DNA of 63,845 nt from Chloroflexia bacterium (lineage in GTDB: Bacteria > Chloroflexota > Chloroflexia > QHBQ01), in assembly GCA_038229595.1 (NCBI GenBank), contig JBBROH010000003.1, forward strand, positions 1-63,845, given 5' to 3'. How positions within the stretch are numbered: position 1 is the stretch's first letter; each line of letters opens with the position of its first letter. Under the pieces are notes generated by a model. It saw only the letters and a program-made list of their open reading frames with translations, had not been told where the DNA came from and did not search any database. The translations under genes were made by a program, and so were the position numbers. Positions 1-63,845 of this stretch are shown here, one piece after another.

Positions 1-46
1 CTGCTGGCTGCCTGGCAGGGGGAGCTACGCTAGCCAGCAGCAACAA

Positions 47-78
47 GAGAGGCCATGCAGCGATTTGCACGGCCCTCC
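47..78 (-). terminator. Probable intrinsic terminator after dps
   Basis: Imperfect inverted repeat GAGAGGCCATGCAG / TTGCACGGCCCTCC just past the dps stop; followed by TTGTTG on the minus strand. Confidence 0.4.
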
Positions 79-102
79 TGCTATCTACCAGCCTGCATCG
101 GA

Positions 103-729
103 CTAGCCGCGCACGGCGGGGGTGTCTACCAGATGTTCGACGATAAACCAAACCTGCTTCTCGTTGGTGCGTAGCACCTCGCTCATCAGCAAGTCGTTAG
201 TGCCATCGTCGCCGCTCTCGGCAGTCTCCTTGATCGCCTGGTGAACCTCGCCAATGATCAGTTCATGGGCTTCTAGCAGGCGAGCAAGCATAGCAGGTAC
301 TTCTTCTGCGCCGTTGGGTGGCCGCTTGATCTTGGTGATCTCGGCCACGTGGCGCGGGTCGGCCACGGCAATGCCGCCCAGAGTCTGCACCCGCTCAGCC
401 ATCACGTCAACCAATTCCAACTGCTCATCCGCGTGCTTATCGAGCAGCAGGTGCAGTTGGTAGAAGGTGTGGCCGCGCATCAGCCAGTGGTGCTTCTTGT
501 AGAGGTTGTAGAGGATGATCGTGTCAGCTAGCACCTGGTTGATAATTTCGCCACTCTGCTTGCGAACTTCGCGGTCAAGCGCAATCGGCAGGTCGCGGAC
601 GGTGCCATACTGCTGAATCTCCCTGCCTTCCGGCTGGTTGAGGATCGGCTGGCTGTCCATGCTGCTATGGTCGTTGCCATTCTGGTGAGCCTTGTTCCCC
701 TTCTTCTCTTTCTTCTCCTGGGTCTGCAT
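103..729 (-). CDS. dps: Dps family DNA starvation/stationary-phase protection protein (ferritin-like)
   Basis: KKHHW-x-MRGHTFYQLHLLLD...D-x-MAERVQTLGG ferroxidase signature and C-terminal EKQVWF. Confidence 0.93.
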   Translation of the reverse strand: MQTQEKKEKKGNKAHQNGNDHSSMDSQPILNQPEGREIQQYGTVRDLPIALDREVRKQSGEIINQVLADTIILYNLYKKHHWLMRGHTFYQLHLLLDKHADEQLELVDVMAERVQTLGGIAVADPRHVAEITKIKRPPNGAEEVPAMLARLLEAHELIIGEVHQAIKETAESGDDGTNDLLMSEVLRTNEKQVWFIVEHLVDTPAVRG

Positions 730-795
730 CAGTTTCTCCTTTAGTTTGTCTGGTCTCTAGCTAGGTGTGGTCGTTGCTCGGTAGTTACAGACAGC

Positions 796-828
796 AAAAA
801 GCACACACTGTGCCACCAGCGTGTGCTT
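796..828 (-). terminator. Intrinsic terminator after UPF0182 gene
   Basis: Stem AAGCACAC / GTGTGCTT followed by a T run on the minus strand. Confidence 0.55.
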
Positions 829-863
829 CCAGTTTGGTTGGGGGATAGCAGTGGCGGTCAGCC

Positions 864-3779
864 TTAGGGGGCGGGCGTGCCAATGCGGCGGGCCAGTTCG
901 TCGAGGGTGCGCTTGAGTTCGGCCTGCGCCTGACCGTAAGTGGCGAAGTCGTTAGCGCGCAAAGCAGCCTGGCCGCGCTCGTACTGCTGCTGGGCGAGGC
1001 TAACTAGCTGCGGTGCGCTGAGGGTGGCGAGGTCGGTGCCACCCGCGATGGTTGGTTGGGGGGCGGCGGTCGGCTGCGGGCCGGGGGTGCCGTTCGCGGT
1101 TGGCGTGCCGGTACCAACACCAGTGCCGGGCTGCTCAATCGCGCTACCCTGCCCACTGAGTAGCTTGTTGATCGCCTCGTCAAAGGTGCTAGCGATAGTC
1201 ACCCGGTTGGTGCTAGCGACGATCACATACTTCAGTTCGGGCTGCGGGTTCTGCTCGGCGGTAACGTAGAGCGGCTGCACGTAGAGGATCGACTGGCCGA
1301 TGGGCAGGACGAGCAGGTTGCCCAACTCTACATTGGAGCCTCGTTGCCCCAGGAGGGTGCGTAGTTGAGAGATGCTGGGGTCCTGGTTGGCGCGGGCGAC
1401 CACCTGTTGGGGGCCGCTCACCTGGTTGCCAGCCGGGAAGCGGATCACTACGATCTTGCCATAGTCCGCTCCATCGCTCTTGGCCGCCATCCAGGCCGTC
1501 ATGTTCGGCTTGCCCGCGGGGGTGAAGGGCAGCAGCAGCAGGAAGGACTCGCTCTCGTCACCACGTAGCTTCATGATGTTGTAGTAAGGCTCCATGCCGC
1601 CTGCATTAGCGTTGCGGTTGCGGTTGGGCGTGCCGTCGGTGGCAACAGTCCAGGGGTCTTGCCGCCGCAAGAAGACCTGTGGCTCGGTCATGTGGTATAG
1701 TTCGAGCGTCTGCGCCTGCACATTAAAGAGCAACTCTGGGTAGCGCACGTGGGCCACCAGGTTCGCTGGCATCGCCGAGCGCGGCTTGAACAGGTCGGGG
1801 AATATCTTGCTGTAGGTCTTGAGGATCGGCTCGTTCTCATCGAAGGCGTAGAAGGCCATCTTGCCGCTGTAGGCATCGATCACCACCTTCACCGAGTTGC
1901 GGATGTAGTTGAAGCCGCCAATGGTGCCAGTGTACACCGTTGCGTTGGGGTAGCGGTCGCTGATCGTGTAAGCATCGCGTATCCAGTACAGCTTGCCGTC
2001 GGCGATCACCAGGTAGGGGTCGTCGTCGTAGAGCAGGAAGGGAGCGACCAGGTTGGTCATCTGCTGCACATCGCGGTTGTAGAGGATGCGGCTATCGTCC
2101 TTGAGCGCATCACTGAGCAGGATATTACCGTCGCCAAAGTGGTAGGAGTAGAGCAGCTTCTTCCAGTAGGAGTCAAGGGCCACCCCACCGCTGCCTTCAT
2201 AGCCGCCGCCGAGGGTGTTGGTTGCTGTAGTCGTGCTGCTGAGGCTGCCAGTACTGCTGATCACCCCTTCGTTGCCCTGGAACACGGTGGCCGTCGTCTT
2301 GACGAATACATAGTCGTCGGTTTGCAGGCCGTAGTAGATTTCGGGGCGGCTGAGGTTGAGGTTGGGGTAGCTGCTGACGGGGGGGATGTCGCGCACGAAC
2401 AGGCGCGGCGACCCTTCGCCTACCGCCTCGTTGACTGGGCTGAGGGCTACACCCAGGCCGTGGGTGTATTGCAGGTGGCGGTTCGGCCAGTTGAGGCCGT
2501 TCACCTTGTTCTGATCTAGTTCGCGGGCGGCTAGCATCACCTGGCGGTAGTCGCTGCCGAGGGTGTAGCGATCAATCGTCACTTCGCTGAAGTTGAAGTA
2601 GGTGCTGATCGCCTGCAACTGCTGGTAAGACTGCTCAAGCTGGCGGTAATCCCAGAGGCGCACGTTCTTGACTGTCTGCGGGCTGGCAGCGAGGTCGGCG
2701 CGGGTCAGTTCTGCGGTTGGCCCTGGTCGTTCTTCGATGATGTCGAGGTTGAAGGCAGAGCGGGTTGCCTTGATGTTGTTGTCAGCGTACTTGCTCTCTT
2801 TATCGAATATGTTGGCGTTGACCTGGAACTGCTGTACAAAGGTGGGGTAGACCCCGCCGACCAGGATCGCCACCAGCAGCCACGCGCCCAGGGAGTAGAG
2901 CGGCAAGCGATAGTTGCGCGAACGGATGGTTAGCAGGAGGGTGAGGGCAACCAGGATCACGACTACCAGCAGTATCCAACTGGCGGTGATGCGGGCGTTC
3001 TCATCCGTATAGCCAACCCCGGCGAACGCGGTGCTGCCTTCGCGCTGGTTGAACAGCAGCTTGTAGCGGTCAAGGAAGTAGCCGAAGGCGAAGGTGAGCA
3101 ACCAGAGCGCACCGAGGATGGTCAGGTGGGGGCGGGCTGCTGCTGGCAGGTCGATCTGCGGCAAGCCAAGCTGGTTGAGCATCGTCTCTGGCGACCCATC
3201 CTCGGCCAGGCGACGGGCGGCAGGGCGGGTTACGGTCGGCATTGTCAGGCGGCTGCCAACCGCATAGACGGCAATCACGGCTACGCCAGTAAACAGGATC
3301 AGGCTGCTAATCCAGCCGCGCAGGTCGTCCAAGAAGGGCAGGGTGAAGACGTAGAAGCCAACATCCTGCTGAAATATGCGGTCGGGGCTGCCACCAAAGG
3401 GGGTGGCGTTGAGGAAGCGTAGCACCGTCACCCACTCGCCGCCAGCAGCGAGACCGAAGAAGATCGCCAGCACCAGCGTGGCCGCCCAGATTAGCTGGCG
3501 GATCGACCCTGCACTGAGGGTCGCCTGCTGGCCCTCGAATATCTGCCCCGGCGTGCTGTTGCGCCGGGCCACCTGGAGGTTGACGGCCAGGAAGATCGCC
3601 GCCAGTATGGTACCCGCGATGCCCACCAGCCATTGGGTGGTGAAGCGGGTAATGTAGACCGAACTAAGCGACTGGCTATCGAACCACAACCAGTCTGCTG
3701 CGATATTAAAGATCAGGGGCAGGCCAAACAGCAGCACTGCCACAACGACAGCAATCGGCACCCATATCCTGGGTCGCAT
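864..3779 (-). CDS. UPF0182 family membrane protein
   Basis: 971 aa; DWLWF near the N-terminus, several TM segments, DVGFYVFTLP, NVRLWD, YTHG, YIRNSVKVVIDAYSG, GNLLVLP, PELKYVIV motifs. Confidence 0.92.
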   Translation of the reverse strand: MRPRIWVPIAVVVAVLLFGLPLIFNIAADWLWFDSQSLSSVYITRFTTQWLVGIAGTILAAIFLAVNLQVARRNSTPGQIFEGQQATLSAGSIRQLIWAATLVLAIFFGLAAGGEWVTVLRFLNATPFGGSPDRIFQQDVGFYVFTLPFLDDLRGWISSLILFTGVAVIAVYAVGSRLTMPTVTRPAARRLAEDGSPETMLNQLGLPQIDLPAAARPHLTILGALWLLTFAFGYFLDRYKLLFNQREGSTAFAGVGYTDENARITASWILLVVVILVALTLLLTIRSRNYRLPLYSLGAWLLVAILVGGVYPTFVQQFQVNANIFDKESKYADNNIKATRSAFNLDIIEERPGPTAELTRADLAASPQTVKNVRLWDYRQLEQSYQQLQAISTYFNFSEVTIDRYTLGSDYRQVMLAARELDQNKVNGLNWPNRHLQYTHGLGVALSPVNEAVGEGSPRLFVRDIPPVSSYPNLNLSRPEIYYGLQTDDYVFVKTTATVFQGNEGVISSTGSLSSTTTATNTLGGGYEGSGGVALDSYWKKLLYSYHFGDGNILLSDALKDDSRILYNRDVQQMTNLVAPFLLYDDDPYLVIADGKLYWIRDAYTISDRYPNATVYTGTIGGFNYIRNSVKVVIDAYSGKMAFYAFDENEPILKTYSKIFPDLFKPRSAMPANLVAHVRYPELLFNVQAQTLELYHMTEPQVFLRRQDPWTVATDGTPNRNRNANAGGMEPYYNIMKLRGDESESFLLLLPFTPAGKPNMTAWMAAKSDGADYGKIVVIRFPAGNQVSGPQQVVARANQDPSISQLRTLLGQRGSNVELGNLLVLPIGQSILYVQPLYVTAEQNPQPELKYVIVASTNRVTIASTFDEAINKLLSGQGSAIEQPGTGVGTGTPTANGTPGPQPTAAPQPTIAGGTDLATLSAPQLVSLAQQQYERGQAALRANDFATYGQAQAELKRTLDELARRIGTPAP

Positions 3780-4015
3780 AGAAGTTCCCTCGTTTCAACA
3801 TATCGTGTAATCGCCACTTTTGTCTCCTACCATTGTACAGCAAGCGTCAAGCCCGACACAAGCCTGAGCCAGGGCTTGGCGGCTCCTCACGGCGGTCGCT
3901 ATCAGCGTCCCTGTGGCTGCATCCCTATGCCAATTATCAACCTGAGCCGCCTGCCTTCATCTCTGACCTAGATATGTTATAATCGCAGCGAGACGAGTGG
4001 TGGAGGATAGCAGAT

Positions 4016-5227
4016 GTGACAAAAACAAGCGCGATGATCGGGCTGGTCTGTACAGCCTGTGGCAGCCAGTATGCTGCCGACCAGATGCACGGCTCCTGCC
4101 CCAACTGCGGCAAGGTGCTGTTCTGCCAGTATGACCTGGATGGCCTACGGGAGCAGTTGACGGTGGCTGAGCTTGCCCGCCGCCCACGCGGTGTCTGGCG
4201 TTGGTACGAGTTGCTACCCCTGGCTGACGAGCGCGATATCGTCACCCTCGGCGAAGGGGACACCCCCCTGCTTGCTTGCGACCGCCTTAGCCGCCAATTG
4301 GGGGTGGGCCAGTTGCGGGTCAAGGACGAGGGCTGCAATCCAACTGGCAGTTCGCGGGCGCGCGGGGTGGCGGTAGCCGTCTCTGTAGCCCGTCAGTATG
4401 GCATAGCCGCTGTCTCGATCCCCTCACTGGGCAACAGTGCCGACGCAGTGGCCGCCTACGCTGCTCGCGCTGGGCTGGAGAGCTACGTCTTTGTCCCTGA
4501 TGTAGCGAGCATCGCCCACCTCGCCACTATGGTTGCCGCTGGTGCCTACACCTATAGGATCAAAGCAAAGGAGTTGGAGAACAACCAGCAGGTGCGCGCC
4601 CACAGCAAGCGGTTTGGCTGGTTCGACCTCAGCCACCTGCGCGAACCCTACCGCATTGAGGGCGAAAAGACGCTGGGCTACGAACTGGCCGAGGCTTACA
4701 ACTGGCAACTACCCGACGCGCTGATCTACCCACTGACCAGCGTGATCGGCCTGGCCGCGATCTGGAAGGGCTGGGCCGAGTTGGAGGCGTTGGGCTGGAT
4801 TAGTAGCTATCGCCCCCGCATCTTCGGCGTACAGGCCATTGGTTGCTGCCCTCTCAGCCGGGCCTTTGAGAGCGGTAGCGAGAGTAGCGAACCCTGGGCA
4901 GAGCGCGAAATGGAGACGGTCTACAACTGCCTGCACGCTACCAACCCAGTGGGTAGCTATCTTGCCCTGCGCCTGGTACGCGAGAGTGGCGGCCAGATCA
5001 TCACTGTTGGTGACGAGGCAATTGCCACCGCCCAACTCGATCTCGCCCGCTGCGAAGGGATTTTCGCTTCGCCAAAGGGGGCAATGGCTATAGCCGGATT
5101 GAAGCGGCTGGTCAGCGACGGGCTGATCGACGGTGAAGCCAGCGTCGTCCTGGTCAACCCGTCTAGCGGCCTCAAGGAGCCACAAGTGATCAGCCTCAGC
5201 GATCTCCCCCCCACCCTCGCCCAGTAG
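4016..5227 (+). CDS. Threonine synthase-like (PLP fold type II) protein with degenerate active site
   Basis: N-terminal CxxC...CxxC, TLGEGDTPL, EGEKTLGYELAE motifs; canonical NPTGSFKARG reads NPTGSSRARG. Confidence 0.8.
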   Translation: MTKTSAMIGLVCTACGSQYAADQMHGSCPNCGKVLFCQYDLDGLREQLTVAELARRPRGVWRWYELLPLADERDIVTLGEGDTPLLACDRLSRQLGVGQLRVKDEGCNPTGSSRARGVAVAVSVARQYGIAAVSIPSLGNSADAVAAYAARAGLESYVFVPDVASIAHLATMVAAGAYTYRIKAKELENNQQVRAHSKRFGWFDLSHLREPYRIEGEKTLGYELAEAYNWQLPDALIYPLTSVIGLAAIWKGWAELEALGWISSYRPRIFGVQAIGCCPLSRAFESGSESSEPWAEREMETVYNCLHATNPVGSYLALRLVRESGGQIITVGDEAIATAQLDLARCEGIFASPKGAMAIAGLKRLVSDGLIDGEASVVLVNPSSGLKEPQVISLSDLPPTLAQ

Positions 5228-5231
5228 CCAC

Positions 5232-5720
5232 TCAAGTGCTGTGGTGGATGATATGGATGTGCAAGGTAGCCGGGTCAGCCACGATCAGCCCCTCATAGCC
5301 GCCCACACACGTCCCCTTGTAGTGGTTAAGCACTGATATGGCAACGGCTGGCATACTGGCATAGGGCTGGCAGGCACCGATGAAGGTTCCCTCGCTACCA
5401 TCAGCGGGGCGCAACTGCTCTACATACCGCTGAAAGTCAGAGGCAGGCAGGGCAAAGTCTGCCTCAAAGTACCAGTCGGTGAATTGCTGATAGCTAAGTT
5501 TGATTGCCCCCGCACTGGCTGGTACTGGCTGCGGCGAGTAGTCGTTCAACCACTTGAGTTGCTGAGCCGGAGTTAGCTGCCCCTCATCGAGGCTGGTGCC
5601 AGCCAGCAGGTTGAAGCCCAGCCAGGTCATCAGCCCCAGCACCAGCAGGCAGCCGCCTGCCAGCAGCCCAACAATGAGCAAGAGAGGACGACGGCTGCTG
5701 CGACTACTGCTCTTGAGCAT
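5232..5720 (-). CDS. Hypothetical membrane-anchored protein
   Basis: Basic N-terminus plus hydrophobic helix, then soluble domain; ATG at 5720 chosen over 5774. Confidence 0.6.
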   Translation of the reverse strand: MLKSSSRSSRRPLLLIVGLLAGGCLLVLGLMTWLGFNLLAGTSLDEGQLTPAQQLKWLNDYSPQPVPASAGAIKLSYQQFTDWYFEADFALPASDFQRYVEQLRPADGSEGTFIGACQPYASMPAVAISVLNHYKGTCVGGYEGLIVADPATLHIHIIHHST

Positions 5721-5822
5721 GGCGATCTCCCAGCGTGTGTAGTTTTGCTTGTTCGCCATACAATACGTCGGCATAGGCCATTTTGTTGCAACGTCGTGGG
5801 CTTGAGCAGGAACTTCTTCTCC

Positions 5823-8438
5823 CTACTGCTCCGCCAAAGCGTGGGCCACCGCCTGCTCTAGCGTCCAGGCGGCACCCTCCGCCAGGGCTGCTGCCGCCTC
5901 ATCGCTGCTCAGGCTAGCCAGGGCTGCTGCCAGTTGGCGGGAGTGGCTCTCGCGCTCTGCTGGCGAAAAGGGGGTGCCGAGGTTATCGTGCAGCGCACTG
6001 ATCGCGGCCAACAGAGACAGGGCCAAGCGTGCCTGCCCAAGATGAAGAAAGAGGTCAGCATAATCGTCCAGCCCGGTGAGGATGCCGAGTGTGTCGCCGA
6101 GGCTACGTTGCAGAGCCAGGCTCTCGCGGATCAGGCGGCGGGCGGTAAGCACGTTCCCCTGTCGTAGGGCGATCAGCCCAATATAGCCCGACACCGTCGC
6201 GATCCCGCCCTCGTTGCCCAACTCGCGCTCCAGGGTCAGGCTCTCCTGCAACAGGGGGCTGGCGGTGGCGTAGTCGGCCAACTGGTAGGCGACGATACCA
6301 AGATTGCCGAGGGCGATGGCCGTACCTGCCTTGTTGCCCACCTGCCGCTCGATTGTCAGGCTCTCGCTGAACAGGCTCTGGGCGGTGGCCGCGTCCCCCT
6401 CGTCAAGGGCGATGCTGGCTAGATTGTTGAGCGTGGCAGAGATGCCCACCTGGTCGCCCTGCTCGCGTTGCAGGCTGAGGGCCAACTGGTAGTATACTCG
6501 CGCCCACTCGTAGTTGCTCTGGGCGAAGGCAAGTCCACCCGACCCGTTCAAGGCTTTGGCCCGCAGAGAGGGGTCAGCGGTCGTCTTCTGGGCCAGGGCT
6601 GCTTCCAGCCAGGCACGCCCTTCGCTGAAGTGACCGCGCGTAAACCAGAACCGCCAGAGAGCGACCGCCAGCCGCAGGGCCAGGGTCGTGTCTGTCCCTG
6701 GTTGCAGGGTGTAGGTGAGGGCGGCCCTCATGTTGTCATGCTCCTCCTCCAGCCGAGTCAGCCAGGCACGCTGCTCCGCACCAAGCAGTCCCAGTTCAGC
6801 GGTCTCGGCCAGGCGCAGGTAATATTCAGCATGGCGGTTGGCAGTCGCCGCCTGCTCACCCGCCTCGGCCAGCTTTTCTGCTGCATACTCGCGGATCGTC
6901 TGCAACATGGCAAAGCGCACCTCGCCCTCTGCCGTCTCGCCCCGCTGCAACATACTCTGGTCAGCCAGGGCTTCCAATCCCTCGCCGCCAGCGGCCACTG
7001 ACTGGCAAACCTGCTCGGCAGCCTCGACCATGCAGCCGTCCGCGAAGACGCTGAAGCGGGCAAAGAGCAGCCGTTCGCTCTCGGCCAGCAGGTCGTAGCT
7101 CCACTCAATCGCCCCGCGCAAGCTGCGTTGGCGTTCGGGCCGGTCGTGCATCCCTTGCGCGGTGAAGGACAGGCTGCTGAGGCGGATCAGCATCATCTGC
7201 GGCGGGTACATCTTGCTACGCGCAGCAGCCAGTTCGATAGCCAGCGGTAGGCCGTCCAGCTTGCGGCAGATCGCCACCACCGCCTCCGCATTCTGCGTCG
7301 TCCACTGGACGCCAGCCTTGACCGCCTGCGCCCGCTCTACAAACAGGGCGACAGCGGGGTAGTAGAGCAACTCGTCTGGCGGCGGCAGTTGTGGGCCGGG
7401 GGGTAGGCCCAGGGGCAGCACCGCGAATTCGTGTTCGGCGTAGAGGTGCAAGGAAGTACGGCTGCTGACCAGTATCTTGAGTTGGGGGACAGCACTAAGC
7501 AGATCGGTGAGCAGTGCCGCGCCCTCTACTACCTGCTCGAAGTTGTCCAGCACCAACAGCATCTGCTTGTCGCGCAGGCGCGTCTTGAGGCTGGCGGCCA
7601 GGCTCTCGCCTGCTTCCACTATCTCCAACGTTGCTGCGATCTCCGCCGCGATCAACCCCGGTTCGGTGAGGCAGTCGAGCGGGACGAAGAACACCCCGCC
7701 GTTAAACTCGGTCAGCATCTCGGCGGCCACCTGGGTGCTGAGGCGCGTCTTGCCGCTACCGCCCGGCCCGGTAAGGGTAAGCAGCCGCACCCCAGGCTGG
7801 CGCAGGCGGTCACAGACCGCTGTTACTTCACGCTTGCGGCCTACCAGCGAGGTGGAGTGGGCGGGCAGGTTGGTGGGGTGCGCGTCTAGCGTCCGCAGCG
7901 GCGGAAACTCGCCCGGTAGGTTAGGGACAAGTAGCTGGAAGATTTGCTCCGGCTGGCTCACATCCAGCAGCCGCCGTTCGCCCATGTCGTAGAGTTGACC
8001 GCTATCTGGCAGCCTCCCCCGCACCAGGTCGGCGGCAGTAGCCGAAAGCAGTATCTGGCCGCCATGCCCGGCGTAGAGGAAGCGTTCGACCCGGTTGAGG
8101 ATCGGGGCCGGGTAGTCGCCGCTGGTCGGGAAGGCAGTGGCGGTGTAGAGGGCTAGCCGCACCCGCAGCGGGCCGGTTTCGCCCCACTCCTCAGTGTGCA
8201 GGCCCCACTGGATCGCCAGGGCCGAAGCAAGGGCGGCGTTCGGGTCGCTGAAGGCCGCGCAGAAAGCATCGCCAATCGTCTTGAAGACCGCGCCCAGTGG
8301 CTCAACCGCCTGTCGGATGATCGCGTCGTGGCGGGCAAGGGCAGCGCGCATCGCCAGCGGGTGCCGCTCCCACAGGCGGGTGCTACCCTCGATGTCGGTA
8401 AAGAGGAAGGTTACGACTCCACCTGGTAGTTCTGCCAC
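5823..8438 (-). CDS. Class III adenylate/guanylate cyclase - NB-ARC (STAND ATPase) - TPR protein
   Basis: TFLFTDIEGST and KTIGDAF cyclase motifs; Walker A GPGGSGKT, Walker B LLVLDNFE, GLPLAIELAA; C-terminal TPRs; GTG start after a G-rich RBS. Confidence 0.88.
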   Translation of the reverse strand: MAELPGGVVTFLFTDIEGSTRLWERHPLAMRAALARHDAIIRQAVEPLGAVFKTIGDAFCAAFSDPNAALASALAIQWGLHTEEWGETGPLRVRLALYTATAFPTSGDYPAPILNRVERFLYAGHGGQILLSATAADLVRGRLPDSGQLYDMGERRLLDVSQPEQIFQLLVPNLPGEFPPLRTLDAHPTNLPAHSTSLVGRKREVTAVCDRLRQPGVRLLTLTGPGGSGKTRLSTQVAAEMLTEFNGGVFFVPLDCLTEPGLIAAEIAATLEIVEAGESLAASLKTRLRDKQMLLVLDNFEQVVEGAALLTDLLSAVPQLKILVSSRTSLHLYAEHEFAVLPLGLPPGPQLPPPDELLYYPAVALFVERAQAVKAGVQWTTQNAEAVVAICRKLDGLPLAIELAAARSKMYPPQMMLIRLSSLSFTAQGMHDRPERQRSLRGAIEWSYDLLAESERLLFARFSVFADGCMVEAAEQVCQSVAAGGEGLEALADQSMLQRGETAEGEVRFAMLQTIREYAAEKLAEAGEQAATANRHAEYYLRLAETAELGLLGAEQRAWLTRLEEEHDNMRAALTYTLQPGTDTTLALRLAVALWRFWFTRGHFSEGRAWLEAALAQKTTADPSLRAKALNGSGGLAFAQSNYEWARVYYQLALSLQREQGDQVGISATLNNLASIALDEGDAATAQSLFSESLTIERQVGNKAGTAIALGNLGIVAYQLADYATASPLLQESLTLERELGNEGGIATVSGYIGLIALRQGNVLTARRLIRESLALQRSLGDTLGILTGLDDYADLFLHLGQARLALSLLAAISALHDNLGTPFSPAERESHSRQLAAALASLSSDEAAAALAEGAAWTLEQAVAHALAEQ

Positions 8439-8506
8439 CGTAGCAACCCCCTGCCAAATCTCTGTTCTAGTATAGCACAAACTGCGGATTGTGCTTTGCC
8501 TTTGGC

Positions 8507-10390
8507 TCAGTAGCGCACCCGCCAGTCCCCTTCGCGGCGGGTGAGGTGCGCCTCGTCCAGAGACTCCAGGATTGCCAGGGCGTACTTGCGGCTGGCTCCG
8601 TAGAGGTCACGCAGGCTGGCGATGCTGACCTTTTCGCCTGCGTCGATCAGGGCTAGCACGCGGCTGCTAGCGGCCTCATACGCCGCCCGCTCGAAGAACA
8701 CCCCCCCTGCCTTCACCACTTCGCCGCGCTCCAGCAGGGCGGTCAACACATCACCCTCCCCCTCAAGGCCCAGTTCGGCGGGGGCAGGTGGGGCATAGGG
8801 ACTGGCCCGCAGGGCGGTCAGGTAGCGATCAGCCTGCTGCTGCTGGGCATGGCTGAGGGTGATCGCAAAGTCGGGCAGGTGGTAGCTGCCACCGACTCGC
8901 CCTGCCTGCTCAAGGGCGGAGGGGACAATGATCTTGGCTTCGGCGGCAGCAGCCAGTACCGCAGCAAACGGCTTGCTGTCCAGCCCCAGCTTGCCGCGCA
9001 ACTCCTCCTTGCCGATGCCAGCCCGCAACGGTTGTCGCTGGTGGAACAGGGCGACCACTTCGCGCAGGCGGTGGCTGAGGTCAGCCCACGCGCCGCTGCT
9101 GATCAGGTAGCCAGCCAGTCTGCGGGCGCGGCCCTCGGCTAGCAGTTGGGCCGCCGCCTGCTCTGCTGCCGCTGCGCCCAGTTGCACCAGGCCACCCGCC
9201 CGCTTCAGTTCGAGCGGTTGGCTGAGGACGGTCAGCAGGAGGTCGGCGGGGTCGCCCTTCGCCAACGTGCTGAGGCTGGTCAGCACGCGGGGCTGGAAGC
9301 GTTTGTGGCGGCGGGGCTGCGGATCAACGATTACCCCCCCCGCCACAGTGCGGCTGGGCGAGGGCTGCCGCAGGATAAAGCGGTCGCCCCTTGCGACAAC
9401 GACGGGATTAGCCAGCCGCAATTGCGCCCAACCCTGCGCCCCCGCTGCCAAGCTCTCCTGATCGAGGATAGTCAGGCGCACAGCAGTCTCGCTGGTGCCG
9501 ACGAACAAATCCAATTCGTTATTCTGGGCGATCAACGGCGCGTCTGCCAGCGTGCTGATGAAGACATCCAGGCGGTCACTAGTCTCCAGGCGACCAGGGA
9601 GGGTCAGCACCTGCCCCCGGCGCAACTCGCCTACCTCTAGCCCGATCAGGTTGACCGCCACGCGATTGCCGGGCGGGGCCACCTCCACCTTCTGCTTGTG
9701 CATCTGGAGGCCGCGGATACGGCTCCGCAGTGGTGCGCCATGTGGCCCCGGCCCCACCTCCACCTCTTGCCCGACCGCCAGTACGCCATCCAGCAGGGTG
9801 CCAGTTACCACAGTGCCAAAGCCAGCGATGCTGAAGGCGCGGTCAATGGGCAGGCGAGCGCGGCCCTGATCGCTCACACGGGGCGCGCCCGCCAGCACTG
9901 CTGCCAATGCGATTTGCAATGCGCCCAACCCGGCCCCCGTGCGTGCGCTAACTGGCACGATGGGGGCAGCGGCCAGCCGCGTCCCGGCTAGTAGGCTACG
10001 CACGTCCGCACTGACCAGGGCCAGCCAATCCTCGTCCACCAGATCGCACTTGGTCAAGGCGACAACGCCACGTTCGATTTGCAGCAGGTTGAGGATCGCC
10101 AGGTGTTCGCGGGTTTGGGGCATTGGCCCTTCGTCGGCGGCCACCACCAGGATCGCCGCGTCGATACCGCCCACCCCAGCCAGCATATTCTTGATGAAGC
10201 GTTCGTGGCCTGGTACATCAATAATGCTGATCTCGTTGCCGTCGGCCAGGCGCAACCAGGCATAGCCGAGGTCAATCGTCATCTCCCGCTCCTGCTCCTC
10301 GCGCAGGCGGTCGGGGTTGATGCCGGTCAGGGCCAGCACGAGGGTAGACTTGCCGTGATCCACATGACCAGCAGTGCCGACGACGTACAT
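8507..10390 (-). CDS. selB: Selenocysteine-specific translation elongation factor
   Basis: GTAGHVDHGKS, EREMTIDLG, IDVPGHERFIKNMLAG, long C-terminal winged-helix region ending SRKYALAILE..D. Confidence 0.93.
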   Translation of the reverse strand: MYVVGTAGHVDHGKSTLVLALTGINPDRLREEQEREMTIDLGYAWLRLADGNEISIIDVPGHERFIKNMLAGVGGIDAAILVVAADEGPMPQTREHLAILNLLQIERGVVALTKCDLVDEDWLALVSADVRSLLAGTRLAAAPIVPVSARTGAGLGALQIALAAVLAGAPRVSDQGRARLPIDRAFSIAGFGTVVTGTLLDGVLAVGQEVEVGPGPHGAPLRSRIRGLQMHKQKVEVAPPGNRVAVNLIGLEVGELRRGQVLTLPGRLETSDRLDVFISTLADAPLIAQNNELDLFVGTSETAVRLTILDQESLAAGAQGWAQLRLANPVVVARGDRFILRQPSPSRTVAGGVIVDPQPRRHKRFQPRVLTSLSTLAKGDPADLLLTVLSQPLELKRAGGLVQLGAAAAEQAAAQLLAEGRARRLAGYLISSGAWADLSHRLREVVALFHQRQPLRAGIGKEELRGKLGLDSKPFAAVLAAAAEAKIIVPSALEQAGRVGGSYHLPDFAITLSHAQQQQADRYLTALRASPYAPPAPAELGLEGEGDVLTALLERGEVVKAGGVFFERAAYEAASSRVLALIDAGEKVSIASLRDLYGASRKYALAILESLDEAHLTRREGDWRVRY

Positions 10391-10426
10391 TGTTATCCTC
10401 CTCCTGGTTGGGGAGGCAAGGAGGGC

Positions 10427-11824
10427 TTAGTTGTGGAAGCTACCAAAGACGCTGAGGAGGATCAGTTGATAGACGATAGTGGCTGCCCCACCGAGCAGAG
10501 CTAGCTGGCGGTCAATCGGGTAGAGGCGGGCGGTGAGCAGCCCCGCGAAGTAGGCACCCGCCACTACCCCGCCGAGCCAGAGCAGCACCAGGAAGAAGCC
10601 CAGGTTGGCGACTAGCAGGATCAGCCCCAGGGTCAGCAATAGCACTCGCAGGGCCTGGGTGAAGGGATAGACGCTAGCCGAGATGGTGAAGTAGCGTGCG
10701 CTGCTCTCGCCGGTGAGGATTTCGCCCAGGGCGTAGATCACTCCAGCGGCAATCGGCACCTCTAGCAAGCCGAGGATGAGCAGGATCAGTGGGCGCACCA
10801 CGAACAGGTTGAGCAGCACGCCAATGTTGTTCAACTCGAAGCCGCGATTCTGGCTGAAGCCCCAGAGTAGCGTGTCTACCAGGTAGATCAGGGCGGGCAT
10901 GGCAGCCAGCACTGCCGCCTGCTGCACGACCTGGCCCCGACTGTAGTGGTAGCGTGGCGGCGGTGGTGGCAGCGCGTCGCTGATCGCGCTCTCCTCCAAT
11001 GCCTTGCCGCTCTCCGGGTCTTCAACCGCCCCAGTCTTGCCACCGGGGTTGAGGCCAGTCAGGCGGGCAAGGGCGCGTTGTGGGTTGGCGGGGACGCTGA
11101 TCGCAGGCAACAGATAGTCCTCCTCGATCAACAGGCCCGCCGACATCGGCGTAGCTGCCCGCCCCCGACTCGTTCGGGCGGGGCTGTTGCTACTCATCCT
11201 GTAGCTGACGATTTGTTGGATCAGGTCGTCGAAGTTCTTGATGTTTGAGGTGATCAGGAAGGACGGCCCCTCAAACGGGCCAAACAGGTAGGAGTAGAGG
11301 CGATGCACCAGCCCCAGGCTATCGTCCGAACCCTCGACCACGATGATAAAATACTTGCCGCCGCTCAGTTCGGTGGAGTGCAGGCGCATCAGTTCGCCCC
11401 AGGGTAGTAGCCGTTCGCTGCGCCAGTTGATCAGCACCAGCCCTTCGCTGCTGACGTGCAGGTTGGGCAGCAGGCCACGCACGAAGCGTAGTAGCAGCAG
11501 GGCCAGCAGCAGGGCGAAGATACTCTGGATCAGCGGCCAAAGCAAACCCTCGGTGCCACTCTCCACAAAGAAGTAGTTGGTGACGCTGGCGAAGAAGTCG
11601 GCGACTGGCTTTGGCAGCCAACTGATGGTCGAGATACGGCGTGGGTCGATGCCCAGTGGCCGCGTAACCACCAGGTAGAACATGATGTGGCGCAGGAAGT
11701 TGTAAGCTGCCACCAGGCTGATGCCGTAGCCGAACAGTTCGAGTGGTAGCCGTAGCCAAAGGGGGTAGCGGTAGATCATCCGCTTCACCTTACCTGCCGC
11801 TTGCGTAGTGCTAGCCCCATACAT
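10427..11824 (-). CDS. Hypothetical multi-pass membrane protein
   Basis: 465-aa ORF with N-terminal TMs, a soluble middle part and a 5-TM C-terminus; alternative start at 11779. Confidence 0.7.
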   Translation of the reverse strand: MYGASTTQAAGKVKRMIYRYPLWLRLPLELFGYGISLVAAYNFLRHIMFYLVVTRPLGIDPRRISTISWLPKPVADFFASVTNYFFVESGTEGLLWPLIQSIFALLLALLLLRFVRGLLPNLHVSSEGLVLINWRSERLLPWGELMRLHSTELSGGKYFIIVVEGSDDSLGLVHRLYSYLFGPFEGPSFLITSNIKNFDDLIQQIVSYRMSSNSPARTSRGRAATPMSAGLLIEEDYLLPAISVPANPQRALARLTGLNPGGKTGAVEDPESGKALEESAISDALPPPPPRYHYSRGQVVQQAAVLAAMPALIYLVDTLLWGFSQNRGFELNNIGVLLNLFVVRPLILLILGLLEVPIAAGVIYALGEILTGESSARYFTISASVYPFTQALRVLLLTLGLILLVANLGFFLVLLWLGGVVAGAYFAGLLTARLYPIDRQLALLGGAATIVYQLILLSVFGSFHN

Positions 11825-12086
11825 AGGCGCGTCTCCTTCTTATGTCACCTGCTTGCCCCGGCTGTATGATACAGTACAATCGGCTTGAGCGCAATAGCCC
11901 ATTTCGGTCAGGTCAGGGCTGTAGGCTGGTGGCTGTGTGCGTTGCGCTGCCAGCCTGCGCTTGTTGGAGATGGTTTGTAGCCGGGCAGGTAAAGCGGTGG
12001 ACTCAAAGGCAAGGGGATCGCGTTGTAGCACAAGGGGCGCGCCTCGCGGCACGCCCCCTTGTACTACAACAGCCTACTGCTGTCTA

Positions 12087-13460
<1,374 letters not shown>

Positions 13461-13492
13461 TTAGCTCCTTAGCAAGATGGGTTTTACCGCTA

Positions 13493-13565
13493 GACCGGCT
13501 GTTCGCTGCTGGCGAAGTCACGGTATCCTGGGCTGACCGGGTGTTCGCTGGGGGCGAAGTCACGG
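13493..13565 (-). repeat. Two 31-nt direct repeats with internal hairpin in the ahcY 5' leader
   Basis: 13493-13523 and 13535-13565, 28/31 identical; each contains TTCGC-N5-GCGAA. Confidence 0.8.
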
Positions 13566-13657
13566 CGTAAGGGGCTGTTTACTGCTACCCCAACGCAGAG
13601 GAAGGCGTAAGGGCTAGTGCCTGGGCAAGATGAGGGTGCGAAACACCCTGTACCTTA

Positions 13658-13687
13658 ATTGTACCAACTCCAGTGGCGGCTTGTCAA
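13658..13687 (-). promoter_or_regulatory. Sigma70-type promoter for ahcY
   Basis: TTGACA-N18-TACAAT with extended -10 TGn on the minus strand. Confidence 0.7.
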
Positions 13688-13761
13688 TAGCGGCTGCGGC
13701 TGGCAGCAAGTTAGCCGATGCACATATCGCGCAAGCCGCGTTTCGTCGGTTGGCTGCTGGC

Positions 13762-14730
13762 CTACAACTGCACTGCCAGTTCGCCGAAGTTCTCGGCATA
13801 GCGGGCGCGGAACTCGGCCTGGGTGTAGTGGTGAGCCTGGGTGCCGTGGTGTTCGATGGCATAGACTGCGCTGAGGCTACCCAGCCGCCCGATCACCGCC
13901 AATGGGTAGTTGCTGACCAGCCCTTTGGTGATCCCGGCCAGGTAAGCATCGCCACCACCAGTGGGATCAACCGCTTCTGTCGGCTTGGCAGGCGGGATGT
14001 TGAGTGGCTGCTCGCCCTTGACGTAGATGATGCTGCCCTCGGCCCCGCGCGTGACGAAGGCGTGCTGCCCTTGCTCGGCGATGGCCTGGGGGTCGAGGCC
14101 GGTTTTGTTGCGGATCATCTCAAACTCGTAGTCGTTGCCGACCACCGCGTAGGCACCAGCGATGCCCTCCTGCATCTCCGCGCCGCTGAGGCGCACGATC
14201 TGCTGGGTGGGGGCGTAAATATATTTGATCCCCTGCGCTTTGCACTCGTGGGTCAGCTTGACGATAGCCTCTGGCGTGCTTGGCCCGACGATCACGAAGT
14301 CAGCCGCGCCCGCGTCGGCCAGGCTCAAGTCAACCGAGCGGCCCATTGCGCCAGGGTAGAAGCCCACGATCTGGTTGTCGCTCATGTCAGTAGTGATATA
14401 GCAGGTGGCCGTGAAGTCGTCCTTGTACTCGCGCACGAGGCTGGTCTTGACCCCCACTGCTTCCAACCACTGGCGGTAGCTGTCAAAGTCCTGCCCAACG
14501 GTGGCATAGAGTTCAGGCCGCTCGCCAAGCAGGCCGAGGCTGTAGGCAATATTGCTGGCAACGCCGCCATACTGCCGCTTCATACTTTCTACCAGGAAGC
14601 TGACCGAGAGCATATGAATCTTATCGGGTAGGATGTGATCCTTGAAGTAACCGGGGAAGACCATGATGTTATCAAAAGCGACCGAGCCGCTAACCAGGAT
14701 CGTGGGGTGCTGCGCTTGCGTGTTCTGCAC
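13762..14730 (-). CDS. PfkB family carbohydrate kinase, probably adenosine kinase
   Basis: VSGSVAFD N-terminus, YGGVASNIAY, DPTGGGDAYLAG PfkB signature; GTG start after GAAGGA; adjacent to ahcY. Confidence 0.85.
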   Translation of the reverse strand: MQNTQAQHPTILVSGSVAFDNIMVFPGYFKDHILPDKIHMLSVSFLVESMKRQYGGVASNIAYSLGLLGERPELYATVGQDFDSYRQWLEAVGVKTSLVREYKDDFTATCYITTDMSDNQIVGFYPGAMGRSVDLSLADAGAADFVIVGPSTPEAIVKLTHECKAQGIKYIYAPTQQIVRLSGAEMQEGIAGAYAVVGNDYEFEMIRNKTGLDPQAIAEQGQHAFVTRGAEGSIIYVKGEQPLNIPPAKPTEAVDPTGGGDAYLAGITKGLVSNYPLAVIGRLGSLSAVYAIEHHGTQAHHYTQAEFRARYAENFGELAVQL

Positions 14731-14866
14731 AATATTTCCTTCTGCAACTACTCCCTCGCGGGGAGGGGTGGGGCTGGCGATCTTCGATGGGGCAGCAGCC
14801 AGCACGGTGCCAGCCTGCCAGCCGCCTGCGCGCAATATACCAAATCTGGCGATCCGGTTGCAAGCG

Positions 14867-15238
14867 TCACCGCTCGAAGTTGTAGTCCAACGCGTTGCCC
14901 ACCAGCGCACGGACGATCTGCCAGAGTAGCCAGCCGACCACCAGGGCAGCAAACCAGGAGAGGAAGTCGGTCAGCAGTGGCACGATCTGCAACCCCCCCT
15001 GGGTGAGGTAGGCAAAGGGGAGGCCGCGCACGATGTTTGCGCTCAGGCTGGCCTTCACGCCCGCTGTTGTTGCTGCTGCCTGCAACTGGGCCAGCCCCGC
15101 ATCGTCGCAGACCTGCCTGTTCAGCCCGGCCTGAGCAAAGTAGCTGGTACATTCCCAGCGGCCAAGCAACAGGCTCGCTGCCGTCAGCCCCACTGCTAGC
15201 AACAGGACAGTGATTAGGAAAGATTTACGGATCATCAT
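14867..15238 (-). CDS. Small hypothetical membrane protein, paralogue of the upstream ORF
   Basis: N- and C-terminal TMs; W-x-C...VC-x-D...N-x-x-RG-x-PF shared with 15235-15705. Confidence 0.65.
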   Translation of the reverse strand: MMIRKSFLITVLLLAVGLTAASLLLGRWECTSYFAQAGLNRQVCDDAGLAQLQAAATTAGVKASLSANIVRGLPFAYLTQGGLQIVPLLTDFLSWFAALVVGWLLWQIVRALVGNALDYNFER

Positions 15239-15705
15239 AAGTGGGCTACTCCACCACACGGCGTTAGGATGCTATCATCATACCACATGGGTGCAAGCGG
15301 GGTTAAGCTGGCGAAGGTTTTGGGGTCGAGGATGCCAGTCAGGGTCAGGATGTACCAGAGGAGGACGACGCAGAGCAAGTAGAAGATAAAGTTGCCAAAG
15401 GTGGCAGGTAGGGTGGTCAGTTGCAGTTCGTCGCTGTTGGTCATGACGAAGGGGAAGCCGCGGTTGACGTTCGGCTTCATCTTGCTGCCCTCCAGCGCGT
15501 TAAGGCTCGCTTGCGCCTGTATCTGGTCGAACTGCTCGTCGTTGCAGACAGACGCATCCAGATCGCTACCAGCAGCCTTCGTCTGGGTGAAGTAGACCTT
15601 GCACTGCCAGGTACGCACCACCATGCTGCTGAGGGTGAGGGTGAGGGCGATCACCGCTGCCACGATCAGCATCCCCGTCTTCAACTTGGGCGGCGTTAGC
15701 TTCAT
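15235..15705 (-). CDS. Small hypothetical membrane protein
   Basis: 156 aa, two TMs, stop overlaps the next start. Confidence 0.65.
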   Translation of the reverse strand: MKLTPPKLKTGMLIVAAVIALTLTLSSMVVRTWQCKVYFTQTKAAGSDLDASVCNDEQFDQIQAQASLNALEGSKMKPNVNRGFPFVMTNSDELQLTTLPATFGNFIFYLLCVVLLWYILTLTGILDPKTFASLTPLAPMWYDDSILTPCGGVAHL

Positions 15706-15727
15706 CGTGGGGCCAGGGTGGGGGTGA

Positions 15728-16486
15728 TCACGGCTTCCAGATTTCGTCCAGCTTGATCAGTGCAGTCTTGAGGTCATTGACCGTCATTTGCACCAGTTGA
15801 CCCAGCATTGGCTCCTCCTGCCGAATGATGAAAGCCGGGTGGTAGGTCGCCATCGCCCAGGTGCTGGCGGTCAGGACAGCGGGCTGGGGGGCGGCCTCTA
15901 CCGTACCAAACATACTAAGCTGGTTCTCTGCCACCGCCACGCCCGCCACGCCAGTCTCAACCGGCAGCAGCGAAGGGGGGATAGCGGGGCCAGTGGCGGG
16001 CGCAATCACTCCACGCCCAGTAGTCATCTTGAAGTCCTTGACGATGATCTGGCTGGCCGCGCTGTTGCCGAGAGCAATGATGATGCGCGGACGGATGATG
16101 TCAAGCTCCGTTCCCAGCCACCGCTGGCAGGCTTTCACCTCGCTAGCACGGGGTGGGCGATTGGTCACCCGATTGTTCTGGTTCAGCCCAGTGGGGCGGC
16201 ACTTGACGATGTTGGTCATCCACACGTCTTCGCGCTTGATGCCCGCCTCGGCCAGTATCTTGTTCAGCAGTTGGCCGCTGCGCCCGACGAAAGGGCGCGC
16301 CCGTGAGTCCTCGTCTTCGCCTGGCCCCTCACCGACGATCACCAGCGGGGAGAGGATGTTGCCCTCGCCAAAGACGACGTGGGTGCGGGTGTTCTTCAAG
16401 TCGCAGGCGGTGCAGATCGCGGCCTCGTCGCGGATGCGGGTCATGCGCTCAAGCATGGCCTGTACTTCAGCTTGCGGACTGCTCAT
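15728..16486 (-). CDS. Uracil-DNA glycosylase family 4 (Fe-S type)
   Basis: CTACDL, VFGEG, VGEGPG-x-DED, PFVGRSGQLL, NIVKCRP, ALGNSA, TYHPAF. Confidence 0.92.
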   Translation of the reverse strand: MSSPQAEVQAMLERMTRIRDEAAICTACDLKNTRTHVVFGEGNILSPLVIVGEGPGEDEDSRARPFVGRSGQLLNKILAEAGIKREDVWMTNIVKCRPTGLNQNNRVTNRPPRASEVKACQRWLGTELDIIRPRIIIALGNSAASQIIVKDFKMTTGRGVIAPATGPAIPPSLLPVETGVAGVAVAENQLSMFGTVEAAPQPAVLTASTWAMATYHPAFIIRQEEPMLGQLVQMTVNDLKTALIKLDEIWKP

Positions 16487-17561
16487 CACCGCTACCCTCC
16501 GCCGCACCTACTGCCGCTGCCTGCGCCTCGACCTGCTCCAACTCGCGTTGCTGCAACAACTGATTAGCCGCTGCGTTGATGCTCATTGCCCACAGCCCTT
16601 GCAGCAGCGGGTGGTCGCCGGGGGGAACGAGGTTGAAGCTGCCTGCGGCGAAACTGGCGAGTTCGGCAAGGTCGCGGAAGCGTTGCGGGTCGGTCTGCGC
16701 TCCCCACTGGGCTAGCCGCTGCAACTCGCTCTGCACTGCCGCGATCCGCTGTGGCGAGTAGCGCAGATTGACGGTGGTCTCCATCATCTTCTGCTGCTCG
16801 CTGCGCTCCTCATCGTTCAAGTCGGTGCGCTTGTCTGCCTGAATCTTCTGCTCCATAGCTAGGATGCGCGCCGCGTCGTTGGTCAACTCCTCTGGCGGCA
16901 ATGCCAGGCGGTCAATGTTGAGGAACGGCACCAGGGCCGCGGTGCGCGACAACTGGCGGGCCTGTGGTTCGCCAATGCGGATGATCAGCCGGGTGCTAGG
17001 CTTGACTTCGGTGAGGTTAGGCAGGTTCGCCATCGCCTCCTCCATCTCGGCCATCTGCTGGCTGGCCTCCTGCAAGGTTTGCAGCACCATTTGCTTGAGC
17101 AGTGGGCTATCAACATCTTGCATGGTATCCAGGGTCATTACCCCGACAGCCATGATCAGAGCCTCTACGCTGTTGGGGTCGATCTGCACCAGCGTGCCGT
17201 AGAGGACGGCGCGGATGTACTGCTTGACCTCTGGGCGGGTCAGTTTGGTCACTACCTCGCCGAGGGTCTTGTCCAGCCGATTGCCGACAGTTTCAGCAGC
17301 ATTGGGGTCGTCCTGCACCCGGCCAAACTCGGCAAGCTCGTAGCTAAGGCGTTCCAGTAGCACACCCGCCTCTGGCAGGTTGGGATAGCGCAATTGGGGC
17401 ATCTGCGAGACTAGCACCGGCAACTCGCTAATCATATCTCCCAGCCGCTCCGGGGGGATGCTGGCGACCAACTGGCGTACGCCGCTCTCGATCTGTGTCT
17501 CGATCTTGCGTAGCGCATCGTCACCCTTCGGGCTAGCAGCCCGGCTGATATTGTCGGCCAT
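16467..17561 (-). CDS. Hypothetical alpha-helical acidic protein
   Basis: 364-aa ORF with typical codon usage, overlaps the UDG start; no family recognised. Confidence 0.7.
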   Translation of the reverse strand: MADNISRAASPKGDDALRKIETQIESGVRQLVASIPPERLGDMISELPVLVSQMPQLRYPNLPEAGVLLERLSYELAEFGRVQDDPNAAETVGNRLDKTLGEVVTKLTRPEVKQYIRAVLYGTLVQIDPNSVEALIMAVGVMTLDTMQDVDSPLLKQMVLQTLQEASQQMAEMEEAMANLPNLTEVKPSTRLIIRIGEPQARQLSRTAALVPFLNIDRLALPPEELTNDAARILAMEQKIQADKRTDLNDEERSEQQKMMETTVNLRYSPQRIAAVQSELQRLAQWGAQTDPQRFRDLAELASFAAGSFNLVPPGDHPLLQGLWAMSINAAANQLLQQRELEQVEAQAAAVGAAEGSGDEQSAS

Positions 17562-17708
17562 TAAACTTAGGCTCCTCATCTTTTGTCTCATATTTGATTG
17601 TAGCAGTTGGGTTTACTATACCACCCAGCTATCGCTTTGTCAAACCACATTTCACTTAGAAGAACTGGCTTGTTGGCAAGGATGCTGGGCTTCGGCAGCC
17701 CCACTTGC

Positions 17709-18293
17709 TTAGCGGCCCGGCACCTGGTGGCAGTGGCGGCAGCGGGCTTCGTAGCTCTCGGTTGCGCCAACCAGGATGATCGGGTCGTGGTAGTTGGCTG
17801 GTTCACCGTTGACCAGCCGTTGGGAGCGGCTGGCGGCTGCCCCACAGACCATGCAGATCGCCTGCAACTTGTCCACGCTCTCCGCCTCGGCCATCAGCAT
17901 TGGCATTGGGCCGAATGGTTCGCAGCGAAAGTCAAGGTCGAGACCAGCGACAATCACCCGCCTGCCATCCTCGGCCAGGCGGCGGCAGACCTCTACTACC
18001 CCGCTGTCAAAGAACTGCGCCTCGTCCACCGCGACTACCTGGGTGTCACCCTCAACGCAGCCTGCAATTTCGTGGCTGCTGTTGACTGGCTGGGCCAGAC
18101 GGTTGAGGCCGCTGTGCGAGTAGACTTTCTCTACGGCGTAGCGGTTGTCCATTGCGGGCTTGAAGACCTGCACCTTCTGGCGGGCCAGTTCTGCCCGCTT
18201 AACCCTGCGGATCAACTCCTCTGTCTTGCCGCTGAACATACTGCCACAGACGACCTCGATCCAGCCGTCTCGGCGGCTCTCGCGTGCTGACAT
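17709..18293 (-). CDS. tdk: Thymidine kinase
   Basis: [42 protein letters not shown]...EARCRHC. Confidence 0.96.
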
Positions 18294-18346
18294 TGCGCTC
18301 CTCGTTACCCCCAGCCAGCCTCTTTGGCAGAGCGGTAGGGGAATGG

Positions 18347-18378
18347 AAAGGGCCGAAAACGGTGAGGTCTTCGGCCCT
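18347..18378 (-). terminator. Intrinsic terminator after rpmE
   Basis: AGGGCCGAA / TTCGGCCCT stem followed by TTTCCATT on the minus strand. Confidence 0.55.
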
Positions 18379-18400
18379 GCTGGGTTTCAAGCGATAGGGA

Positions 18401-18739
18401 TTAGCTCTGCTCTGGGGTAGTAACTGGGCGGGCGGGCCGCTGTGGGCGCGGAGCAGGCCGCTGGGCAGCTTGCTGGCGGGCATTGTCCTCGGCGGTGCGG
18501 CGTTGCTCGGCCTGCTGCTCGTTGCGGTTGCGGATTTGGTCCGCAGCACCAAGCCGCCTCATAAACCGCTCAACCTGACCAGCCGTGTCTACGATGCGCT
18601 GTTCGCCGGTGTAGAATGGGTGGCAGTTGGAGCAGAGGTCAACACGCAGATTCTTCTTCGTGCTGCGCGTCTCAAAGACGTTGCCACAGGAGCAAGTCAC
18701 CGTGGTCGCCTCGTACTTCGGGTGGATGTTTGGCTTCAC
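18401..18739 (-). CDS. rpmE: 50S ribosomal protein L31 (Zn-binding type) with C-terminal extension
   Basis: MKPNIHPKY...CSCG...[10 protein letters not shown]...GQVERF; GTG start. Confidence 0.93.
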
Positions 18740-18956
18740 TGGTAATACCTTTCTTGATCGCCTTTTCGTTGCTGGAGCGTCGATCATCTCACTGGGGGTT
18801 GGCACTGTTGCAGCCGGGCGCAACTGCCCTGCTACGTACCGCCGCTATCCTTGCGGCTGATCTGATTATACCACATCCGCCGCCCATTAGCCGCCTGTTT
18901 GCCGCAAGTCTAACTTGCCGCTAACAGACTGGTTTGTTCTCTACCAGGGCGGAGAA

Positions 18957-19268
18957 CTAGGCAGCTTCGGCCAGGGCCAGGCTCTCGGTTGCTAGCTCAA
19001 CCCCAGCGGGGATGCTGAGAGGGAGGATCGAAACCTTCTTCTTATCGCGGGTGGCGGGCTGGAAGAACACGGTGCCATCCACCAGAGCGTAGAGGGTGTG
19101 GTCGCGGCCAACCCCGATATTCTGGCCGGGGGCAATCTTCGTACCGCGCTGGCGCACGATGATCGTGCCGCAGGTAACGAGTTCGCCACCATACCGCTTG
19201 ACTCCCAGCATCTTCGGCCTGCTGTCGCGCCCATTACGCGAGCTACCTACACCTTTTTTGTGTGCCAT
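18957..19268 (-). CDS. rpmA: 50S ribosomal protein L27
   Basis: [16 protein letters not shown]...IIVRQRGT...GRDHTLYAL. Confidence 0.96.
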
Positions 19269-19298
19269 TGTCCTGCTCTCCTTCTAATCCGCGCCCGC

Positions 19299-19616
19299 TC
19301 AGGCGATCACGATGTTGTCAATACTGATGCGGGTAAGGGTTTGGCGATGACCGTTCTTGCGGCGATACCGCTTCTTGGGCTTGAACTTGAAGACGATCAG
19401 TTTATCGCCACGATGCTCCTCAAGCACGGTTGCCAACACCCGTGCGCCGGTGACGACGGGGCTGCCGAACATCACCTCGCCGCCCTCATTGCTGACCATC
19501 AGCACACGGCCCAGGTCAAACTGCTGACCTGCCTCAATCGGCAATCGCTCAATATCAAGTCGGTCGCCGGGGGCAACCTTGTACTGTTTGCCGCCAGTTT
19601 CTACTACTGCGAACAC
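19299..19616 (-). CDS. rplU: 50S ribosomal protein L21
   Basis: FAVVETGGKQYKV...FKFKPKKRYRRKNGHRQ; GTG start after AGGAGG. Confidence 0.95.
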   Translation of the reverse strand: MFAVVETGGKQYKVAPGDRLDIERLPIEAGQQFDLGRVLMVSNEGGEVMFGSPVVTGARVLATVLEEHRGDKLIVFKFKPKKRYRRKNGHRQTLTRISIDNIVIA

Positions 19617-19734
19617 GGTTTTCCTCCTGGTGCGCTGCTGCGCTGTCGCCCTTGAGCCAAACTGTTGCCCCGCCTGGTGGCAGGGCAGCTCAATACGTGG
19701 CAAATCGCGGGCTTGCCAGCCCTTACGTTCGGCA

Positions 19735-19764
19735 ATTATAGCAAAGCAGGCGGCTCTATGTCAA
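19735..19764 (-). promoter_or_regulatory. Consensus sigma70 promoter for rplU-rpmA
   Basis: TTGACA-N18-TATAAT on the minus strand. Confidence 0.75.
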
Positions 19765-19965
19765 GCAATTTTGGCAGCCAGCCGAGGTTGCCGCCAAGTT
19801 GCGCATCGCTAGATTGCCCAATGGCACAACGGCATCTGCGCTGAGGTCAGCCTGCTCTGCTAGTTCGACACTGTGCCGATAGTAGTGTTCACCCTCCTCT
19901 ATCTTGCCACCCAGGAAAACGATGTTGCCTAGCATATTCAAGGCGTGGCCTTGCAGCGGTAGCAG
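19756..19965 (-). pseudogene. TPR-protein fragment
   Basis: LQGHALNMLGNIVFLGGKIEEGEHYYRHSVELAEQ...LGNLA resembles about 1.5 STAND-type TPR repeats; no real start codon. Confidence 0.45.
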
Positions 19966-20182
19966 CTAAGGTATGTAGGAGAGTTATTATAGTCGCATTG
20001 ATCAGGTGTGAGCATCGTCATTGCCTTGTTGTTCCTCTCTACCCTGCTATTACAACAAAGATACAGGGTTTGTGCTACGATCTGCTTGCTGATCCGCAAC
20101 CCCCACAGCCTGCTGGCTCTGCTAATCAGCTAACGACTCCGCCAGTGGCATGGTGGACGGTGGCTGGGCCTGCCTGCTAGCT

Positions 20183-20210
20183 GAAACTTTCGCTTGCGCC
20201 CTGGTGTAAT
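20183..20210 (+). promoter_or_regulatory. ECF-type promoter (autoregulatory candidate)
   Basis: GAAAC-N16-GTGTAAT; the same motif occurs at 22106 and 26768. Confidence 0.6.
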
Positions 20211-20250
20211 ATGGCTGGGCAATACACCCAGGAGGCAAGGGGGCCGCCCG

Positions 20251-20886
20251 TTGGCAGATGCGGAGGGGAATAGCGACGAACAACTGGCAAAGCTAGCCCA
20301 GTCTGGCGACCAGGAGGCCTTCACCCGCCTGCTGCACAGCTACGAGCTACCGATCTACCATCTGGCCTACCGTCTGTCGGGTGACGCGGAGGAGGCCCGC
20401 GACCTGACCCAGGAAATCTTCGTGCGTGCCTACTTGCGCCTCAGCAGCTACGACCCAACCCGCCGCTTCTTCCCCTGGCTCTACCGGCTGGGGGTCAACT
20501 ACTGCCTCAACCAGCAGCGGCAGCAGCGTCGCCAGCCAACCATCACCCTCAGCAGGCTGGGGCGGTCGCAGTCTGGCGAAGATGAAGATGTGATGTTTGA
20601 CCTACCCGACCTGGCGGCGGGGCCAGCGGAGTTGAGTGAACGGGCCGAGCAGCAGGCCGTGGTCAACGCCGCGATCAGCAAGCTGCCAGCCGACTATCAG
20701 GCGGTGATTGCCCTACGCTATGGGGCTGACCTCGATTATGCTGCTATCGCCGAAACGCTGAACCTGCCGCTTGGCACGGTTAAGACCCGCCTCTTTCGCG
20801 CAAAGGAGAGCCTGCGCCGCGAACTGGGCAAAGGGGAGAAGTTATGGAGAAGGCTAACCGCACCCTACCCTCTGAGGAGCAAGTAG
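20251..20886 (+). CDS. ECF (SigW-like) RNA polymerase sigma factor
   Basis: DEQLAKLAQSGDQEAF, DLTQEIFVRAY, FFPWLYRLGVN, LPLGTVKTRLFRAK; TTG start placed downstream of the ECF promoter. Confidence 0.9.
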   Translation: MADAEGNSDEQLAKLAQSGDQEAFTRLLHSYELPIYHLAYRLSGDAEEARDLTQEIFVRAYLRLSSYDPTRRFFPWLYRLGVNYCLNQQRQQRRQPTITLSRLGRSQSGEDEDVMFDLPDLAAGPAELSERAEQQAVVNAAISKLPADYQAVIALRYGADLDYAAIAETLNLPLGTVKTRLFRAKESLRRELGKGEKLWRRLTAPYPLRSK

Positions 20887-21314
20887 AGAAGATGTTGAGC
20901 TACCGCCCGCCGCTGCGCGAACCACTGGCTCTGCTCAGTAGCGTCCTGCTAGTGCTACCCGCCAGCGTCGCCCCTACGCCTGCGCTGGCGGGTCGTTGGC
21001 GGCTGTTGGTCGCGGCATTGTGCGCGCTAGGCCTGCTGCTCACGCTCGCCCCCGATACCTACCTGCTCAACCTGCTGCTCACCGCCCTCGGCGACTTGCC
21101 TGGCACCGGCGGCAACGTAGGGCAGGGGATTAGCGATTGGATCGGCAGCCCTAGTGTCGGCTCTGGCAGCATCACCCAGGAGTTGATCACCCAACACCCA
21201 GTCGTCTTGCTCGGCCTCTGCGTGCTGGTTGTCAGCTTGCTCGGCCTGCTCTACCAGGCGTTGAGCAGCCCCCTCCCCCGGCAGGCGGCAGGGCGAAGGC
21301 TGGCTCAGCGATGA
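20844..21314 (+). CDS. Putative membrane anti-sigma factor
   Basis: Overlaps the sigma stop; short cytoplasmic N-terminus plus two TMs; role inferred from position only. Confidence 0.55.
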   Translation: MEKANRTLPSEEQVEKMLSYRPPLREPLALLSSVLLVLPASVAPTPALAGRWRLLVAALCALGLLLTLAPDTYLLNLLLTALGDLPGTGGNVGQGISDWIGSPSVGSGSITQELITQHPVVLLGLCVLVVSLLGLLYQALSSPLPRQAAGRRLAQR

Positions 21315-22057
21315 GCGAACAGGTAAAGCGTAGCCAGCGCACCTGGCTGCTGGTGGCGGCTCTGGCCGGGCTAGCCCTGTTGTGCGCCTTGCTCGTCAGC
21401 ATCTTCTTCCCGCTGGAGGGCGATGCTGCCCTGGTGCAGTTTGGCAGGCGCGGGGTGGAGGTGACTACGCCCTTTGCGGGTGGCCCGCCCCCGATGCTAC
21501 CACCCTCTGGAGAGCAGCCCGATTTCCCGCGCAATCGGCAGGGGGTCTTCTTCATCCAACAATTGAGCGGTTTCTACCGCTACCTAGCGCAGTTGGTGGT
21601 GCTGCTGGGGGCGGCCCTGCTGACCTTCTTTTTCGTGCCACGACGGGTTGGCGCAGGCGCAGCGATCTTGCGGGGCGGCCCAGCTTATGGCCTACGCGCG
21701 CTGCTCGTTGGCTTCCTCAGCCTGCTCGCCGCCGTTGCCCTCTCCTATCTCAGCGCAATCAGCACTATCGGCCCAGCAGTCATCATCCTCGCGCTGATCG
21801 TGCTGGTGCCAGCCTTGCTAGTGGGTGCCTGCGTGGTGGCCCTCGCTATCGGGCGCAGCCTGGCAGCCCGCGTTGGTGCGCCACTAGCCCAGCCGCTCCC
21901 CGACCTGCTAGCAGGCTTGCTCGTCCTCTTTATGATCAACCTGATCCCCTATGCTGGGCCGCCGCTCGGTTTGCTGACCCTCCTCAGCGGCCTTGGTGGC
22001 CTGCTCTTTAGCCTACGTGGCGACCGCCGCACGGCCCTCGACGAACTCGACTACTAG
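21311..22057 (+). CDS. Multi-pass membrane protein
   Basis: 248 aa, about 6 hydrophobic segments, ATGA overlap with the preceding gene. Confidence 0.7.
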   Translation: MSEQVKRSQRTWLLVAALAGLALLCALLVSIFFPLEGDAALVQFGRRGVEVTTPFAGGPPPMLPPSGEQPDFPRNRQGVFFIQQLSGFYRYLAQLVVLLGAALLTFFFVPRRVGAGAAILRGGPAYGLRALLVGFLSLLAAVALSYLSAISTIGPAVIILALIVLVPALLVGACVVALAIGRSLAARVGAPLAQPLPDLLAGLLVLFMINLIPYAGPPLGLLTLLSGLGGLLFSLRGDRRTALDELDY

Positions 22058-22105
22058 CCCCAGCCCCTGCTAAGGTTAAAGCAGGATTAAGGCTAGCCGC
22101 TGGCG

Positions 22106-22132
22106 GGAACATTGCCGCCAGCCTGGTGTAAT
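22106..22132 (+). promoter_or_regulatory. ECF-type promoter for the exporter operon
   Basis: GGAAC-N15-GTGTAAT. Confidence 0.6.
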
Positions 22133-22184
22133 GCAAGCAGAAGTTGAGTTTCCACCAACACCGTTAGCTATAGGAGAGTAGGTA

Positions 22185-24581
22185 ATGAACAACGCAGTCA
22201 AGTGGATCGGGGGCATCCTGGCAGTTGCTCTGCTGGTGGTCGCCGCCGCCTTCATCCTCAACAAGCCGCAGGGCAGCACCGCCGCCACTACCGTGCAGCT
22301 TGCCCAGGCCACACGGGGGACAATCCAGGCATCAGTTAGCAGCAACGGCTCGGTGCAACCCGCTGCTGACCTCAATCTCAGCTTTGGCGCAAGTGGAGCG
22401 GTGACCGCAATCAAGGTCAAGACCGGCCAGCGGGTGGTGGCTGCTGCGGTGCTGGCGACGATTGACGATAGCCAGTTGCAGCAGGCCGTGCAGCAGTCGG
22501 AGGCCAATCTCGCCTCGGCCCAGGCCAGCCTCGCCAAGACGAAGGCGGGGGCGACTGCCAAAGACCTCGCCAACGCCGAAGCCAGCCTGCGTTCGGCCCA
22601 GGCCAAGTACAACGCGGTCAAGAGCGGCAGCAGCACGGCAGTCGACCTTGCCAGCGCACAGGCCCAGCTAGACAGCGCGAAGGCCAAGCTAGCCCAATTG
22701 AAGGCTGGCCCCACCGCCGCCGAAATTGCCAGCGCAAAGTCGCAGGTAGCCGCTGCCAAAATCAAGCTCGAACAGACCAAGACTGGCAACTACAGTACGT
22801 CCGACATCGCTAACGCGAAGGCGCAACTGGACAGTGCGAAGGCCAAGCTAGCTTCGGTCAAGGCGGGCAGCTATACCGCCAGCGATATCGCCAACGCGAA
22901 GGCGCAACTGGACAGCGCGAAGGCTAAGCTAGCCTCGGTGCAGAAGGGTAGCTATTCGGCTAGCGATATTGCCAACGCGAAGGCGCAACTGGACAGCGCG
23001 AAGGCCAAGCTAGCCGCGGTGCAGGCTGGCCCCACTAGCGCAGACCTCAGCACCGCCCAGTTGAAGGTGACGAGCGCACAGACCAGCCTCGACAAGACGA
23101 TCTCGCAGCAGCAGGCCAGCGTGGATAGCGCGCAGGTTGCCCGCGACCAGGCTGACAACGCGGTGCGGAAGGCACAGGGTAGCTATGCCACCGCTTACGA
23201 CAACTACTACAACGCCGACGGCACGACCAAAGACGACCCGCGTGGCACCATCAAGTCCAGCTTCGACCAGGCTAACCGCGACTTGCAGGACGCGAGCGGC
23301 AACCAGCAGAAGGCGGCCAACAGCTACAACGACGCGCTAATCCAGCAGAAGAACACGCTTGCTGCTGCTCAGGCCAGCCTCGACGACGCGAAGAAGCAGC
23401 TAGCCGACCTGACGGCTGGGCCAAAGGCTAGCGACCTCGCCGCAGCCCAGGCCAGCGTAACCTCGGCCCAGGCCAGCTTCGACAAGGCGGTAGCCCCCGC
23501 GACCGAAGCAGACGTGGCCGCAGCCCAGGCCAGCGTAACCTCGGCCCAGGCCAACTTCGACAAGACCCTCGCCACCCCAACCGAAGCAGACGTGGCCGCA
23601 GCCCAGGCCAGCGTAACCTCGGCCCAGGCCAACTTCGACAAGATGACGAAGGGGGGTACTGCCCTCGATGTGGCCTCGGCCCAGGAGTCGCTCAAGCAGG
23701 CGCAGGCCAGCTACGACAAACTGGTGGCCCCACCGACCGCCAGCGACCTCGCTGCCGCCGAAGCCAGCATCGCCAGCGCACAAGCCAGCTACGACAAGGC
23801 GGCGCAGGGTGGCACTGCCAACGACCTCATCCAGGCTCAGGCCAGTGTAGACCAGGCCAATGCTACCCTCACCGACCTCCAGAATGGGCCACGCAGCGAA
23901 GACATCGCGGTGTCAATGGCTAGCGTCAAGCAGTCGGAGGCCAGCCTCGAAGTGAATCGGCTCAAGCTGAAGAACGCCACGCTCACCGCGCCCTTCAGTG
24001 GCGTAGTCAACGCCGTGAACATCATCCCCGGCCAGTCGCTTACTGGCAACGAAACCGCTGTTGAACTGGTAGACGATAGTAGCTACCACGTAGACCTCTA
24101 CATTGGTGAAGCGGACATCGCCAAAGTTAAGCTGGACAATGCGGTGAACCTCACCTTCGACGCTATCGCTGGCACCACCGTGCAAGGCAAGGTGACGTTC
24201 GTCGCCAGCAAGAGTACGGTTAGCTCCAACGTCGTCACCTACCTGACCACTGTCACGCTCGACAAGGCATCGGCGGCGGCAGTGCGGGCGGGGATGACCG
24301 CCAACGCCACCGTGGTCTACGAAGCCAAGAGCAACGCCCTGCTGGTGCCGAACAAGGCAATTCGCAGCCAGAGCGGTCAGCGCATCGTCACCGTCCGCAG
24401 TGGCGGCCAGAACCACGAGCTAGTGGTTACCACCGGCCTCAACGACGGCACCAACACCGAAATCGCCAGCGTCGTCAGTGGCGGCGACCTTGCGGACGGT
24501 GACAGTGTGGTGCTGAACACCACTGCTACCACCACTACGACGACTACCCGTGGCGGCGGTGGCCTGGGAGGGCTACGCTGA
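22185..24581 (+). CDS. Efflux membrane-fusion (HlyD/MacA/YknX-like) adaptor with greatly extended coiled coil
   Basis: N-terminal TM, lipoyl half-motifs (LSFGASGAVTAIKVKTGQRV; TLTAPFSGVV), beta-barrel, VRAGMTANATV, LLVPNKAI; about 500 aa Ala/Gln/Ser repeat insert. Confidence 0.9.
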   Translation: MNNAVKWIGGILAVALLVVAAAFILNKPQGSTAATTVQLAQATRGTIQASVSSNGSVQPAADLNLSFGASGAVTAIKVKTGQRVVAAAVLATIDDSQLQQAVQQSEANLASAQASLAKTKAGATAKDLANAEASLRSAQAKYNAVKSGSSTAVDLASAQAQLDSAKAKLAQLKAGPTAAEIASAKSQVAAAKIKLEQTKTGNYSTSDIANAKAQLDSAKAKLASVKAGSYTASDIANAKAQLDSAKAKLASVQKGSYSASDIANAKAQLDSAKAKLAAVQAGPTSADLSTAQLKVTSAQTSLDKTISQQQASVDSAQVARDQADNAVRKAQGSYATAYDNYYNADGTTKDDPRGTIKSSFDQANRDLQDASGNQQKAANSYNDALIQQKNTLAAAQASLDDAKKQLADLTAGPKASDLAAAQASVTSAQASFDKAVAPATEADVAAAQASVTSAQANFDKTLATPTEADVAAAQASVTSAQANFDKMTKGGTALDVASAQESLKQAQASYDKLVAPPTASDLAAAEASIASAQASYDKAAQGGTANDLIQAQASVDQANATLTDLQNGPRSEDIAVSMASVKQSEASLEVNRLKLKNATLTAPFSGVVNAVNIIPGQSLTGNETAVELVDDSSYHVDLYIGEADIAKVKLDNAVNLTFDAIAGTTVQGKVTFVASKSTVSSNVVTYLTTVTLDKASAAAVRAGMTANATVVYEAKSNALLVPNKAIRSQSGQRIVTVRSGGQNHELVVTTGLNDGTNTEIASVVSGGDLADGDSVVLNTTATTTTTTTRGGGGLGGLR
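22791..23033 (+). repeat. Three tandem 81-bp (27-aa) coding repeats
   Basis: Y-x-x-SDIANAKAQLDSAKAKLA-x-V units starting at 22791, 22872, 22953. Confidence 0.9.
23442..23675 (+). repeat. Three tandem 78-bp (26-aa) coding repeats
   Basis: GCAGCCCAGGCCAGCGTAACCTCGGCCCAGGCCA at 23442, 23520, 23598. Confidence 0.9.
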
Positions 24582-24624
24582 GCAGCCGCCGCATCCTCGG
24601 CAGCGGGCAGGTTAAGGAGATAGA

Positions 24625-25431
24625 ATGAACAACCACACCGTAATCCAGGCAGAGAACCTCGTCAAGTCGTATCAGATGGGCGACGTGAAGGTAAACGCCC
24701 TGCGCGGGGTCAGCTTCCAGGTGCAGAGTGGCGAACTGGTGGCAATTATGGGGCCGTCTGGCTCTGGCAAGTCTACCCTGATGAACCTGCTCGGTTGCCT
24801 CGATGCGCCAACCAGTGGCCGCTATATCCTCGACGGCGACGATGTGGGCAAGTTGAGCGGCAAGGTGCTGGCGAAGGCGCGCAGCAAGAAGATTGGCTTC
24901 GTCTTCCAGCAATTCAACCTGCTGCGCCGCACTTCGGCTCTGGAGAACGTAGAGTTGCCGATGATGTATGCGGGGATTGGCAGCGGGAAGGATAGGCGAG
25001 CGCGGGCGACCAGCGTGCTGCAAGCTGTCGGCCTCGGCGACCGCCTCTTTCACCAGCCCAACGAACTCTCTGGCGGCCAGCAGCAGCGCGTTGCCATTGC
25101 GCGCGCTCTGGTCAACAACCCCGCCATCCTGCTGGCTGACGAGCCGACTGGCAACCTCGACAGCACCGCCAGTGCGGAGATTATGGCTATCTTCCAGCGG
25201 CTCAACCAGACGCAGGGTATCACCGTCATCTTTGTTACGCACGAGCCAGAAATCGCGCAGCACACCCGCCGCATTATCCGCATCCGCGACGGCCTGCTTG
25301 CCGCCGACGAGCCAGTATTGGCTCCTATCGTGATTGGGGCTAGCCCGCCAGTGCAGCCCGAAGGGTCGGCTGCCACGCACAGCATGAACGGCAGTAGCGA
25401 ATTGGTCAAGGTGGCTGGCCTAACCAGCTAG
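24625..25431 (+). CDS. ABC transporter ATP-binding protein (MacB/LolD/YknY type)
   Basis: GPSGSGKST, GFVFQQFNLL, LSGGQQQRVAIARAL, LLADEPTGNLD. Confidence 0.93.
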   Translation: MNNHTVIQAENLVKSYQMGDVKVNALRGVSFQVQSGELVAIMGPSGSGKSTLMNLLGCLDAPTSGRYILDGDDVGKLSGKVLAKARSKKIGFVFQQFNLLRRTSALENVELPMMYAGIGSGKDRRARATSVLQAVGLGDRLFHQPNELSGGQQQRVAIARALVNNPAILLADEPTGNLDSTASAEIMAIFQRLNQTQGITVIFVTHEPEIAQHTRRIIRIRDGLLAADEPVLAPIVIGASPPVQPEGSAATHSMNGSSELVKVAGLTS

Positions 25432-25451
25432 CGCAAGTAGAGGTAACAACA

Positions 25452-26726
25452 ATGGGCCTGATGCAAAGTACCAGGATTGCGGTCAAGAGTCTGGCCGCCA
25501 ACAAGCTACGCTCTGTGCTGACCATGCTGGGGATTATCATCGGTGTAGCAGCGGTAATCGCGCTGCTCTCGCTCGGCAACGGCACCACCAAGAGCATCAC
25601 CAGCCAGCTTACCGCAAATGGCACAAACCTGATAACGGTGCGGCCCGGTAGCGGCGGCTTCGGGCCGGGTGGCGCACGTGGTGGGCAGGGGGGGGCGCAA
25701 ACCCTCACCTACGAGGATGCTATCGCCTTGCAGAACACCGACAAGGTGCCGAGTGCCGCCGCGATTGTGCCGCAGGTGACCAGCCAGGGGCAGGTTGTCT
25801 ATCAAGGAACGAACAATAGCTACAGCGTGATTGGCACTACCAGCGACTACGCTACCGCCTACAGCGTCAGTGCGGCCAGCGGCGACTGGTTCGGCCCTGG
25901 CGAACTGAGCGGCATCCAGAACGTCGCCCTGATTGGCCCCAACGTTGCTAGCGACCTGTTCCAGGGTGAAGACCCTGTCGGCCAGACCATCCAAATCAAC
26001 CGCCTCAGCTTCCGGGTGGTCGGCGTGCTGACCAAGAAGGGCGGCAACACCTTCGGCAGCAGCGACGACCAGGTGTTCATCCCAATTACTACCGCCTACA
26101 CTAAGCTATCTGGCCGCAAGGCTGCCACTGGGGTGGTCGGCCACCCGATCAACAACATCACCATCCAGGCGGTTGACGACAAACACACCGATAGCGTGCA
26201 GACTGAAGCGACCGCCGTGCTGCGCGAACGCCACCGTACTACTGAGGGGACTGATGACTTCAGTATGCTAAACCAGGCTTCGCTGCTCACTACCCTGACG
26301 GGCGTGCTGGCAGCAATCACCGGCTTCCTCGGCGCAATCGCCTTCATCTCTCTGCTGGTCGGTGGCATCGGCATCATGAACATCATGCTAGTCAGCGTTA
26401 CCGAGCGGACGCGGGAGATTGGCGTGCGGAAGGCGGTAGGGGCAACCGAGGGCAATATCCTCACCCAATTCCTGGTTGAGGCAGTAGTAATCAGCTTGCT
26501 GGGGGGCTTGATTGGCATCGGCCTGGGGGCGGGCATCAGCTACGCGGTCAGTTCGCTGGGGGCGCGCTTCGCCCTCTTTGGCAGCAGCACCATCGCCTCA
26601 CAGATTGACCTCGGCTCCGTCCTGCTCGCCTTTGGCTTCAGTGCAGCAATCGGCCTGTTCTTTGGCATCTACCCCGCCCGCCGCGCCGCCCGCCTCAACC
26701 CGATTGAAGCCCTGCGCTACGAATAG
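25452..26726 (+). CDS. ABC transporter permease (MacB/FtsX/YknZ type)
   Basis: RSVLTMLGIIIGVAAVI, GGIGIMNIMLVSVTERTREIGVRKAVGA, YPARRAARLNPIEALRYE. Confidence 0.93.
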   Translation: MGLMQSTRIAVKSLAANKLRSVLTMLGIIIGVAAVIALLSLGNGTTKSITSQLTANGTNLITVRPGSGGFGPGGARGGQGGAQTLTYEDAIALQNTDKVPSAAAIVPQVTSQGQVVYQGTNNSYSVIGTTSDYATAYSVSAASGDWFGPGELSGIQNVALIGPNVASDLFQGEDPVGQTIQINRLSFRVVGVLTKKGGNTFGSSDDQVFIPITTAYTKLSGRKAATGVVGHPINNITIQAVDDKHTDSVQTEATAVLRERHRTTEGTDDFSMLNQASLLTTLTGVLAAITGFLGAIAFISLLVGGIGIMNIMLVSVTERTREIGVRKAVGATEGNILTQFLVEAVVISLLGGLIGIGLGAGISYAVSSLGARFALFGSSTIASQIDLGSVLLAFGFSAAIGLFFGIYPARRAARLNPIEALRYE

Positions 26727-26767
26727 CCAGGGGGAGATTAGAGCAGGGTTAGAGCCGCCGCCCAGCC

Positions 26768-26795
26768 GGAACATCGCAGGGGGCAGCGGTGTAAT
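26768..26795 (+). promoter_or_regulatory. ECF-type promoter
   Basis: GGAAC-N16-GTGTAAT. Confidence 0.6.
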
Positions 26796-26842
26796 GTAAG
26801 CAGCTAGCGACCCTCGTCGCAATCACAACAAGGAGCATAGTA

Positions 26843-27727
26843 GTGAAAAGTATTAACCTCAAGGTAGTTGGCAGCGTCGTCGCGGTGACTTTCGTCGCCA
26901 TCGCCACCGCCGCCTTCCTGATTGTCCAGCCGGGAGCGGCAGCAGCCACGCCCGCCAGCATCGTCGGCCAGGCCAGCACGATAGCCCAGGTTGGCGCAAG
27001 CCCCACCGCCAGCACTGGTAGCAGCGCGGCTACACCGTCGGCTAAGCCACAGGGCGACTTCCAGCAGTACGCCGACCTCTACCAGCAGAAGCTGGCGGAC
27101 GGAGTGGGCGTGAGCAAGGACAAGCTCGCCACCGCCCAGAAGGACGCGAGCAAGGCCGTAGTAGCCCAGATGGTCAAGGACGGTAAGCTGAGCCAGGCCC
27201 AGGCCGACGCGCTTAACCTGCGGATTGACGCTGGCACGGGCGAGGGCTTCTTCGGCGGCCACGGCATGGGGCGTGGCATGGACGACCCTGGCATGATGGG
27301 GAGGGGCGGCATGATGGGCGGCATGATGGGCGAGATGAGCAAGGTTGTGGCGGCGGTTGCTGCCAAGCTCGGCCTGACCAGTGAGCAACTGCTTAGCGAG
27401 ATGCGGGGCGGCAAGAGCCTGCTGGCTATCGCTAAGGAGAAGAATATTAGCGAGGCCGACCTGAAGGCCACCATCGTCGCCACCCTGAAGCCAATCCTTG
27501 ACCAGGCAGTGAAGGATAGCAAGCTGACCCAGGCCCAGGAGGATGCGACCCTCAAGCAGGTGCAAGACGCAGACCTGAGCAAGGGTTTTGGCTTCGGGCT
27601 GCGCGGTATGGGCGGCCCTGGCATGGGCAACCACCAGCGTGGCATGGGCGGCATGGGTGGCTGGGGCAACCAGACGCAGAACCAGGATACCCAGGACCAG
27701 GATGACAGCAGCACCCAGAACGGCTAG
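26843..27727 (+). CDS. Exported helical protein with Gly/Met-rich segments (Spy/CpxP-like candidate)
   Basis: Signal/TM segment; two repeats ending LSQAQADAL and LTQAQEDATL; GM-rich linkers. Confidence 0.65.
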   Translation: MKSINLKVVGSVVAVTFVAIATAAFLIVQPGAAAATPASIVGQASTIAQVGASPTASTGSSAATPSAKPQGDFQQYADLYQQKLADGVGVSKDKLATAQKDASKAVVAQMVKDGKLSQAQADALNLRIDAGTGEGFFGGHGMGRGMDDPGMMGRGGMMGGMMGEMSKVVAAVAAKLGLTSEQLLSEMRGGKSLLAIAKEKNISEADLKATIVATLKPILDQAVKDSKLTQAQEDATLKQVQDADLSKGFGFGLRGMGGPGMGNHQRGMGGMGGWGNQTQNQDTQDQDDSSTQNG

Positions 27728-27818
27728 CCGCCTCCGCCTTTGGCGGGAGCCAGCCAGCTAACTTTGATTGGCAGGGGCGGCGCAACCACGCTGCCCCTTG
27801 ATTAGAGGAGGAAAGAGG

Positions 27819-28460
27819 ATGACTGAAGATAGAAGCCTGCTGCCTGCTATCGAGCAGAGCCAGGCACCCCGCCCACCGGCTAAGGGTATCAATGTTCCCA
27901 CCTTCATCGTCTCGCTCGTCCTTGTCGCTGGGCTGGCAGGCGGGGCGGGCTGGTTCGTTGGCAACAGCGGCGGCGATGCGAAGGCTTACCAGCTATTCCG
28001 CGACAGCCCGATTGGCTTCATCCAGGCGGCCTGCACTGGCGGCCAAAGTTGTAACTTCCCTGGTGGTGGCGCATTTGGGGGCGGCGGCTTTGGGGCTGGC
28101 GGCGCGGCGACGGGCAGCACGGGGGCGGCGGGCGGCACTGGCACCCAGGCCAATCGCGGCACTGGCGCACGGGGCGGCTTCGGCGGCGGCACCCAGGGCA
28201 AGGTGACGGCAATTAAAGGTGATACCCTGACGGTGGAGACGGCAGACAAGTCGCTGACCGTCAAGCTGAGCAGCAGCACTACGGTGAGCGCAGTAGAACA
28301 GAAGCAGGCTAGCGACCTGAAGGTGGGCGACCGCATCACCGTGCAGGGCCAGACCAGCGGCGATACCGTGACCGCCAACCGCATCATCCTCGGTAGTCTG
28401 ACCAGCCTGTTCCCCGGTGCAGGTGGGGCTGGTAGTCAGGCCACGCCGGTTGCACCTTGA
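27819..28460 (+). CDS. Membrane-anchored Gly-rich protein with DUF5666-like beta domain
   Basis: TM helix, Gly-rich linker, GKVTAIKGDTLTV...DLKVGDRITVQG; ATG after AGAGG. Confidence 0.65.
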   Translation: MTEDRSLLPAIEQSQAPRPPAKGINVPTFIVSLVLVAGLAGGAGWFVGNSGGDAKAYQLFRDSPIGFIQAACTGGQSCNFPGGGAFGGGGFGAGGAATGSTGAAGGTGTQANRGTGARGGFGGGTQGKVTAIKGDTLTVETADKSLTVKLSSSTTVSAVEQKQASDLKVGDRITVQGQTSGDTVTANRIILGSLTSLFPGAGGAGSQATPVAP

Positions 28461-28542
28461 CGCTGGTACACCGCTTGCTTCTAGCCCGACAAGGCGGGCG
28501 GCAGCTTAGCCGTCCAGCAGAGCTAATTAAGGAGCAAGTACA

Positions 28543-29058
28543 ATGGCTGACAGCAACCAGAATGAACATAGCCAGAGCGAAGATGTAAATAAGCTGGCTG
28601 AAATGATTAAGGGTATCCGCATTGCTATGCTAACTACGGCGGATGAAGATGGTAGCCTGCGTAGCCGCCCAATGGCAACCCAGGATGCGGACTTCGATGG
28701 TACGCTCTGGTTCTTCACCGCTGACGACTCGCCGAAGGTGGATGAGGTGCAGAAGGAGCGGCACGTCAACCTCAGCTTCGCCGATGGCGGCAAGAACCGC
28801 TACGTCTCGGTCAGTGGCACGGCCACCCTGGTCAAGGATGAGGCGAAGATGAAGGAGCTATACTCGCCCTTCATCAAGGGCTGGTTCCCTGACGGCCTCG
28901 AAGACCCCAAGCTCGCTCTGCTCAAAGTGGAGGTGAGCCAGGCCGAGTACTGGGACGCGCCGAACAACACTGTGGTGAGGTTGGCTGGTTTCGTCAAAGC
29001 TCTGATTACCCACCAGCCGATTCAGGCTGGCGAGAACGAGAAGATAGACCTCAAGTAG
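28543..29058 (+). CDS. Pyridoxamine 5'-phosphate oxidase-like general stress protein (YdaG/Gsp26 type)
   Basis: IAMLTT...LRSRPMATQ, LWFFT, YVSVSGTA, GWFPDGLEDP, AEYWDAP. Confidence 0.9.
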   Translation: MADSNQNEHSQSEDVNKLAEMIKGIRIAMLTTADEDGSLRSRPMATQDADFDGTLWFFTADDSPKVDEVQKERHVNLSFADGGKNRYVSVSGTATLVKDEAKMKELYSPFIKGWFPDGLEDPKLALLKVEVSQAEYWDAPNNTVVRLAGFVKALITHQPIQAGENEKIDLK

Positions 29059-29166
29059 GGTGCGCCAGCAGCAAAGCCGCGCGCCCAGACCGTGCTGTTC
29101 GGGCGGTTTGCTGGGCGGCCCTTCCCAAGCTAGTTGCCAGCCATTATACTTAGGGCAGGGGGCAGC

Positions 29167-30138
29167 ATGAGCGTAAAGTGGTCGTACTCGGCGGATGGGA
29201 CGCGGCGGCGGTGTCAGCGGCAACTGGCTTACAACCAGGTGGTGGCTTCGCACAACGCTCGCGATAGCTTGCGCCGCGAAGTCTACGTCCTCAAGCAGGT
29301 GCAGCAGGTGCGGGCCTGGCAGGGCAGCCTCGTGCATGGCGTGTTGGCGACCACATTCCTCGGCTGGCTGCGGGTGCGCCAGCAGCCTGACCCCGCCGTG
29401 CTGACTGCGCTTGCGGTTGCGCGGGCGCGGCGGCAGTTCGCCTTCTCTGCTGCTCAACGCTATCGCCAGCCGACTAGCAAGGCGAGTGCGGGTGACGACT
29501 ATGGTGCGCTGTTTGAGCATGAGTTTGGCTCAACCCTGGCGGTCAGCGACCTGGGGCGGGTGGAGGAGAACATCGCCACGGCCTTCCGCAACCTGGTTAG
29601 CCAGCGCGAGTTGCTGGCCGAACTCTATGGGGGCTGGAACCAGCGCAGCGAGTGGCCGCTGCGCCTGGTGCAGGGTGGTATGGCGGTTAGTGCTAACCTC
29701 GACCTGATTAGCTTGCGCCAACGGGGGGAGCCGACCATAGTGGACTGGAAGGTGTCGGAGAGCGAGAGCAGCGACTACGCTCGCCAACTGCAAGTCTACG
29801 CCTGGGCCTTGATTCGCAGTGGCGGCTGGCCGCAGGAGCGAGCCGAGCAGCTTAACCTCTACGAAGTCAACCTGCTCAAGAACCTCGTCCACAAACATCC
29901 TTTTGATGCTGACCGCTTGGCGGAGACGGAGGGGTTTGTTGACGAAGGGATTGCTGCCTTGCGCGCGGTGCTGGGCGAGGGCCGCTACGAAGCTGACTTG
30001 CTGGCCCGGCTGCCGATTGCCGAGCAGGAGCAAGCCTGCCGCTACTGCCCCTATCAACGCCTCTGCCCGCAGCAGCTATCTGCCGAGGGTCGGCCCCAGG
30101 AGGCGCAGATTGTGCTTGAGCGGGTGGCTGGGGGCTAG
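29167..30138 (+). CDS. PD-(D/E)XK nuclease, RecB/AddB/Cas4-like
   Basis: GSLVHG, ANLDL...IVDWK, QLQVYAWAL, N-terminal Cys plus C-terminal CRYCPYQRLC. Confidence 0.8.
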   Translation: MSVKWSYSADGTRRRCQRQLAYNQVVASHNARDSLRREVYVLKQVQQVRAWQGSLVHGVLATTFLGWLRVRQQPDPAVLTALAVARARRQFAFSAAQRYRQPTSKASAGDDYGALFEHEFGSTLAVSDLGRVEENIATAFRNLVSQRELLAELYGGWNQRSEWPLRLVQGGMAVSANLDLISLRQRGEPTIVDWKVSESESSDYARQLQVYAWALIRSGGWPQERAEQLNLYEVNLLKNLVHKHPFDADRLAETEGFVDEGIAALRAVLGEGRYEADLLARLPIAEQEQACRYCPYQRLCPQQLSAEGRPQEAQIVLERVAGG

Positions 30139-30549
30139 AGTAGTAGCCCCACATTGGTGAGGCGTGGCAGGCGGAGCAGGCGCAGGAAGCGACCGAGGGT
30201 GCCAGCCCGCGTCCCCTGGCTTATAGCCTGCGCTGTCGAAGCAGACCTGCGCCCCTATCTGCTCGCTGACGGCCTGGAGGCAGAGCAGGGCGCGGGGGTG
30301 CATGAAGATGGGGTGGTCAGGATGTGCGAGAAGGCGCGCTGCAACTGCCCGGCTTCGCTTAGCAGGGCGGCCATCTTGTTGATGTCGCTGGTAGTAACGG
30401 TTAGCAAGGTGTGGAAGTCGAGCATCGGCCCCCTGTTCTAAGCTAGCAGTGTTGAGGGGTGGACTATAGCACAAGTAGGGGCGGGTGGCAATGTGAGGCA
30501 AAGCAAAGGGTCGGCCTCTGTGTGAGACCGACCCCGGTTTGAGGCTGGG

Positions 30550-31002
30550 TTAGCGGCTGTAGCGGTCGTCGCCGCCGCCACCGCCACCGCGATTGCCGCC
30601 GCCGCCGCCGTAGCCACCGCCACCGCCGCCGTAGCCGCCACCGCCGCTGCCGCCGTAGCCACCGCCACCGCCGCCGCCGCGATAACCGCCGCCGCCGCCT
30701 CGGTTGCCGCCACCGCCGCCCCGACCGCCGCCGCCGCCTTCTTCACGGGGGCGGGCTTCGTTGACGACGATGCTGCGGCCCAACATATTGTAGCCGTTGA
30801 ACTGCTGGATAGCAGCCTCGGCTCCTTCACGGTCGGCCATCTCGACGAAGCCGAAGCCCCGGCTACGAGCCGAATTGCCGTACTCATCGCGCTCGGTTAC
30901 GACGCGGGCGGAGACGACCTCACCCACCTGGCTGAACAGGCTCTGCAAATCTTCGTCCTTCGCCGCCCAGGCGAGGCCACCAACATAGAGCTTAACGGTC
31001 AT
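30550..31002 (-). CDS. RNA-recognition-motif (RRM) RNA-binding protein with Gly-rich tail
   Basis: RNP2 LYVGGL, RNP1 RGFGFVEM, VVNEARPRE, GGGGY repeats. Confidence 0.93.
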   Translation of the reverse strand: MTVKLYVGGLAWAAKDEDLQSLFSQVGEVVSARVVTERDEYGNSARSRGFGFVEMADREGAEAAIQQFNGYNMLGRSIVVNEARPREEGGGGGRGGGGGNRGGGGGYRGGGGGGGYGGSGGGGYGGGGGGYGGGGGNRGGGGGGDDRYSR

Positions 31003-31236
31003 GGTCTTGTTACAACTTCCTTTCTGAACAGGCACGAAACCTTACCTAACGAACGGCACACACGGCGCGGCTATCCATAATACCGGGTATCACGGCTGGC
31101 GGCGGCGGCGAGGAACGGAGCGCAAAGACCACACCCACCTGCTGAACTACTGCTGTAAGCCGGAACCATGCGCTTGACACGAACTGGGCGGTGGCTAACC
31201 GCACGGCGGGCTGCACAGGCACAACCCTCGGCAATA

Positions 31237-31265
31237 ATCATAGCACAGATGTAACAACCTGTCAA
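31237..31265 (-). promoter_or_regulatory. Sigma70 promoter for the RRM gene
   Basis: TTGACA-N17-TATGAT with extended -10. Confidence 0.7.
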
Positions 31266-31412
31266 TAGCCTGGCTGAGATTACTACCTGACTGGCTGCCA
31301 CCTCTTGCGGGCGGGCTGGCTCGCGCTAACCGCTGGCCTGCAGCCCCCACGCAGGGAGGTTAGCGCAGCACACCACTGGCAAGATTAGCTACGAAGCGCA
31401 GCGGCCAGGGTA

Positions 31413-31440
31413 TTGACAACCGCCAGAAGTGTGCTATAAT
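31413..31440 (+). promoter_or_regulatory. Consensus sigma70 promoter
   Basis: TTGACA-N16-TATAAT with extended -10 TGc. Confidence 0.7.
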
Positions 31441-31684
31441 GCTGCTGTCAGTAAGATAGGTTAGGTTCAGGCACGTGCGTTCGGCTATGCCCCTGAATAC
31501 ACAGAGGGAGTAGGCTATTCTTACAAGGACAATCGTATTCCTCCGTGGCGACGAGATCAGCCCGCAGCAACTCTTACCAACGCGCAGTTGCTAGCAGCCT
31601 CGTACACGACCAACACGCTTGCCAGCTTTGTGGTCGGCAACAACGACCCTGGCAAGCCTGTGCATACACCCTCCACTAGCGTAG

Positions 31685-31831
31685 TTGGGAACTACACGAA
31701 GAACCAAAACCCCGACACGAACAGCAACAGCGACGTGTACAAGAACACCTACTACAACGGCCACAAGAGTATTTACTCCAACCGAGGCAACCATCTCGAC
31801 AAGAACACCAACAAATACTTCAGTACACTAA
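31685..31831 (+). pseudogene. Remnant Pro/Thr linker of a secreted protein
   Basis: One frame reads TKTPTRTATATCTRTPTTTATRVFTPT...TRTPTNT, like the linkers of the SLH and RHS genes in this window; flanked by stops. Confidence 0.35.
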
Positions 31832-31849
31832 GCAAAGGAGCTTGAAGTA

Positions 31850-32971
31850 GTGGATGATCACACCCATAATCCCGATGCTGCTAAGGCTTGTAGAAGTACC
31901 ACAATTGGCTGGCTCTTGCCTATTGTCTTTGTTGCTCTTGTAATTGCTTTGCTGCTTGTTTATGTACTCGTGGTCAGAGTAGGGGGCCAAGTCTCAATCT
32001 CTGCTTCTCCCAAAAAGATGTGTGTAACCGCCGATGCAACTCATGTTCAAAGTGCTGCTGGTTACAGGTTGGAGAAGTTGCAAATGCTCTCACCAAGTGA
32101 AGGCTGGGCAGTAGGTAGTAGGAATGGCGTAGATGTTTTCCTGCATTACTATAAGGGCAATTGGGCAAGCCTTCCTATCCCTGCTAATGTGAATCTACAC
32201 AGCGTTAGTATGATTTCTGCTACTGAGGAATGGGCGGTAGGTGACGAAGCGTTCGTACATTACAAGGATGGTTGCTAGATTGATGCTGGTAGACTAGGAG
32301 ATTTTCCACATGGGCCATCTGTGTATCTAGCACTTAATAGCGTAGTTATGATTTCAGCCACGGAGGGATGGGTTGTTGGTGATGGTGTTAGCGCACATTA
32401 TGATGGGAACTCATGGACAGAAGTAGCCAGTCTCAAGAACTACAATCTCAGAGACATAGCGATGATTTCGAAGGACGAAGGCTGGGCTGTGGGGAGTGAC
32501 ATACTTCATTACAAAGAAGGACGTTGGGCGGTGACAAACAATGGCACTACTGGATTTGGCATCTCGATGCGCTCTCCTCTTGGTGGTTGGGCTGTGGGAG
32601 CCAACACGATCCTGCATTACAAGAACAACAACTGGGTTCCAGTAATTAGTCCCACTAGCAAGCACCTAAACAGTGTTAGCTTTATTTCACAACGTGAAGG
32701 TTGGGCAGTAGGAGGTAATGTTCGCTATGGTGGTAGTGACAGCATTATCGTTCATTACAGAGATGAAACTTGGACTGAGGTGGCTAATCCTACTAATTTT
32801 ATACTCATAAGTGTGTACATGAACTCTGTTAATGATGGATGGGCGGTTGGAAATGGCGTAATTCTCCATTATACAGGTGGCAAGTGGGTGGATGCCTTCG
32901 GCTCCGCTACAAGGATTTGGATAATAGCTCATGCACATCATGACTGCGCTTCACCTCCTCGCCCAGCTTGA
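31850..32971 (+). pseudogene. Membrane-anchored beta-propeller (WAVG...HY-x-G-x-x-W repeats) split by one in-frame TAG
   Basis: ORFs 31850-32278 and 32321-32971 share a frame; TAG at 32276 falls at the repeat Trp position (HYKDGC*); the 3' end is also disrupted; low GC. Confidence 0.7.
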
Positions 32972-33098
32972 ACATCGTCGCCACTGCCCGATCCACCATC
33001 AGCGGCCTGAACTCCTCAATCGCGTCGTAAACCAGACTTTTCTTGCCGTTGCGGTCGGCGTGGATGAAGCCATCGTAGGAGTCAGGCCCCGCCCGCTC
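32943..33098 (-). pseudogene. cas1: CRISPR-associated cas1 internal fragment
   Basis: ERAGPDSYDGFIHADRNGKKSLVYDAIEEFRPLMVDRAV matches the Cas1 GLDPY-x-GFLH...SL-x-x-D-x-x-EEFRP-x-x-VDR catalytic segment. Confidence 0.75.
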
Positions 33099-33406
33099 AA
33101 GCTGCTTCAGCACCAGGTCGCTGTCACCACGCACCTCGATCTGCCACGCGCTCGGTTGTTGGCCTGCCGCTTCGATGCGGGGGGTAATGTCTGCCAGCCC
33201 AGCAATCAGCGACCTGTACTCGGCTTCGTTGTTGGTGCCGTAGCCAAAGTCCAGCCTGCTCACGACCTCAACCGGCGCGGTAGGCCATTCGCCGTCCGCG
33301 CCCGGCACGAACAGGGCGTAGCTGCCGTAAGAGTGGCCGGGTTGGGTTCGGCTCCACCGTCGAACCAGATCACAATCCGCTGCTGCGGGTTGATGATGTT
33401 CGCCAT
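33099..33406 (-). pseudogene. Ribonuclease HI, frameshifted and 3'-truncated
   Basis: IWFDGGAEPNP, then a frameshift near 33336, then TNNEAEYRSLIAGL...VRGDSDLVLKQL; AAAGGAG RBS; upstream TCGACA-N17-TATAAT. Confidence 0.75.
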
Positions 33407-33519
33407 TTTGCTCCTTTGTGCAGTTTCGCCATCTGCCGCTACTCTATCGCTGCGTGATACCTGTAATCTCTATTATAGTCACGCAGACCACGCTTGTCGA
33501 GGTTGGTAAACTCAGCGCG

Positions 33520-33557
33520 GGTTCAATCGCTCAACCGCGATCATATCCCCCTGCAAC
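33520..33557 (-). CRISPR. Single CRISPR-like direct repeat (no array)
   Basis: GTTGCAGGGGGATATGATCGCGGTTGAGCGATTGAAC: GTTGCA start, ATCGC/GCGAT hairpin, ATTGAA(A)C-like end; about 420 bp from the cas1 fragment. Confidence 0.4.
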
Positions 33558-33718
33558 CGCCTCGGTCAGATTGTGACCATCAAAGCTTGCAACGGCAAAC
33601 ACCACCCTGACTCACCGATGCTCATAGTTCTAGTTATAATACAGAAGCAAGTTAATTACAAAATGAAGCAGGCGCACTGCCGTGAGCAGATGCGCCCATC
33701 TTGTTCTCCGGGCCGGAT

Positions 33719-34813
33719 TTAGCGGCGGGTCAGCAGGCTGTGTTGGTGTCGGTGCAGAGCGAGGAGCAGCAGCCCACCAACAAAGGCGACAGTACCCAGC
33801 AGTAGCCCCCAACTGTCGAGGTCACTAGCCATGCTGCTGCCAGTCTTGGGCAACATTGGCTGGTTGCCAGCACTAGCCTGGGCAGCAGCGGCAGCGGCGA
33901 CCCTGCTTTTCTCAGCGGGCATGATGGTGGCGGTGTAGGTAGTCATCTTCCCGCCCTCCACCACAGCTGTGATCTGGAACTTCACCGGAGCGACCCCCAG
34001 GTGCTGGAAGGCATCGTTGGTAACGAGGGCGGACGCGGTTACGTTGTTGCCGTCCACCTGGGGGCTGCCTTCGAGTGTGTGTTGCACCTTGTGCGCCACG
34101 GCGTAGTCTAGTGCCTGGCGCAGTTCAGCCTTCCCGCTCCAACTGCCAGACGTGCCTTGCGGGGCGGGGATGATCTTCTGCACCGCATTGTCGGCGTAGA
34201 GAGCAAGCGCAGCATCGGTATCCTGCCCGTTCCCGATCATCCTCTCGAAGTTCGTCACCACCGAGGCGGGGTCGCTGGTCTGCTGCGGCTGGGTGGCAGT
34301 TGGCTGGGTGCCTTGTGCAGCAGCAGCGGCAGCAACACGGCGGCCCTCAGCGGGGGCAATGGTAGTGCTGTAGGTGGTGATCTTGCCGTTCTCGATCACG
34401 GCTTCAGTCTGAAATTGCACCGGAGCAACGCCCAACCGCTGGAAGAAGTCGTTGGTTGTCAACGTTGCGACCGCAACCGTGTTGCCATTCACTTGTGGGC
34501 TACCGTTGAGGGTGTGTTGCACCTTGTGCGCTACGGCGTAGTCCAGACCTTGCCGGATTTCGTCCCGCCCGGTCCAGAGGCCGGAAGTGCCTTGCGGGGC
34601 AGGGGTGATCTTCAGGGTGGCGTTGTCCGCGAACATAGCCAGAGCGGTATCAACATCCTGGGGGCTGCCGATAATCTGCTCAAAGGCAGTCAGCACGGCA
34701 ACGGGGTCGGTAGTCTGCTTGAGCGGGGCCGCACTGCTAAGGCGGGCCGAGCCTGCGATAACGATCAGGGTCAGCAGGGTTGCCAGCACGTAGCTGAGGT
34801 TTATAGATTTCAT
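33719..34813 (-). CDS. Secreted LPXTG-anchored protein with two tandem SnoaL/NTF2-like domains
   Basis: Signal peptide; two ~135-aa internal repeats (DP-x-x-V...ALA-x-(F/Y)ADNA...LDYAVAHKVQHTL-x-GSPQV...GK-x-TTY); LPKTG plus hydrophobic and basic tail. Confidence 0.75.
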   Translation of the reverse strand: MKSINLSYVLATLLTLIVIAGSARLSSAAPLKQTTDPVAVLTAFEQIIGSPQDVDTALAMFADNATLKITPAPQGTSGLWTGRDEIRQGLDYAVAHKVQHTLNGSPQVNGNTVAVATLTTNDFFQRLGVAPVQFQTEAVIENGKITTYSTTIAPAEGRRVAAAAAAQGTQPTATQPQQTSDPASVVTNFERMIGNGQDTDAALALYADNAVQKIIPAPQGTSGSWSGKAELRQALDYAVAHKVQHTLEGSPQVDGNNVTASALVTNDAFQHLGVAPVKFQITAVVEGGKMTTYTATIMPAEKSRVAAAAAAQASAGNQPMLPKTGSSMASDLDSWGLLLGTVAFVGGLLLLALHRHQHSLLTRR

Positions 34814-35030
34814 TGAGGTGTCCTTTCAAGACTGTTGCCATCTGCCCCAGGTTGAGGCTGGTTGAGGGGGAGCAGCACTTCCGCTCCACTTGTCCATTAT
34901 CCACGCAATCACTGGTGAAGGGAACAGGTTTTAGTGTGCTGTTTTGTGTGCTGTTTCGTGCGCCATTGTGTGCCAGGCAACAAAAAGCCCTCTTTGGCTG
35001 AGGGCTGGGTGGGGAGGATAGCAGTTTGCG

Positions 35031-37644
35031 TTAGTGTGAGATCGGGCTATCGGTAGGGACGGGTACATTGAGGGCGTAAGCAATCGCCTGGGCCACGCTC
35101 ATCCTGCGCCCTGCGGCCCAGGCAGCCTCGAACTCTGCATCGCTCATTTGCGGGCGGGCTACCACCAGGATGCGTTCACTCTCATCTCGTTCAAAGGGCT
35201 TTGCCAGGGTACGCAATGCCTCGCGCAAGGCGGCAGCGGCCCCAAGCAAGTGTACCGCCTGCCGAGCCTGACCATGAGCAACGCACAACGAGGCGAAATC
35301 GGCCAGGTAAGGAGCGACCCAAACCCCGCCTTCCGTTCCCTGTTGCATTCTAATAGCCTCGCTAAAGAGATCGTGGGCAGTGTGGTAGTCGCCCCTATCC
35401 CTGGCAACCCGACCCAGCCCGGCGAGGGTAGAGGCTACCCACACCTTGTCGTCCAGGACACGGCTGATGGTTAGGCACTCGGCCAAAGCCTCCTGTGCGG
35501 TCGCATAGTCACCGCTCAAGCGCGCACGTTGCCCCTTGAAGAACAGCAGTTCGGCGAGGATTGAAGTGTTGCCCACGGCATGGGCAATGGCGATACCCTC
35601 GGCCACATACATACTGGCGGCCTCATGATCTCCCTGAACGTAGGCAACCGTGCTGAGGCGGCTGAGACCGACCGCTATGCCCCAGTGGTCATCCAAGCTA
35701 CGCTCGATCACAAGGGACTGCTCAAAGCGCGAACCAGCAGCCTGGTAATCGCCCTGGTAGAACAGCACGATGCCGAGGTTGAACAGGGTTTCAGCAACCC
35801 CGCGCTCGTCCTGCAACTCGCGGCGAAGGGTCAGGTTTGCTTCGTGCAGCGAACGCGCCGCCGCAATGTCGCCCTGCTCGAAAGTCAGCACTGCCATGCA
35901 CGGCTTTGGCGCGGTCAATGGGAGCAGCAGCACTAGCCTGGGCCAAAGCAGCCGCCAGCCAGCGGTGGCCCTCATTGATGTGGCCGCGCATCACCCAGAA
36001 CTGCGACTGTACGCCTGCCAACTGCAAGGCTGTCGCTGGCTCATGATTCAGCAGCCAACCCAGAGCCAACGCAATGTTGTCATGTTCGCGCTCCAGCCGC
36101 TCTAGCCAGCCGCTCTGCTGGGGGCCACGCAACCCCGGTTCAGCTTGCTCGGTGAGGGCTAGATAAAGGTGAGCGTGGCGGTGGCGCATTTGCTCCTCCT
36201 CACCACTTTTCGCCACCATTTCGCTACTGAACTGCCGCACGATCTCCAGCATGGAGTAGCGTACCACCCCAGCCTGCTCGTTCATCTGCACTAGTGACTT
36301 GTTCACCAGCGCAATGTGGCCGATCAGCACATCGTCCGCTTGCAGCTTATGCTCAAAAGCGGCTGCTTCCGGGTAAGTTGCAGCCTGCGCTTGCTGATCG
36401 TCAGGTACGGGGTCGGGACAGATCACTTCGGCGGCTTCAAGGCTCCAGCCACCGGCAAAAACGGCGAGGCGGCGCAGCAGTGTGCGCTCAACTGCACCCA
36501 GCAGGTCATAGCTCCATTCGATTGAAGCGCGTAGGGTTTGCTGACGGCTGGGTGCGGTGGGATCACTGCTGTGCAGCAGCCGCAAGCGATCATCCAGACG
36601 GCGGGCCAGTTGCTCTGGACTGAGAACCTTGACCAGCGGTGCGGCCAATTCGAGGGCAAGGGGGATGCCCTCAAGCTGTCGGCAGATCCGCAGCACACTG
36701 GTAGTGTTGCGCTCGTTTAGCCGAAAGCGGGGCAGTGCGGCCCGCGCTTGATTGACGAACAAAGTGACCGCCGCGTACTCTTGCGCCTCGGTACTGGATA
36801 TTTGCGTGCTGGTCGGCAGTGAGAGGGGGTTCAGCCGCCACTCGTTTTCACCCGCAACCCCCAGCGGTTCGCGGCTGGTGATGACGATGCGAACGTGGAC
36901 ACAGGTTGTAAGTAGCAACTTGACCAACCCGGTGCAAGCGGCAAGCAGGTGTTCGCAGTTGTCCAGCACGAGCAACAGCTTGCGGGGGCGCAGCCAGTCA
37001 ACCAGCGTCTCGCCAATGCTACGCTCCGGCTCCTCGCGCACCCCCAGCACGTTGGCAACCGTACTAACTACCTGCTGGTCGTCGGTTAGTGGTGCAAAAC
37101 CAACCAGCCAGCAACCGTCTGGGTAGTCGGGCAGCAGCCGGGCGGCCAGTTCGATGGCAAGGCGGGTCTTGCCCATCCCGCCCGCCCCAATGATACTCAA
37201 AAGCGGCGTGCCTGTCAGCAACCCTGCTAGTGCGGTGATCTCCTGTTCGCGCCCAACGAAGATAGTTGTTTGTAGCGGTAGATTGTTGCCGTTGTGTTCA
37301 AGCTGTGCCTGACTAGCCTGGTTGAGGGGGGCAAGCTGGTCAAGGGGGGATGCGTGCCACTCCGCCGGTGTGAGGGGTGTACAGCCAAGCAAAACCAGGA
37401 GATCGATGGCCTGGGCTTGCGTTTGCAGCGCACCCCACTTTGCCAGGGTACGCACTACCGCTTGGGCATTAGCGCAACTTAGCGACTGCTTACCGCTACC
37501 GTTCAGCCGCCTGCTTAGTTCAGCCCGGCTTAGGCCAACAGCCTGGGCCAAATCATCTACGGTCGGACGGCGATCATCGGCAAAGGGACGAACGCTGTGG
37601 TAGAGGTGTTGTACCCGTTCACGAAAGGTGTTAAGGTCATACAT
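35031..37644 (-). pseudogene. HTH - NB-ARC (STAND) - TPR regulator, frameshifted
   Basis: N-terminal HTH-like DLAQAVGLSRAELSRRLNG, GAGGMGKT, LLVLDNCEH, GIPLALELAA; frame switch near 35892 (AKAVHG / VLTFEQGD). Confidence 0.8.
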
Positions 37645-37844
37645 CCTGGTCTGTCTCCTCGCTAATCTTGCGCCGCCCCACCTGTTAAGCTACGAAAGGA
37701 ATATCCTTACTCATCTCACATCGTAGGAAAATTATAGCACAGGTGCGCCAATTTATGCTCTACGCCGTAGGGCAGCGGCGCGACCGCTCGTTACCTAACG
37801 AAGCAGGGTGAACCAGCAGGCAGCCTCACCTGCCTGTGGGTTGA

Positions 37845-38025
37845 TCTAGCTCTATCACCATGTGGTGCAGCCCCGGCCACATCACCGCCTGGTACGCCAA
37901 TCAGCCGTCCGAGTAGTAGCTGTCAGCCTGCGGCAACGCCGCCACCACGTTCGCCAACGTCGCCGCATCTATGTCCGTCAGCACCGCTTGAGCGCAGCCG
38001 AACAGCAGTGCGTCTATGACTATGG
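37845..38025 (-). mobile_element. IS1-family insB remnant
   Basis: Reads VAALPQADSYYSDG*LAYQAVMWPG-x-H, homologous to the fragment at 59183-59385; in-frame stop. Confidence 0.55.
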
Positions 38026-38185
38026 GCATGAACGAGTGGCAGTGGTGCTGCCCGCCACGTAGATGCTGCCATCGTTGCCAGCCACTATCGCATTGCCCGC
38101 GTCAAAGTCGCTGCCACCAAAATAGAGGTACTGGCTGACCCGCTGACCGCTGGGATCGAGCTTGAGGATGCGGGTGTTTAGCAAA
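38025..38185 (-). pseudogene. SBBP beta-propeller repeat fragment
   Basis: ILKLDPSGQRVSQYLYFGGSDFDAGNAIVAGNDGSIYVAGST resembles the repeats of 50364-53261. Confidence 0.55.
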
Positions 38186-38320
38186 CCGCTGTTGGAACAG
38201 ACCAGCCAGCTAATATGTCAGCGTCGCTTCAGGTACAAAATGCCAGCTTTGGAGTATATGCACCGAACCCTTACCCTCACCTTCACGTGGGTACAGCAAG
38301 CAGACGGTAAACAGTCAAAG

Positions 38321-38363
38321 TTCATGCCTGATTCATGGCGGTTCAATCCTGGGTGGTTACAAT
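38321..38363 (+). promoter_or_regulatory. OmpR/PhoP-type box plus -10
   Basis: TTCATG-N5-TTCATG-N5-TCAATC-N9-TACAAT. Confidence 0.6.
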
Positions 38364-38436
38364 GTGGGTGTTCGCTACGAGCGGACATCGCCAACGCAGA
38401 CTAGTCGCGTTTACAGATTAGCAAGGAGCAAATACT

Positions 38437-39060
38437 ATGAAGTTGAAGTTCATCGCAGTCACTGCGGTCGCTTTCCTGCTGCTGGGGGCATTCCTGGCTG
38501 GCGGCATCAGCCTGAGCCTCACCAGCGCGAAGACCACCGCCAACCCTAGCGTCGTGCAGTCGAGCCAGCCCAATACTGGCCTCAAGCCTATCGTCCAGAG
38601 CCAGCCGCAGACCAGCGCGACCCAGCCCGTCCCCGCCCAGCCACAAGCTGCCGAGCCGACCGAAGTAGCCGGTACCCCGGAAGCGACTGAGGTCGTAGGC
38701 GCAAACGAGCCAGCCGAAGCCAACGAACCGGCTGGTCAGAGCGAGGCCAGCAAGCCGAACGAACCTGCCGGACAGAGTGAGGCTGCTGAAGCGGCCAGTC
38801 TACAAAGTCAGGCGACCATCACCCAGCAGCAGGCCGAGGCTACGGCTCTTGCTGCCAACCCCGGCACGACAGTAGTCAAGACCCAGCTTGGTGACGAGAA
38901 TGGCACCGTTCTCTACAGCGTCGAACTGTCCAACGGCAACGATGTCAAGGTCAACGCCAAGACTGGCACGATCACCGCTACCGACTCGGCTAGTACCGAA
39001 CAGGCTGGCGACAGCGGCCAGGACAGCCAGAATGCAGGCGACCAGCAGGGTGAACACTAA
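38437..39060 (+). CDS. Exported PepSY-domain protein
   Basis: Signal peptide, acidic NEPAGQSEA repeats, ITQQQAEATAL...LYSVEL...DVKVNAKTGTI. Confidence 0.8.
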   Translation: MKLKFIAVTAVAFLLLGAFLAGGISLSLTSAKTTANPSVVQSSQPNTGLKPIVQSQPQTSATQPVPAQPQAAEPTEVAGTPEATEVVGANEPAEANEPAGQSEASKPNEPAGQSEAAEAASLQSQATITQQQAEATALAANPGTTVVKTQLGDENGTVLYSVELSNGNDVKVNAKTGTITATDSASTEQAGDSGQDSQNAGDQQGEH

Positions 39061-39081
39061 ACCTATTGCTCACTAACCAGC

Positions 39082-39116
39082 GGGGGTGCGTCGGCAACGG
39101 CGCACCTCCTCTTGTT
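39082..39116 (+). terminator. Probable intrinsic terminator
   Basis: GGGGGTGCGTCG / CGGCGCACCTCC stem then TCTTGTT. Confidence 0.5.
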
Positions 39117-39172
39117 GCGTTGCGTAACCAGGGCAGCTAGATTAACATATCATCCTGAGTTATGGCGACGGT

Positions 39173-39204
39173 TTAATGTTGGTTCAATGTTTCGGCTGTA
39201 TAAT
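39173..39204 (+). promoter_or_regulatory. OmpR/PhoP-type box plus -10 for the RR-HK-uppP operon
   Basis: TTAATG-N5-TCAATG-N9-TATAAT. Confidence 0.6.
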
Positions 39205-39228
39205 AGCGCGTGTGGAGGTTTGCTTCTC

Positions 39229-39909
39229 ATGCGTGTTTTGATTGTGGAAGATGACCGTAAGATCAACGAGGCGATGCGCCGCTACCTGACCGAGCAGAGC
39301 TACGCCGTAGATGTCGCCTTCGACGGCAAGGAGGGGTTGGAGACGGCCCGCTGCACCCCTTATGACGTGATCGTACTCGACCTGATGCTGCCGCTGGTGG
39401 ACGGCTTCAGCGTCTGCCGTGAACTGCGCCGCCTGCGGGTTAACACCCCCGTGCTGATGCTAACCGCCCGCGACAGCATAGACGACCGTGTGGATGGCCT
39501 CGACAGTGGGGCGGACGACTACCTGATCAAGCCCTTCGCCCTGCGTGAACTCAGCGCACGCCTCCGCGCCCTGATCCGCCGCCAGATCACCCGCCAGCCG
39601 GAGATCACCGTTGCCGACCTGCTGATCAACACCGCCACCCACCAGGTACGCCGGGCCGGGCGCAAGATCGAACTGAACGGCAAAGAGTACGCAGTGCTTG
39701 AGTATCTGGCCCTCAACAAAGGGCGGATCGTCAGCCGCAGCCTGCTTGAAGAACACGTGTGGAGCTACGACTTCCAGCCTTCATCCAACATCGTAGATGT
39801 CTACATTGCCCGCATCCGCCGTCGCATTGACGACGATCACGCGGTCAAGCTGTTGGAGACGGTGCGCGGGGTCGGCTACCGCCTGCAAGTGCCGGACGAA
39901 ACGCTATGA
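39229..39909 (+). CDS. OmpR-family response regulator
   Basis: MRVLIVEDD, YDVIVLDLMLP, PVLMLTARD, GADDYLIKPF, VDVYIARIRRRI, ETVRGVGY. Confidence 0.95.
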   Translation: MRVLIVEDDRKINEAMRRYLTEQSYAVDVAFDGKEGLETARCTPYDVIVLDLMLPLVDGFSVCRELRRLRVNTPVLMLTARDSIDDRVDGLDSGADDYLIKPFALRELSARLRALIRRQITRQPEITVADLLINTATHQVRRAGRKIELNGKEYAVLEYLALNKGRIVSRSLLEEHVWSYDFQPSSNIVDVYIARIRRRIDDDHAVKLLETVRGVGYRLQVPDETL

Positions 39910-41354
39910 GGCGGCTACGCAGCGTCCGCGTGCGGCTCACCGCCTGGTACACCCTGGCCTTGCTAGTGCTGCTAACCCTGTTTGCCCTGGCGATCTACCT
40001 GCTGGCGCGGGCGCAGCTTTACGACAGCTTCGACCAGAGCTTGCGGACGCGCTTGCAGGAGGTCTCCGCTGCGCTCGATCATGATAGTAGCGAAAACCAT
40101 CTGGCTGTAACCCGCCTCAGCCGCGACGAGAGCATGGTCAACGTCGCGAGCGGCGAACGAGTGCTGCTGTTCGACGGCGCAGGTCGGGTGCTGGATCAGT
40201 TGGGTAAGCCGCTAACCCCCGCCCAGCAAGCCGCGCTGTGGCGAGCAGTCGGTAGTGAAGTGCGGATGCTGTGGCTGGATGGCAGCTTTGATGTGCGGCT
40301 GGCGCGGTCGGCACCGCTGGCTGGCGGGCTGACCGTCGTCGTCGCCCGCCCCGACGACCCGGTAGAGCAGCCGCTGCACAACATTCTGATCGCCTTTGCG
40401 GTTGCGGCCCCACTAGCCCTGCTGCTGGCGGCGATTGGTGGCTACTTCCTGACGGGCCGGGTGTTGCGCCCGGTGGCGGCGATTACCCACGCTGCCCGCG
40501 AGATGAGGGCGCACGACCTCAGCCACCGCCTCGCCCTCGGCCCGGCGCAGGACGAACTGACCGAGCTTGCCAGCACCTTCGACGCGATGCTGGATCGGAT
40601 CGAAGCCGGGGTTGAACGCCAACGCCGCTTCACCGCCGATGCGAGCCACGAGCTACGCACCCCCCTAACCGCGATCACTACCCATGCTGAACTGGCCTTG
40701 AGCGAACCACGCACCGCCGCCGACTACCGGGCTACGCTGACCACGATCCTCGGTGAAGGGCAGCAGATGCAACGGCTAATTGCTGACCTGCTCGACCTGG
40801 CCCGCAGCGATGCCGAGCAGCTTGCCGCTCAAGAGCCAGTTGACCTGCTCGACCTTGCCACCGAAGCTATCGGGCGGCTGTCGGGGCGGGCGGCAGCGGC
40901 TGGGGTGGAGTTGTGGCTGGACGATGGTGGCGTGGAGCGGGCGGTCGTTTGTGGCAGCCCCGGCCCGCTCGGTCGCGTGCTGCTCAACCTGCTCGACAAT
41001 GCGATCAAGTACAGCCCCGCTGGAGGCTGCATCGTCGTGCAACTGGCGACCCCGCCTGCGCCGCCGGTTGCTGAAGTCAACAGCGGCGAAGTACAGCGCA
41101 ACTGCCCGCTGCTGGCGGTCAGTGTACTTGATCAGGGTGCAGGCATCACCGCCGACCACCTGCCCCACCTGTTCGACCGCTTCTACCGGGCTGATGCAGC
41201 AAGAACGCGGGAGGAAAATAGCAGCAGTGGGCTGGGGCTGGCGATCTGCGCGGCCATCGCCCACGCGCACGGAGGCTGGATTGGGGTCAGCAGCCAACCA
41301 CAAGGCAGCCGTTTCACCCTCTACCTGCCGGTTGCAGCAGGTAATTGCAGTTAA
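39906..41354 (+). CDS. Sensor histidine kinase (HAMP-HisKA-HATPase)
   Basis: Two TMs, DASHELRTPL, LNLLDNAIKY, DQGAGI, FDRFYR, GLGLAI. Confidence 0.95.
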   Translation: MRRLRSVRVRLTAWYTLALLVLLTLFALAIYLLARAQLYDSFDQSLRTRLQEVSAALDHDSSENHLAVTRLSRDESMVNVASGERVLLFDGAGRVLDQLGKPLTPAQQAALWRAVGSEVRMLWLDGSFDVRLARSAPLAGGLTVVVARPDDPVEQPLHNILIAFAVAAPLALLLAAIGGYFLTGRVLRPVAAITHAAREMRAHDLSHRLALGPAQDELTELASTFDAMLDRIEAGVERQRRFTADASHELRTPLTAITTHAELALSEPRTAADYRATLTTILGEGQQMQRLIADLLDLARSDAEQLAAQEPVDLLDLATEAIGRLSGRAAAAGVELWLDDGGVERAVVCGSPGPLGRVLLNLLDNAIKYSPAGGCIVVQLATPPAPPVAEVNSGEVQRNCPLLAVSVLDQGAGITADHLPHLFDRFYRADAARTREENSSSGLGLAICAAIAHAHGGWIGVSSQPQGSRFTLYLPVAAGNCS

Positions 41355-41378
41355 CCTAAACCACCAATAGGAGCAAAG

Positions 41379-42305
41379 ATGGAGATTATTCAAGCGATCA
41401 TTCTGGGGCTGGTACAGGGTTTGACCGAGTTCGCCCCGGTCAGCAGTTCGGCTCACCTCGTGATCGTCCCCTGGCTGTTCGGCTGGCAGGACTATGGCCT
41501 CGGCTTCGACGTGGCCCTACACATGGGGACGCTGGTTGCGGTGTTGACCTACTTCTGGCGCGACATCCTGCGCTACGTGCGGGCGATCTTCAGCGGCTTG
41601 CCGCGCTTCAGCAGCCAGCGGCTCGGTTTCGCCACCAACGCGGGGCTAACCAAACCCGCCCCCACGATAGAAGGTGCTGGTGACACGAGGGAGAGCGACC
41701 GCCGCATCGCCTGGCTGCTGCTCCTCGCCACCATCCCCGGCGCGATCTTTGGTGCTATGCTAGAGTCGAAGGTGGACGACTCGTTCCACCAGGGCAACAA
41801 CCTGCGGACATGGGGCATCTACGCGATTGGCGCAGCGATGATCGGCATGGGCCTGGTGCTGGCTCTGGCCGAGCGTCTGCACCGGGGACGGGGCAAGGAG
41901 ATGGAGCAGATGACCTTGCGCGACGGCGTGGTAATCGGCCTCGCCCAGGCGTTTGCGTTGCTCCCAGGCGTGTCGCGCAGCGGGGTGACGATCACCGCCG
42001 GGCTGTTCCGCAACCTGGCCCGGCCCGCCGCCGCCCGCTTCAGCTTCCTGCTCTCGGCTCCGATCATCTTCGGCGCAGGGCTGAAGAAAGCCTACGACCT
42101 GCTCCAAGACCCGGCTGCCGCCAACCCGCAGCACATCTCGGCCATCGCGGTGGCGGCAGGCTTCATCGCGGCGGCGGTCAGCGGCTACCTAGTCATTCGC
42201 TTCCTGCTCGGCTACCTGCAAAAGCAGGACACGATGGTGTTCGTCTACTACCGTCTGGTTGCCGGGCTGGTCATCATCCTGCTGGCTCTGCTCGGCTTGC
42301 GTTGA
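41379..42305 (+). CDS. uppP: Undecaprenyl-diphosphate phosphatase
   Basis: GLVQGLTEFAPVSSSAH, PGVSRSG, AARFSFLL. Confidence 0.93.
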   Translation: MEIIQAIILGLVQGLTEFAPVSSSAHLVIVPWLFGWQDYGLGFDVALHMGTLVAVLTYFWRDILRYVRAIFSGLPRFSSQRLGFATNAGLTKPAPTIEGAGDTRESDRRIAWLLLLATIPGAIFGAMLESKVDDSFHQGNNLRTWGIYAIGAAMIGMGLVLALAERLHRGRGKEMEQMTLRDGVVIGLAQAFALLPGVSRSGVTITAGLFRNLARPAAARFSFLLSAPIIFGAGLKKAYDLLQDPAAANPQHISAIAVAAGFIAAAVSGYLVIRFLLGYLQKQDTMVFVYYRLVAGLVIILLALLGLR

Positions 42306-42396
42306 TACCCAAGTACAACCGCTGGTTGACTATGCTATCCACGGCCAGCTTAGAGCGTGCTACCTATTAGCAAAAGTAGCAACCAGGTGTCACTCC

Positions 42397-42461
42397 TTAA
42401 CATAGTGTTAACCAATATTTAACCATCTGTTAAAGCCCCACCGCTGCGGAACTGCTACACT
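42397..42461 (+). promoter_or_regulatory. Four phased hexamers (Pho-box-like) upstream of the phosphoesterase
   Basis: TTAACA, TTAACC, TTAACC, TTAAAG at 42397, 42408, 42419, 42430 (exact 11-bp period); TACACT at 42456. Confidence 0.6.
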
Positions 42462-42524
42462 GGCAGAGGCAGCCTTGCTGATGCTGCTGCCCGGTTTCGC
42501 TTGAACACAAGAGGAGGATGAAAG

Positions 42525-44081
42525 TTGATAAGCAAGACTCGTATGTTCCTCGTGGCGGCTCTGTTTGCCGCCCTGCTGCTCAGTCAGGTGAGTAGCGTAG
42601 GTTACTCCCAGACCACTGTCCCGGCAGCTAGCCCTGCTGCTGGTAGCCCCACCCCCATCCCCCCGCCGCTGGTGGTGCAGGCGGCCAGCGGCACAGCAAA
42701 GCACGCGCTAGTGCTGTTCCTCGACGGCGGCCACCCAGAACTATACACCCCAGAGAACGCCCCCAACATCAACGCCCTTGCGAAGATTGGCACCAGCTTT
42801 ACAGCAGCGCAGGCCAGCTTCCCCAGCGACTCGATGAGCAACATCCTCGGTACCTTCACCGGAGCGAGCTTCACCGAACAGGGTATCCTCTACGACAGCT
42901 ACTACGACCGCAAGTTGGGGATGCACATTCAGCTTGACGAGTCGGTGTCGCTCCCGGCTGGTGCGAAGCCGACTGATATGGTGTTGGTACCGACGCTGTT
43001 CCAGGCGGCTAAGGCAAAGGGGCTACGGACGGCCTTTATTAGCAAGCACCCGGCCTACTCGATCCTCAACGGCCCAACCGCTGGCGGCCAGGGCATTGAT
43101 GACTTCCAGGGGCCAGAGATCGCCGAATGGAAGGGAACGCAAAGCACCTACGACCAGATGACCTTCGATATACTGCGTGCGCAGATCAAGAGCAGCACCC
43201 CGCCAGACCTGATGGGCCTCTACATCCTTGCTCCCAGCGGGGCGCAGAAGAAAATCGGCCAGGGTATCACCTCGACCGCTACCCTCCAGGCGATCAAGCT
43301 GGAGGACGACGAGATCGGCCAGACCGTGACCGCGCTGCAGGATGCAGGCCTCTACAACGACACCGTGATCATCATCACCGCCGACCACGGCAACACTGCC
43401 ACCCCACGCAACATTCCCGAAGACGGGGCTGGCTCGATTGCCGACTTCCTCACCAGCAACAATATTGCTGTAATCGAAGGCGGTCATGACGACCTCTACA
43501 TGACCTATCTCAAGGACAGCAGCCAGACCCAGGCGGCGGTTAACTTGTTGAGCAAGGCTGAGAACAAGGAGAAGTTCGGGGTTGATCGCATCCTGACCGA
43601 GGCCGACATGAAGACGCTGGGGGCTGCCCCCACCAATCGCACTCCCGACTTCGTGGTGATCCCGACCGAGGGTATCGTCTACTCCAACAAGGCGAAAGCC
43701 GCCGAGCATGGTGGTATCAGCCTGGCCGACCTGAACGTACAGATGATCATCAGCGGCCCCGGTATCAAGCAAGGTGCTGTGGTCAGCGAGCCGGTGAAGG
43801 TGCAGCAGATCGCCCCCACCCTGGCGCAGATGCTCGGCCTCAGCTTGCCGACCGCCTCGTTCAAGCCACTCAGCGCAGCCTTGAGTGGCAACGCACAGGC
43901 AGCAGCCAGCCCGACCACTGGTATGATGATGAGCAGCCCCACCGCCGTCATGGGTGGCAGCAATCCTGGCCTGCCTCGTACTGGCAACGCTGACAGCAGC
44001 CTGCTCTGGCTAGCCCTGCTCGCCCTGGTGTTCAGCAGCCTGGGTCTCAGCGTGCGTCGTAAGGTGCGTGCTAGCCGCTAA
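42525..44081 (+). CDS. Secreted alkaline-phosphatase-superfamily (phosphodiesterase-like) protein, LPXTG-anchored
   Basis: LFLDG, FPSDS, ITADHG, AEHGG, QIAPTLA; LPRTG plus TM and basic tail. Confidence 0.82.
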   Translation: MISKTRMFLVAALFAALLLSQVSSVGYSQTTVPAASPAAGSPTPIPPPLVVQAASGTAKHALVLFLDGGHPELYTPENAPNINALAKIGTSFTAAQASFPSDSMSNILGTFTGASFTEQGILYDSYYDRKLGMHIQLDESVSLPAGAKPTDMVLVPTLFQAAKAKGLRTAFISKHPAYSILNGPTAGGQGIDDFQGPEIAEWKGTQSTYDQMTFDILRAQIKSSTPPDLMGLYILAPSGAQKKIGQGITSTATLQAIKLEDDEIGQTVTALQDAGLYNDTVIIITADHGNTATPRNIPEDGAGSIADFLTSNNIAVIEGGHDDLYMTYLKDSSQTQAAVNLLSKAENKEKFGVDRILTEADMKTLGAAPTNRTPDFVVIPTEGIVYSNKAKAAEHGGISLADLNVQMIISGPGIKQGAVVSEPVKVQQIAPTLAQMLGLSLPTASFKPLSAALSGNAQAAASPTTGMMMSSPTAVMGGSNPGLPRTGNADSSLLWLALLALVFSSLGLSVRRKVRASR

Positions 44082-44180
44082 GCCATTGACCGCTGCTTAA
44101 CCATCTTTATCACACCGCTGCCGGTTCAATCCCCGGCGGCGGTTTTGCTTTTTCTCATTTCATCTTCCCTGCAGCCCAGT

Positions 44181-44212
44181 TTAATGTTCATTCAACCTTT
44201 GTCGGTTATGAT
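44181..44212 (+). promoter_or_regulatory. OmpR/PhoP-type box plus -10 for the lipoprotein-ABC operon
   Basis: TTAATG-N5-TCAACC-N9-TATGAT. Confidence 0.6.
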
Positions 44213-44272
44213 GGTAGCAGACCCACCCTCTGCTGCCTAGCGAGGGCGACAAACCCTAGCAAAGGAGCGAAC

Positions 44273-45001
44273 ATGAACCTTAGACGCAGCAGCCTGAACC
44301 TCGGTCTTGCCCTGCTAGCCACCCTCATCCTCGTAGGCTGCGGCGAAAGCCCGGCTGCCACCAACACGCCAGGCCGCCCCAGCCCCACCCGCATTGCCCC
44401 TAGCGTACCACTTGCGCTCGTTACTGCCAGCAGGCACGCTGATGGCGCAACCAGCCCCACCATCAGCGTGCCTGCTACCAGCACAGCCCGCGAAACCGCG
44501 ATTGGTAGCAGTGAACAGCCGCTCACCCCAGAGCAGAACCCAGCGGGCGACATCCCCGACAACCAGGCCTTCATCACCTACACCGCAAGCAGTGGTGGCT
44601 ACCACCTCGAAGTGCCGGAAGGCTGGGCGCGCACCGAGAATGGCACGGCTGTGGACTTCAACGACAAGCTCAACAGCGTGCGGGTGCAGGTAGCAGCGGC
44701 GGCAACCGCCCCGACTGCCACCAACGCAGCGACGATTACGGATGCGCTGACGAAGGCGGGCCGTGCTGTGCAGGTCGGGTCGGTCAAGGCCGTGCAAACT
44801 TCGGCTGGCCCTGCCCTGCTGGTCGCTTACACGGTCAACTCGGAGCCGAACGCCGTCACTGGCAAGCAGGTGCGGCTGGAAGCCAACAACTACTACTTCT
44901 TCAAGAACGGCAAGCTGGCAACCCTGACTCTTTCCGCACCGCTCGGTGCTGACAACGTGGATCAGTGGCAGCGGATCAGCCAGAGCTTCGGCTGGCAGTA
45001 A
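44273..45001 (+). CDS. Lipoprotein (PsbP/DcrB-like fold candidate)
   Basis: Lipobox LVGC, Pro/Thr linker, YHLEVPEGW...DQWQRISQSF. Confidence 0.7.
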   Translation: MNLRRSSLNLGLALLATLILVGCGESPAATNTPGRPSPTRIAPSVPLALVTASRHADGATSPTISVPATSTARETAIGSSEQPLTPEQNPAGDIPDNQAFITYTASSGGYHLEVPEGWARTENGTAVDFNDKLNSVRVQVAAAATAPTATNAATITDALTKAGRAVQVGSVKAVQTSAGPALLVAYTVNSEPNAVTGKQVRLEANNYYFFKNGKLATLTLSAPLGADNVDQWQRISQSFGWQ

Positions 45002-45012
45002 GGACAGCAACC

Positions 45013-45675
45013 ATGATTGCACTACAGGCACACAACCTCTACCGCTTCTACCATGCGGGCGAGGATGAGACGCTGGCCCTGCGCGGCGTAAGCATCGGTG
45101 TGGCGGCGGGCGAGATCGTGGCGGTGATGGGGCCGAGTGGCAGCGGCAAATCCACCCTGCTCAACTGCCTGGCCGGGCTGGACGAGCCAGACGGCGGCTA
45201 CGTCGAACTGGCAGGCGAACGCCTGAGCCGCCGCCCGGAGGCGGTGCGGGCGGCAATGCGGGCGCGGGGCATAGGGGTGCTGATGCAAAGCAGCAACCTG
45301 CTCGACCACCTGAGCGTGGCCGCTAACCTGCGGCTGCCGATGCTCCTCGCAGGGCGACGCAATGAACGCTGGCTGGCTGAATTGCTGGCCGCCGTCGGGC
45401 TGACCGAACGCGCGCACGCGCTGCCGCGCCAGCTATCCGGCGGCGAGGCGCAGCGGGCGGGGCTGGCGGTTGCGCTAGCCGCCCAGCCGTCGGTACTGCT
45501 GGCCGACGAGCCGACTGGCGAAGTGGATGCGGCAACCGAGGCGTTGATCGTCCGCCTATTGTTCGACCGCCGCCGCGAGGGTAGCGCGATTCTGCTCGTC
45601 ACCCACAGTGAGGCTTTGGCGGTGCAGGCCGACCGCATCGTGCGCTTGCAGGATGGGATGGTTGCCAATGAATAG
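45013..45675 (+). CDS. ABC transporter ATP-binding protein
   Basis: GPSGSGKST, LSGGEAQR, LLADEPTGEVD. Confidence 0.9.
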   Translation: MIALQAHNLYRFYHAGEDETLALRGVSIGVAAGEIVAVMGPSGSGKSTLLNCLAGLDEPDGGYVELAGERLSRRPEAVRAAMRARGIGVLMQSSNLLDHLSVAANLRLPMLLAGRRNERWLAELLAAVGLTERAHALPRQLSGGEAQRAGLAVALAAQPSVLLADEPTGEVDAATEALIVRLLFDRRREGSAILLVTHSEALAVQADRIVRLQDGMVANE

Positions 45676-46333
45676 CACACACCTGCTGGTCGCAGCCGAC
45701 GCGGTAAGCCGCCAGTACGGGCAGGGGTTGAGCGCGGTCGTCGCGGTAAGCACAGCCACCTGCGAAGTCGAGCCGGGAGCGCGGATTGCGCTGGTCGGGC
45801 CGAGCGGCAGCGGCAAATCCACCTTGCTGCAACTACTCGGTGGGCTGGATGTGCCGGACGGTGGACAAATCGCCTGGCCCGCACTGGGCAGCCGCGACGA
45901 ATTGCGGCCCGGCAAAGTCGCCTATGTCTTCCAGACCCCCAGCCTGCTCCCCGCCCTCAGCGTGGTGGAGAACGTCGAACTGCCGCTGCTGCTCGGCAAC
46001 CGCGCCCCGGCCCTGGCCCGCCGTGCCGCCTGCGCGTCCCTTGACCAGCTAGGGCTGACGCACCTGGCCGAGCGTCTGCCGGAGGAGCTATCTGGTGGGC
46101 AGGCCCAGAGAGTAGCGGTCGCTCGCGCGTTGGTCGCCAAGCCGCGCTTGATCCTGGCCGACGAACCGACCGGCCAACTCGATCACGCCACCGCTGCACA
46201 GCTACTTGACAGCTTGTTGGCGGCTCTAGTAGGTACCGACACCGCCTTGCTAATTGCCACCCATGACCGGGCAGTGGCCGGGCGGATGGAGCGAAGCTGG
46301 CAAATGCAGCATGGCATTTTGGAGGTAAGCTGA
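45668..46333 (+). CDS. ABC transporter ATP-binding protein (second)
   Basis: GPSGSGKST, LSGGQAQR, ILADEPTGQLD. Confidence 0.9.
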   Translation: MNSTHLLVAADAVSRQYGQGLSAVVAVSTATCEVEPGARIALVGPSGSGKSTLLQLLGGLDVPDGGQIAWPALGSRDELRPGKVAYVFQTPSLLPALSVVENVELPLLLGNRAPALARRAACASLDQLGLTHLAERLPEELSGGQAQRVAVARALVAKPRLILADEPTGQLDHATAAQLLDSLLAALVGTDTALLIATHDRAVAGRMERSWQMQHGILEVS

Positions 46334-48987
46334 TGTTGACTACATTGTGGCTCAAGGGGATAACGCGTCGTCGCAGCGGGCGGCTGGCAGCGGCAGCGTT
46401 GGGCGTGGCCCTGACTGTTGCGCTCCTGACTGCGCTCGGCAGTTTCATTGCAGGCGCGTCGGCAACGATGACCGGGCGGGCGATCCAGCAGGTTGCCACC
46501 GATTGGCAGGTACAGCTTGCCCCTGGTACTGACCCCGCCGCTGCCGCTGCTGCCCTCGCGCAGACCACGAAGTACGAGGCGGCCTTGCCAGTCGGTTATG
46601 CGGATGTAGCCGGGTTTGTTGCCACCACTGGCGGCACGACTCAGCAGACCGGCGCAGGCAAGGTGCTGGGCCTGCCAGACACATACCGCCGACAGTTTCC
46701 ACAACAACTGCGTCCGCTACTAGGTTCCGACCAAGGTGTGCTGGTTATGCAACAGACCGCCGCCAACCTGCACGTCGCAGTTGGTGATACGGTAGCGATC
46801 CAAAGGGTGGGCCAGCCTGATGTGCAGGTGAAGGTAGCCGGGATCGTTGAATTGCCGAATGCCGACTCGCTGTTCCAGATCGTGGGCCAGCCCGCAAAGA
46901 CCGCGCCGCAGGCTCCGCCCGACAACGTGCTGCTCCTACCCATGTCCGAATGGCAGCCGCTTTTTGCCGCGCAGCAGGCGGCCCGCCCCGATAGTGTGCG
47001 AACGCAGCTACACGTGCGGATCAGCCACGATCTGCCGTCCGACCCAACCGCCGCCTACACTTACGTGCAGCAGCTAGCCAACAACCTCGAAGCAAGGCTA
47101 GTGGGGGTTGGCATCGTCGGCGACAACTTGGCGGCACGGCTGGGCGGCGTGCGGCAGGACAGCCTCTACGCCCGCGTGCTGTTCCTCTTTCTTGGTTTGC
47201 CGGGGGCGGTGTTGGCCGCAGTGCTGACCCTGGCAGTGGCCGCGACTGGGGCCGCGCGGCGGCGGCGGGAGCAGGCACTCCTCCGCCTGCGGGGCGCGTC
47301 AACCAGTCGCATCCTGGGGCTGGCAAGCATTGAGGCAGTGCTGCTGGCAAGCCTCGGCCTGGCTCTCGGCCTCGCACTGGCGTGGCTGGCGGGCTTGCTG
47401 GTCGGAACTAACGCAGGGCTATTCGAAGCCACAACCTGGCTCTGGACGCTGCTGGCTGCGTTTATCGGCCTGCTGTTGGCGGGCGCAGCGATCCTGCTTC
47501 CAGCCTGGCGCACCGCCCGGCAAGCGACGGTTGTGCAAGCGAGGCAAGCTGTCGGCTCGGAGCGTCCACCGCTCTACCAGCGACTTGGCCTCGACTTCGT
47601 GCTGTTGGGGGTGGCCGGGCTGATATATTGGCAGGCGGCCAGCAGCGGCTACCATCTGGTACTCGCTACCGAAGGCGTGGCGCAGACTGCCGTAGACTAC
47701 ACCGCCTTCCTTGCCCCCTTTTGCCTCTGGCTGGGCGGTGGGCTGCTGACGATGCGGTTCGCCCGCCTGCTGCTGCTCCGCAGCAAGTTGCTGACCCGCC
47801 TGCTACGGCCAGTCGCCCACAACCTGAGCGGGGTAGTAGCAGCGGCAAGTAGTCGGCAGCGAGGGCTGCTCGTGCGTGGGCTGGTGCTGGTTGCGCTGGC
47901 AACCTCGTTCGCGGTCTCGACCGCCGTGTTCAACACGACCTACAACGTGCAAGCACAGGTAGATGCAGAGTTGACCAACGGCGCGGACGTAGCTGTTACT
48001 GGCACGGCTGCTGCCCCGGCGGGTAGGCTGCTGGCAAAGCTGGCCGCCACACAGGGAGTGGCTGCTGCCCAGCCGCTAATGCACCGCTTTGCCTACGTCG
48101 GCACTGACCTGCAAGATATGTTTGGCGTTGATGCGAGCCACATTCAGCAGTCAACGACCATTGCCAACGCCTACTTCGGCAGTGGCAACGCAGCAGCAAC
48201 CTTGGCTGCACTGGCGGCGCAGCCTGACGGTGTGCTGGTTGCGGCGGAGACGGTCAAGGACTTCCAGTTGCAGGTAGGCGATCAAATCAACCTGCGGCTG
48301 CAAAGTGCGAAGGATCAGCAGTACCACATCGTCCCCTTCCACTTCCTCGGCGTGGTGCGTGAGTTCCCAACCGCACCGAAGGACTCGTTCCTGGTCGCTA
48401 ACGCCAGCTATCTTGCCGCGCAGACCAGCAACCCTGCCGCCGAGGTGGTGCTGCTGCGGGCAAAGGGCGATGCACCGACGTTGGCGGCTGCCGTGCGTCC
48501 GCTGGTCGCTGACTTGCCAGGGGTACGCGTCACCGACTTGGAAGCAGCAGCACAGACGATCAGTTCAAGCCTGACGGCGGTTGACCTGAAGGGGCTGACC
48601 TTGTTGGAACTGAGCTTCGCGGTGCTGCTCCTGGTGGGGGCAAGCGGGCTGGTGCTGGCTCTAAGTCTGGCCGAGCGGCGGCGCAGCTTCGCCATCCTCT
48701 CGGCGTTGGGGGCAAAGCAGGGGCAGATCGCTGCCTTCTTCTGGAGTGAGGGGCTGCTACTCAATATTGGCGGTGGAATGACTGGGGTGCTGCTGGGCCT
48801 CGGCTTGGCCCAGATGTTGGTCAAGGTGCTGACCGGCGTGTTCGACCCGGCTCCGGAAGGGTTGAGCCTGCCGCTCGGCTACCTGCTGGTGCTGGTTATG
48901 GCTATTGCTGCGGCGACCATTGGGGTTGTTGTCCTCATGCGCTCGCTGGCCCGTCAGCAGGTGGCGGAGGTGTTGCGCGACATATAA
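46333..48987 (+). CDS. FtsX/MacB-like double-domain ABC permease
   Basis: 884 aa, two FtsX-like TM bundles (RRREQALLRLRGAS; ERRRSFAILSALGA) and two extracytoplasmic domains. Confidence 0.88.
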   Translation: MLTTLWLKGITRRRSGRLAAAALGVALTVALLTALGSFIAGASATMTGRAIQQVATDWQVQLAPGTDPAAAAAALAQTTKYEAALPVGYADVAGFVATTGGTTQQTGAGKVLGLPDTYRRQFPQQLRPLLGSDQGVLVMQQTAANLHVAVGDTVAIQRVGQPDVQVKVAGIVELPNADSLFQIVGQPAKTAPQAPPDNVLLLPMSEWQPLFAAQQAARPDSVRTQLHVRISHDLPSDPTAAYTYVQQLANNLEARLVGVGIVGDNLAARLGGVRQDSLYARVLFLFLGLPGAVLAAVLTLAVAATGAARRRREQALLRLRGASTSRILGLASIEAVLLASLGLALGLALAWLAGLLVGTNAGLFEATTWLWTLLAAFIGLLLAGAAILLPAWRTARQATVVQARQAVGSERPPLYQRLGLDFVLLGVAGLIYWQAASSGYHLVLATEGVAQTAVDYTAFLAPFCLWLGGGLLTMRFARLLLLRSKLLTRLLRPVAHNLSGVVAAASSRQRGLLVRGLVLVALATSFAVSTAVFNTTYNVQAQVDAELTNGADVAVTGTAAAPAGRLLAKLAATQGVAAAQPLMHRFAYVGTDLQDMFGVDASHIQQSTTIANAYFGSGNAAATLAALAAQPDGVLVAAETVKDFQLQVGDQINLRLQSAKDQQYHIVPFHFLGVVREFPTAPKDSFLVANASYLAAQTSNPAAEVVLLRAKGDAPTLAAAVRPLVADLPGVRVTDLEAAAQTISSSLTAVDLKGLTLLELSFAVLLLVGASGLVLALSLAERRRSFAILSALGAKQGQIAAFFWSEGLLLNIGGGMTGVLLGLGLAQMLVKVLTGVFDPAPEGLSLPLGYLLVLVMAIAAATIGVVVLMRSLARQQVAEVLRDI

Positions 48988-49081
48988 CTACGGTGGGTTT
49001 TAGCTGTGCGAACCATAGGAGGTGATAAATTACGCCCCATACGCATCAAGGGAACGAGGCTAGAGCATCGGTAAAGTAACT

Positions 49082-49770
49082 TCAAGCGGCTGGCCCGCTG
49101 CCAGCCTGCCGCATTAGCACGTGCAGGTTGTGACCACTACTACCCGCCGCAAGTCCGCCGGGTTCTTTCGCTTGCCGATGTACCAGGCGCGGCAAGCCTT
49201 GCCACTGGCCGACATGAGCCAGCCTGTGTTCCACCGCCACCCGCTGCCTTAGCTCCGCCCGTCCCCTACTACGCAACTGCCGCTCACGTAGTTCCACCAG
49301 CAGCCGTTCGTCCGGGTGGATGCTCACGCTGCGTCCCCGTTCACTGCTCGTACACTGCGCCCGCAACGGACAAGCTCCACATACCTCGGCGGAGAACTGC
49401 ACCCGCCCCCTCCGCGAATGGCGTTTGCACCTGATTGTGGGGCAACACACTTCGCAGTACACCGTCAACTCTGGCGGGCGGCTGCGTACCAGCTTACTGC
49501 TCAGGTAGCCCCAGTCGATGTGCAACTCAGTCAACTGCACCGCTTGCCCTAGCAGGTCGGCCCTGATCTCGTCGCTCACACTTGCTTCCGGCTGATTGGC
49601 TGCCGTCAGCCCCACCGCTCGTATCAGCTCCAGGTCAAGCTCATACACCACATGACGTTTGTAGCCGTCGAAGCGCAGGCTGCGGCTTTTGCGCCCGTGC
49701 CGCATTTCGCTATCTTCGACTTCTTTGCCTACTTTGTGCGCCAGGCTCTCGCTCAGGTGAGCCGCCAGCG
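49082..49770 (-). mobile_element. IS1182/IS5-like DDE transposase remnant
   Basis: DSEMRHGRKSRS-x-RFDGYK-x-H, HID-x-GY, C-x-x-CPLRAQCT, LRQRVAVEH; N-terminus missing, apparent internal deletions. Confidence 0.7.
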
Positions 49771-50075
49771 TGACGACCTCAAGCTCATCAATGCTGACCT
49801 CTTGCTGAGGCACGAGCAGGAGCAAGAGGTGAGTGCTTCGGTGGCGGGCGCAATTACCAGCCTCAGTGCGGTCTCTAGTCAACAACTACGTAGCGCAAAC
49901 GAGCAGGCGGCTGCTCTCAGTCAGGTGACGATGGCTATTGAGGAGTTGGCCCAGACTGCCTACTCGATAGATGAGACGGCCAACCTGGTAGGCAAGGAGG
50001 CGCAGCAGGCACTCGATGAGCTAGCCAGTTCGCAGCAGGCTGTGAGCGACAGTGCGGCGCAGTTGACTACCCTTG
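49740..50075 (+). pseudogene. Methyl-accepting chemotaxis protein fragment
   Basis: SSQQ...EQAAALSQVTMAIEELAQTAYSI heptad signature; truncated at both ends, abutting the IS remnant. Confidence 0.55.
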
Positions 50076-50363
50076 TCTACGATCCTGTACTGGCTGCTTT
50101 GCGCCTGCCAAGTTGCGAAGCAGCCTGGTTGTCCACTCCTCGTTCCAAAGCTATAAAGCTGACCGCGCTAAGGCTGACTACCGTGATCATCCTGCAGAAG
50201 GCTGTGCTTGACTCCTTTTGTCACTATCAGCCCAACTGTCACCAGCACCATCGGCGCAAAGGCAGCACATCAAAGCGAAGGGGTGGTCATTCACGAATGC
50301 ATAAGGAAGCGGAGCCGTCGGAGCGGCTCCACTTGCTCAAATGCTTGCCTGTTGCCTTGCGAC

Positions 50364-53261
50364 TTAGGGTTGGCTCTCAACCGCCCGGCGCACGACCTTG
50401 CTCAGTTCGCCGCGCCGGATGTTGTCGTTGGGCCGGAAGCAGGTGCCAACCCCGCCGGGGCAAGCTGCACCATTAATGATGCTGCGTCCAGCCAGCGTCT
50501 CAATTGCGTTGTAGGCGAAGTTGTTGCTCGGCACGTCGGCGAAGGTCGGGGTCGGCGGGGTAGTTACGCGGTAGGCTCGCGCCCGCAGCACGATCACCGC
50601 CACCTGCGCCCGGCTGATGTTGACGTTTGGGCCGTAGCAAGAGCTGGCTGCACCGATGGCAGTACACTGCGCGGCGGTCAAGCCGTTGACGACCCCAGCG
50701 TGGTAGGCGGCTTCGACGTAGGGGTAGAAGACGTTGCCGCTACTCACATCGCTGAAGTCAGGAGCGATGGGGTTGTAAGCAGGGATGCCGAAGCCCAGGG
50801 CGGCGATCTTGGCGAACTGGCCGCGAGTGGTGTTAGCGTTGGGCTGGAAGCTGCCGTCGGGGAAGCCGCTGATTGCGCCGCGACAGGCGAGGAACTGGAT
50901 GTCGGCGTAGAAGATGTAAGTGCTGGGTACATCGCTGAAGTTGACGGTGCAGGCGGTTGCACTCGGCTGGGGGGTAGCAGTCGCGCCGCCGGGGGTTTGG
51001 GTCGCCTGCAAGGTAGCAGTTGAGCCAGCCGGGGTCTGGGTAGGCGCAGTGGTGTCGGTCGGTTGCAGCGTGTCAGTCGGCAGGGGGGTATTGGTCACGC
51101 CGACAGGGGTGTTGGTCGGCACCGGCGTAACCAGGTCGAAGCGAGTGACGAAGGCATCGCTACCACCGCCGCCGTAGGTAGTCTGACTGCCACTACCGAG
51201 GATCGGGAAGCCGCCGCCAGTGAGGCCAATGGCGTAGGTGTTACCTGCGCTATCTACTGCGCTGCCAGCACCCTGATCCAGGGTGTTGCCGCCGAGGTAA
51301 GTGGAGTAGAGCCGTACCCCTCGGTTGTCGATCCGGGCCACGAACGCATCGCTGCTACCACCGCCGAAGGTAGGCTGAGGCACATCTCCCCGGATCGGGA
51401 AGTTGTTGCTCTCGGTGCTGCCAACGACGGAGACGTTGCCTGCACCATCTACCGCAATGCCCCTACCGCCATCGAAGGCACTACCACCGAGGTAGGTGGA
51501 GTAAACCCGTGCGCCGGTGTTGCCCAGGGCAGTCACGAACGCATCATCAAGACCGCCACCGTAGCTGGTCTGCTCAGCATTGAGGAGCGGGAAACTGCCG
51601 CCTTCGGTGAGGCCAGTAATGTAGGCGTAACCAGCACCGATGGCGATGCCCATGCCCTGATCCTGAGCACTACCACCCAGGTAGGTAGAGTAGACCCGCA
51701 CTCCTACGCTGTTCATCTCAGTCACAAATGCATCATAGCCACCACCACCATAGGTGTTCTGACCACTACCCAGGGTCGGGAAGCCGCCCCCGGTATAGCC
51801 AGTGACGTAGGCATTGTCGCTGCTGTCTACGGCGATGCCTTGACCATAATCGGGACCGTTGCCGCCGAGGTAGGTAGAGTAAATCCGTGCGCCCGTAGGA
51901 CTAATGGACGTGACAAACGCATCGCCACTACCACCGTAGGTAGTTTGGCTGACACTACCCAGGATTGGAAAGTTGAGGCTGGCAGTGTGGCCGGTGACAT
52001 AGGCTTTGCCCGCGCCATCCACGCCGATGCCGTTACCAATATCGGTGTTGTTGCCGCCCAGGAAGGTGGAGTAGACCCGCCCCCCAGCCGCGTTGATCCT
52101 GGTTACAAACGCATCACCGCCGCCGCCGAGGGTGGTCTGGCTGACACTACCGAGGATGGGGAAGTCGGTGCTGCTGGTGTAGCCGGTGACATAGGCACCG
52201 CCTGCGCCGTCTACCGCAATGCCGCTACCAACATCGCTGCTGCTGCCGCCGAGGTACGTAGAGTAAACCCGTGCGCCGTTGCCGTCGATCTTGGTCACAA
52301 ACGCATCATTACTACCCCCGCCGAAGGTGGTTTGGCTGACGCTACCGAGGGTAGGAAAGTCGGTGCTATTGGTAGTGCCAACAACATAGGCGTTGCCTGC
52401 GTCGTCTACCGCGATGGCGCGACCAGTATCGCCGAGGGTGCTACCAAGATAGGTAGAGTAGCCGAGGGTGGGGTCAATCACCAACGCCAGGGCGCGGTCA
52501 TAGTTTGGCACCAGGAAGCTCACGCTGCCATCGGCCTGCAAGTGGTAGCTGCCTGCCACTGCCGTAAGCGAGCCATCAGCCTGCCGCTGGTAGATGCGGG
52601 CTGCTGCCTGACGCACGTCCCCCACCGCAGTGTGTAGTACCAGGTCGCTGCCACTGGTCTCGATCCGCTCGGCTCCGACCACCGCCAGCCTGATCTGGGC
52701 TGGGTCGGCACCGGGATTCACGATCAAGTCGTATTCAAGCTGACCCCCTGCGTCGGTGTACCAGGCCAGATCGATCCCGTCGTACACACCCTGGTAGCTA
52801 ACGCGGGCGTAGGCGGGTACATTCTCACGCCAGCGGCTGGGGTCGTTGCCGAGCAGGTAGTTGCTGACCCCGGCCAGTTTGTGGCTGGCGGCCAGTTGGG
52901 CACCCATCTTGCCGCCTTGCCACTGGAAGCGTAGGGTAGCAGTCTTGTCAGTCGTGGTCGCGTCGGGCTGACTATTGTGCAGCACCATCACTGCCTCAAC
53001 GTCGGTGAGGAACAGGTTGTAACCGGCTCCACGTGCCAGATAGCGCACGCTGGGGTCGAACTGGCCGAGATTCGGCTCGAAGCGCAGTGCTTGACTGTCA
53101 AGCAAAGCCTTGATGCCCGGTTGTGCCTTGCTCGTGGTGGCGCGGGGCTGGTTGGCTGGCTGGCTGATCGTCTGGCTGAGGTATAGCCCCACCAGGCTGA
53201 TGACTAGCATCATCGCCAATCCAACCTGCAGCCAAAGCCACGTTCGCTTGTTCGTCTGCAT
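50364..53261 (-). CDS. Secreted SBBP beta-propeller surface protein with Pro/Thr linker and C-terminal SLH domains
   Basis: Signal peptide; FEPNLGQ N-domain; about 7 YSTYLGG...GIAVD...YVTG-x-T-x-S-x-x-FP repeats; FSDVP...F-x-PN-x-N-x-TRGQ SLH repeats. Confidence 0.88.
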   Translation of the reverse strand: MQTNKRTWLWLQVGLAMMLVISLVGLYLSQTISQPANQPRATTSKAQPGIKALLDSQALRFEPNLGQFDPSVRYLARGAGYNLFLTDVEAVMVLHNSQPDATTTDKTATLRFQWQGGKMGAQLAASHKLAGVSNYLLGNDPSRWRENVPAYARVSYQGVYDGIDLAWYTDAGGQLEYDLIVNPGADPAQIRLAVVGAERIETSGSDLVLHTAVGDVRQAAARIYQRQADGSLTAVAGSYHLQADGSVSFLVPNYDRALALVIDPTLGYSTYLGSTLGDTGRAIAVDDAGNAYVVGTTNSTDFPTLGSVSQTTFGGGSNDAFVTKIDGNGARVYSTYLGGSSSDVGSGIAVDGAGGAYVTGYTSSTDFPILGSVSQTTLGGGGDAFVTRINAAGGRVYSTFLGGNNTDIGNGIGVDGAGKAYVTGHTASLNFPILGSVSQTTYGGSGDAFVTSISPTGARIYSTYLGGNGPDYGQGIAVDSSDNAYVTGYTGGGFPTLGSGQNTYGGGGYDAFVTEMNSVGVRVYSTYLGGSAQDQGMGIAIGAGYAYITGLTEGGSFPLLNAEQTSYGGGLDDAFVTALGNTGARVYSTYLGGSAFDGGRGIAVDGAGNVSVVGSTESNNFPIRGDVPQPTFGGGSSDAFVARIDNRGVRLYSTYLGGNTLDQGAGSAVDSAGNTYAIGLTGGGFPILGSGSQTTYGGGGSDAFVTRFDLVTPVPTNTPVGVTNTPLPTDTLQPTDTTAPTQTPAGSTATLQATQTPGGATATPQPSATACTVNFSDVPSTYIFYADIQFLACRGAISGFPDGSFQPNANTTRGQFAKIAALGFGIPAYNPIAPDFSDVSSGNVFYPYVEAAYHAGVVNGLTAAQCTAIGAASSCYGPNVNISRAQVAVIVLRARAYRVTTPPTPTFADVPSNNFAYNAIETLAGRSIINGAACPGGVGTCFRPNDNIRRGELSKVVRRAVESQP

Positions 53262-53279
53262 CGTCGTGTCCTTTCTTGC

Positions 53280-53513
53280 CTATTGTTTGCCGGGGGCGGG
53301 TTCAGTGATCGGTTCGCTCAAGGTCGGGACGCTCCCAACTAGAGTTGCGGGGTTAAGCAGAGCGGCGGTTAGCTGTGACAGGTCGGCGAAGTAGCGCAGG
53401 CTACCGCCGGGGATCGTCTCGACCGAGCCGCGCCACACCGCCGCTGCCTCCGGTTCGCGCCAGAGCCGCACAATAAAAACGTAGCGGTCACGCTGACCCC
53501 GTTTGCCTGCCAC
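53280..53513 (-). CDS. Small hypothetical protein (F-x-VRLWRE...WRGSVE...RYF-x-DL-x-x-L)
   Basis: AGGAGG RBS then GTG; compact 77-aa ORF between two surface-protein genes. Confidence 0.65.
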   Translation of the reverse strand: MAGKRGQRDRYVFIVRLWREPEAAAVWRGSVETIPGGSLRYFADLSQLTAALLNPATLVGSVPTLSEPITEPAPGKQ

Positions 53514-53596
53514 AGCCAACCCTCCTGTTGCTCACCGCTGGTTCTGACCAGCCACATCACAGGCGTAGCGGTTGGCTACGCCTGTTCCGTCGCTGC

Positions 53597-54949
53597 TTAC
53601 TTGAGGGTGACGATGACCGGGATCGCGCCAGTGCCGCTGTTGAGGTCGCCCAGAGCCTTGCCGATTACCGCCCCACTGGTCTTGCCGTCAGGGTCAGCCT
53701 TCATCGCATAGCCGGGATTGGTGCTGGCAACGAGCAGGTCGCCTGCCTTGATCGGGCCGAAGCTGGCATCCACCTTGACCGACTTGTAGCTGCCGAGGGT
53801 GACAGCGTTGATGTAGCCGCCGGTCGCCACCCCAGCCGCATCAGCTTGCGCCTCGACTGCTACTGCCTTGTCGCTGATTGTCTGCTGCGGGATGGTGACA
53901 GCCGCCGCCATCTGACCGCTCTGCTTCGCCGCAAGTTCGGTGGCATCGCGGCGGGCGAGGGCCGCCTTGATCGCGGCCTGCTCGGCAGCATAGTGGGCCT
54001 TCAGTTCGCTGCTGGGGACGTTGACTGCCGCATCCACCACCCCGACCACGCCGATGTCATACGCCCTCGTCGCCTTCCTGACGGTGATGACTGGCACGCT
54101 GCCCTGCGCCGGTGCGCTGCTGCCGACGATTACGACGATATCGCCCTGCGACAGCGGTTCGCTGCCGACGTTCTGCATGATGTCAACCACGTAGCCGGTC
54201 TTGGAGCCGCTGACGTTGAGGTCGCCACTCACAAACAGACCGCCGCCGATGTAAGCCGCAGCTGTGCTGGCTACACCGCCCGCTGGCTCAACCCACAGCG
54301 AGTAGGAGGCAGAGGCACCGGTTTTGGCTTGCACACCACGACTGCTGGTACTCAAACCGTATACGCCCCAACCGCCACCACCAGTGGAGGAGGCATACAC
54401 CGCCGGGCGATCAGTGTCGGCAGCCGATGCGAAAACGCCCTTGCCGCCCTCGAAGACCCCAGCAAAGCTGCCAGTAGCGGCACTACTACTAACCGCATAG
54501 CAGCCGGTGCCAGCGGTGATGCACGAACCGCGAACAGCATAGCCGCCACTACTGTTCGACACGCTGAGGGCAACAAAGTTGCTGGTAGTGATCACCAGCG
54601 AGTTGCCGATAGCGTTACCTATCTTCTGGCGACCGTTGTCGAGGAACTTGGCAAGCTGGCCGCGAGTCACATTGTCGCTGGGCAGGAAGTAGGGCAGGTT
54701 GGCCGGTGGCACACAGGGGTTGTTACCACCACAAGGATAGCCGCCGACGATGCCGTTGTCATACAGGCTGTTGATAAAGGGGGCGAACAGGTAGGTGTCC
54801 GGCACGTCTTGGAAGCGTTGCACGAGGGGGCTGCCAGGGGTGCCGCCTTGAGCCTGGGCCTGCCACGCACTACCGCTGAGGAGTAGGGTGAGGGTGAGGG
54901 CGAACACCGCCAGCAGGCGGCTACTACTAAACCGGGGGAAAGAACGCAT
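53597..54949 (-). CDS. Secreted SLH-domain protein with Gly-rich beta-repeat stalk and fibre-like C-terminal domain
   Basis: Signal peptide, RFQDVP...VTRGQLAKF SLH, GVYG/AVRG repeats, GDLLVASTNPGYAMKA...IGKAL tail; ATG after AAGGAG. Confidence 0.75.
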   Translation of the reverse strand: MRSFPRFSSSRLLAVFALTLTLLLSGSAWQAQAQGGTPGSPLVQRFQDVPDTYLFAPFINSLYDNGIVGGYPCGGNNPCVPPANLPYFLPSDNVTRGQLAKFLDNGRQKIGNAIGNSLVITTSNFVALSVSNSSGGYAVRGSCITAGTGCYAVSSSAATGSFAGVFEGGKGVFASAADTDRPAVYASSTGGGGWGVYGLSTSSRGVQAKTGASASYSLWVEPAGGVASTAAAYIGGGLFVSGDLNVSGSKTGYVVDIMQNVGSEPLSQGDIVVIVGSSAPAQGSVPVITVRKATRAYDIGVVGVVDAAVNVPSSELKAHYAAEQAAIKAALARRDATELAAKQSGQMAAAVTIPQQTISDKAVAVEAQADAAGVATGGYINAVTLGSYKSVKVDASFGPIKAGDLLVASTNPGYAMKADPDGKTSGAVIGKALGDLNSGTGAIPVIVTLK

Positions 54950-55210
54950 GATGTGTCTCCTTCTTGGATGAGTTGCTGCATTACCTCGTATTAGTGGTCT
55001 GGGTGGGGCGGCGCACAACCTTCGAGCGTCCGCCGCGTTCCGTGATGTGGTTGTGGTTGATCCGAATGCCCTGACCCCGACCGATGTCGGAGCGGCTGGT
55101 TCTAGCATAGCGCATGGGCGTTCGGCCGGCGTTCAGGCGGTGACGGGCTATGGCGCGAGCAGTTTAGGGCGTGAGCAGCAGCGGCGGCATGACAAAACAA
55201 ATCCCTACCC

Positions 55211-55287
55211 GCTAAAAGGGTAGAGATTTGGAGCTTCAGAGGGCAGATGGCATCCTTGTCAGGGTGGGGGTGCTAAAAGGGTAGAGA
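55211..55287. repeat. 16-bp perfect direct repeat GCTAAAAGGGTAGAGA
   Basis: Copies at 55211-55226 and 55272-55287; the first also forms a CTACCC-N7-GGGTAG hairpin. Confidence 0.75.
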
Positions 55288-55291
55288 CGAA

Positions 55292-55545
55292 TCAGTCTTC
55301 TACTTCGGCCTGCAACCAGTTGGCGACGCTCTGGCGGTTGACACCGAGAGAGCGGGCAATGGCACTGAGGCTGCGACCCTCGCGGTGCAGACGGCTAGCC
55401 TCGGCCCGCAAGTCGGGCTGATGACCCATAGGCTTGCGGCTGGGTGTGAAGTAACGTTGGCAGGCGCGGCATTGATAGCGTTGGCTGCCGCTGGGGTTGA
55501 GGCCTGCCTTGACCGTGTTCGTGTGCTGGCAGTATGTGCAAGCGG
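55292..55545 (-). mobile_element. IS1-family insA-derived segment, in frame with the regulator
   Basis: CxxC-N-K-x-G-x-x-x-x-G-x-QRY-x-CxxC zinc ribbon plus HTH typical of InsA. Confidence 0.7.
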
Positions 55546-58500
55546 TAGTGGGGGCGGGAGGCTGGTAGCCGGGAGCGGCGTAGGCGGGCCACTCGTCGCG
55601 CTCGTAAGCGGCCAGCATCTCGCGGTGGAAGTGGATGTTTAGGTAGTAGCTGCGCCACGCTGCGTCGGCATAGGTTGTCAGCTTGAGCGCGCTCTCAGCC
55701 AGAGCCGTGCTGAAGTAGCGGTGCGCTTCCGCCAGATAGTGGCGGCTCAACTGCTGCTCCCCGGCTGCCCTGTGGTAGCAGGCCAGTTGCCAGCAGAGGC
55801 GTTGGGGGTAGCTGTTGCTACCCTGCTCGGCCCACAACGCTGCCTGTTCGATTTGCTCGGCGATAGTACGGGCAGCAGGCAAGTCAGCCATTTGCAGCGC
55901 AGTCAGCAGCAGATAGGAGTTGGTCTCCTCCAATTCGCTCTGGCTGCCAGCGTGCTTGAGCCGCAGGCTGGCTTGCAGATTACGGCGGGCGGCGGCCAAA
56001 TTGCCCAGCATCACCTGCGCCGCGCCCAGATGCGAGTACAGAAACTCTTGATACCAACTGCTGGAGATAGCTTGCGCGAGGCGCAACCCCTCGCTGGCAG
56101 CCCGTTCAGCCCCGGCGAAGTCCCCGGCCCACAGGCTGTGGACGGCCAGTTGCAGCAACGCCGCCGCCTGACCACGCTGGTTGCCGCAGCTTGCATAGAG
56201 GGTTGCACTCTCTTGCAGCAAGGCCCGACCCCACTCGCTCTGCCCGATGATGTAGTGGACGATACCCAAACGAGCTAGTACCGCCGCCTCGCCCAGCGGT
56301 TTGCCAATTGCGACATAAATGCTTCTTGCTTGCTGGCAATGATCGAGGGCGGCCTGTACCTGCTGCTGATCTTCGGCGGCGGTTGCTAGCATGGCGTGGG
56401 CATCCGCTTCCCCACTGACATCATGGATCGCCTGGCAGAGGGTCAACAGTTCGTCAGCGAAGGTGTGGACGGCGGCATAATCAGCGTGAGCCTGAGCCGC
56501 GACGATGCTGGCCTGCACTATGCGCCGCAATGCGGGCCAGTCGGCAGCGGTGATGCAGGCGCGCGCAGCCTCAAGCAGTGCAGCCGCCCTGTCATACTGA
56601 AGCTCCCCGCTGGCGGCTTGACTGAGCCAGCAGTAGCAGGCCACCTGATTGCCCATCTCACCAAGCGTACCAAAGATGGCGAGGGCCGCTTCAAGATGCT
56701 GGCTAGCCGTCGCCTCTCCCCTGACCACTCCGCTGCTACCTTGCTGGAGAAGGGCGACCGCCTGCCAGTGGGGGTTGCCGTTGGTGGTCGCCAGCGAGAG
56801 CAGAGCCGCCGTCAGCGCATCGCGTTCGCTATGCTTGTCCATGATGGTTGCCAGCTTCAGCTTACGGTGCAGCACTTCAGCCTGCAACTCGGCCTCGCCA
56901 AGCTCCTCGGCGACAGCAGTCATCTGCTCCAAAAGGGCTTGCTGGGCTTCACGCCGCCCCAGCCGCTGGTAAATACCTTCTTGCAGAGCCAATAGTGCAA
57001 AGCAGCGATGTGGATCGTCACCGAGCAGCAGGGCGCGTTCGCTGAAGGTCAATGCCTCGCTGTCGGCATAGAGGCTCAACGCCTGTTGCGCCGCCTGCAA
57101 GTACCAACCTTGCGCCTGCTCATCCTCGCCACCCGCCGCAAAGTGCGCCGCGATCTCCGCCACTGGTTGCTGCGTCGCCTCGGCCAGCAACAAGCCGATG
57201 CGCCGATGTCGCCGCTGCCGACTGACTGGCTCGATCCCGCTGTAGATTGCCCCCTGGATCAGATGGTGGTTGAAGCTGTACTGACCGGCCTCACCTTCGC
57301 GCACCAGCCGTTGGTCAATCAACTCGTCGAGCGCACTGAGTACCCGACCCGCGCTCAACCCCACCGCCTCGCCAACCAGTTCCAGGCTGAAGCTGCTGCC
57401 GATCACACTGGCGACTTCGGCCACCAGCCGGGTATTACTGGGCAGGGGCGCGATCCGGCGGGCGAGTAGCTCCTGCACCTTGAGTGGCAACGGCTCCGCC
57501 TCCGCCATGTTCAACGCCTGCCCACCAGCCAGCCAGTTGTAGACCAGTTCGCCAAGGAAGAAGGGGTTGCCTTCGCTGACCCGATACCAGGCCGCCGCCA
57601 ACTCCTCACCCAACTCCTGCCCCGGCAACTGGGCTACCAACTCAGCGACCGCCGCTGCGGGCAAGCGGTCAAGCGCGATGTGCTGACTAGCTGCCGCGTT
57701 CCGGCGGCGCAAATCACGCAGGGGATGGTCACGCCCAGCTTCCTCCTCGCGGTAGGTAGCGACGATCAGGATCGGGTTACCCGCTGTGCGACCAACCAGA
57801 AATTGCAGCAGGTTGATGCTTGCCTGCCCCGCCCAGTGCAGGTCTTCGAGGATGAGCAGCAGCGGGCGGCTGGCCGCCAGGCTGGTGAGGCATTCGCTGA
57901 CCGCCAGGTAGAGACGGTCACGTTCGCGCTCAGGTTCAAGCGGGGGCAGCGGAGTGATCTGCTGGTTCGCCAGTTCAGGGAGCAGTGGCAGGATCGCCCG
58001 CAGAGTGGCGAGCGCGACTCTGCTCGACTTAAGCAGCGGCATAGCCGCCCGCAGCACAGCGGCCAACGCCTGATAGGCATGACCTTCACCTTCCGTCGTG
58101 CCGCCACGCAGTACCCAGCCACCCTGCTCCAGCACGACCGAGGCCAACTCTGCACTCAAACGAGACTTGCCGACCCCGGCCTCGCCCGCGAGGAAGTAGA
58201 GTAGACCGCGCCCATTGGCCGCTTGCTGCCAGGCGGCAATCAGCAAACCAAGCTCCGGCTGGCGGCCAACAAAGGGCAGGCCCAGTGGCAGCGGCCCAGC
58301 GGTGGCTGGTGGCAGGGGCGCAGCGAAGGTGGGCAAGGGTTGGTCGCTGCGGATTGCATCGTAGAGAGCGGTGGTCTCGACCATCGGCACAGCGGCTAGT
58401 TCGGCTGCAAGGCGGGCGGCGAACTGGCTGTAAGTTGCCAATGCAGAGGCACGATCCCCCATCGCGTAGCGCACGGCCATCAACTGGCGCGTCATCTGCT

Positions 58501-59038
58501 CATGGAGGGGGTCGCGGGCGAGCAGTTGCGCGGCGAAGTGGCTGGCAGCGGGGTAGTCGCGCTGGCGGTGACACTCCTCAACCAGACGTTCCAGGCAGGA
58601 TTGGTAGCTGTAGCGCAGCCACTCGCGGGCGTAGAACAGCCAGTCGGCGTAGAGGTCGGGCAGCAGGTCAGCACGGTAGAGGGCAACGGCCTCAGCCAGA
58701 TGCTCAGGGGCAGCGGCCAGCCGCTCGAAGTCGGCGACATCCAGCCAGTAGTCGCTGGCAGTATTCCACTGCACGGTATCGGCGGTGGTCAGCAGCCAGC
58801 TTTCAGCCGGGGGCAGGGCATGGCGCAACTGGTGCAAGGTGCGGCGCAGGTGGTTGCGGGCGGCTGCTTCGGGGCTGTCGGGCCAAAGGGTGTAGGCAAG
58901 TGTATCACGGCGCAGCGGGGTATGACGGTTGAGCAGCAGGTAGACAAGCAAGGGGGTAGTTTTGCTCGGAGCAGGCAGCAACAACGATTGCCCTTGCCAG
59001 GTTAGCTCAAGCTGACCCAAGAGGTGGATGTGCAGCAT
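55292..59038 (-). CDS. SARP/AfsR-type regulator: wHTH-BTAD - STAND AAA ATPase - TPR, fused to an IS1 InsA-like Zn-finger/HTH
   Basis: LHIHLLGQLEL, ALYRADLL, DPLHEQMTRQLM, GEAGVGKSRL, LILEDLHWA, SEGNPFFL, TPRs, then CTYC...GLNPSGSQRYQCRAC...SLSAIARSLGVNRQSVANW. Confidence 0.88.
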   Translation of the reverse strand: MLHIHLLGQLELTWQGQSLLLPAPSKTTPLLVYLLLNRHTPLRRDTLAYTLWPDSPEAAARNHLRRTLHQLRHALPPAESWLLTTADTVQWNTASDYWLDVADFERLAAAPEHLAEAVALYRADLLPDLYADWLFYAREWLRYSYQSCLERLVEECHRQRDYPAASHFAAQLLARDPLHEQMTRQLMAVRYAMGDRASALATYSQFAARLAAELAAVPMVETTALYDAIRSDQPLPTFAAPLPPATAGPLPLGLPFVGRQPELGLLIAAWQQAANGRGLLYFLAGEAGVGKSRLSAELASVVLEQGGWVLRGGTTEGEGHAYQALAAVLRAAMPLLKSSRVALATLRAILPLLPELANQQITPLPPLEPERERDRLYLAVSECLTSLAASRPLLLILEDLHWAGQASINLLQFLVGRTAGNPILIVATYREEEAGRDHPLRDLRRRNAAASQHIALDRLPAAAVAELVAQLPGQELGEELAAAWYRVSEGNPFFLGELVYNWLAGGQALNMAEAEPLPLKVQELLARRIAPLPSNTRLVAEVASVIGSSFSLELVGEAVGLSAGRVLSALDELIDQRLVREGEAGQYSFNHHLIQGAIYSGIEPVSRQRRHRRIGLLLAEATQQPVAEIAAHFAAGGEDEQAQGWYLQAAQQALSLYADSEALTFSERALLLGDDPHRCFALLALQEGIYQRLGRREAQQALLEQMTAVAEELGEAELQAEVLHRKLKLATIMDKHSERDALTAALLSLATTNGNPHWQAVALLQQGSSGVVRGEATASQHLEAALAIFGTLGEMGNQVACYCWLSQAASGELQYDRAAALLEAARACITAADWPALRRIVQASIVAAQAHADYAAVHTFADELLTLCQAIHDVSGEADAHAMLATAAEDQQQVQAALDHCQQARSIYVAIGKPLGEAAVLARLGIVHYIIGQSEWGRALLQESATLYASCGNQRGQAAALLQLAVHSLWAGDFAGAERAASEGLRLAQAISSSWYQEFLYSHLGAAQVMLGNLAAARRNLQASLRLKHAGSQSELEETNSYLLLTALQMADLPAARTIAEQIEQAALWAEQGSNSYPQRLCWQLACYHRAAGEQQLSRHYLAEAHRYFSTALAESALKLTTYADAAWRSYYLNIHFHREMLAAYERDEWPAYAAPGYQPPAPTTACTYCQHTNTVKAGLNPSGSQRYQCRACQRYFTPSRKPMGHQPDLRAEASRLHREGRSLSAIARSLGVNRQSVANWLQAEVED

Positions 59039-59182
59039 CGGTACGCGCTCCAATGTTAAGCCTTGTGCTGATTATACCCGATGCCACCACTGTGGTTGGC
59101 AGCCAGTTGATCACCGAATACTGCTGCCCAGTGTGTGACTACAGCATAGCTGATGTAGCGCAGTATGTAGCTAGCCGCTATC

Positions 59183-59385
59183 TTACTGCCGCAACTGCGC
59201 GTTCATCCCTTCTAGCGGGTACGTGTTACGCTTACCAGCACTCACCTCGTGCCGCCCACCGCCCGGCCACGCCAAGTGCTGATGAACCGCCAGCCCGTCA
59301 CTGTAGTACACCTCGGCTGCTGGCAAGCTGTCGGCTAATAACTGCATCGTCGCTTGCTCCCGACTCTCCACTACTTCGCAGCGCG
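59183..59385 (-). mobile_element. IS1-family insB remnant
   Basis: EVYYSDGLAVH-x-x-L-x-WPGG-x-H-x-V-x-x-GK-x-NTY-x-LEG-x-NAQLRQ; truncated at both ends. Confidence 0.65.
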
Positions 59386-61089
59386 CCGACCAACACAGCG
59401 ACGAACACGGCTACGCTCACCAGCACGCCGACGCGCAGCAGCACGCCGACAAGCAGCCCAACCCCGATCCAGTACGACTACGTAAGCGGGCGGCTGGGGG
59501 ACTGGGACAGCGGCAATGCTATCCCCGGCAGCATAGTTAAGCTGTACAAGGAAGATGTCAATCATGTACGTGGTGGCACAGCCGTAGCAACGGCAGTTGT
59601 TGCCAGCAATGGTAGCTGGGTACTGCAGGCTCCTGTTTCAGCACGGGGGTCTAACTTCAGTGGCTACGACATAGTGCAGGAGCCGACCCCCGCCAACTAC
59701 TACAACTACAACGTTAGTATTCCCGCTGGTAGTCAGCCCGCGCTACCGCTCAACGCTGCGTTCCACTTCGAGATGACGGAGACTGGGCCTAAGCTGAGTT
59801 CGGTAGATGGGGCGATCTTCTGGCTGCGCTACACGGGCAATGGCCCCCGGCTCGATGGTGGCTCGTCTATAATCAAGCGGGTGAGCAAGACCACCTACTA
59901 CATCGGCGGCGTGTACGAAGTGGACAGCGATGGCACCACGCGTAGCTACTTCGGCGCAGGGGGAGCTACGGCTCTGCGAACGACTAGCGGCGGGAGCCAG
60001 AGTGTGCTATACTTGCATGGCGACCATCTGGGTAGCGTCAGCCTGGCGACGGACGGCGTGGGCAACAAGGCAAGCGAGCAGGACTTCGACCCCTGGGGCG
60101 GCGCACGAGGCAGCGGGAGCATTAGCCAGACGACGACGCGCAACTACACGGGGCAGCAGCTAGACAGCACGGGGCTACTGTACTACCACGCCCGGATGTA
60201 CGATCCAGGATTGGCACGGTTTGTCAGTGGCGACAGCATCGTGCCACAGGCACCGTCCAGTCTAGCAGTGGATGCACACGAGAAAGGGATTGTTCTAGCT
60301 GTAAACAGTCAGAACGTTGTTGTGACAGACGAAGGTTTCCGCTTCCAATCCCAGAGAGGCGAGAACACTAACGCACCTTCCAACCCGCAGAACCTCAACC
60401 GTTATAGCTACGTCAACAACAATCCAGCCTCTCACTTGGATCCAAGTGGTCACAACCTCACAAACCCAGGTGGGAAGGTTCACAATCGCAGCCATAGAAC
60501 AGTGTTGGTCTATGGTAACATAACGGCAAAGGACTTTTATGCCAACTGTGGTAACGGACCTGATCATCCTTATTCGTGCCAGCTAGACCCTAGCATGAGT
60601 CAGCACTGGGTGTACGGAAGCGATGGCAGTGGACACAAAGCAGGTGGTGGTCTTTCAGCAGAAGATCAAGCTAAACTAAACTCGCTGTCCCCAGAGGATC
60701 AGAAGAATCTGGCAATAGCCAATGGTTACGACCTACAAGGCTGGTTTGTTCTGGGGGCGGGTAAGGACTCTGATACCTGGCTCCATATGCCCGATGCTGA
60801 TTTTGTCCGAGCAGCTGATCACGATACTATATACGAGTACTCACAAGCCTGTGTTGTTTGGGTTATATGTAGCAGTTCACAAGGGTCAGGCCATGCTACA
60901 TCAGAACTCTATAAGTTGGCAGACAGCCAAGAAGTAGTCATTACTGACGATCTAGGATACTTGAACTTGTCGGTGAGCGGATTCTATTTCCATATCAATC
61001 CCTTCGGGACCTCCAACGGTTGGCATCATTGTAAGTACAATGGAGACGACCCGAGTCATCCTACCTGCGAGTACGGAACTGTGCGGTAG
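59380..61089 (+). pseudogene. 5'-truncated RHS/YD-repeat polymorphic toxin with unrecognised C-terminal tip
   Basis: Pro/Thr linker, TTYYIGGVYEV, YLHGDHLGS, DFDPWG, YTGQQLDSTGLLYYHARMYDP, PQNLNRYSYVNNNP...DPSGH; no start codon or RBS for the RHS part. Confidence 0.8.
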
Positions 61090-61296
61090 GAACCACTTGT
61101 TGGAGGTGCAAAAGCGTCAGCACAGCCAACGAGGTCTGGAGAGTGTCGAGTGACACTCAGCTAGTGCGTACGCAAGTAGTTGCGAAGGTTGAACGAAGAC
61201 GCATGGCCTGAGATACAGCAGGAACCAAGTGCGTAGGCTATAGGGTGACAGCCCAGCTAGAACAGTGTTGTAGGTCAGTTAAAAGAGGAGACAGCT

Positions 61297-62607
61297 ATGA
61301 ACTCTAATCAACAACCAATGCCTTCTACGCTAAGACAACGTGGGTCGAAGAGCAAGACTCGTCTGTCTGCACCTCACAACGTTAAAAAGTATGTTTGGCT
61401 TTCTATTCTTGTAGTATTTATATCAGGTGCGGTTGGGAGCGCAGCTGTAGCTAACTCTAACCCTGATGTGCAGCGGCAGATAGTTCAGCAGTCAGTTTGC
61501 GGTACCTGGAAAGTTACCACTGGGCCTAAGCTAGGGTATAATCCGCTTCATACATTTAGCGGTGTGGCTGCTGTCACAGGAGATGATGTTTGGGTGGTTG
61601 GATCTAAGCTAGGGCTTTTTGGATGGACTAAAAATGAGCCACTATCTCGTCACTGGGATGGGGCAAAATGGCAAGAGTTTGCTATTCCAGGTGCGGGCGG
61701 TGGAAGAAATACTTACCTAACCAAAGTTGTAGCTCGATCTACCAACGATGTGTGGGCTGTTGGTGCCTCGAACGATGATGGCAGAGCACACCGTACCTTT
61801 GTCACACGGTGGAATGGTAACAAGTGGAATGTAGTTGATAGCCCCAACCCTGGACAATATAGTAACGGTATCAGTAGTGTAGCTGCTATTGCTGCTGATG
61901 ATGTATGGGTAGTTGGTGACTATGAAGATAAAATCTCCAACCCACAGCCGCTGCTGCTGCACTGGGATGGTCATGGCTGGCGTAGCGACACGAGCTTCAA
62001 ACTTAGAGGCAGCAGTGGGGATATTCGTGACGTACTGGCGTTCGCCTCGAACGACGTATGGGCTGTTGGTGGCTACTTCCACAACGGCAAGGCTTACTCT
62101 TTGGTAATACATTGGGATGGCAGTCAGTGGAGTGAGGTAGCTATACCAGGCGAGGGCGATGGCATTGGTCTACAGGTTCTAGCTGGTTCTTCTGCCCAAG
62201 ACTTGTGGATAGCTGGTTATCGCGGGAAGGGTGAGGCCCTAATGCACTGGAATGGCGTAAGTTGGAATGTACCAGCGCAGCCTGCTGGAACTAGTAATAA
62301 CGTAATATATGGGATAGAGGTAACATCCGAGAAGGATGCTTGGGCTGTAGGACCAGAACTAGACTCGAACAATAACATACATCCTAAAATCCTGCATTGG
62401 GATGGGAACCAATGGACACAAGTGTTTAGTCTTCAGCAGGAAGGTGAGCAAGCCTTCTATGAGATAGTAGTAGATAAGAATAAGGATGTGTGGGCTGTTG
62501 GGCGCAGCTACGATGCTGAAAGTCACATCTCCTACGGCTTGACTGCCCTGCTCAAATCTTCTTCATGCTCTGTAGGTGTTAACTCTACCATACGCGGAGA
62601 CAGGTAG
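61297..62607 (+). CDS. Secreted/anchored beta-propeller protein (WAVG...HWDG-x-x-W repeats), candidate immunity protein
   Basis: GAGGAG RBS, N-terminal hydrophobic segment, about 7 repeats, low GC, first intact gene after the RHS tip. Confidence 0.75.
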   Translation: MNSNQQPMPSTLRQRGSKSKTRLSAPHNVKKYVWLSILVVFISGAVGSAAVANSNPDVQRQIVQQSVCGTWKVTTGPKLGYNPLHTFSGVAAVTGDDVWVVGSKLGLFGWTKNEPLSRHWDGAKWQEFAIPGAGGGRNTYLTKVVARSTNDVWAVGASNDDGRAHRTFVTRWNGNKWNVVDSPNPGQYSNGISSVAAIAADDVWVVGDYEDKISNPQPLLLHWDGHGWRSDTSFKLRGSSGDIRDVLAFASNDVWAVGGYFHNGKAYSLVIHWDGSQWSEVAIPGEGDGIGLQVLAGSSAQDLWIAGYRGKGEALMHWNGVSWNVPAQPAGTSNNVIYGIEVTSEKDAWAVGPELDSNNNIHPKILHWDGNQWTQVFSLQQEGEQAFYEIVVDKNKDVWAVGRSYDAESHISYGLTALLKSSSCSVGVNSTIRGDR

Positions 62608-62611
62608 TAAC

Positions 62612-62990
62612 AAGCTGTGGAGTGGGCCACCTACCTCGGCGGTAGTGGAGTGGAATGTGGTATATAGCTGGCTGCGCCCGATGGTTCGCTCTATGTCTGT
62701 GGTACTGCCTACTCAACTGACTTTCCTACAACCACTGGCATCTATCGCTCCGTTTTCACTGGCACAGTCGGCTACCCTGACCTCTTCGTGACCAAACTTG
62801 CCCCTGACGGTCAATCTATCATCTTCTCCACCTACATTGGTGGCACCGTCGGTGAGCAGGGTGGCTGTGAGCAGTTCTACCCCAACGGTGATGTTCTTAT
62901 CGTTAGCGATGCAGCCATCTAGCACGCCAACCCCTATTGTCACCGACACCAGCACAGCCACACCCAGTGCTGCTATGTTGACAGCGCGGT
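62612..62990 (+). pseudogene. SBBP-repeat gene remnant
   Basis: EWATYLGGSG...*...GSLYVCGTAYSTDFPTT...DLFVTKLAPDGQSIIFSTYIGG with stops, then a Pro/Thr linker in another frame. Confidence 0.65.
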
Positions 62991-63523
62991 AGCGATAATG
63001 GCTCTTAGCTTTATCACCTTCCACAACCATCAACTCTAATCCCATTCTCATCCTCCACAACATTGACCTGAGCTACCAACCTGTGCTAAAATATTTCCAC
63101 GTCAGCCGGTGCATGGCACTGACGCTGATCACTCAATCCCGGTGACAGGTTGAGGCTTGGTTGTACCCGCTGCATGGTGCATGGCATTGTTCAGCTACAA
63201 CTAAGTTGGCATAGCAGGTACTCTAGCGTTGGTGACACACCTCCGCTGCCTATCTCCTTGGCCGCACCAACCCTATACTGGCTGCGGCCTGTGTGTATAC
63301 ACGGGGCAAACATCACCCACAGCCAGCCGGTGCCAACCCTCGACCTATCGGTGGACGGTGACGCACCAACCCACCGCCGACCTGCTACCAACAGTCGGCA
63401 ACCGACCGAACAAGCGGAAGGGCTACGGCCTCTGCTTGTCCGGGGCGGTCGGGCCGCATCTAACGGGCCTGTTCTCTCCCCTGACAAGTCACGACCTCGC
63501 CCAACTTGAACATGAGGTTGATT

Positions 63524-63845
63524 GTGACCAAAGCACCACGCTATACCTCGGCAGTGGTCGCCCTTGACGCGATCCACGCGCCTGCCGAGCAACCGCGCCT
63601 GCTGGTGGACGACCTAGGCGACCTGCAAGCCAGCATTGAGCAGCATGGCTTCTTCAGCAGCGTGCTGCTTGAGCAGCAGCCAGATGGCAGCTACCGGCTG
63701 ATACATGGCGCACGTCGCTTGCAGGCAGCGCGGCAGGTGGGCCTCACCGAGATACCGGCACAGGTTTACCCCGCTGGCAAGTTCAGCCCAGCGCACATAT
63801 GGCTTACCCAGATCGACGAGAACGAGCGGCGCAAAAACCTTTCCC
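63524..63845 (+). CDS. ParB/Spo0J-like protein, N-terminal part (runs off the window)
   Basis: GAGGT RBS, GTG start; QPR...L-x-ASIEQHG...YRLIHGARRLQAARQVGLTEIPA...DENERRKNLS; absent from the ORF track because it has no stop. Confidence 0.8.
   Translation, partial: MTKAPRYTSAVVALDAIHAPAEQPRLLVDDLGDLQASIEQHGFFSSVLLEQQPDGSYRLIHGARRLQAARQVGLTEIPAQVYPAGKFSPAHIWLTQIDENERRKNLS

Follow-up and report, generated by a model that had tools for sequence, protein, structure and literature searches.

A conserved threonine synthase-fold protein without its PLP site in one family of Chloroflexia

The locus and the altered cofactor site

The window examined here—a stretch of 63,845 nucleotides from the genome of a Chloroflexia bacterium—carries on its forward strand (4016..5227) a gene for a protein with the fold of threonine synthase (ThrC) but without the Schiff-base lysine. 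The open reading frame begins with GTG and runs uninterrupted through 403 codons with zero internal stops, in agreement with a first-pass annotation of this DNA that had described it as full length and free of frameshifts. Divergently oriented on the reverse strand is a gene for a UPF0182 (PF03699) membrane protein (864..3779), and the interval between the two holds putative expression signals for the ThrC-fold gene. An extended -10 promoter element, TGtTATAAT (3975..3983, forward strand), is conserved as TGnTATAAT in all five aligned upstream regions, and a Shine-Dalgarno-like sequence, GGTGGAGG (3999..4006, forward strand), lies 9 nt before the GTG start, with its GGTGG core kept in orthologues. 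Across these five regions only the promoter-proximal parts are conserved, the remainder of the intergenic region being unalignable. A sigma-70 consensus scan returned no -35/-10 pair, so the promoter call is based on the conserved extended -10 element by itself, and no terminator was found downstream of the gene. An Rfam scan of positions 3300-6000 gave no riboswitch or leader; its sole match there, to a miRNA, was dismissed as chance (E = 0.2).

Pfam recognizes a single domain in the protein, PALP (PF00291, 195.7 bits), which extends across the whole catalytic region, and a C-terminal PadR winged helix-turn-helix (wHTH) domain is not present. We carried out the comparison with ThrC and cysteate synthase families that the first-pass annotation had proposed. 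The protein scores above the cut-off of NF006050/PRK08197 “threonine synthase” (415.2 bits versus 303), a model that also accepts other Lys-less proteins and thus does not discriminate, below that of TIGR00260 thrC (153.8 versus 167.1), and far below that of the cysteate synthase model TIGR03844 (53.6 bits versus 324.9). An AF2 model predicts a confident ThrC fold (pLDDT 94.7, pTM 0.93) whose best Foldseek matches are the ThrC structures 6cgq, 6nmx, 2zsj, and 1v7c, with TM scores of 0.86-0.88 on the target (for 6cgq, E = 8e-31 and TM 0.88). At the N-terminus, a Zn ribbon of the form CxxC-x12-CxxC (4049..4108, forward strand) is formed by C12, C15, C28, and C31, all four of which are invariant in a 17-sequence alignment; in a larger alignment of 120 sequences, C12, C15, and C28 are invariant and C31 is conserved in at least 90%. 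The Zn ribbon and overall fold have thus been kept, as had been suggested from the sequence.

We then placed the active-site motifs (all on the forward strand) by residue-by-residue alignment against the solved ThrC structures 2zsj, 2d1f, and 6cgq, and gauged their conservation among the top 120 matches, which comprise 113 Lys-bearing relatives and seven members of the clade described below. The former PLP-attachment motif reads NPTGSSRARG (4337..4366) versus NPTGSFK(D/A)RG in ThrCs and NPTGSFKARG in relatives, a change of Phe113 to Ser and of Lys114 to Arg; the Arg114 codon, CGG at 4355-4357, aligns with the Schiff-base lysine of the solved enzymes. The “asparagine loop” reads SLGNS (4424..4438) versus SAGNA (S(T/A)GN(T/A) in solved ThrCs), with A138L fixed in the clade and Asn140 variable there (N, H, or D). 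The Gly-rich loop that holds the PLP phosphate, PVGNAGN in solved ThrCs and PTGGGTG in the PRK08197 subfamily, has become PLTSVIG (4730..4750), such that a new conserved hydrophobic sequence stands in its place. These three replacements, reported in the first-pass annotation, are all correct, and the several correlated losses that it described can be extended to Phe113Ser and to three further sites. Glu217 (4664..4666) turns EGKKT into EGEKT, the position being Lys in 113/113 Lys-bearing relatives and Glu in 7/7 clade members. NPSSGLK (5156..5176) stands in place of NTGSGLK, so that all seven clade members have Pro at position 382, where ThrC structures place a Thr that probably contacts the PLP ring nitrogen. 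Finally, the G305/V308/P309 loop is altered relative to relatives.

The cofactor-contact motifs have therefore been lost as a complete set, with neither the Schiff-base Lys nor the stacking Phe left, Pro at the ring-nitrogen Thr, and L-x-S-V-I for the Gly-rich loop. Because Lys114, Phe113, Gly242, Gly243, and Lys217 are 100% conserved in the 113 Lys-bearing relatives, this pattern of loss is far from chance. Those relatives share 146 columns with conservation of 90% or more; of these, 95 are kept and 29 are changed, in each case in at least six of the seven clade members. Roughly half of the changed columns (15/29) have acquired a new fixed residue (R114, L138, R181, E186, E188, E217, L240, S242, V243, I244, A248, I249, G252, W253, and P382); the other 14, including 113, 207, and 305-309, vary inside the clade. 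In total, 30 residues are invariant in the clade and rare in relatives, among them C37, C88, D143, H168, N190, Q191, Y228, Y303, and E388. Retained, on the other hand, are the EPYRxEG motif, K103, K218, and Arg213, the substrate-phosphate arginine. The possibility that another lysine had taken over the site, which was raised as a point against loss of function, finds no counterpart in the clade alignment, where no clade-specific replacement Lys occurs. As judged from these residues, the Arg-form protein cannot be a PLP-dependent threonine synthase.

Orthologues, descent, and selection

A search of 5.8 billion proteins recovered six close relatives at 57-96% identity, one of them named “Candidatus Chloroheliales bacterium”, followed by a gap to the next matches at 46-48%; Lys-bearing members are 42-48% identical to the 403-aa protein. 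All six close relatives have Arg at the Lys position, EGEKT, and NP(S/T/A)xG and have lost the Gly loop; every remoter match in that search is canonical. The change from Lys to Arg is thus conserved in orthologues, as the first-pass annotation had proposed to check, with Arg in every clade member across this range of identity. Altogether, eight distinct orthologues were collected, their sources being five genomes in two genera of a single family plus three metagenome contigs, and 8/8 share the Arg, K217E, T382P, and the loss of the Gly loop. The five genomes are the window's own, its congener, and three of the second genus (hereafter g2); the Arg form is absent from the rest of the 401 genomes sampled from the class, and among 1.84 billion representatives clustered at 50% identity, one cluster stands for the whole clade. 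At position 114 the orthologues use CGG, AGG, or CGC, and the persistence of Arg through these different codons indicates that Arg itself is maintained. The one named orthologue, PZS03363.1, is labelled “threonine synthase”.

Purifying selection on the Arg-form gene is as strong as on its Lys-bearing relatives. Pairwise dN/dS (Nei-Gojobori) is 0.10-0.16 for unsaturated pairs with dS of 0.22-0.66, against a median of 0.125 in Lys-bearing relatives of the same order; for the same genome pair, genuine thrC has a value of 0.071 and the neighboring UPF0182 gene 0.056. Between the two genera the Arg-form protein, at 59-60% identity, is better conserved than the UPF0182 protein beside it, at 48%.

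Phylogenetically, the Arg clade is monophyletic (SH-aLRT 99-100), with a stem of 0.69-0.86 substitutions per site, and sits inside an unresolved radiation of Zn-ribbon ThrC-like proteins. Within the order, a Lys-bearing copy of the subfamily is found in genomes of the two sister families and is missing from the family with the Arg form; most sister-family genomes also have a second ThrC-family gene, which we take to correspond to the thrB-linked thrC. A tree uniting the Arg clade with the Lys-bearing clade of the sister families is not rejected (p-AU 0.34), which makes it plausible that a redundant paralogue was inherited vertically and then lost its catalytic function. A FastTree grouping of the Arg clade with four Lys-less lineages (P0152, P0204, P0212, and P0214) was set aside as long-branch attraction, as it was not recovered by IQ-TREE under a site-heterogeneous model.

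Loss of the lysine is not confined to the Arg clade. In an alignment of 164 sequences—the seven clade members, a sample of Lys-bearing matches, and full-length 50%-identity representatives—29 are without Lys, 22 of them outside the Arg clade, and the tree implies at least four and about ten independent changes. Ten representatives of 487-499 aa have I, L, or N in place of Lys, and a C-terminal PadR wHTH was found in 6/6 tested Lys-less proteins (487-498 aa); one PadR-type cluster is from Thorarchaeota, and one gene of the cluster adjoins an ECF S-component gene. Of two further Lys-less copies, one precedes a GAF-GAF-GAF histidine kinase gene by 8 nt and the other lies 3 nt after frr. No neighbor is shared among the independent Lys-less lineages (frr; GAF histidine kinase; TatA or acetyltransferase; ECF S-component). 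All named Lys-less clusters are labelled “threonine synthase”, and full-text literature searches gave no description of a Lys-less ThrC, a ThrC pseudoenzyme, or a PadR-ThrC fusion. That homologues of PLP enzymes can lose the lysine is a general remark in the B6-database paper (PMC2748086).

The UPF0182 neighbor and the threonine pathway

The divergent UPF0182 gene is the only neighbor conserved across both genera. The head-to-head pairing occurs on every sufficiently long contig, in both genera and on two of the three metagenome contigs, the third being too short to show the neighbor. Outer flanks differ between the genera, with a Dps/ferritin gene versus a putative mannosyltransferase gene on one side and a small membrane protein versus an MFS transporter on the other. 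In the sister families UPF0182 has other neighbors, and the Lys-bearing copy and UPF0182 are on separate contigs. No conserved operon was found around the Lys-bearing relatives of the same order; one has a lysA-like decarboxylase gene nearby and another has GNAT genes. UPF0182 proteins have been linked to FtsH regulation (preprint 10.1101/2025.11.14.688347), and we regard the pairing as the only lead to a partner or pathway, though not as evidence of function.

The window's genome also encodes a genuine ThrC (with NPTGSFKDRG and PAGNLGN), directly after the homoserine-kinase gene thrB on another contig; the Arg-form protein is 34-35% identical to it, and its gene is not linked to thrB. The three g2 metagenome-assembled genomes (MAGs; 83-84% complete) yielded no ThrC-subfamily gene other than the Arg form, and searches with the genuine ThrC, TIGR00260, a homoserine-kinase protein, and TIGR00191 recovered neither canonical thrC nor thrB. 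As a control, TIGR00260 detected ThrC in 14/14 control genomes, and the chance of missing the locus in all three MAGs, were it present in each, is ~0.17 cubed, or ~0.005, assuming independence. Homoserine dehydrogenase (hom) is present in 5/5 genomes of the family, and the source of threonine in g2 is a question raised by this result. Because thrB and thrC were not found in g2, where the Arg form is nonetheless under purifying selection, an obligate role as a partner of ThrC is disfavored, and the Arg-form protein probably does not work through ThrC.

Possible roles and comparable systems

These observations support a conserved pseudoenzyme and not random decay, the conclusion that the first-pass annotation had reached from a single gene and that now extends to all orthologues, given their shared losses and dN/dS of 0.10-0.16. 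We consider it probable that the Arg-form protein is a non-catalytic, PLP-free binding or regulatory protein, with a UPF0182-linked function as one sub-case. Such a protein could have arisen in an ancestral genome with two ThrC-family genes, in which the PRK08197-type copy would have been free to lose catalysis. As judged from sequence position, the emptied cofactor pocket may have been filled by the newly fixed hydrophobic residues L138, L240, V243, I244, A248, I249, and W253, and the cleft re-lined by the newly fixed polar residues R114, D143, H168, E186, E188, E217, and Y303; the pattern of conservation suggests that old substrate contacts were partly released and that the new polar set is constrained in or near the old cleft. 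The gene is likely expressed and kept by selection for another role, as its conserved promoter and ribosome-binding site would indicate. The protein might act by binding a small molecule other than PLP, or a protein partner, in a regulatory or adaptor capacity, and this role would be independent of ThrB and ThrC because g2 keeps the gene and neither was found in its MAGs. Several observations weigh against this reading: the former substrate-contact positions 113, 140, 207, and 305-309 vary in the clade, so that a single conserved small-molecule site is not assured; the many polar residues that became fixed might just as well belong to a new catalytic site; the UPF0182 adjacency may be inherited synteny in a small clade; and the apparent absence of thrBC from g2 is read from three MAGs that are 83-84% complete.

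The second of these points leads to an alternative that we judge unlikely—that the remodelled cleft (R114, D143, H168, E186, E188, E217, and Y303, together with the new C37 and C88) catalyzes a reaction without PLP, or binds PLP or some other cofactor non-covalently, and that in g2 the protein might replace ThrC. The 30 clade-specific invariant residues, many of which are polar or charged and fall within former active-site motifs, would fit such an enzyme, as would the specific selection of Arg at 114, the retention of Arg213 and the EPYR motif, and the failure to find canonical thrB or thrC in g2. However, we know of no fold-type II enzyme that works without PLP, the phosphate loop, ring-nitrogen contact, and stacking Phe are all lost, and the substrate-side positions 207 and 305-309 vary in the clade; moreover, with thrB also not found in g2, O-phosphohomoserine would not be made there. 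Still less probable, at the far end of the range, is that the gene is a decaying pseudogene or a product of sequencing or assembly error. Although loss of catalytic residues is what decay is expected to bring, we regard this explanation as refuted, since independently assembled sequences of eight distinct orthologues agree in these substitutions, the reading frames have no stops or frameshifts, dN/dS is about 0.1-0.16, the promoter and Shine-Dalgarno sequence are conserved, and the predicted fold is confident.

Two further alternatives assign the protein a specific partner, and we hold each of them to be quite improbable. In one, it would be a non-catalytic subunit or regulator of the genuine ThrC, as a heterodimer partner or decoy, comparable to antizyme inhibitor for ODC and TSB-like for tryptophan synthase alpha. 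ThrCs are dimers, the fold is intact in the AF2 model, and a genuine ThrC is encoded in the same genome, all of which would suit this role. In plants, a catalytically dead paralogue of fold type II is also documented to serve as an allosteric partner (PMC12727527). On the other side stand the 34-35% identity to the genome's own ThrC, the lack of linkage to thrB-thrC, and the persistence of dN/dS at 0.10-0.16 within g2. The genuine ThrC, which had been suggested as a candidate for pull-down, thus becomes less likely as a partner, because g2 keeps the dead copy and searches of its three MAGs recovered neither thrB nor canonical thrC. In the other, itself a sub-case of the binding-protein reading, the Arg-form protein would be a cytoplasmic partner or adaptor of UPF0182 in FtsH-linked membrane-protein quality control. 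The head-to-head pairing has been kept in both genera and on two of three metagenome contigs while the outer flanks differ, Lys-bearing relatives of the same order are not beside UPF0182, and UPF0182 has been tied to FtsH regulation (preprint 10.1101/2025.11.14.688347); yet conservation in the intergenic region is confined to its promoter-proximal parts, synteny may simply be inherited in so small a clade, and the other Lys-less lineages have unrelated neighbors.

More broadly, it is possible, though we offer this as speculation that is more likely wrong than right, that Lys-less ThrC folds make up a widespread, unrecognized signalling or regulatory class—PadR fusions, histidine-kinase-coupled forms, and stand-alone forms—all mis-annotated as threonine synthase. 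The Arg clade would be its most “de-cofactored” member, with a new ligand site (R114, D143, H168, E186, E188, E217, and Y303) that senses a non-PLP metabolite and passes the signal to a partner, for instance the UPF0182/FtsH membrane system. There are also consequences for annotation: because the protein passes the NF006050 cut-off and PZS03363.1 is already labelled as threonine synthase, metabolic reconstructions of these Chloroflexota would credit a threonine synthase that is possibly absent. Simply asking whether a sequence has the Lys and the Gly loop would put many database entries right. The Arg clade also offers a clear-cut bacterial case in which the fold of a PLP enzyme persists after the entire cofactor site has been lost, and it adds to the evidence for repeated recruitment of the ThrC fold to non-catalytic roles.

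Among known systems, the Arg-form protein shares its fold and N-terminal Zn ribbon with the ThrC Zn-ribbon subfamily (NF006050/PRK08197) of fold-type II PLP enzymes, and differs from it in lacking the Schiff-base Lys, the stacking Phe, the Gly-rich loop, and the ring-nitrogen Thr, in K217E, and in the absence of thrB linkage. Archaeal PadR-fused Lys-less ThrC-like proteins (for example Thorarchaeota RLI49164.1, about 490 aa and near PRK05638) likewise combine a Zn ribbon and ThrC fold with a replaced Lys, often alongside EGEKT. These fusions have a DNA-binding domain, however, and most keep the G-x-G-G loop and the Thr of (V/I)TGxGLK, none of which the Arg-form protein has. From their sequences, the PadR fusions could still hold PLP non-covalently, whereas loss of the G-x-G-G loop and Thr makes PLP sensing unlikely in the Arg clade, which the tree places as a loss of Lys independent of the fusions. 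By analogy, the fusions show as a precedent that a dead ThrC fold may be recruited for regulation, and the Lys-less copy just upstream of the GAF histidine kinase gene is a second precedent of this kind. Other PLP-enzyme folds have been reused as a decoy, in antizyme inhibitor (a paralogue of ODC), or as sensors, in MocR, GabR, and PdxR; the former is of fold type III and the MocR-type proteins are of fold type I, and MocR regulators still bind PLP, retain the Lys, and have an HTH domain in addition. The closest characterized analogue in kind is the plant TSB-like protein, a dead paralogue of tryptophan synthase beta that allosterically activates TSA (PMC12727527). It too is a fold-type II PLP-enzyme paralogue that is maintained by selection and acts by binding, but its partner, TSA, is known and it was disabled by two residue changes, whereas in the Arg-form protein the whole cofactor site has been erased.

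Clade-specific cysteines and downstream genes

The ThrC-fold pseudoenzyme of the window carries two cysteines, Cys37 (window 4124-4126) and Cys88 (4277-4279), that are invariant among its orthologues with Arg at the Schiff-base Lys site (the Arg clade) and are each found in 1% of relatives; the pair could form a disulfide or an additional metal site. Just downstream, on the opposite strand, lie genes for an 885-aa adenylate/guanylate cyclase-STAND ATPase-TPR protein (window 5823-8480, minus strand) and the selenocysteine elongation factor SelB (8507-10390, minus strand), both with Pfam annotations taken from the congener's locus.

Threonine synthesis in related genomes

Homoserine dehydrogenase was present in all three MAGs of the sister genus (G002, G003, and G004), and neither homoserine kinase nor a canonical threonine synthase was found in them. 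Such a pattern suggests that the genus is auxotrophic for threonine or makes it by an unknown route, or else that binning systematically missed these genes. In one genome of the same order (L052), a relative that keeps the Schiff-base Lys (6869-8032) is followed by a lysA-like Orn/DAP decarboxylase gene (8079-9389), consistent with the catalytic form serving in aspartate-family biosynthesis.

Other Lys-less ThrC-like proteins

Ten ThrC-like representatives of 487-499 aa, among them P0210, P0236, P0245, and P0255, have Ile, Leu, or Asn in place of the PLP Lys, and a PadR wHTH was found at the C-terminus of all six that were searched with Pfam (P0163, P0197, P0207, P0220, P0240, and P0262). One cluster of this kind comes from Thorarchaeota and bears the database label 'threonine synthase'. 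At locus L066, an ECF transporter S-component gene stands head-to-head with a gene of this family (6001-7488).

A second Lys-to-Arg protein, P0212/P0278 (L051 8001-9182; motifs NPAASVRARG, EGEKT, and VNPAS), is encoded on a Gram-negative metagenome contig, where its gene starts 3 nt past frr in the string rpsB-tsf-pyrH-frr; its relationship to the Chloroflexota Arg clade is not robust. Elsewhere (L065), a ThrC-like protein of 345 aa in which Ala stands at the Lys position (6001-7038; NPSADSAARG) is followed 8 nt downstream by a GAF-GAF-GAF-HisKA-HATPase sensor kinase (7046-9103), and the two look like a single regulatory unit.

Family models and naming

Though Lys-less, the window protein, P0212, P0133, P0214, and P0152 all score above the cut-off of NF006050 (PRK08197, 'equivalog threonine synthase'), and the model therefore spreads incorrect names. 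Of the PadR fusions, P0207 and P0220 were scored, and both fell below the NF006050 and NF004170 cut-offs; P0207 exceeded that of TIGR00260.

Follow-up and report, generated by a model that had tools for sequence, protein, structure and literature searches.

We consider it probable, and hold this view with good confidence, that the DNA between 31.3 and 33.7 kb of the window represents a mosaic scar, without function, of former CRISPR-Cas sequence. By the window we mean the whole stretch analysed, 63,845 nucleotides, which is contig C3 of a 318-contig, 4.25-Mb Chloroflexota bin with 62% GC and 87% completeness; coordinates of features refer to the minus strand unless otherwise marked. The preliminary description regarded the region as the footprint of a deleted CRISPR-Cas locus. 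We agree that it consists of non-functional debris, namely a Cas1 fragment, a repeat and a broken RNase H, but not that it goes back to a single deleted locus, as the pieces belong to different systems. In our opinion, several illegitimate recombination or deletion events probably took place in a flexible region that formerly carried CRISPR-Cas DNA. The alignments show a lineage-specific RNase HI paralog, which also lost one base near codon 23, to be broken off behind codon 103, where cas1 codons ~232-281 continue the frame. The cas1 piece is itself cut at ~32952, where a foreign low-GC island starts, and of arrays nothing is left but one I-D-family repeat and the duplicate of a leader that belongs to a different array. 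The adjacency of RNase H and cas1 would then mark the place of the breaks and would represent no operon. The features are collected in Table 1.

Table 1. Features of the region around the RNase H-Cas1 junction
Feature	Position	Strand	Remark
CRISPR leader copy with promoter	31311..31443	+	93% identity over 133 nt to C52 leader
Low-GC island	31450..32950	+	48% GC overall, 44-50% per 300-nt window, against 62% for the genome
Chimeric 133-aa open frame	32907..33308	-	RNase H middle, Cas1 relic and unrelated 16-residue tail
Cas1 relic, ~50 codons	32952..33101	-	Corresponds to residues 232-281 of a 346-aa Cas1
RNase HI paralog pseudogene, codons 1-103 of 147	33099..33406	-	Frameshifted; 3' third gone
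Sigma-70-type promoter-like site	33472..33500	-	11/12 consensus positions
Single 37-nt CRISPR repeat, type I-D repeat family	33521..33557	-	Alignment to C94 repeat
AT-rich intergenic DNA	33558..33718	-	50% GC; 38% GC at 33600-33670
GTTGCAA heptamer	33593-33587	-	Unsupported as repeat
Terminator-like hairpin of upstream SnoaL/LPXTG gene	33681-33667	-	

Read along the minus strand from 33720, the region begins with the end of a gene for a SnoaL-domain LPXTG protein (stop at 33719), followed by the hairpin, the AT-rich DNA, the repeat, the promoter and the RNase H start codon (ATG at 33406). Most of the elements named in the preliminary description are confirmed, and their description is exact to the base: the lone CRISPR-like repeat, an own promoter, a frameshifted RNase HI, and an in-frame junction into the Cas1 catalytic His/Asp segment.

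The Cas1 part is recognized by residues 66-117 of the 133-aa frame, which match profile positions 203-254 (of 283) of Pfam Cas_Cas1 (PF01867) with an E-value of 7.8e-14 and 51.9 bits against a cut-off of 22.3; the NCBIfam cas1 model matches the same frame at E 2.4e-12. The nearest full Cas1 is that of G002:C268, from another genus of the family, and when it is used as a tblastn query the relic is found at 66% identity (66-67% in comparison of the two proteins). Only 40-44% protein identity connects the relic to the two intact Cas1 proteins of the source genome, which belong to its I-D (C94) and I-C (C194) systems. The G002:C268 Cas1 fits the generic Cas1 model only, and it adjoins cas2 and a group-II-intron-like reverse transcriptase (RT). 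Among solved structures the nearest to the relic is Archaeoglobus fulgidus Cas1 (PDB 4N06). Like a Cas1 integrase, the relic aligns to the alpha-helical catalytic segment and retains the conserved His and Asp; it differs in being ~50 of ~346 residues long, with no N-terminal domain, no catalytic Glu region, no C-terminus and no cas2 partner. A full-length, two-domain Cas1 with a Glu-His-Asp metal site is thus absent, and a tblastn search of every frame of the window returned no further Cas1 pieces, no cas2 and no RT. Beyond the island-side break at ~32952 the frame runs through 16 unrelated codons into the low-GC island. Because the N-terminal domain and the catalytic Glu region are missing, we infer that the DNA of the window gives no Cas1 activity.

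The upstream part is an RNase HI pseudogene. The NCBIfam RNase H models match the window frame itself weakly (2.6e-5 to 1e-3), and its place in the RNase HI family (type 1, PF13456 / PF00075) is given by its identity to P0001, an intact 147-aa RNase HI from a metagenome, which matches PF13456 at 6e-11 as well as the NCBIfam RNase HI models. In tblastn, residues 1-24 and 22-103 of P0001 align to 33406..33335 and 33344..33099, in two frames and at 75-78% identity. The frame starting at 33406 keeps the register for codons 1-23, after which the homology goes on in a second frame down to 33099; a three-way DNA alignment with the C64 paralog of the same genome and the sister-species copy places a 1-nt deletion between 33342 and 33341. 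In the same alignment RNase H homology vanishes after the KQ(L) codons. Residues 104-147 (44 residues) are absent from the window, and the only match to the RNase H 3' end in the rest of the assembly is the intact C64 paralog. There is, consequently upon the deletion and the loss of these residues, no intact RNase HI frame across the whole catalytic domain. What is left resembles a type 1 RNase H of the PF13456 group in its three motifs with Asp, Glu and Asp (FDGG at the N-terminus, NNEAEY and RGDSD), and the Mycobacterium tuberculosis Rv2228c RNase H domain (PDB 3HST) is the nearest solved structure; the difference is that the window copy loses its frame behind codon 23 and breaks off at codon 103. 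A 7-residue insertion is common to the pseudogene and the housekeeping copy of the genus. With the C-terminal third missing and the frame shifted, RNase H activity from this DNA is not to be expected either.

Both homologies meet at one Leu codon, 33101-33099, where the switch occurs in frame (KQL|ERAG). Such a junction falls in frame by chance in one case out of three, which is a counterpoint to the scar. The promoter, TCGACA-17-TATAAT, precedes the RNase H ATG by 66 nt and lies outside the block common to the sister species, which starts at 33457. It is near consensus, and since a ribosome-binding region also precedes the RNase H start, some expression is likely. This, too, is a counterpoint to a scar; the promoter may, in our opinion, still drive a junk transcript.

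It is natural to compare the join with RT-Cas1 and Cas4-Cas1 fusions, in which likewise a second nucleic-acid enzyme domain is connected in frame to Cas1 sequence. In those fusions, however, Cas1 is whole, and they are found conserved in many genomes, whereas here a 50-residue Cas1 piece is joined to a broken partner on this contig only. No homolog of the chimera was found among 5.8 billion proteins; protein searches at near and longer lengths gave its own ORF, ordinary RNase HI proteins and one 402-aa Cas1 (66% identity).

A chimera seen once in a metagenome bin of 318 contigs and 87% completeness may of course be suspected to be a product of assembly, that is, a contig stitched from different loci or strains. 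Exact-sequence look-ups found no independent assembly with either the chimera or its SnoaL neighbour, and the leader copy has long exact runs in common with the C52 leader (judged by eye; the longest run was not computed), which also goes in this direction. Against it, an identical source for either half of the junction is missing from the rest of the assembly: identity to the C64 copy is 77% for the RNase H part, and the Cas1 part has the low identity to the C94 and C194 proteins given above. A de Bruijn misjoin requires a shared exact word. With no close copy of either junction half in the bin, there is no shared k-mer to bridge them. Moreover, GC is uniform across the junction (61-63%), and the RNase H part is ~20% different from every other copy, so that it does not represent a known locus wrongly joined. 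Misassembly of this region is therefore possible but unlikely, and we give very little credence to the idea that chimera and mosaic both arose in this way.

The lone repeat is closest to that of the C94 array: the two 37-nt sequences can be aligned over their whole length, with ~29 of 37 bases identical, and this is the only significant repeat match in the window (E 0.005). The C94 array has at least 32 repeats and comes after a type I-D operon with Csc2, Cas3 helicase, Cas4, Cas1d and Cas2, the Cas1d scoring above the curated cut-off; further arrays of the source genome have 9 (C52) and 8 (C10) repeats. The window repeat and the C94 repeat have both termini and a 22-nt 3' block in common; they agree over the initial 7 bases and over two further blocks, of 8 and 12 bases. 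The departures are in the 5' third, at two loop bases and in the 3' handle, from which one A is missing. The 22-nt block, with up to two mismatches, occurs in 9 of 41 related genomes and always in CRISPR arrays or solo units, while a control with the reversed pattern gave 0 matches. Since the block is confined to such places and the control is empty, we regard the element, from its sequence, as a CRISPR repeat and no chance match. The search of the rest of the genome, proposed earlier, thus establishes a family, that of the C94 array, although the exact variant is in no array of either the genome-contig or the metagenome-contig collection. It follows that the lone repeat would have arisen by mutation of a copy, or else be what remains of a kind of array that has not been sampled. 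A looser 22-mer search added one isolated match in an unrelated Pyrinomonadaceae MAG, outside any array.

There is no CRISPR array around it: a single repeat-like unit is present in 33300-33720, as in the whole window. The preliminary description lists GTTGCAA and a following 29 nt ahead of the repeat; we find no support for these as a second repeat. This candidate scores 3 against the C94 repeat, the RNase H coding region nearby scores 5 and the plus strand 3. Together with another candidate second repeat, ~95 nt downstream, the alignment scores are 3-4, which is background level. As for the DNA called leader-like at 33600-33670, its AT-richness is real (against 62% GC in the genome), and the terminator-like hairpin of the upstream gene reaches into that stretch.

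The lone and C94 repeats fold to the same 6-bp hairpin, and all differences between them lie outside the 12 stem positions, for which the chance is ~3% with about nine changes, as a rough estimate. The sparing of the stem is a counterpoint to the scar; it hints at function or at descent from a distinct working array. It is possible to imagine that the repeat still works in the manner of a crRNA and serves the I-D system as a regulatory or decoy RNA, a role described for standalone repeats and mini-arrays. The kept hairpin would fit, as would the AT-rich DNA upstream. Two more isolated units of the same family exist in the genome, a perfect solo repeat on C283 and, on C22, a mini-array of repeat, spacer and truncated repeat directly upstream of a large methyltransferase gene; and standalone repeats are common in I-D loci (bioRxiv 10.1101/2023.03.03.530964). 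The likeness to the standalone repeat-like sequences of Shmakov et al. (2023, the same preprint) is that of a single, partly diverged repeat in a genome with a working array of its family. Unlike theirs, however, the window repeat lies outside an intact cas locus (indeed outside any cas locus), has neither a second, degraded repeat nor a promoter target, and has neighbours from other CRISPR types. A second, degraded repeat is undetectable, one base is gone from the 3' handle, and the repeat is not conserved in the sister species. Targets near cas promoters were found neither for its flanks nor for the C283 and C22 units; the best flank match anywhere, 16 nt on C88 (E 0.02), is not credible as a target. 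A regulatory crRNA-like mini-array in the sense of Shmakov et al. is thus absent, there being neither a distal repeat nor a target. Altogether we assign a very slight probability to a working element. For a scar, the closest known likeness is to degenerate or orphan CRISPR units and cas pseudogenes left by the decay of a locus, the standalone sequences just named included, which also have a cas fragment as a neighbour and a variable region with foreign DNA. If the lone repeat with its Cas6-type hairpin were transcribed, Cas6 of the I-D system could possibly bind or cleave it, yet without a spacer to deliver.

Judging by these relationships, the pieces of the scar come from different CRISPR systems, at least two and probably three, because they comprise a repeat of type I-D, a cas1 of another type, an RNase H paralog which elsewhere borders a III-B locus, and a C52-like leader. 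The leader copy consists of leader and promoter, and it is matched as well by the leader on G001:C27, in the sister species; no array follows it in the window. One might think that the source genome has lost all type III genes, but this is ruled out by the type III-A csm genes on C297 and C244. Homologs of the sister-species cmr genes are missing or fragmentary in the source genome, where III-B is represented by a Cmr1 piece adjoining Cas6 (C87) and a Csx15 piece adjoining a SAVED piece (C45).

This brings us to the RNase HI paralog. The window copy, the copy on G001:C27 and two metagenome proteins, P0001 and P0002, form a clade with support of 0.89, which is sister to the housekeeping RNase HI of the genus. 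The housekeeping gene adjoins ileS; the paralog clade instead adjoins CRISPR DNA, and does so in every context seen, that is, in the window, on G001:C27 and on two metagenome contigs, all from one genus. This constancy is the remaining counterpoint to the scar. On G001:C27 and Ga0123336_10017671 a type III-B (Cmr) locus that has an array of its own ends with the paralog, which there adjoins genes for a CARF-TM protein, Csx15 and a CARF protein.

From such observations one may suppose that the duplicated RNase HI is a genus-specific accessory of CRISPR-Cas islands, travelling with the CARF/Csx15 end of the III-B locus. Its role might be the clearing of RNA:DNA hybrids arising from type III transcript targeting or from RT-linked spacer uptake. 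In that case rnh and cas1 would once have been true neighbours, an arrangement kept in the chimera and with the scar as its last trace. The separate clade agrees with this, as does the terminal position at the III-B locus of G001:C27 and of two metagenome contigs with differing outer flanks. The outer flank of the paralog differs among G001:C27, Ga0123337_10005429 and the window; in the comparison of G001:C27 with L058, the two contigs for which it could be made, the 99%-identical block ends 85 nt upstream of the paralog and the outer flanks differ. Further, the Cas1 closest to the relic adjoins an RT, and the possibility that spacer uptake by RT-Cas1 involves digestion by RNase H has been discussed (bioRxiv 10.1101/2023.09.01.555893).

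The idea, which in a narrower form that attaches RNase H to the adaptation module was raised in the preliminary description, nevertheless does poorly when looked at across genomes. The proposed look at relatives for rnhA near cas1 was negative: none of the 15 cas1 loci of the source genome and its relatives, one of them from genome G012, which enters into this count alone, has an RNase H nearby. Csx15 is present in 73 of 401 genomes, and in the 30 loci from other Chloroflexota that were taken for the neighbourhood test no RNase H lies within 1.5 kb of it (0/30). The paralog is thus not seen to recur beside cas genes in varied loci of independent origin; its adjacency is limited to one genus, and all the observations, coming from that genus, are non-independent. 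Even in the sister species, the neighbour of the paralog is the effector/CARF side of the locus and not the adaptation module. A survey of accessory genes of type III systems (PMC6546367, main text) does not mention RNase H, nor, by term count, does a preprint on genes linked to CRISPR (10.1101/270033, full text). Finally, three of the five copies seen are broken, those of G001:C27 and Ga0123337_10005429 having a 49-nt deletion, and in P0002, one of the two intact copies, Glu replaces the first catalytic Asp. We therefore regard a functional link of the paralog to CRISPR as unlikely, and the accessory explanation as a whole as decidedly improbable.

The mosaic scar thus remains our preferred reading, and it has a simple consequence for annotation. 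The 133-aa frame, which gene callers name a Cas1-domain protein, is a pseudogene chimera and should not be counted as a Cas1, a Cas1-solo or a new fusion. The locus is a fresh instance of the known phenomenon of decay and no new kind of system. As an example of CRISPR-Cas decay it is well resolved: fragments of systems have accumulated at one synteny breakpoint together with foreign DNA and the copy of a leader, while I-D, I-C and III-A systems are still run by the host genome. Of wider interest, in our opinion, is a single lead, the RNase HI paralog with which the III-B locus of the sister species is bordered.

Up to ~31302 the left flank is collinear with the sister species at 91-93% identity; G001 then continues with DNA that in the source genome is found on C24. 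From ~31302 to the end of the window there are only paralog-level matches of 71-84%. Since synteny ends there and the right side has matches of this kind only, the mosaic coincides with a break in synteny where a variable region begins. The low-GC island, between the leader copy and the Cas1 relic, has two beta-propeller-like ORFs on the plus strand (31850-32278 and 32321-32971), split by a stop. The order of the rearrangement events cannot be reconstructed, because the source genome and its relatives are fragmented assemblies.

Certain neighbours of the scar are also altered. A STAND/TPR regulator at 35031-37644 occupies two overlapping frames, against a single 878-aa gene in G001, and the SnoaL gene contains an internal tandem duplication. 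The G001 homologs of both genes come after the I-D array of that genome, and one could take the lone repeat for a remnant of an array of this type. That array, however, is on the opposite side of the regulator gene, and thus the regulator and SnoaL homologs are no marker of where the lone repeat came from.

The DNA at positions 31311-31443 of the window is a duplicated leader-promoter segment of a CRISPR array of the type carried by contig C52 of the same genome, and it is now directed into the low-GC island of the scar. This duplicate may drive the beta-propeller-like ORFs of the island.

The RNase H paralog that lies next to a type III-B locus in the sister species G001 is polymorphic among closely related populations. 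One metagenome contig carries an intact allele of 147 aa, while a 49-nt internal deletion is common to the sister-species genome and another metagenome contig; it starts a few bases at most from the point where the RNase H of the window is broken.

Debris of cas genes is also present elsewhere in the genome, on contigs C45 and C87, as are isolated units of the 37-nt repeat of the intact type I-D array. On C22 a mini-array of this repeat is followed by a -10-like box and then by the start of a gene for a 1258-aa Eco57I/PglX-like DNA methyltransferase. Regulatory crRNA-like elements that precede cargo genes have been described with this arrangement; a search of the genome returned no target for the spacer of the mini-array. 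The solo repeat on C283 has neither a spacer nor a second repeat at the site; AT-rich DNA precedes it and a hairpin follows it.

Features in the window, elsewhere in its genome (G000) and at related loci
Feature	Location	Strand	Details
Csx15 fragment adjoining SAVED-domain fragment	G000:C45 ~5366-5581 (L039)		
Cmr1 fragment adjoining Cas6 gene	G000:C87 ~1897-2125 (L040)		
I-D-repeat mini-array	G000:C22 ~3657-3760 (L041)		full repeat, 37-nt spacer, repeat truncated after 28 nt
Solo I-D repeat	G000:C283 ~2211-2247 (L042)	minus	perfect copy
CRISPR-adjacent RNase H paralog	L013 (G001:C27) 14956-15306; L058 8001-8392; L036/L056 284-727		
STAND NTPase/TPR regulator, split	window 35031-37644	minus	617-aa and 314-aa frames, overlap 185 nt
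SnoaL-domain protein	window 33719-34813	minus	LPKTG sorting signal
PD-(D/E)XK nuclease	window 29134-30138	plus	334 aa; Pfam PDDEXK_1 at 1.3e-15

Among the neighbouring genes, the STAND NTPase/TPR regulator corresponds to one 878-aa gene in the sister species, and therefore the split copy in the window is probably a frameshifted pseudogene. The SnoaL gene contains an internal tandem duplication with a period of 435 nt (71-72% identity); the sister-species homolog has a single domain (221 aa). Immediately to the left of the scar, in conserved syntenic DNA, sits the PD-(D/E)XK nuclease gene, whose product has a Cys-rich, Cas4-like C-terminus and a Cas4 score below the Cas4 cut-off.

Follow-up and report, generated by a model that had tools for sequence, protein, structure and literature searches.

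In AfsR of Streptomyces coelicolor, a SARP domain is joined to a STAND ATPase and, at the C-terminus, to a helical sensor, and its small partner AfsS, encoded in a neighbouring co-oriented unit, is a repeat-containing, largely unstructured protein of about 63 aa. MalT, likewise a STAND ATPase activator that has a helical sensor, is an established case of control by a protein produced under the activator's own regime; its protein inhibitors are MalK, MalY and Aes. The published rule for SARP operators calls for direct repeats spaced 11 or 22 bp, with 8 bp between the 3' repeat and the -10 element; in AfsR-type target promoters, a good -35 is replaced by two direct repeats of 11-bp periodicity that adjoin the -10 (PMC10936776). 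The locus described here belongs to an uncultured Chloroflexota bacterium with a 4.25-Mb genome. Its closest known counterpart is AfsR-afsS; a system of this kind is seen here outside the Actinobacteria and with a new small-protein family, RLW. The following features were located within the analysed stretch of 63,845 nucleotides (the window).

55292..59053, minus strand: large SARP/STAND regulator (ORF 59053..55292, 1253 aa; Pfam)
58793..58966, minus strand: OmpR-type winged helix (Trans_reg_C-like), aa 30-87 (PF00486, weak)
58349..58726, minus strand: BTAD domain, aa 110-235 (PF03704)
57761..58276, minus strand: AAA_16 STAND NTPase, aa 260-431 (PF13191, E 6e-25)
55604..57106, minus strand: putative helical-repeat (TPR/MalT-like) sensor, aa ~650-1150 (homology to other regulators)
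55307..55543, minus strand: InsA-like zinc ribbon (aa 1171-1199) and HTH (aa 1214-1249), an in-frame C-terminal fusion
55272..55286, minus strand: first copy of CTCTACCCTTTTAGC
55188..55230, minus strand: intrinsic terminator behind the regulator gene (stem of 13 bp and loop of 7, followed by TTTTGT)
55117..55134, minus strand: SARP box GAACGCC-GGCC-GAACGCC (heptamers 55134-55128 and 55123-55117)
55104..55109, minus strand: -10 hexamer TATGCT, 7 bp past the 3' repeat, without a -35 element
53597..54949, minus strand: SLH 'fibre' protein, 450 aa (ORF 55108..53597, start ATG 54949)
53549..53595, minus strand: stem-loop between the fibre and RLW genes (inverted repeat without a T-run)
53280..53513, minus strand: RLW small protein, 77 aa (GTG start 53513, RBS AGGAGG)
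50364..53261, minus strand: DUF7948, SBBP beta-propeller, Pro/Thr linker and three SLH domains, 965 aa (Pfam)

Regulator and transcription units

The original prediction described four co-oriented genes in a compact unit. The four minus-strand ORFs (regulator, fibre, 77-aa RLW and DUF7948-SBBP-SLH) are indeed present, but the compact unit gives way to an arrangement in two: because a strong terminator with a 13-bp stem lies between the regulator and the remaining three, we infer that the regulator is transcribed alone and that fibre, RLW and SBBP-SLH are transcribed together. The terminator stem spans 55230..55198 and is followed by a T-run; it is kept in the sister genome G001 with one compensatory change (T-A in the window, C-G in G001). 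Its 5' arm (55225-55211) is the second copy of CTCTACCCTTTTAGC, an element that occurs only twice in the 4.25-Mb genome and whose pair upstream of RLW is also kept in G001 and G004. Along the second unit, the terminator is followed by the box and -10 and then by the three genes, with 83 nt between fibre and RLW and the SBBP-SLH gene beginning 18 nt past the RLW stop codon. The stem-loop in the longer of these gaps is possibly a partial terminator or an RNA stabiliser.

The regulator has the BTAD domain and STAND ATPase of AfsR, with a probable winged helix before them and a putative helical sensor after them. The orthologue alignment indicates that its true start is likely to be ATG 59038 (MLHIHLLG), and the G001 orthologue is 75% identical, C-terminal tail included. 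BTAD is assigned with PF03704 at E 1.7e-14 (54.8 bits against a cut-off of 22.1), and a genome search gave the same coordinates. The winged-helix match falls below its cut-off (E 8.5e-4; 19.8 versus 26.2 bits), at the right position and kept in the orthologue. Walker A (GEAGVGKS) and Walker B (LLLILEDLHW) motifs can be read in the translation. Pfam TPR models gave no match to the window regulator at E<=0.01; the TPR-like sensor is proposed because homologous regions of other regulators match TPR_12/TPR_MalT weakly. Unlike AfsR, the protein carries an extra zinc-ribbon/HTH tail, which scores 20 bits with Zn_ribbon_InsA (below cut-off) and 28.1 bits with HTH_23 (above cut-off) and is kept in the G001 orthologue and in one G001 paralogue. 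IS1 InsA, or an active IS1 element, was considered and rejected, the tail being fused in frame and followed by the terminator instead of a transposase frame; it is a domesticated domain. As to anti-phage STAND/NLR defence systems, PADLOC gave no match to any of the four proteins.

A predicted SARP-type promoter before the surface genes

The two heptamers of the box are 11 bp apart, start to start. As in AfsR targets, the window promoter has two 11-bp-phased direct repeats near a -10 without a -35, and it fits the published SARP geometry with one deviation, a spacing of 7 bp before the -10 where 8 is canonical. Transcription is predicted to start near 55097. The box is the sole match in the genome with a good, well-placed -10. 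Its counterpart in G001 reads GGACGCT-GGCG-GAACGCC, and box and -10 are kept there while the upstream flank diverges. When the 18-nt box CGGACGYTTTTCGGACRC was searched with at most one mismatch in five related genomes (22.8 Mb), all eight matches fell within RLW/regulator loci; the reversed pattern, used as a control, gave one match.

Across the family, 7-mer repeats at 11-bp spacing (at most one mismatch) occur in 41 of 52 RLW upstream regions (221 pairs), compared with about 12 regions after shuffling and 7-20 of the 52 at other spacings. No box was recognised in 11 of the 52 promoters, nor before two RLW paralogues on contig C157 of the host genome. The sequence of the box covaries with the class of neighbouring regulator. 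Large BTAD-AAA_16 regulators pair with two YGGACGC-type repeats and SARPs of ~310 aa with three to four GTGAKR repeats (9 of 10 cases); in the RLW clade beside XRE-HTH/NB-ARC/TPR regulators, no convincing 11-bp box was found. The promoters beside the ~310-aa proteins, with their three to four heptamers at 11-bp spacing, resemble those of the small SARPs ActII-ORF4, DnrI and RedD. They differ in setting: biosynthetic gene clusters are absent at these RLW loci, where peptidases, glycosyltransferases and unknown proteins lie downstream, and the literature on actinobacterial small SARPs, as far as searched, does not describe an RLW partner gene.

The RLW family and its association with regulators

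The window RLW protein has the core FIVRLWREP..WRGSVE..RYF..L..L and matches the family profile with E 3e-21; compared with its same-genus orthologue, dN/dS is about 0.2. The family, unnamed and with >460 members of 60-110 aa, follows the pattern [FL][IV]VR.W.E ... WRG.[VI].H ... G.R.[YF]F..L..L..F plus a variable tail: conservation covers the first ~55 residues, beyond which the C-terminal tail is hypervariable. Pfam and NCBIfam searches gave no match to RLW, which by its sequence represents a new small-protein family. An AF2 model shows three beta strands and one helix (core pLDDT 85-93) with the variable tail disordered. The likeness to AfsS is one of position and presumed function only, RLW being modelled as a folded domain, and RLW has no homology to the MalT inhibitors; MalT, which binds DNA through a LuxR-type domain, offers a model for feedback by a small protein. 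Any activity assigned to RLW is a guess, because structure searches found no relative.

The gene-neighbourhood analysis proposed in the original prediction was carried out on 53 non-redundant RLW genes from Chloroflexota, Eremiobacterota and Gammaproteobacteria, and 32 of them lie within 1 kb of a gene for a BTAD/AAA_16 regulator. Five genomes contain 37 RLW matches and 36 BTAD genes; 11 of these RLW matches have a BTAD gene no more than 3.5 kb away, against ~0.35 expected by chance. Non-conservation in other genomes had been named beforehand as the outcome that would speak against the association; the pairing recurs in three phyla, a distribution that also sets the module apart from AfsR-afsS. 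On the RLW tree, regulator class changes three times, compared with a mean of 12.5 when shuffled (0 of 200 shuffles as low); the phylogeny follows regulator class. The partners include SARPs of ~310 aa that consist of winged helix plus BTAD without a sensor domain, as well as non-SARP STAND regulators. The small-protein gene directly follows the regulator gene in G001 and at most loci, as part of the neighbouring co-oriented unit also seen in AfsR-afsS; in the window, the regulator lies 1.8 kb upstream of RLW with the fibre gene in between. Several RLW-regulator pairs have a box upstream and no shared cargo, which links RLW with the regulator rather than with the cargo. Unlike afsS, RLW is usually accompanied by cargo genes, which would be co-transcribed with it and here encode cell-surface proteins in place of antibiotic pathways. 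The RLW gene emerges as a hallmark early gene behind predicted SARP boxes in many genomes.

The idea of a conserved, regulator-controlled cassette is supported by this recurrent pairing and by a SARP-type operator, unique in the genome, between regulator and surface genes. We consider it probable that the region is a two-unit module of AfsR/afsS type, in which the SARP/STAND protein switches the surface genes and RLW through the box promoter. The regulator would be expressed separately, ending at its own terminator, and the second unit would begin ~60 bp after it, at the promoter without a -35. Two SARP domains of the ATP-activated regulator would bind the two GAACGCC heptamers and recruit RNA polymerase, switching on one mRNA for fibre, RLW and the DUF7948-SBBP-SLH propeller. 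With one mRNA encoding the surface proteins, the module would therefore change cell-wall display upon a signal. RLW would most likely work within the regulatory circuit, feeding back on the activator or serving as a downstream effector in the manner of AfsS; involvement with the cargo proteins is less probable. The suggested part of the module in predation or contact is speculation.

Geometry alone does not single out a SARP, since OmpR/PhoB-type response regulators also bind direct repeats of this form. Such a regulator, encoded elsewhere, might bind the box with the adjoining SARP a mere neighbour, and the weak winged-helix match in the window fits this reading. We judge it very unlikely, however, as the box sequence varies with the class of SARP beside it, boxes are confined genome-wide to RLW/regulator loci and, in about two thirds of cases, a regulator gene lies next to RLW. 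Nor does adjacency by mere descent within the genus, with coincidental repeats and no function, explain the data well. The full four-gene set is kept within one genus only, in which synteny would be expected in any case, fibre-family genes elsewhere show no link to RLW or SARP genes, and part of the order is very rich in SLH genes (>120 domain matches per genome); but the statistics of proximity, 11-bp spacing, tree and box occurrence all run against this reading, as does the recurrence of RLW followed by DUF7948-SBBP-SLH in another family of the order, and we give it hardly any probability.

Two further readings concern RLW itself. It could be a helper of its cargo, such as a cytoplasmic chaperone or an export or assembly factor, standing outside the regulatory circuit: the RLW gene often overlaps the one after it by 4-22 nt, in translational coupling, and many downstream proteins are secreted or belong to the envelope (SLH propellers, DUF4352, peptidases, glycosyltransferases). 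Yet these proteins form 26 unrelated clusters among 40, several loci hold RLW and a regulator without any cargo, and the RLW tree tracks regulator class, which together make a helper role unlikely. A conserved N-terminal part followed by a hypervariable, disordered tail, next to a STAND/TPR regulator, is also what a RiPP- or pheromone-like precursor sensed in an RRNPP-type quorum circuit might look like. The chances of this are slim, because the conserved part is modelled with confidence as a domain of three strands and a helix and not as a leader helix, RLW lacks a signal peptide, the examined RLW loci showed no conserved maturase, protease or exporter nearby, and RLW pairs also with SARPs that have no sensor domain.

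Surface proteins and the history of the fibre gene

Both large surface proteins contain PF00395 and have hydrophobic N-termini with an AQAQ or TM-like segment; read by eye, these sequences mark both as putatively exported. The start of the fibre gene is placed at ATG 54949 because an RBS (AAGGAG) and a putative signal peptide are found there. After the signal peptide come a single SLH domain and a non-helical stretch rich in Gly, Ser and Ala, and the C-terminal beta domain includes a long helix. The AF2 model of the protein has a mean pLDDT of 77; the C-terminal part has a marginal fold match to phage capsid decoration proteins (E 1e-3). The fibre protein belongs to a large Chloroflexia family. 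The SBBP-SLH gene contains internal 192-nt repeats, and RLW directly followed by a DUF7948-SBBP-SLH gene is also found in G027 and G011, two other genomes of the order. In their signal peptide, one to three SLH domains and variable passenger (SBBP, FG-GAP or Kelch propellers), the two proteins resemble SLH-anchored proteins of monoderm bacteria and Chloroflexota; unlike these, they have a dedicated predicted SARP-box promoter, and their genes lie after or on either side of an RLW gene. G001 has the same regulator, RLW, an SLH-anchored protein and the fibre orthologue, differently arranged, and a second module in which RLW and an InsA-tailed regulator are divergently oriented and an 859-aa SLH protein comes after RLW. 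The association with SLH proteins holds only within this taxonomic order, and downstream genes vary elsewhere.

The fibre gene itself is a secondary recruit to the module. The following features lie at or near it.

55095..55103, minus strand: left copy of the 9-bp direct repeat AGAACCAGC, on the 5' border of the transposed fibre segment
54980..55094, minus strand: degenerate SLH-protein gene remnant (3' end), which now forms the fibre gene's 5' UTR
53537..53545, minus strand: 9-bp direct repeat AGAACCAGC, right copy (read from the sequence)
49082..49885, minus strand: DDE transposase fragment just downstream (Pfam; context)

Of the flanking repeat, G001 holds one related copy only, GGAAGCAGA. 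The remnant aligns both with the junction of SLH-gene end and fibre gene in G001:C9 and with the 3' end of the window's own SBBP-SLH gene. Comparison of the junctions places the transposase fragment where G001 has its fibre gene.

A terminator and a SARP-type promoter behind the regulator gene

The four minus-strand genes between 59053 and 50364, which lie in a metagenome-assembled genome (87% complete, 318 contigs), were found as four long ORFs in the order originally predicted:

55292-59053, minus: 1253-aa SARP/STAND regulator
53597-54949, minus: 450-aa SLH protein (fibre)
53280-53513, minus: 77-aa small protein (RLW)
50364-53261, minus: 965-aa DUF7948-SBBP-SLH protein (SBBP-SLH)

Pfam assigns to the regulator a weak OmpR-type winged helix, BTAD, AAA_16 and a C-terminal InsA-like zinc ribbon with HTH; the fibre has one SLH domain, and the fourth protein combines DUF7948, SBBP repeats and SLH domains. 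The true start of the fibre gene is the ATG at 54949, with an RBS and a signal peptide, and RLW starts at GTG 53513, preceded by AGGAGG. The name 'BTAD-ATPase-TPR regulator' holds for the BTAD and AAA_16 parts, but no Pfam TPR model matches the regulator itself, so that the TPR label rests on homology to regulators with weak TPR_12 or TPR_MalT matches. PADLOC gave no match and the architecture is that of a transcription factor; an NLR defence system was rejected.

Although the genes are co-oriented, they do not form the single compact unit proposed, being split into two transcription units by a terminator (13-bp stem and T-run) that lies 60 nt after the regulator stop codon and is kept, with a compensatory change in the stem, in the same-genus sister genome G001. 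About 60 bp past it lies GAACGCC-GGCC-GAACGCC-CATGCGC-TATGCT (55134-55104, minus), in which two heptamers at 11-bp spacing end 7 bp ahead of a good -10, with no -35. SARP targets follow a rule of direct repeats 11 or 22 bp apart, the 3' repeat standing 8 bp from the -10 (PMC10936776). A relaxed box pattern matches 15 sites in the 4.25-Mb genome, of which only that at 55134 combines two identical repeats with a good -10 at the correct distance; one other relaxed match, on contig C172, has the weaker -10 TACTCT. The G001 counterpart, GGACGCT-GGCG-GAACGCC-AATGCGC-TATGCT, keeps box and -10 while the adjacent upstream sequence has diverged. A sigma-70 promoter scan gave no more sites than in shuffles and missed the SARP-type promoter, as expected because the -35 is absent, and Rfam gave no credible match over 49.8-59.5 kb. 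The fibre 5' UTR contains another box-like string, GGAACGC-GGC-GGACGCT, with 10-bp spacing and no -10 near; it was discarded as a promoter, being part of an SLH-gene 3'-end remnant.

Between the regulator stop codon and the SARP box, CTCTACCCTTTTAGC occurs in two copies 61 bp apart, and this pair, upstream of RLW, is kept in G001 and in another genus (genome G004):

55286-55272 and 55225-55211, minus: CTCTACCCTTTTAGC pair in the window
3861-3936 of fetched locus L020: CTCTACCCTTTTAGC pair
9130-9213 of fetched locus L026: CTCTACCCTTTTAGC pair

The terminator hairpin has the second copy as its 5' arm; the first could be a site for the InsA-like tail of the regulator or an alternative RNA pairing partner. 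These are exactly the two copies in the whole genome, and an IS end or REP element was rejected on that count. The zinc-ribbon/HTH tail itself has ~87% identity in the G001 orthologue, recurs in another G001 regulator and is absent, among the loci examined, from regulators outside the window genus. It appears to be a second DNA-binding domain, domesticated and retained, rather than a recent IS insertion; an active IS1 or mobile cassette was rejected. A close regulator paralogue lies on a 4.5-kb contig of the same genome (C258, 1634-3742), apparently split or frameshifted at ~1634-1766.

55307-55543, minus: InsA-like tail in the window
81-3902 of L020: locus with the tail
3425-7288 of fetched locus L037: locus with the tail

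RLW genes, their regulators and phased repeats

Relatives of RLW number 62 by a library-wide HMMER search and >460 by profile search, and all are annotated 'hypothetical'. The family has no match in Pfam, NCBIfam or PADLOC, and DUF6454 is matched by just 7 of 120 members, with E at least 0.005. Alignments define a core, FIVRxWxEP...WRGSVEHVxSGxRxYFxxLxxLxxFI, followed by a variable tail; the AlphaFold2 model has three strands and one helix (pLDDT 85-93) and a disordered tail. Neither a PDB profile search nor Foldseek against PDB and BFVD returned a structural relative below E 0.06, and matches to retroviral integrases were dismissed as merely a generic beta-beta-beta-alpha motif. Comparison with the G001 orthologue gives dN/dS ~0.2. 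A full-text search of incomplete coverage found no literature on SARPs in Chloroflexota or on an RLW-type small protein. Two nearly identical 58-aa RLW paralogues (contig C157 of the same genome, 554-730 and 8757-8933) have near-identical 5' regions with no recognisable 11-bp box.

We assembled 53 non-redundant RLW genes with their flanks from same-order relatives, other Chloroflexota classes, Eremiobacterota/Vulcanimicrobiota, Nevskia and Silanimonas, with genes in the fetched loci called by a simple longest-ORF heuristic. The predicted association of the small protein with its regulator recurs in this set: a BTAD and/or AAA_16 regulator gene lies <=1 kb from 32 of the 53 RLW genes and within ~8 kb of 41, several others being cut by contig ends. 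Across five genomes (27 Mb, 36 BTAD genes), 11 of 37 RLW matches lie <=3.5 kb from a BTAD gene, against ~0.35 by chance. The commonest order is regulator, RLW and then variable genes; at some loci RLW stands immediately ahead of the regulator and shared cargo is absent. On the RLW tree, 3 changes suffice for regulator class, compared with a mean of 12.5 in shuffles, although single genomes carry members of several clades; for some loci the class was assigned not from Pfam but from jackhmmer runs with queries taken from the window.

The repeat signature extends across the same genes. In 250-nt upstream regions, 7-mer direct repeats (<=1 mismatch) at 11-bp spacing occur in 41 of 52 cases (221 pairs), compared with ~12 regions in shuffles and 7-20 regions at each of the remaining spacings between 8 and 24 bp. 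Promoters paired with large BTAD-AAA_16 regulators carry two YGGACGC-type repeats, 7-9 bp from a -10, and those paired with ~310-aa SARPs carry three or four GTGAKR repeats. Five genomes (22.8 Mb in total) contain eight instances of the 18-mer class CGGACGYTTTTCGGACRC (<=1 mismatch), all of them within RLW/regulator loci and ahead of RLW or of the gene preceding it; the reversed control pattern has one match in these genomes. The divergent RLW clade listed here, which accompanies a different activator type and has no convincing 11-bp repeat at its loci, serves as an internal control.

L025, L030, L031 and L032 (genomes G027, G006 and G011): divergent RLW clade, beside HTH_3/NB-ARC/TPR regulators
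L041 and L042 (Nevskia), L047 (Silanimonas): gammaproteobacterial RLW loci

Members of the divergent clade (LFLVRLW...W.GKVQH...; support 98/96) are transcribed divergently from ~800-880-aa HTH_3(XRE)/NB-ARC/TPR regulators, and two of these loci run straight into DUF7948-SBBP-SLH genes. In the gammaproteobacterial layout, a ~320-aa SARP is followed by four GGTGAYS repeats at 11 bp, an RLW of 92-109 aa and a 1326-1689-aa protein with Trypsin_2, Peptidase_C92 and C70 matches, then by three unknown genes and an S8 peptidase.

Surface-protein cargo and rearrangement of the locus

The proposed link to surface proteins was borne out within the order of the window organism, where an SLH protein lies near 13 of 22 RLW genes, but not outside it, where the downstream genes are unrelated: they encode zinc-ribbon proteins, glycosyltransferases, DUF4352 and giant multi-peptidase proteins, and 40 such proteins fall into 26 clusters. 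The SLH enrichment is real but less extreme than that of regulators, because part of the order is very rich in SLH genes. DUF7948-SBBP-SLH directly follows RLW in two more genomes (G027 and G011), both of another family than the window, and further cargo in the order comprises FG-GAP, Kelch and Rax2-like propellers with SLH anchors.

G001 has an orthologous regulator (75% identity, including the tail), behind which stand the same terminator and promoter and, with no gene between, RLW; after it comes a protein that shares the signal peptide and SLH anchor and has an FG-GAP passenger in place of DUF7948-SBBP. The fibre orthologue (84%) lies at the start of G001 contig C9, where the final 56 codons of an SLH-protein gene stand ahead of it and match the C-terminus of the window SBBP-SLH. 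Across an inferred contig join, the genes of G001 therefore most likely run regulator, RLW, SLH protein, fibre. The 115 nt ahead of the window's fibre gene represent a degraded copy of such an SLH-gene 3' end, and a 1.56-kb fibre segment is flanked on both sides by the 9-bp direct repeat AGAACCAGC. A DDE transposase fragment (DDE_Tnp_1_6; 49082-49885, minus), which may mark the rearrangement, lies immediately downstream of SBBP-SLH, at the position of the fibre gene in G001. Remnant, repeat and transposase fragment together indicate that the fibre gene has been relocated, as read from these sequences, into the 5' UTR that separates RLW from the SARP promoter. Fibre family members elsewhere stand alone.

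50364-53261 in the window versus 4333-6090 of L020: passenger-domain swap between sister species
53597-54187, minus: C-terminal part of the fibre (aa ~255-450)

The swapped proteins have the same signal peptide, Pro/Thr linker and SLH anchor, with DUF7948 and SBBP repeats in the window and an FG-GAP propeller in G001. In the AF2 model of the fibre (mean pLDDT 77), the C-terminal part bears a marginal likeness to phage capsid decoration or cement proteins (TW1, Pam3, HFTV1, lambda gpD-like; E 1e-3, TM 0.54-0.68 on target). Residues 120-250 of the fibre are modelled with confidence but lack regular secondary structure, and are rich in Gly/Ser/Ala. In Chloroflexia the fibre family counts well over 80 full-length members.

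A candidate activator circuit and the role of RLW

The closest known system is AfsR/afs box/afsS. Among AfsR-type features the window regulator has the BTAD, ATPase and promoter, with a weak winged-helix match and no Pfam TPR match. In Actinobacteria, the control of antibiotic synthesis by SARP activators is textbook knowledge. As in those systems, the repeats stand one DNA turn apart just ahead of the -10, here in uncultured Chloroflexota, Eremiobacterota and some Gammaproteobacteria; unlike them, the predicted switch is wired to cell-surface and secreted proteins. We consider it probable that activation of the regulator via its ATPase/sensor part lets its SARP domain bind the two GAACGCC repeats and recruit RNA polymerase, which would drive transcription of fibre, RLW and SBBP-SLH.

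For RLW, sequence comparisons favour a role in the regulatory circuit, because it pairs with the regulator where cargo is absent and its phylogeny tracks regulator class; it may feed back on the activator or, like AfsS, act downstream. More tentatively, and as an idea more likely wrong than right, we propose that RLW is an obligate partner of BTAD/TPR-type activators, made from the activator's own target promoter, that would bind either RNA polymerase or the activator's helical (BTAD/TPR-like) scaffold and adjust the gain of the switch through feedback or feed-forward. A helper of the cargo would suit the SLH genes beside RLW within the order but not the loci without shared cargo, and is unlikely. 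The weak winged-helix match leaves room for another OmpR-type protein to bind the box, which seems distinctly improbable with CGGACGYTTTTCGGACRC confined to RLW/regulator loci. RLW might be a peptide precursor, a reading to which we give slightly less credence again: the RiPP reading is judged unlikely, the domain being folded and maturases absent. With the observed proximity of RLW to regulators so far above chance, a gene neighbourhood without meaning is the least probable reading of all.

The SARP switch is accompanied by a conserved protein that is unnamed and has neither a domain model nor a structural relative, a candidate new regulatory protein family of >460 members. From the repeat signature comes a sequence rule by which the targets of hundreds of orphan regulators could be predicted in phyla that have had little study, and the compact activator/operator pair, which appears specific to its own locus because the boxes occur only there, could be used as an orthogonal expression switch. 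For the window organism, the module predicts that the SLH fibre and the beta-propeller are displayed conditionally on the cell wall. Were RLW an obligate partner, activator, RLW and phased-repeat promoter would constitute a widespread, undescribed three-part expression switch, which Chloroflexota, Eremiobacterota and some Gammaproteobacteria place before varying secreted or surface-protein cargo.

An array at L023 (G030:C28:228000-247900) lies downstream of a single AAA_16-TPR regulator and carries three tandem units of box, RLW and unknown protein, the first two units each being followed by an SLH protein. The third RLW copy has an in-frame TGA, and an identical CGGACGTTTTTCGGACAC box is present in every unit.

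Follow-up and report, generated by a model that had tools for sequence, protein, structure and literature searches.

A SARP-STAND regulator from a Chloroflexota clade ends in an IS1 InsA-like zinc ribbon and helix-turn-helix, a probable exapted second DNA-binding domain

STAND regulators of the MalT/LAL type combine a STAND NTPase with a helical sensor and a C-terminal helix-turn-helix (HTH) as DNA-binding output; this HTH is of the LuxR/GerE type and is the sole DNA-binding domain of the protein. The large SARPs of Streptomyces such as AfsR carry an N-terminal SARP domain, a central NOD/AAA ATPase and C-terminal TPRs, and in AfsR the C-terminal NOD and TPR parts inhibit the SARP domain until ATP binds (PMC10936776). 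AfsR is actinobacterial, ends at the TPRs without a second DNA-binding domain and controls afsS and antibiotic genes. SARP target promoters carry direct repeats spaced in 11-bp phase, of which the 3' one stands about 8 bp from the -10 element (7-8 bp at AfsR target promoters) (PMC10936776). EmbR of M. tuberculosis, a SARP with an extra C-terminal FHA domain, provides a precedent for an added C-terminal module, although FHA binds phosphopeptides rather than DNA and EmbR lacks NOD and TPR parts (PMC10936776). In the insertion sequence IS1, InsA and the N-terminal domain of InsAB' consist of a CxxC...CxxC zinc ribbon followed by an HTH, and in E. coli InsA both parts are required for inverted repeat (IR)-specific binding; InsA acts as a repressor of the IS1 promoter and, at either end of the element, as a competitor of the transposase (PMC12428005). 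Finally, the eukaryotic regulators FHY3/FAR1 arose from MULE transposases, whose DNA-binding domain was kept as a host regulator (PMC13306707); there, a whole transposase was recycled.

Here we describe a bacterial locus that joins the large SARP/STAND regulators and IS1 InsA, both of which are already known, in a fusion that is apparently new. Our literature search found no description of an InsA-type domain fused to a SARP/STAND regulator, nor of a domesticated InsA domain, although such absence is not proof of novelty. The locus lies in a 63,845-nt stretch of a Chloroflexia bacterium (GenBank assembly GCA_038229595.1, contig JBBROH010000003.1), the whole of which we call the window; its features are collected in Table 1. 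The regulator is encoded by a minus-strand ORF (55292..59053) of 1253 open codons, for which gene callers place the likely ATG start at 59038, giving 1248 aa. Pfam detects the BTAD domain above its cut-off (E 1.7e-14) and AAA_16 with 89 bits (E 6e-25), while the wHTH match (Trans_reg_C) is weak, with an E-value of 8.5e-4 and 19.8 bits versus a curated cut-off of 26.2. TPR_12 is detected in close homologues, and the AF2 model of the regulator shows helical repeats. With a SARP domain, a central P-loop NOD and C-terminal TPRs all in place, the domain content assigns the protein to the large SARP/AfsR-like STAND regulators. The similarity to AfsR itself is partial (26 bits with the NCBIfam AfsR model, whose cut-off is 1430). 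By analogy with AfsR, the NOD/TPR part is expected to gate the SARP domain via ATP, and the regulator is predicted to activate transcription in response to ATP. Unlike AfsR, it does not end at the TPRs and is found beside SLH surface-protein genes. It resembles the MalT/LAL proteins in having a STAND NTPase, a helical sensor and a C-terminal HTH, with the difference that the transposase-like HTH is additional to an N-terminal SARP domain. The parallel with FHY3/FAR1 would be limited in that only a DNA-binding head appears to have been grafted onto a bacterial regulator.

Table 1. Coordinates of the regulator gene, its domains and the neighbouring features. Positions are those of the window, except for the family SARP boxes, which are given by locus.
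Feature	Position	Strand	Evidence or remark
Regulator gene	55292..59038	-	1248 aa: SARP (wHTH+BTAD), AAA_16 NOD, TPR/helical repeats, linker, IS1-type zinc ribbon + HTH
N-terminal SARP domain, aa 1-250	58289..59038	-	weak OmpR-type wHTH + BTAD (Pfam)
AAA_16 / STAND nucleotide-binding domain	57761..58276	-	Pfam; Walker A GEAGVGKS
TPR-like helical sensor region	55619..57181	-	partial AfsR and HaaT TPR matches (NCBIfam); helical in AF2
LLAAYERDEWPAYA motif, native C-terminus of the tail-less family and fusion point	55577..55618	-	tail-less relatives stop 0-20 aa past the motif
Pro-rich linker APGYQPPAPTTA	55541..55576	-	lineage-variable; predicted disordered, pLDDT below 50
IS1/IS1595-type zinc ribbon (C1167, C1170, C1190, C1193)	55445..55540	-	Pfam, NCBIfam, AF2
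Three-helix HTH (HTH_23), homologous to IS1 InsA HTH	55307..55414	-	Pfam, NCBIfam, AF2, Foldseek
IS1 terminal inverted repeat-like GGGGGTGCTAAAAGGGTAGAGA, includes repeat copy 1 (55272-55287)	55266..55287	+	outer to inner
Intrinsic terminator of the regulator gene	55189..55230	-	13-bp stem + T-run; -21 kcal/mol, z -4.0
Candidate SARP-box promoter, GAACGCC-GGCC-GAACGCC, 7 nt, TATGCT	55104..55134	-	full GAACGCC-GGCC-GAACGCC-CATGCGC-TATGCT
First downstream gene, secreted SLH-domain protein	53597..54949	-	good RBS, signal peptide
Small 'VRLW...WRGSVE...YF' protein	53280..53519	-	conserved beside family regulators
DUF7948 / beta-propeller / SLH surface protein, last cassette gene	50364..53261	-	
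IS1 transposase (DDE/insB) fragment, residues 138-199	59189..59374	-	tblastn, 52% to the genome's own IS1
Family SARP boxes	L016 4013-4043; L034 about 9417; L030 about 5800; L037 about 4421		
Further family SARP boxes	L044 5438-5469; L047, L050, L052, L055		

A sequence-only reading of the window had noted that the regulator runs without a stop through the Pro-rich linker into a complete InsA-like domain (CxxC...CxxC plus HTH), and the ORF, Pfam and NCBIfam data bear this out: the stretch it had singled out (55292-55545) is the stop codon plus the last 84 codons and corresponds to the entire zinc ribbon and HTH. Within this tail, Pfam finds Zn_ribbon_InsA and HTH_23, and the NCBIfam model IS1_IS1595_Zn matches above its curated cut-off. 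The last ~80 residues align to positions 1-78 of the 199 of the NCBIfam model transpos_IS1 (E 2e-15 for the whole protein, 2e-17 for the tail alone), a match that ends where the DDE domain would start. The four cysteines are invariant across all relatives and the HTH recognition helix (...V.NWL) is conserved in all lineages, while the linker varies; the HTH differs consistently from that of genuine IS1 copies. In the AF2 model, the tail is a zinc ribbon and three-helix HTH (pLDDT 85) that remains undocked at the end of its disordered linker. Foldseek returned sub-domain matches for the tail, all to DNA-bound domains (Dof, DeoR and the HTHs of IstA, Tc3 and Hin), with no whole-domain match and E-values of at least 0.08, and a PDB sequence search gave marginal HTH matches only.

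The same reading had stated that neither insB nor an IS left end accompanies the tail, and we arrived at the same result. A tblastn search with two IS1 transposases revealed no DDE/insB remnant in the 340 nt from the stop codon to the next gene, nor was a DDE remnant found after the tail in any tail-bearing lineage examined. At the junction, the best match to a left end is a 7-mer, a score reached by 171 of 300 shuffles. The tail is single copy, and the best IS1 copy elsewhere in the 4.25-Mb MAG is only 45% identical to it. Compared with IS1 InsA, the tail is not a free protein of 90-125 aa and not part of a mobile unit; it lacks the DDE domain and the left end, and it sits as a single copy behind a 1150-aa regulator, where it is vertically conserved.

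To see how widespread the fusion is, proteins of this BTAD-AAA-TPR type ending in the tail were searched for, as the sequence-only reading had proposed. A word-seeded tail search requiring full-length proteins yielded two more proteins of 1227-1263 aa with the same architecture; an exhaustive HMMER search with the last 140 aa against 1.8 billion cluster representatives added three (P0006, P0007 and P0012), and a full-length search added P0153. The tail is present in seven 90%-clusters (P0002, P0003, P0153, P0004, P0006, P0007 and P0012) that are 38-75% identical to the window protein. The window product itself (P0002) is a singleton from one contig; the other six clusters come from NCBI, JGI, ENA and Logan, and four of them are found on several contigs or in several assemblies. 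One member, PZS04573.1, is from a Candidatus Chloroheliales MAG and is annotated 'hypothetical protein'. Orthologues do not stop short of the tail, and the fusion is not unique: a genome of the same genus, G001, holds an orthologue with the tail as well as a 40%-identical tail-bearing paralogue, and the tail recurs in four further diverged lineages. By contrast with these proteins, about 110 relatives among the matches listed, of 909 at E below 1e-30, have no tail. These listed tail-less relatives are 1100-1200 aa long, cover only 92% of the query and end 0-20 residues after FNRELLAAYERGEWP; their C-terminus reads ...LLAAYERxEWP, and the FNRELLAAYERGEWP motif is the fusion point.

In a tree of the protein bodies with the tails removed, all seven tail-bearing clusters fall into one clade of 10 rows with support 100, which also includes two tail-less members and one C-terminally truncated sequence. 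This pattern fits a single gain with vertical inheritance thereafter. A tree restricted to the 80-aa module, meant to trace the tails and their IS1 donor, had too few columns to discriminate and is compatible with one origin of the tails. Between the window protein and the G001 orthologue (dS about 0.8), the whole protein has a dN/dS of 0.195, compared with 0.13 in the tail and 0.09 in its zinc ribbon. By this comparison, purifying selection on the tail is no weaker than on the remainder of the protein. No further fusion was found in 400 genomes sampled across the phylum, with 8 candidates scored per genome; the fusion is rare and known from the window's own genus and from metagenomic lineages, at least one of them Chloroheliales. 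Sequence comparison thus establishes the fusion as real, old, confined to one clade and under purifying selection. The clade-wide occurrence of the tail and the purifying selection on it support the earlier suggestion that a transposase DNA-binding module was domesticated, and homology predicts that the tail is very probably an old, selected, IS1-homologous second DNA-binding domain.

We next consider what such a regulator might act on. Downstream of the gene, ~75 nt beyond the second of two repeat copies described below, lies a box of two GAACGCC heptads in 11-nt phase that is essentially unique in both the window genome and G001. Its geometry is canonical, matching the published rule for SARP targets, which makes it a candidate SARP target. 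No sigma-70 consensus promoter is predicted at the box, which fits activator dependence. An equivalent box, mostly with GGACGNN heptads, is present downstream of the regulator in 10 of 10 family loci examined, with or without a tail, the family pattern being two G[GA]ACGNN heptads in 11-nt phase, 7-8 nt and TAnnnT. Searched on both strands, the whole window yields only 5 hits to a loose regular expression for the box. The distance from stop codon to box is 110-280 nt at tail-bearing loci; at the tail-less ones it is 3 and 13 nt in two cases and about 120 nt in two others.

The likely target of the SARP-box promoter is the SLH gene directly behind it, which is followed by the small protein and then the propeller-SLH protein. 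The small protein is roughly 70-80 aa long, has the motif (H/R)xFIVR(L/V/I)W...WRGS(V/L)E...(R)YF and belongs to no Pfam family. In many loci this RLW protein is encoded right behind the SARP box (L031 4096-4323, L030 5869-6090, L047, L052 and L044 from 5526); in L044, gene calling makes it the N-terminus of a 615-aa protein, and its L034 frame seems to be disrupted. The family box likely marks a regulon of the small RLW protein plus SLH or secreted proteins. Relative to G001 (L016 4044-4332), the window interval 54950-55103 lacks the small RLW gene, as well as a 657-aa FG-GAP/SLH gene after the box. The RLW gene of the window lies one gene further on than in G001. The target cassette thus differs in arrangement between two congeneric species.

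Between the regulator gene and the SARP box, the DNA carries a possible second signature of IS1. GGGGGTGCTAAAAGGGTAGAGA begins 4 nt past the stop codon and points into the tail, i.e., it has right-end orientation relative to the tail, and resembles the terminal inverted repeat that would be cognate to an InsA domain. We derived IS1 IRs from seven intact IS1 copies of the same order (consensus GGGAGTGRCTAAAAGRGTAG); against one of these, GGGGGTGCTAAAAGGGTAGAGA aligns with a single gap and 17 identities in 19 positions, and the consensus pattern occurs once in the window. Of 200 dinucleotide shuffles of the region, 5 match the score (maximum over 13 IRs, both strands; p about 0.03). The IR resemblance is therefore moderately significant, and it is seen only in the window/G001 pair. 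The inner 16 nt alone recur as copy 2 (55211-55226), where they make up the 5' arm and loop of the terminator. This 16-nt repeat, at 55211 and 55272, is exact with a 61-nt spacing, and its 15-nt core occurs at no other site in the genome. Downstream of the G001 orthologue, the same repeat pair is present with the same 61-nt spacing and is found nowhere else in G001. Between the two species, copy 1 is identical at 16/16 and copy 2 at 15/16 positions, while the DNA between the copies is 43% identical. The conservation of copy 2 is probably due at least partly to its role in the terminator stem. With an InsA head, no insB, no detectable left end and a right end that seems to be kept and partly duplicated, the gene has a 3' end resembling an IS1 that has suffered an internal deletion.

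Beyond this species pair, the picture is less uniform. In the P0007 lineage, a significant direct-repeat pair (19/22) lies between the stop codon and the SARP box, a score reached by 0 of 200 shuffles. Repeats at this position are weak for P0004 and P0012 (p about 0.1), none were found for P0153 and P0006, and none of these four lineages is significantly IR-like. Visual inspection suggests that CT-rich repeats at L030, L034, L037 and L055 are related to those of the window; we do not claim a family-wide operator, as repeat tests, IR-likeness and motif transfer were non-significant beyond the window/G001 pair and L055. A third candidate operator, GCTAGAAGGGATGA at 59203-59216, constitutes with the two downstream copies the only three matches in the genome to a 14-mer pattern, and was dropped as evidence, since the same DNA is ordinary coding sequence (T-I-E-G-M-N) of intact IS1 insB genes.

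Some further differences between the two species were observed. In G001, the regulator ORF runs 16 codons longer, through IR copy 1, and the promoter region of the orthologue is unrelated to that of the window. Orthologue contigs from three independent assemblies (L031-L033) share one break point, located 130 nt upstream of the gene; inside the same sequence, but 50 nt nearer to the gene (80 nt upstream of it), the G001 contig L016 ends. These shared breaks suggest a repeat boundary, possibly of an IS.

Taken together, the best explanation in our view, to which we assign a probability of roughly 0.65, is that the tail is an exapted IS1 InsA domain serving as a second DNA-binding module. An IS1-family element would have inserted at the extreme 3' end of a SARP-NOD-TPR regulator gene in the ancestor of a small, Chloroheliales-related Chloroflexota clade, the InsA part (zinc ribbon and HTH) becoming fused in frame after the native ...AAYERDEWPAYA motif via a flexible linker. 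The catalytic DDE part would have been lost and the fusion retained by selection as a second DNA-binding domain. Since there is no IS left end at the junction, this insertion history is one that we infer; descent could also have run in the reverse direction, with the IS1 head deriving from a cellular module.

How might the two ends of the protein cooperate? The SARP end would act on the SARP box as in AfsR, with the STAND/TPR part gating the SARP domain, and the tail would bind the two 16-mers, which lie ~75 and 135 nt upstream of the box. Tail binding would tether or pre-position the regulator, or loop or bend the DNA, and so allow the SARP dimer, once activated by ATP, to engage the box; the two tails of a SARP dimer would match the two 16-mers. 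The sequence-only reading had raised the possibility of binding to IS ends or looping, and circumstantial support comes from the repeat being IS1-end-like, conserved between species and placed between the gene and the SARP-box promoter. On this basis and by analogy with InsA, we tentatively regard the IS1-end-derived 16-mers as a predicted operator for the tail, at somewhat less than even odds for the binding step.

A different target for the tail is conceivable, namely real IS1 elements: the protein might be a host InsA-like inhibitor of IS1 transposition or transcription, or might link the regulator to IS1 ends genome-wide. E. coli InsA has just these repressing and competing activities (PMC12428005), the IRL of the resident IS1 (GGGGAGTGGCTAGAAGGGCATAC) resembles the site beside the gene, and IS1 relics occur near several family loci. 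However, such a role has no evident need for a 1150-aa SARP-STAND body, the HTH of the tail is consistently unlike that of genuine IS1 copies, and the conserved sites are the IR-like ones beside the gene; moreover, IS copies are under-represented in MAGs, which limits any view of such a regulon. We consider this improbable. Only a small chance likewise attaches to the idea that the tail no longer binds DNA and instead serves the STAND switch as an internal latch, or as a module for protein interaction or oligomerisation. The weak conservation of the operator across lineages would agree with this, protein contacts are often mediated by zinc ribbons, and there is the precedent of AfsR, in which the C-terminal parts hold the SARP domain inactive until ATP binds. 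Against it, the cysteine ligands and the recognition helix are both conserved, the modelled tail is undocked on a disordered linker, and its structural neighbours are DNA-bound HTHs.

IS1 debris around the gene raises the question whether the regulator was cargo of a composite transposon, with an upstream insB relic and the insA tail plus right end (IRR) as remains of two flanking IS1 copies and the fusion as a side-effect. The insB fragment in question lies directly upstream of the regulator in the same orientation, and the 52%-identical P0153 gene has an equivalent upstream relic (L034 5205-5456), which retains a right-end IR (TTAGCCAGTCCC) of its own. Both loci also have the -10 region GGTATAATCAGCACA in common. 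A 61-nt block is 92% identical between the two relics; as this stretch is also highly conserved among intact IS1 copies, no functional conclusion can be drawn from it. The relic is absent from the other four lineages, i.e., it is present in only 2 of 6, whereas the tail is present in all, and its IR type (TTAGCCAGTCCC) is unlike the IR beside the tail. In addition, tail-less relatives share the layout from regulator to SARP box to target, arguing that the gene was not imported alone. By these sequence features, the upstream relic more likely stems from an insertion of its own than from the element that donated the tail, and a composite-transposon origin is quite improbable, although such a history would be compatible with later exaptation. 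IS debris is abundant throughout the window: two more IS1 transposase relics with in-frame stops were found by tblastn at 37853-37993 (-) and 49037-49093 (-), and a DDE_Tnp_1_6 transposase ORF lies at 49082-49885.

This abundance of IS1 debris in genome and window, together with the IS-end-like sequence after the stop codon, could point to a recent accident, namely insertion of an IS1 copy at the gene's 3' end, with the tail as neutral or harmful read-through or an incipient pseudogene; we reject this as very improbable given a tail that is shared by seven diverged clusters of one clade, has a dN/dS of 0.13, is only 45% identical to the best IS1 copy of the genome and has no insB left. An assembly chimera joining the regulator to an IS1 copy at a repeat, for which the 318-contig MAG and the frequency of IS-induced misjoins might speak, is hardly credible and is likewise rejected, since identical junction architecture recurs in independent ENA, Logan, JGI and NCBI assemblies, with junction motif and linker evolving in step with the gene.

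The preferred reading, an exapted InsA domain as second DNA-binding module, may be viewed beside other occurrences of the same module. An IS1-type zinc ribbon and HTH is found at the C-terminus of an XRE-NB-ARC-TPR protein (P0080) and a DUF7779/NB-ARC-TPR_12 protein (P0134), and also ends TPR_12-only proteins, a Wzy_C membrane protein and a Big_3_5 protein with a TM segment; P0029, P0079, P0144, P0064 and P0120 are, like P0080 and P0134, proteins with this C-terminus in other architectures. No insB follows the module in P0080 and P0134, which are singletons or near-singletons. These other architectures may represent either conserved families or read-through accidents. Six more proteins (P0005, P0021, P0025, P0031, P0038 and P0131) have 4-9 tandem copies of the IS1-type zinc ribbon or HTH alone, with P0005 (465 aa) containing eight near-identical HTH repeats after a signal-like N-terminus. 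The broadest reading is that IS1 exaptation gave both the tail in trans and the IS-end sites in cis, and that the zinc ribbon-HTH module has repeatedly been added to the C-terminus of several unrelated proteins, both NLR-like STAND/TPR and membrane proteins. We regard this as speculative, with the odds clearly against it; if true, bacteria would possess a class of output or tether domains of transposon origin that has so far gone unrecognised.

Transposase-derived transcription factors are textbook examples in eukaryotes and are, to our knowledge, hardly documented in bacteria, so that the regulator would be a rare bacterial case of a transposon part turned into regulatory hardware. Bacterial ORFs with an IS1-like zinc ribbon and HTH are routinely annotated as 'transposase' or 'hypothetical protein', and a practical warning from this locus is that Zn_ribbon_InsA/HTH_23 matches are not always mobile-element genes. 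The example is testable: it offers a defined fusion point, a conserved clade with tail-less sisters as natural controls, and a candidate IS-end-derived operator that lies only about 75 nt from a SARP-box promoter. It is also relevant to the wiring of bacterial NLR-like STAND switches to DNA: two sites could be tethered, looped or integrated by a regulator that has a DNA-binding domain at each end, and the presence of the module in NB-ARC/TPR and membrane proteins hints that the toolkit may be wider.
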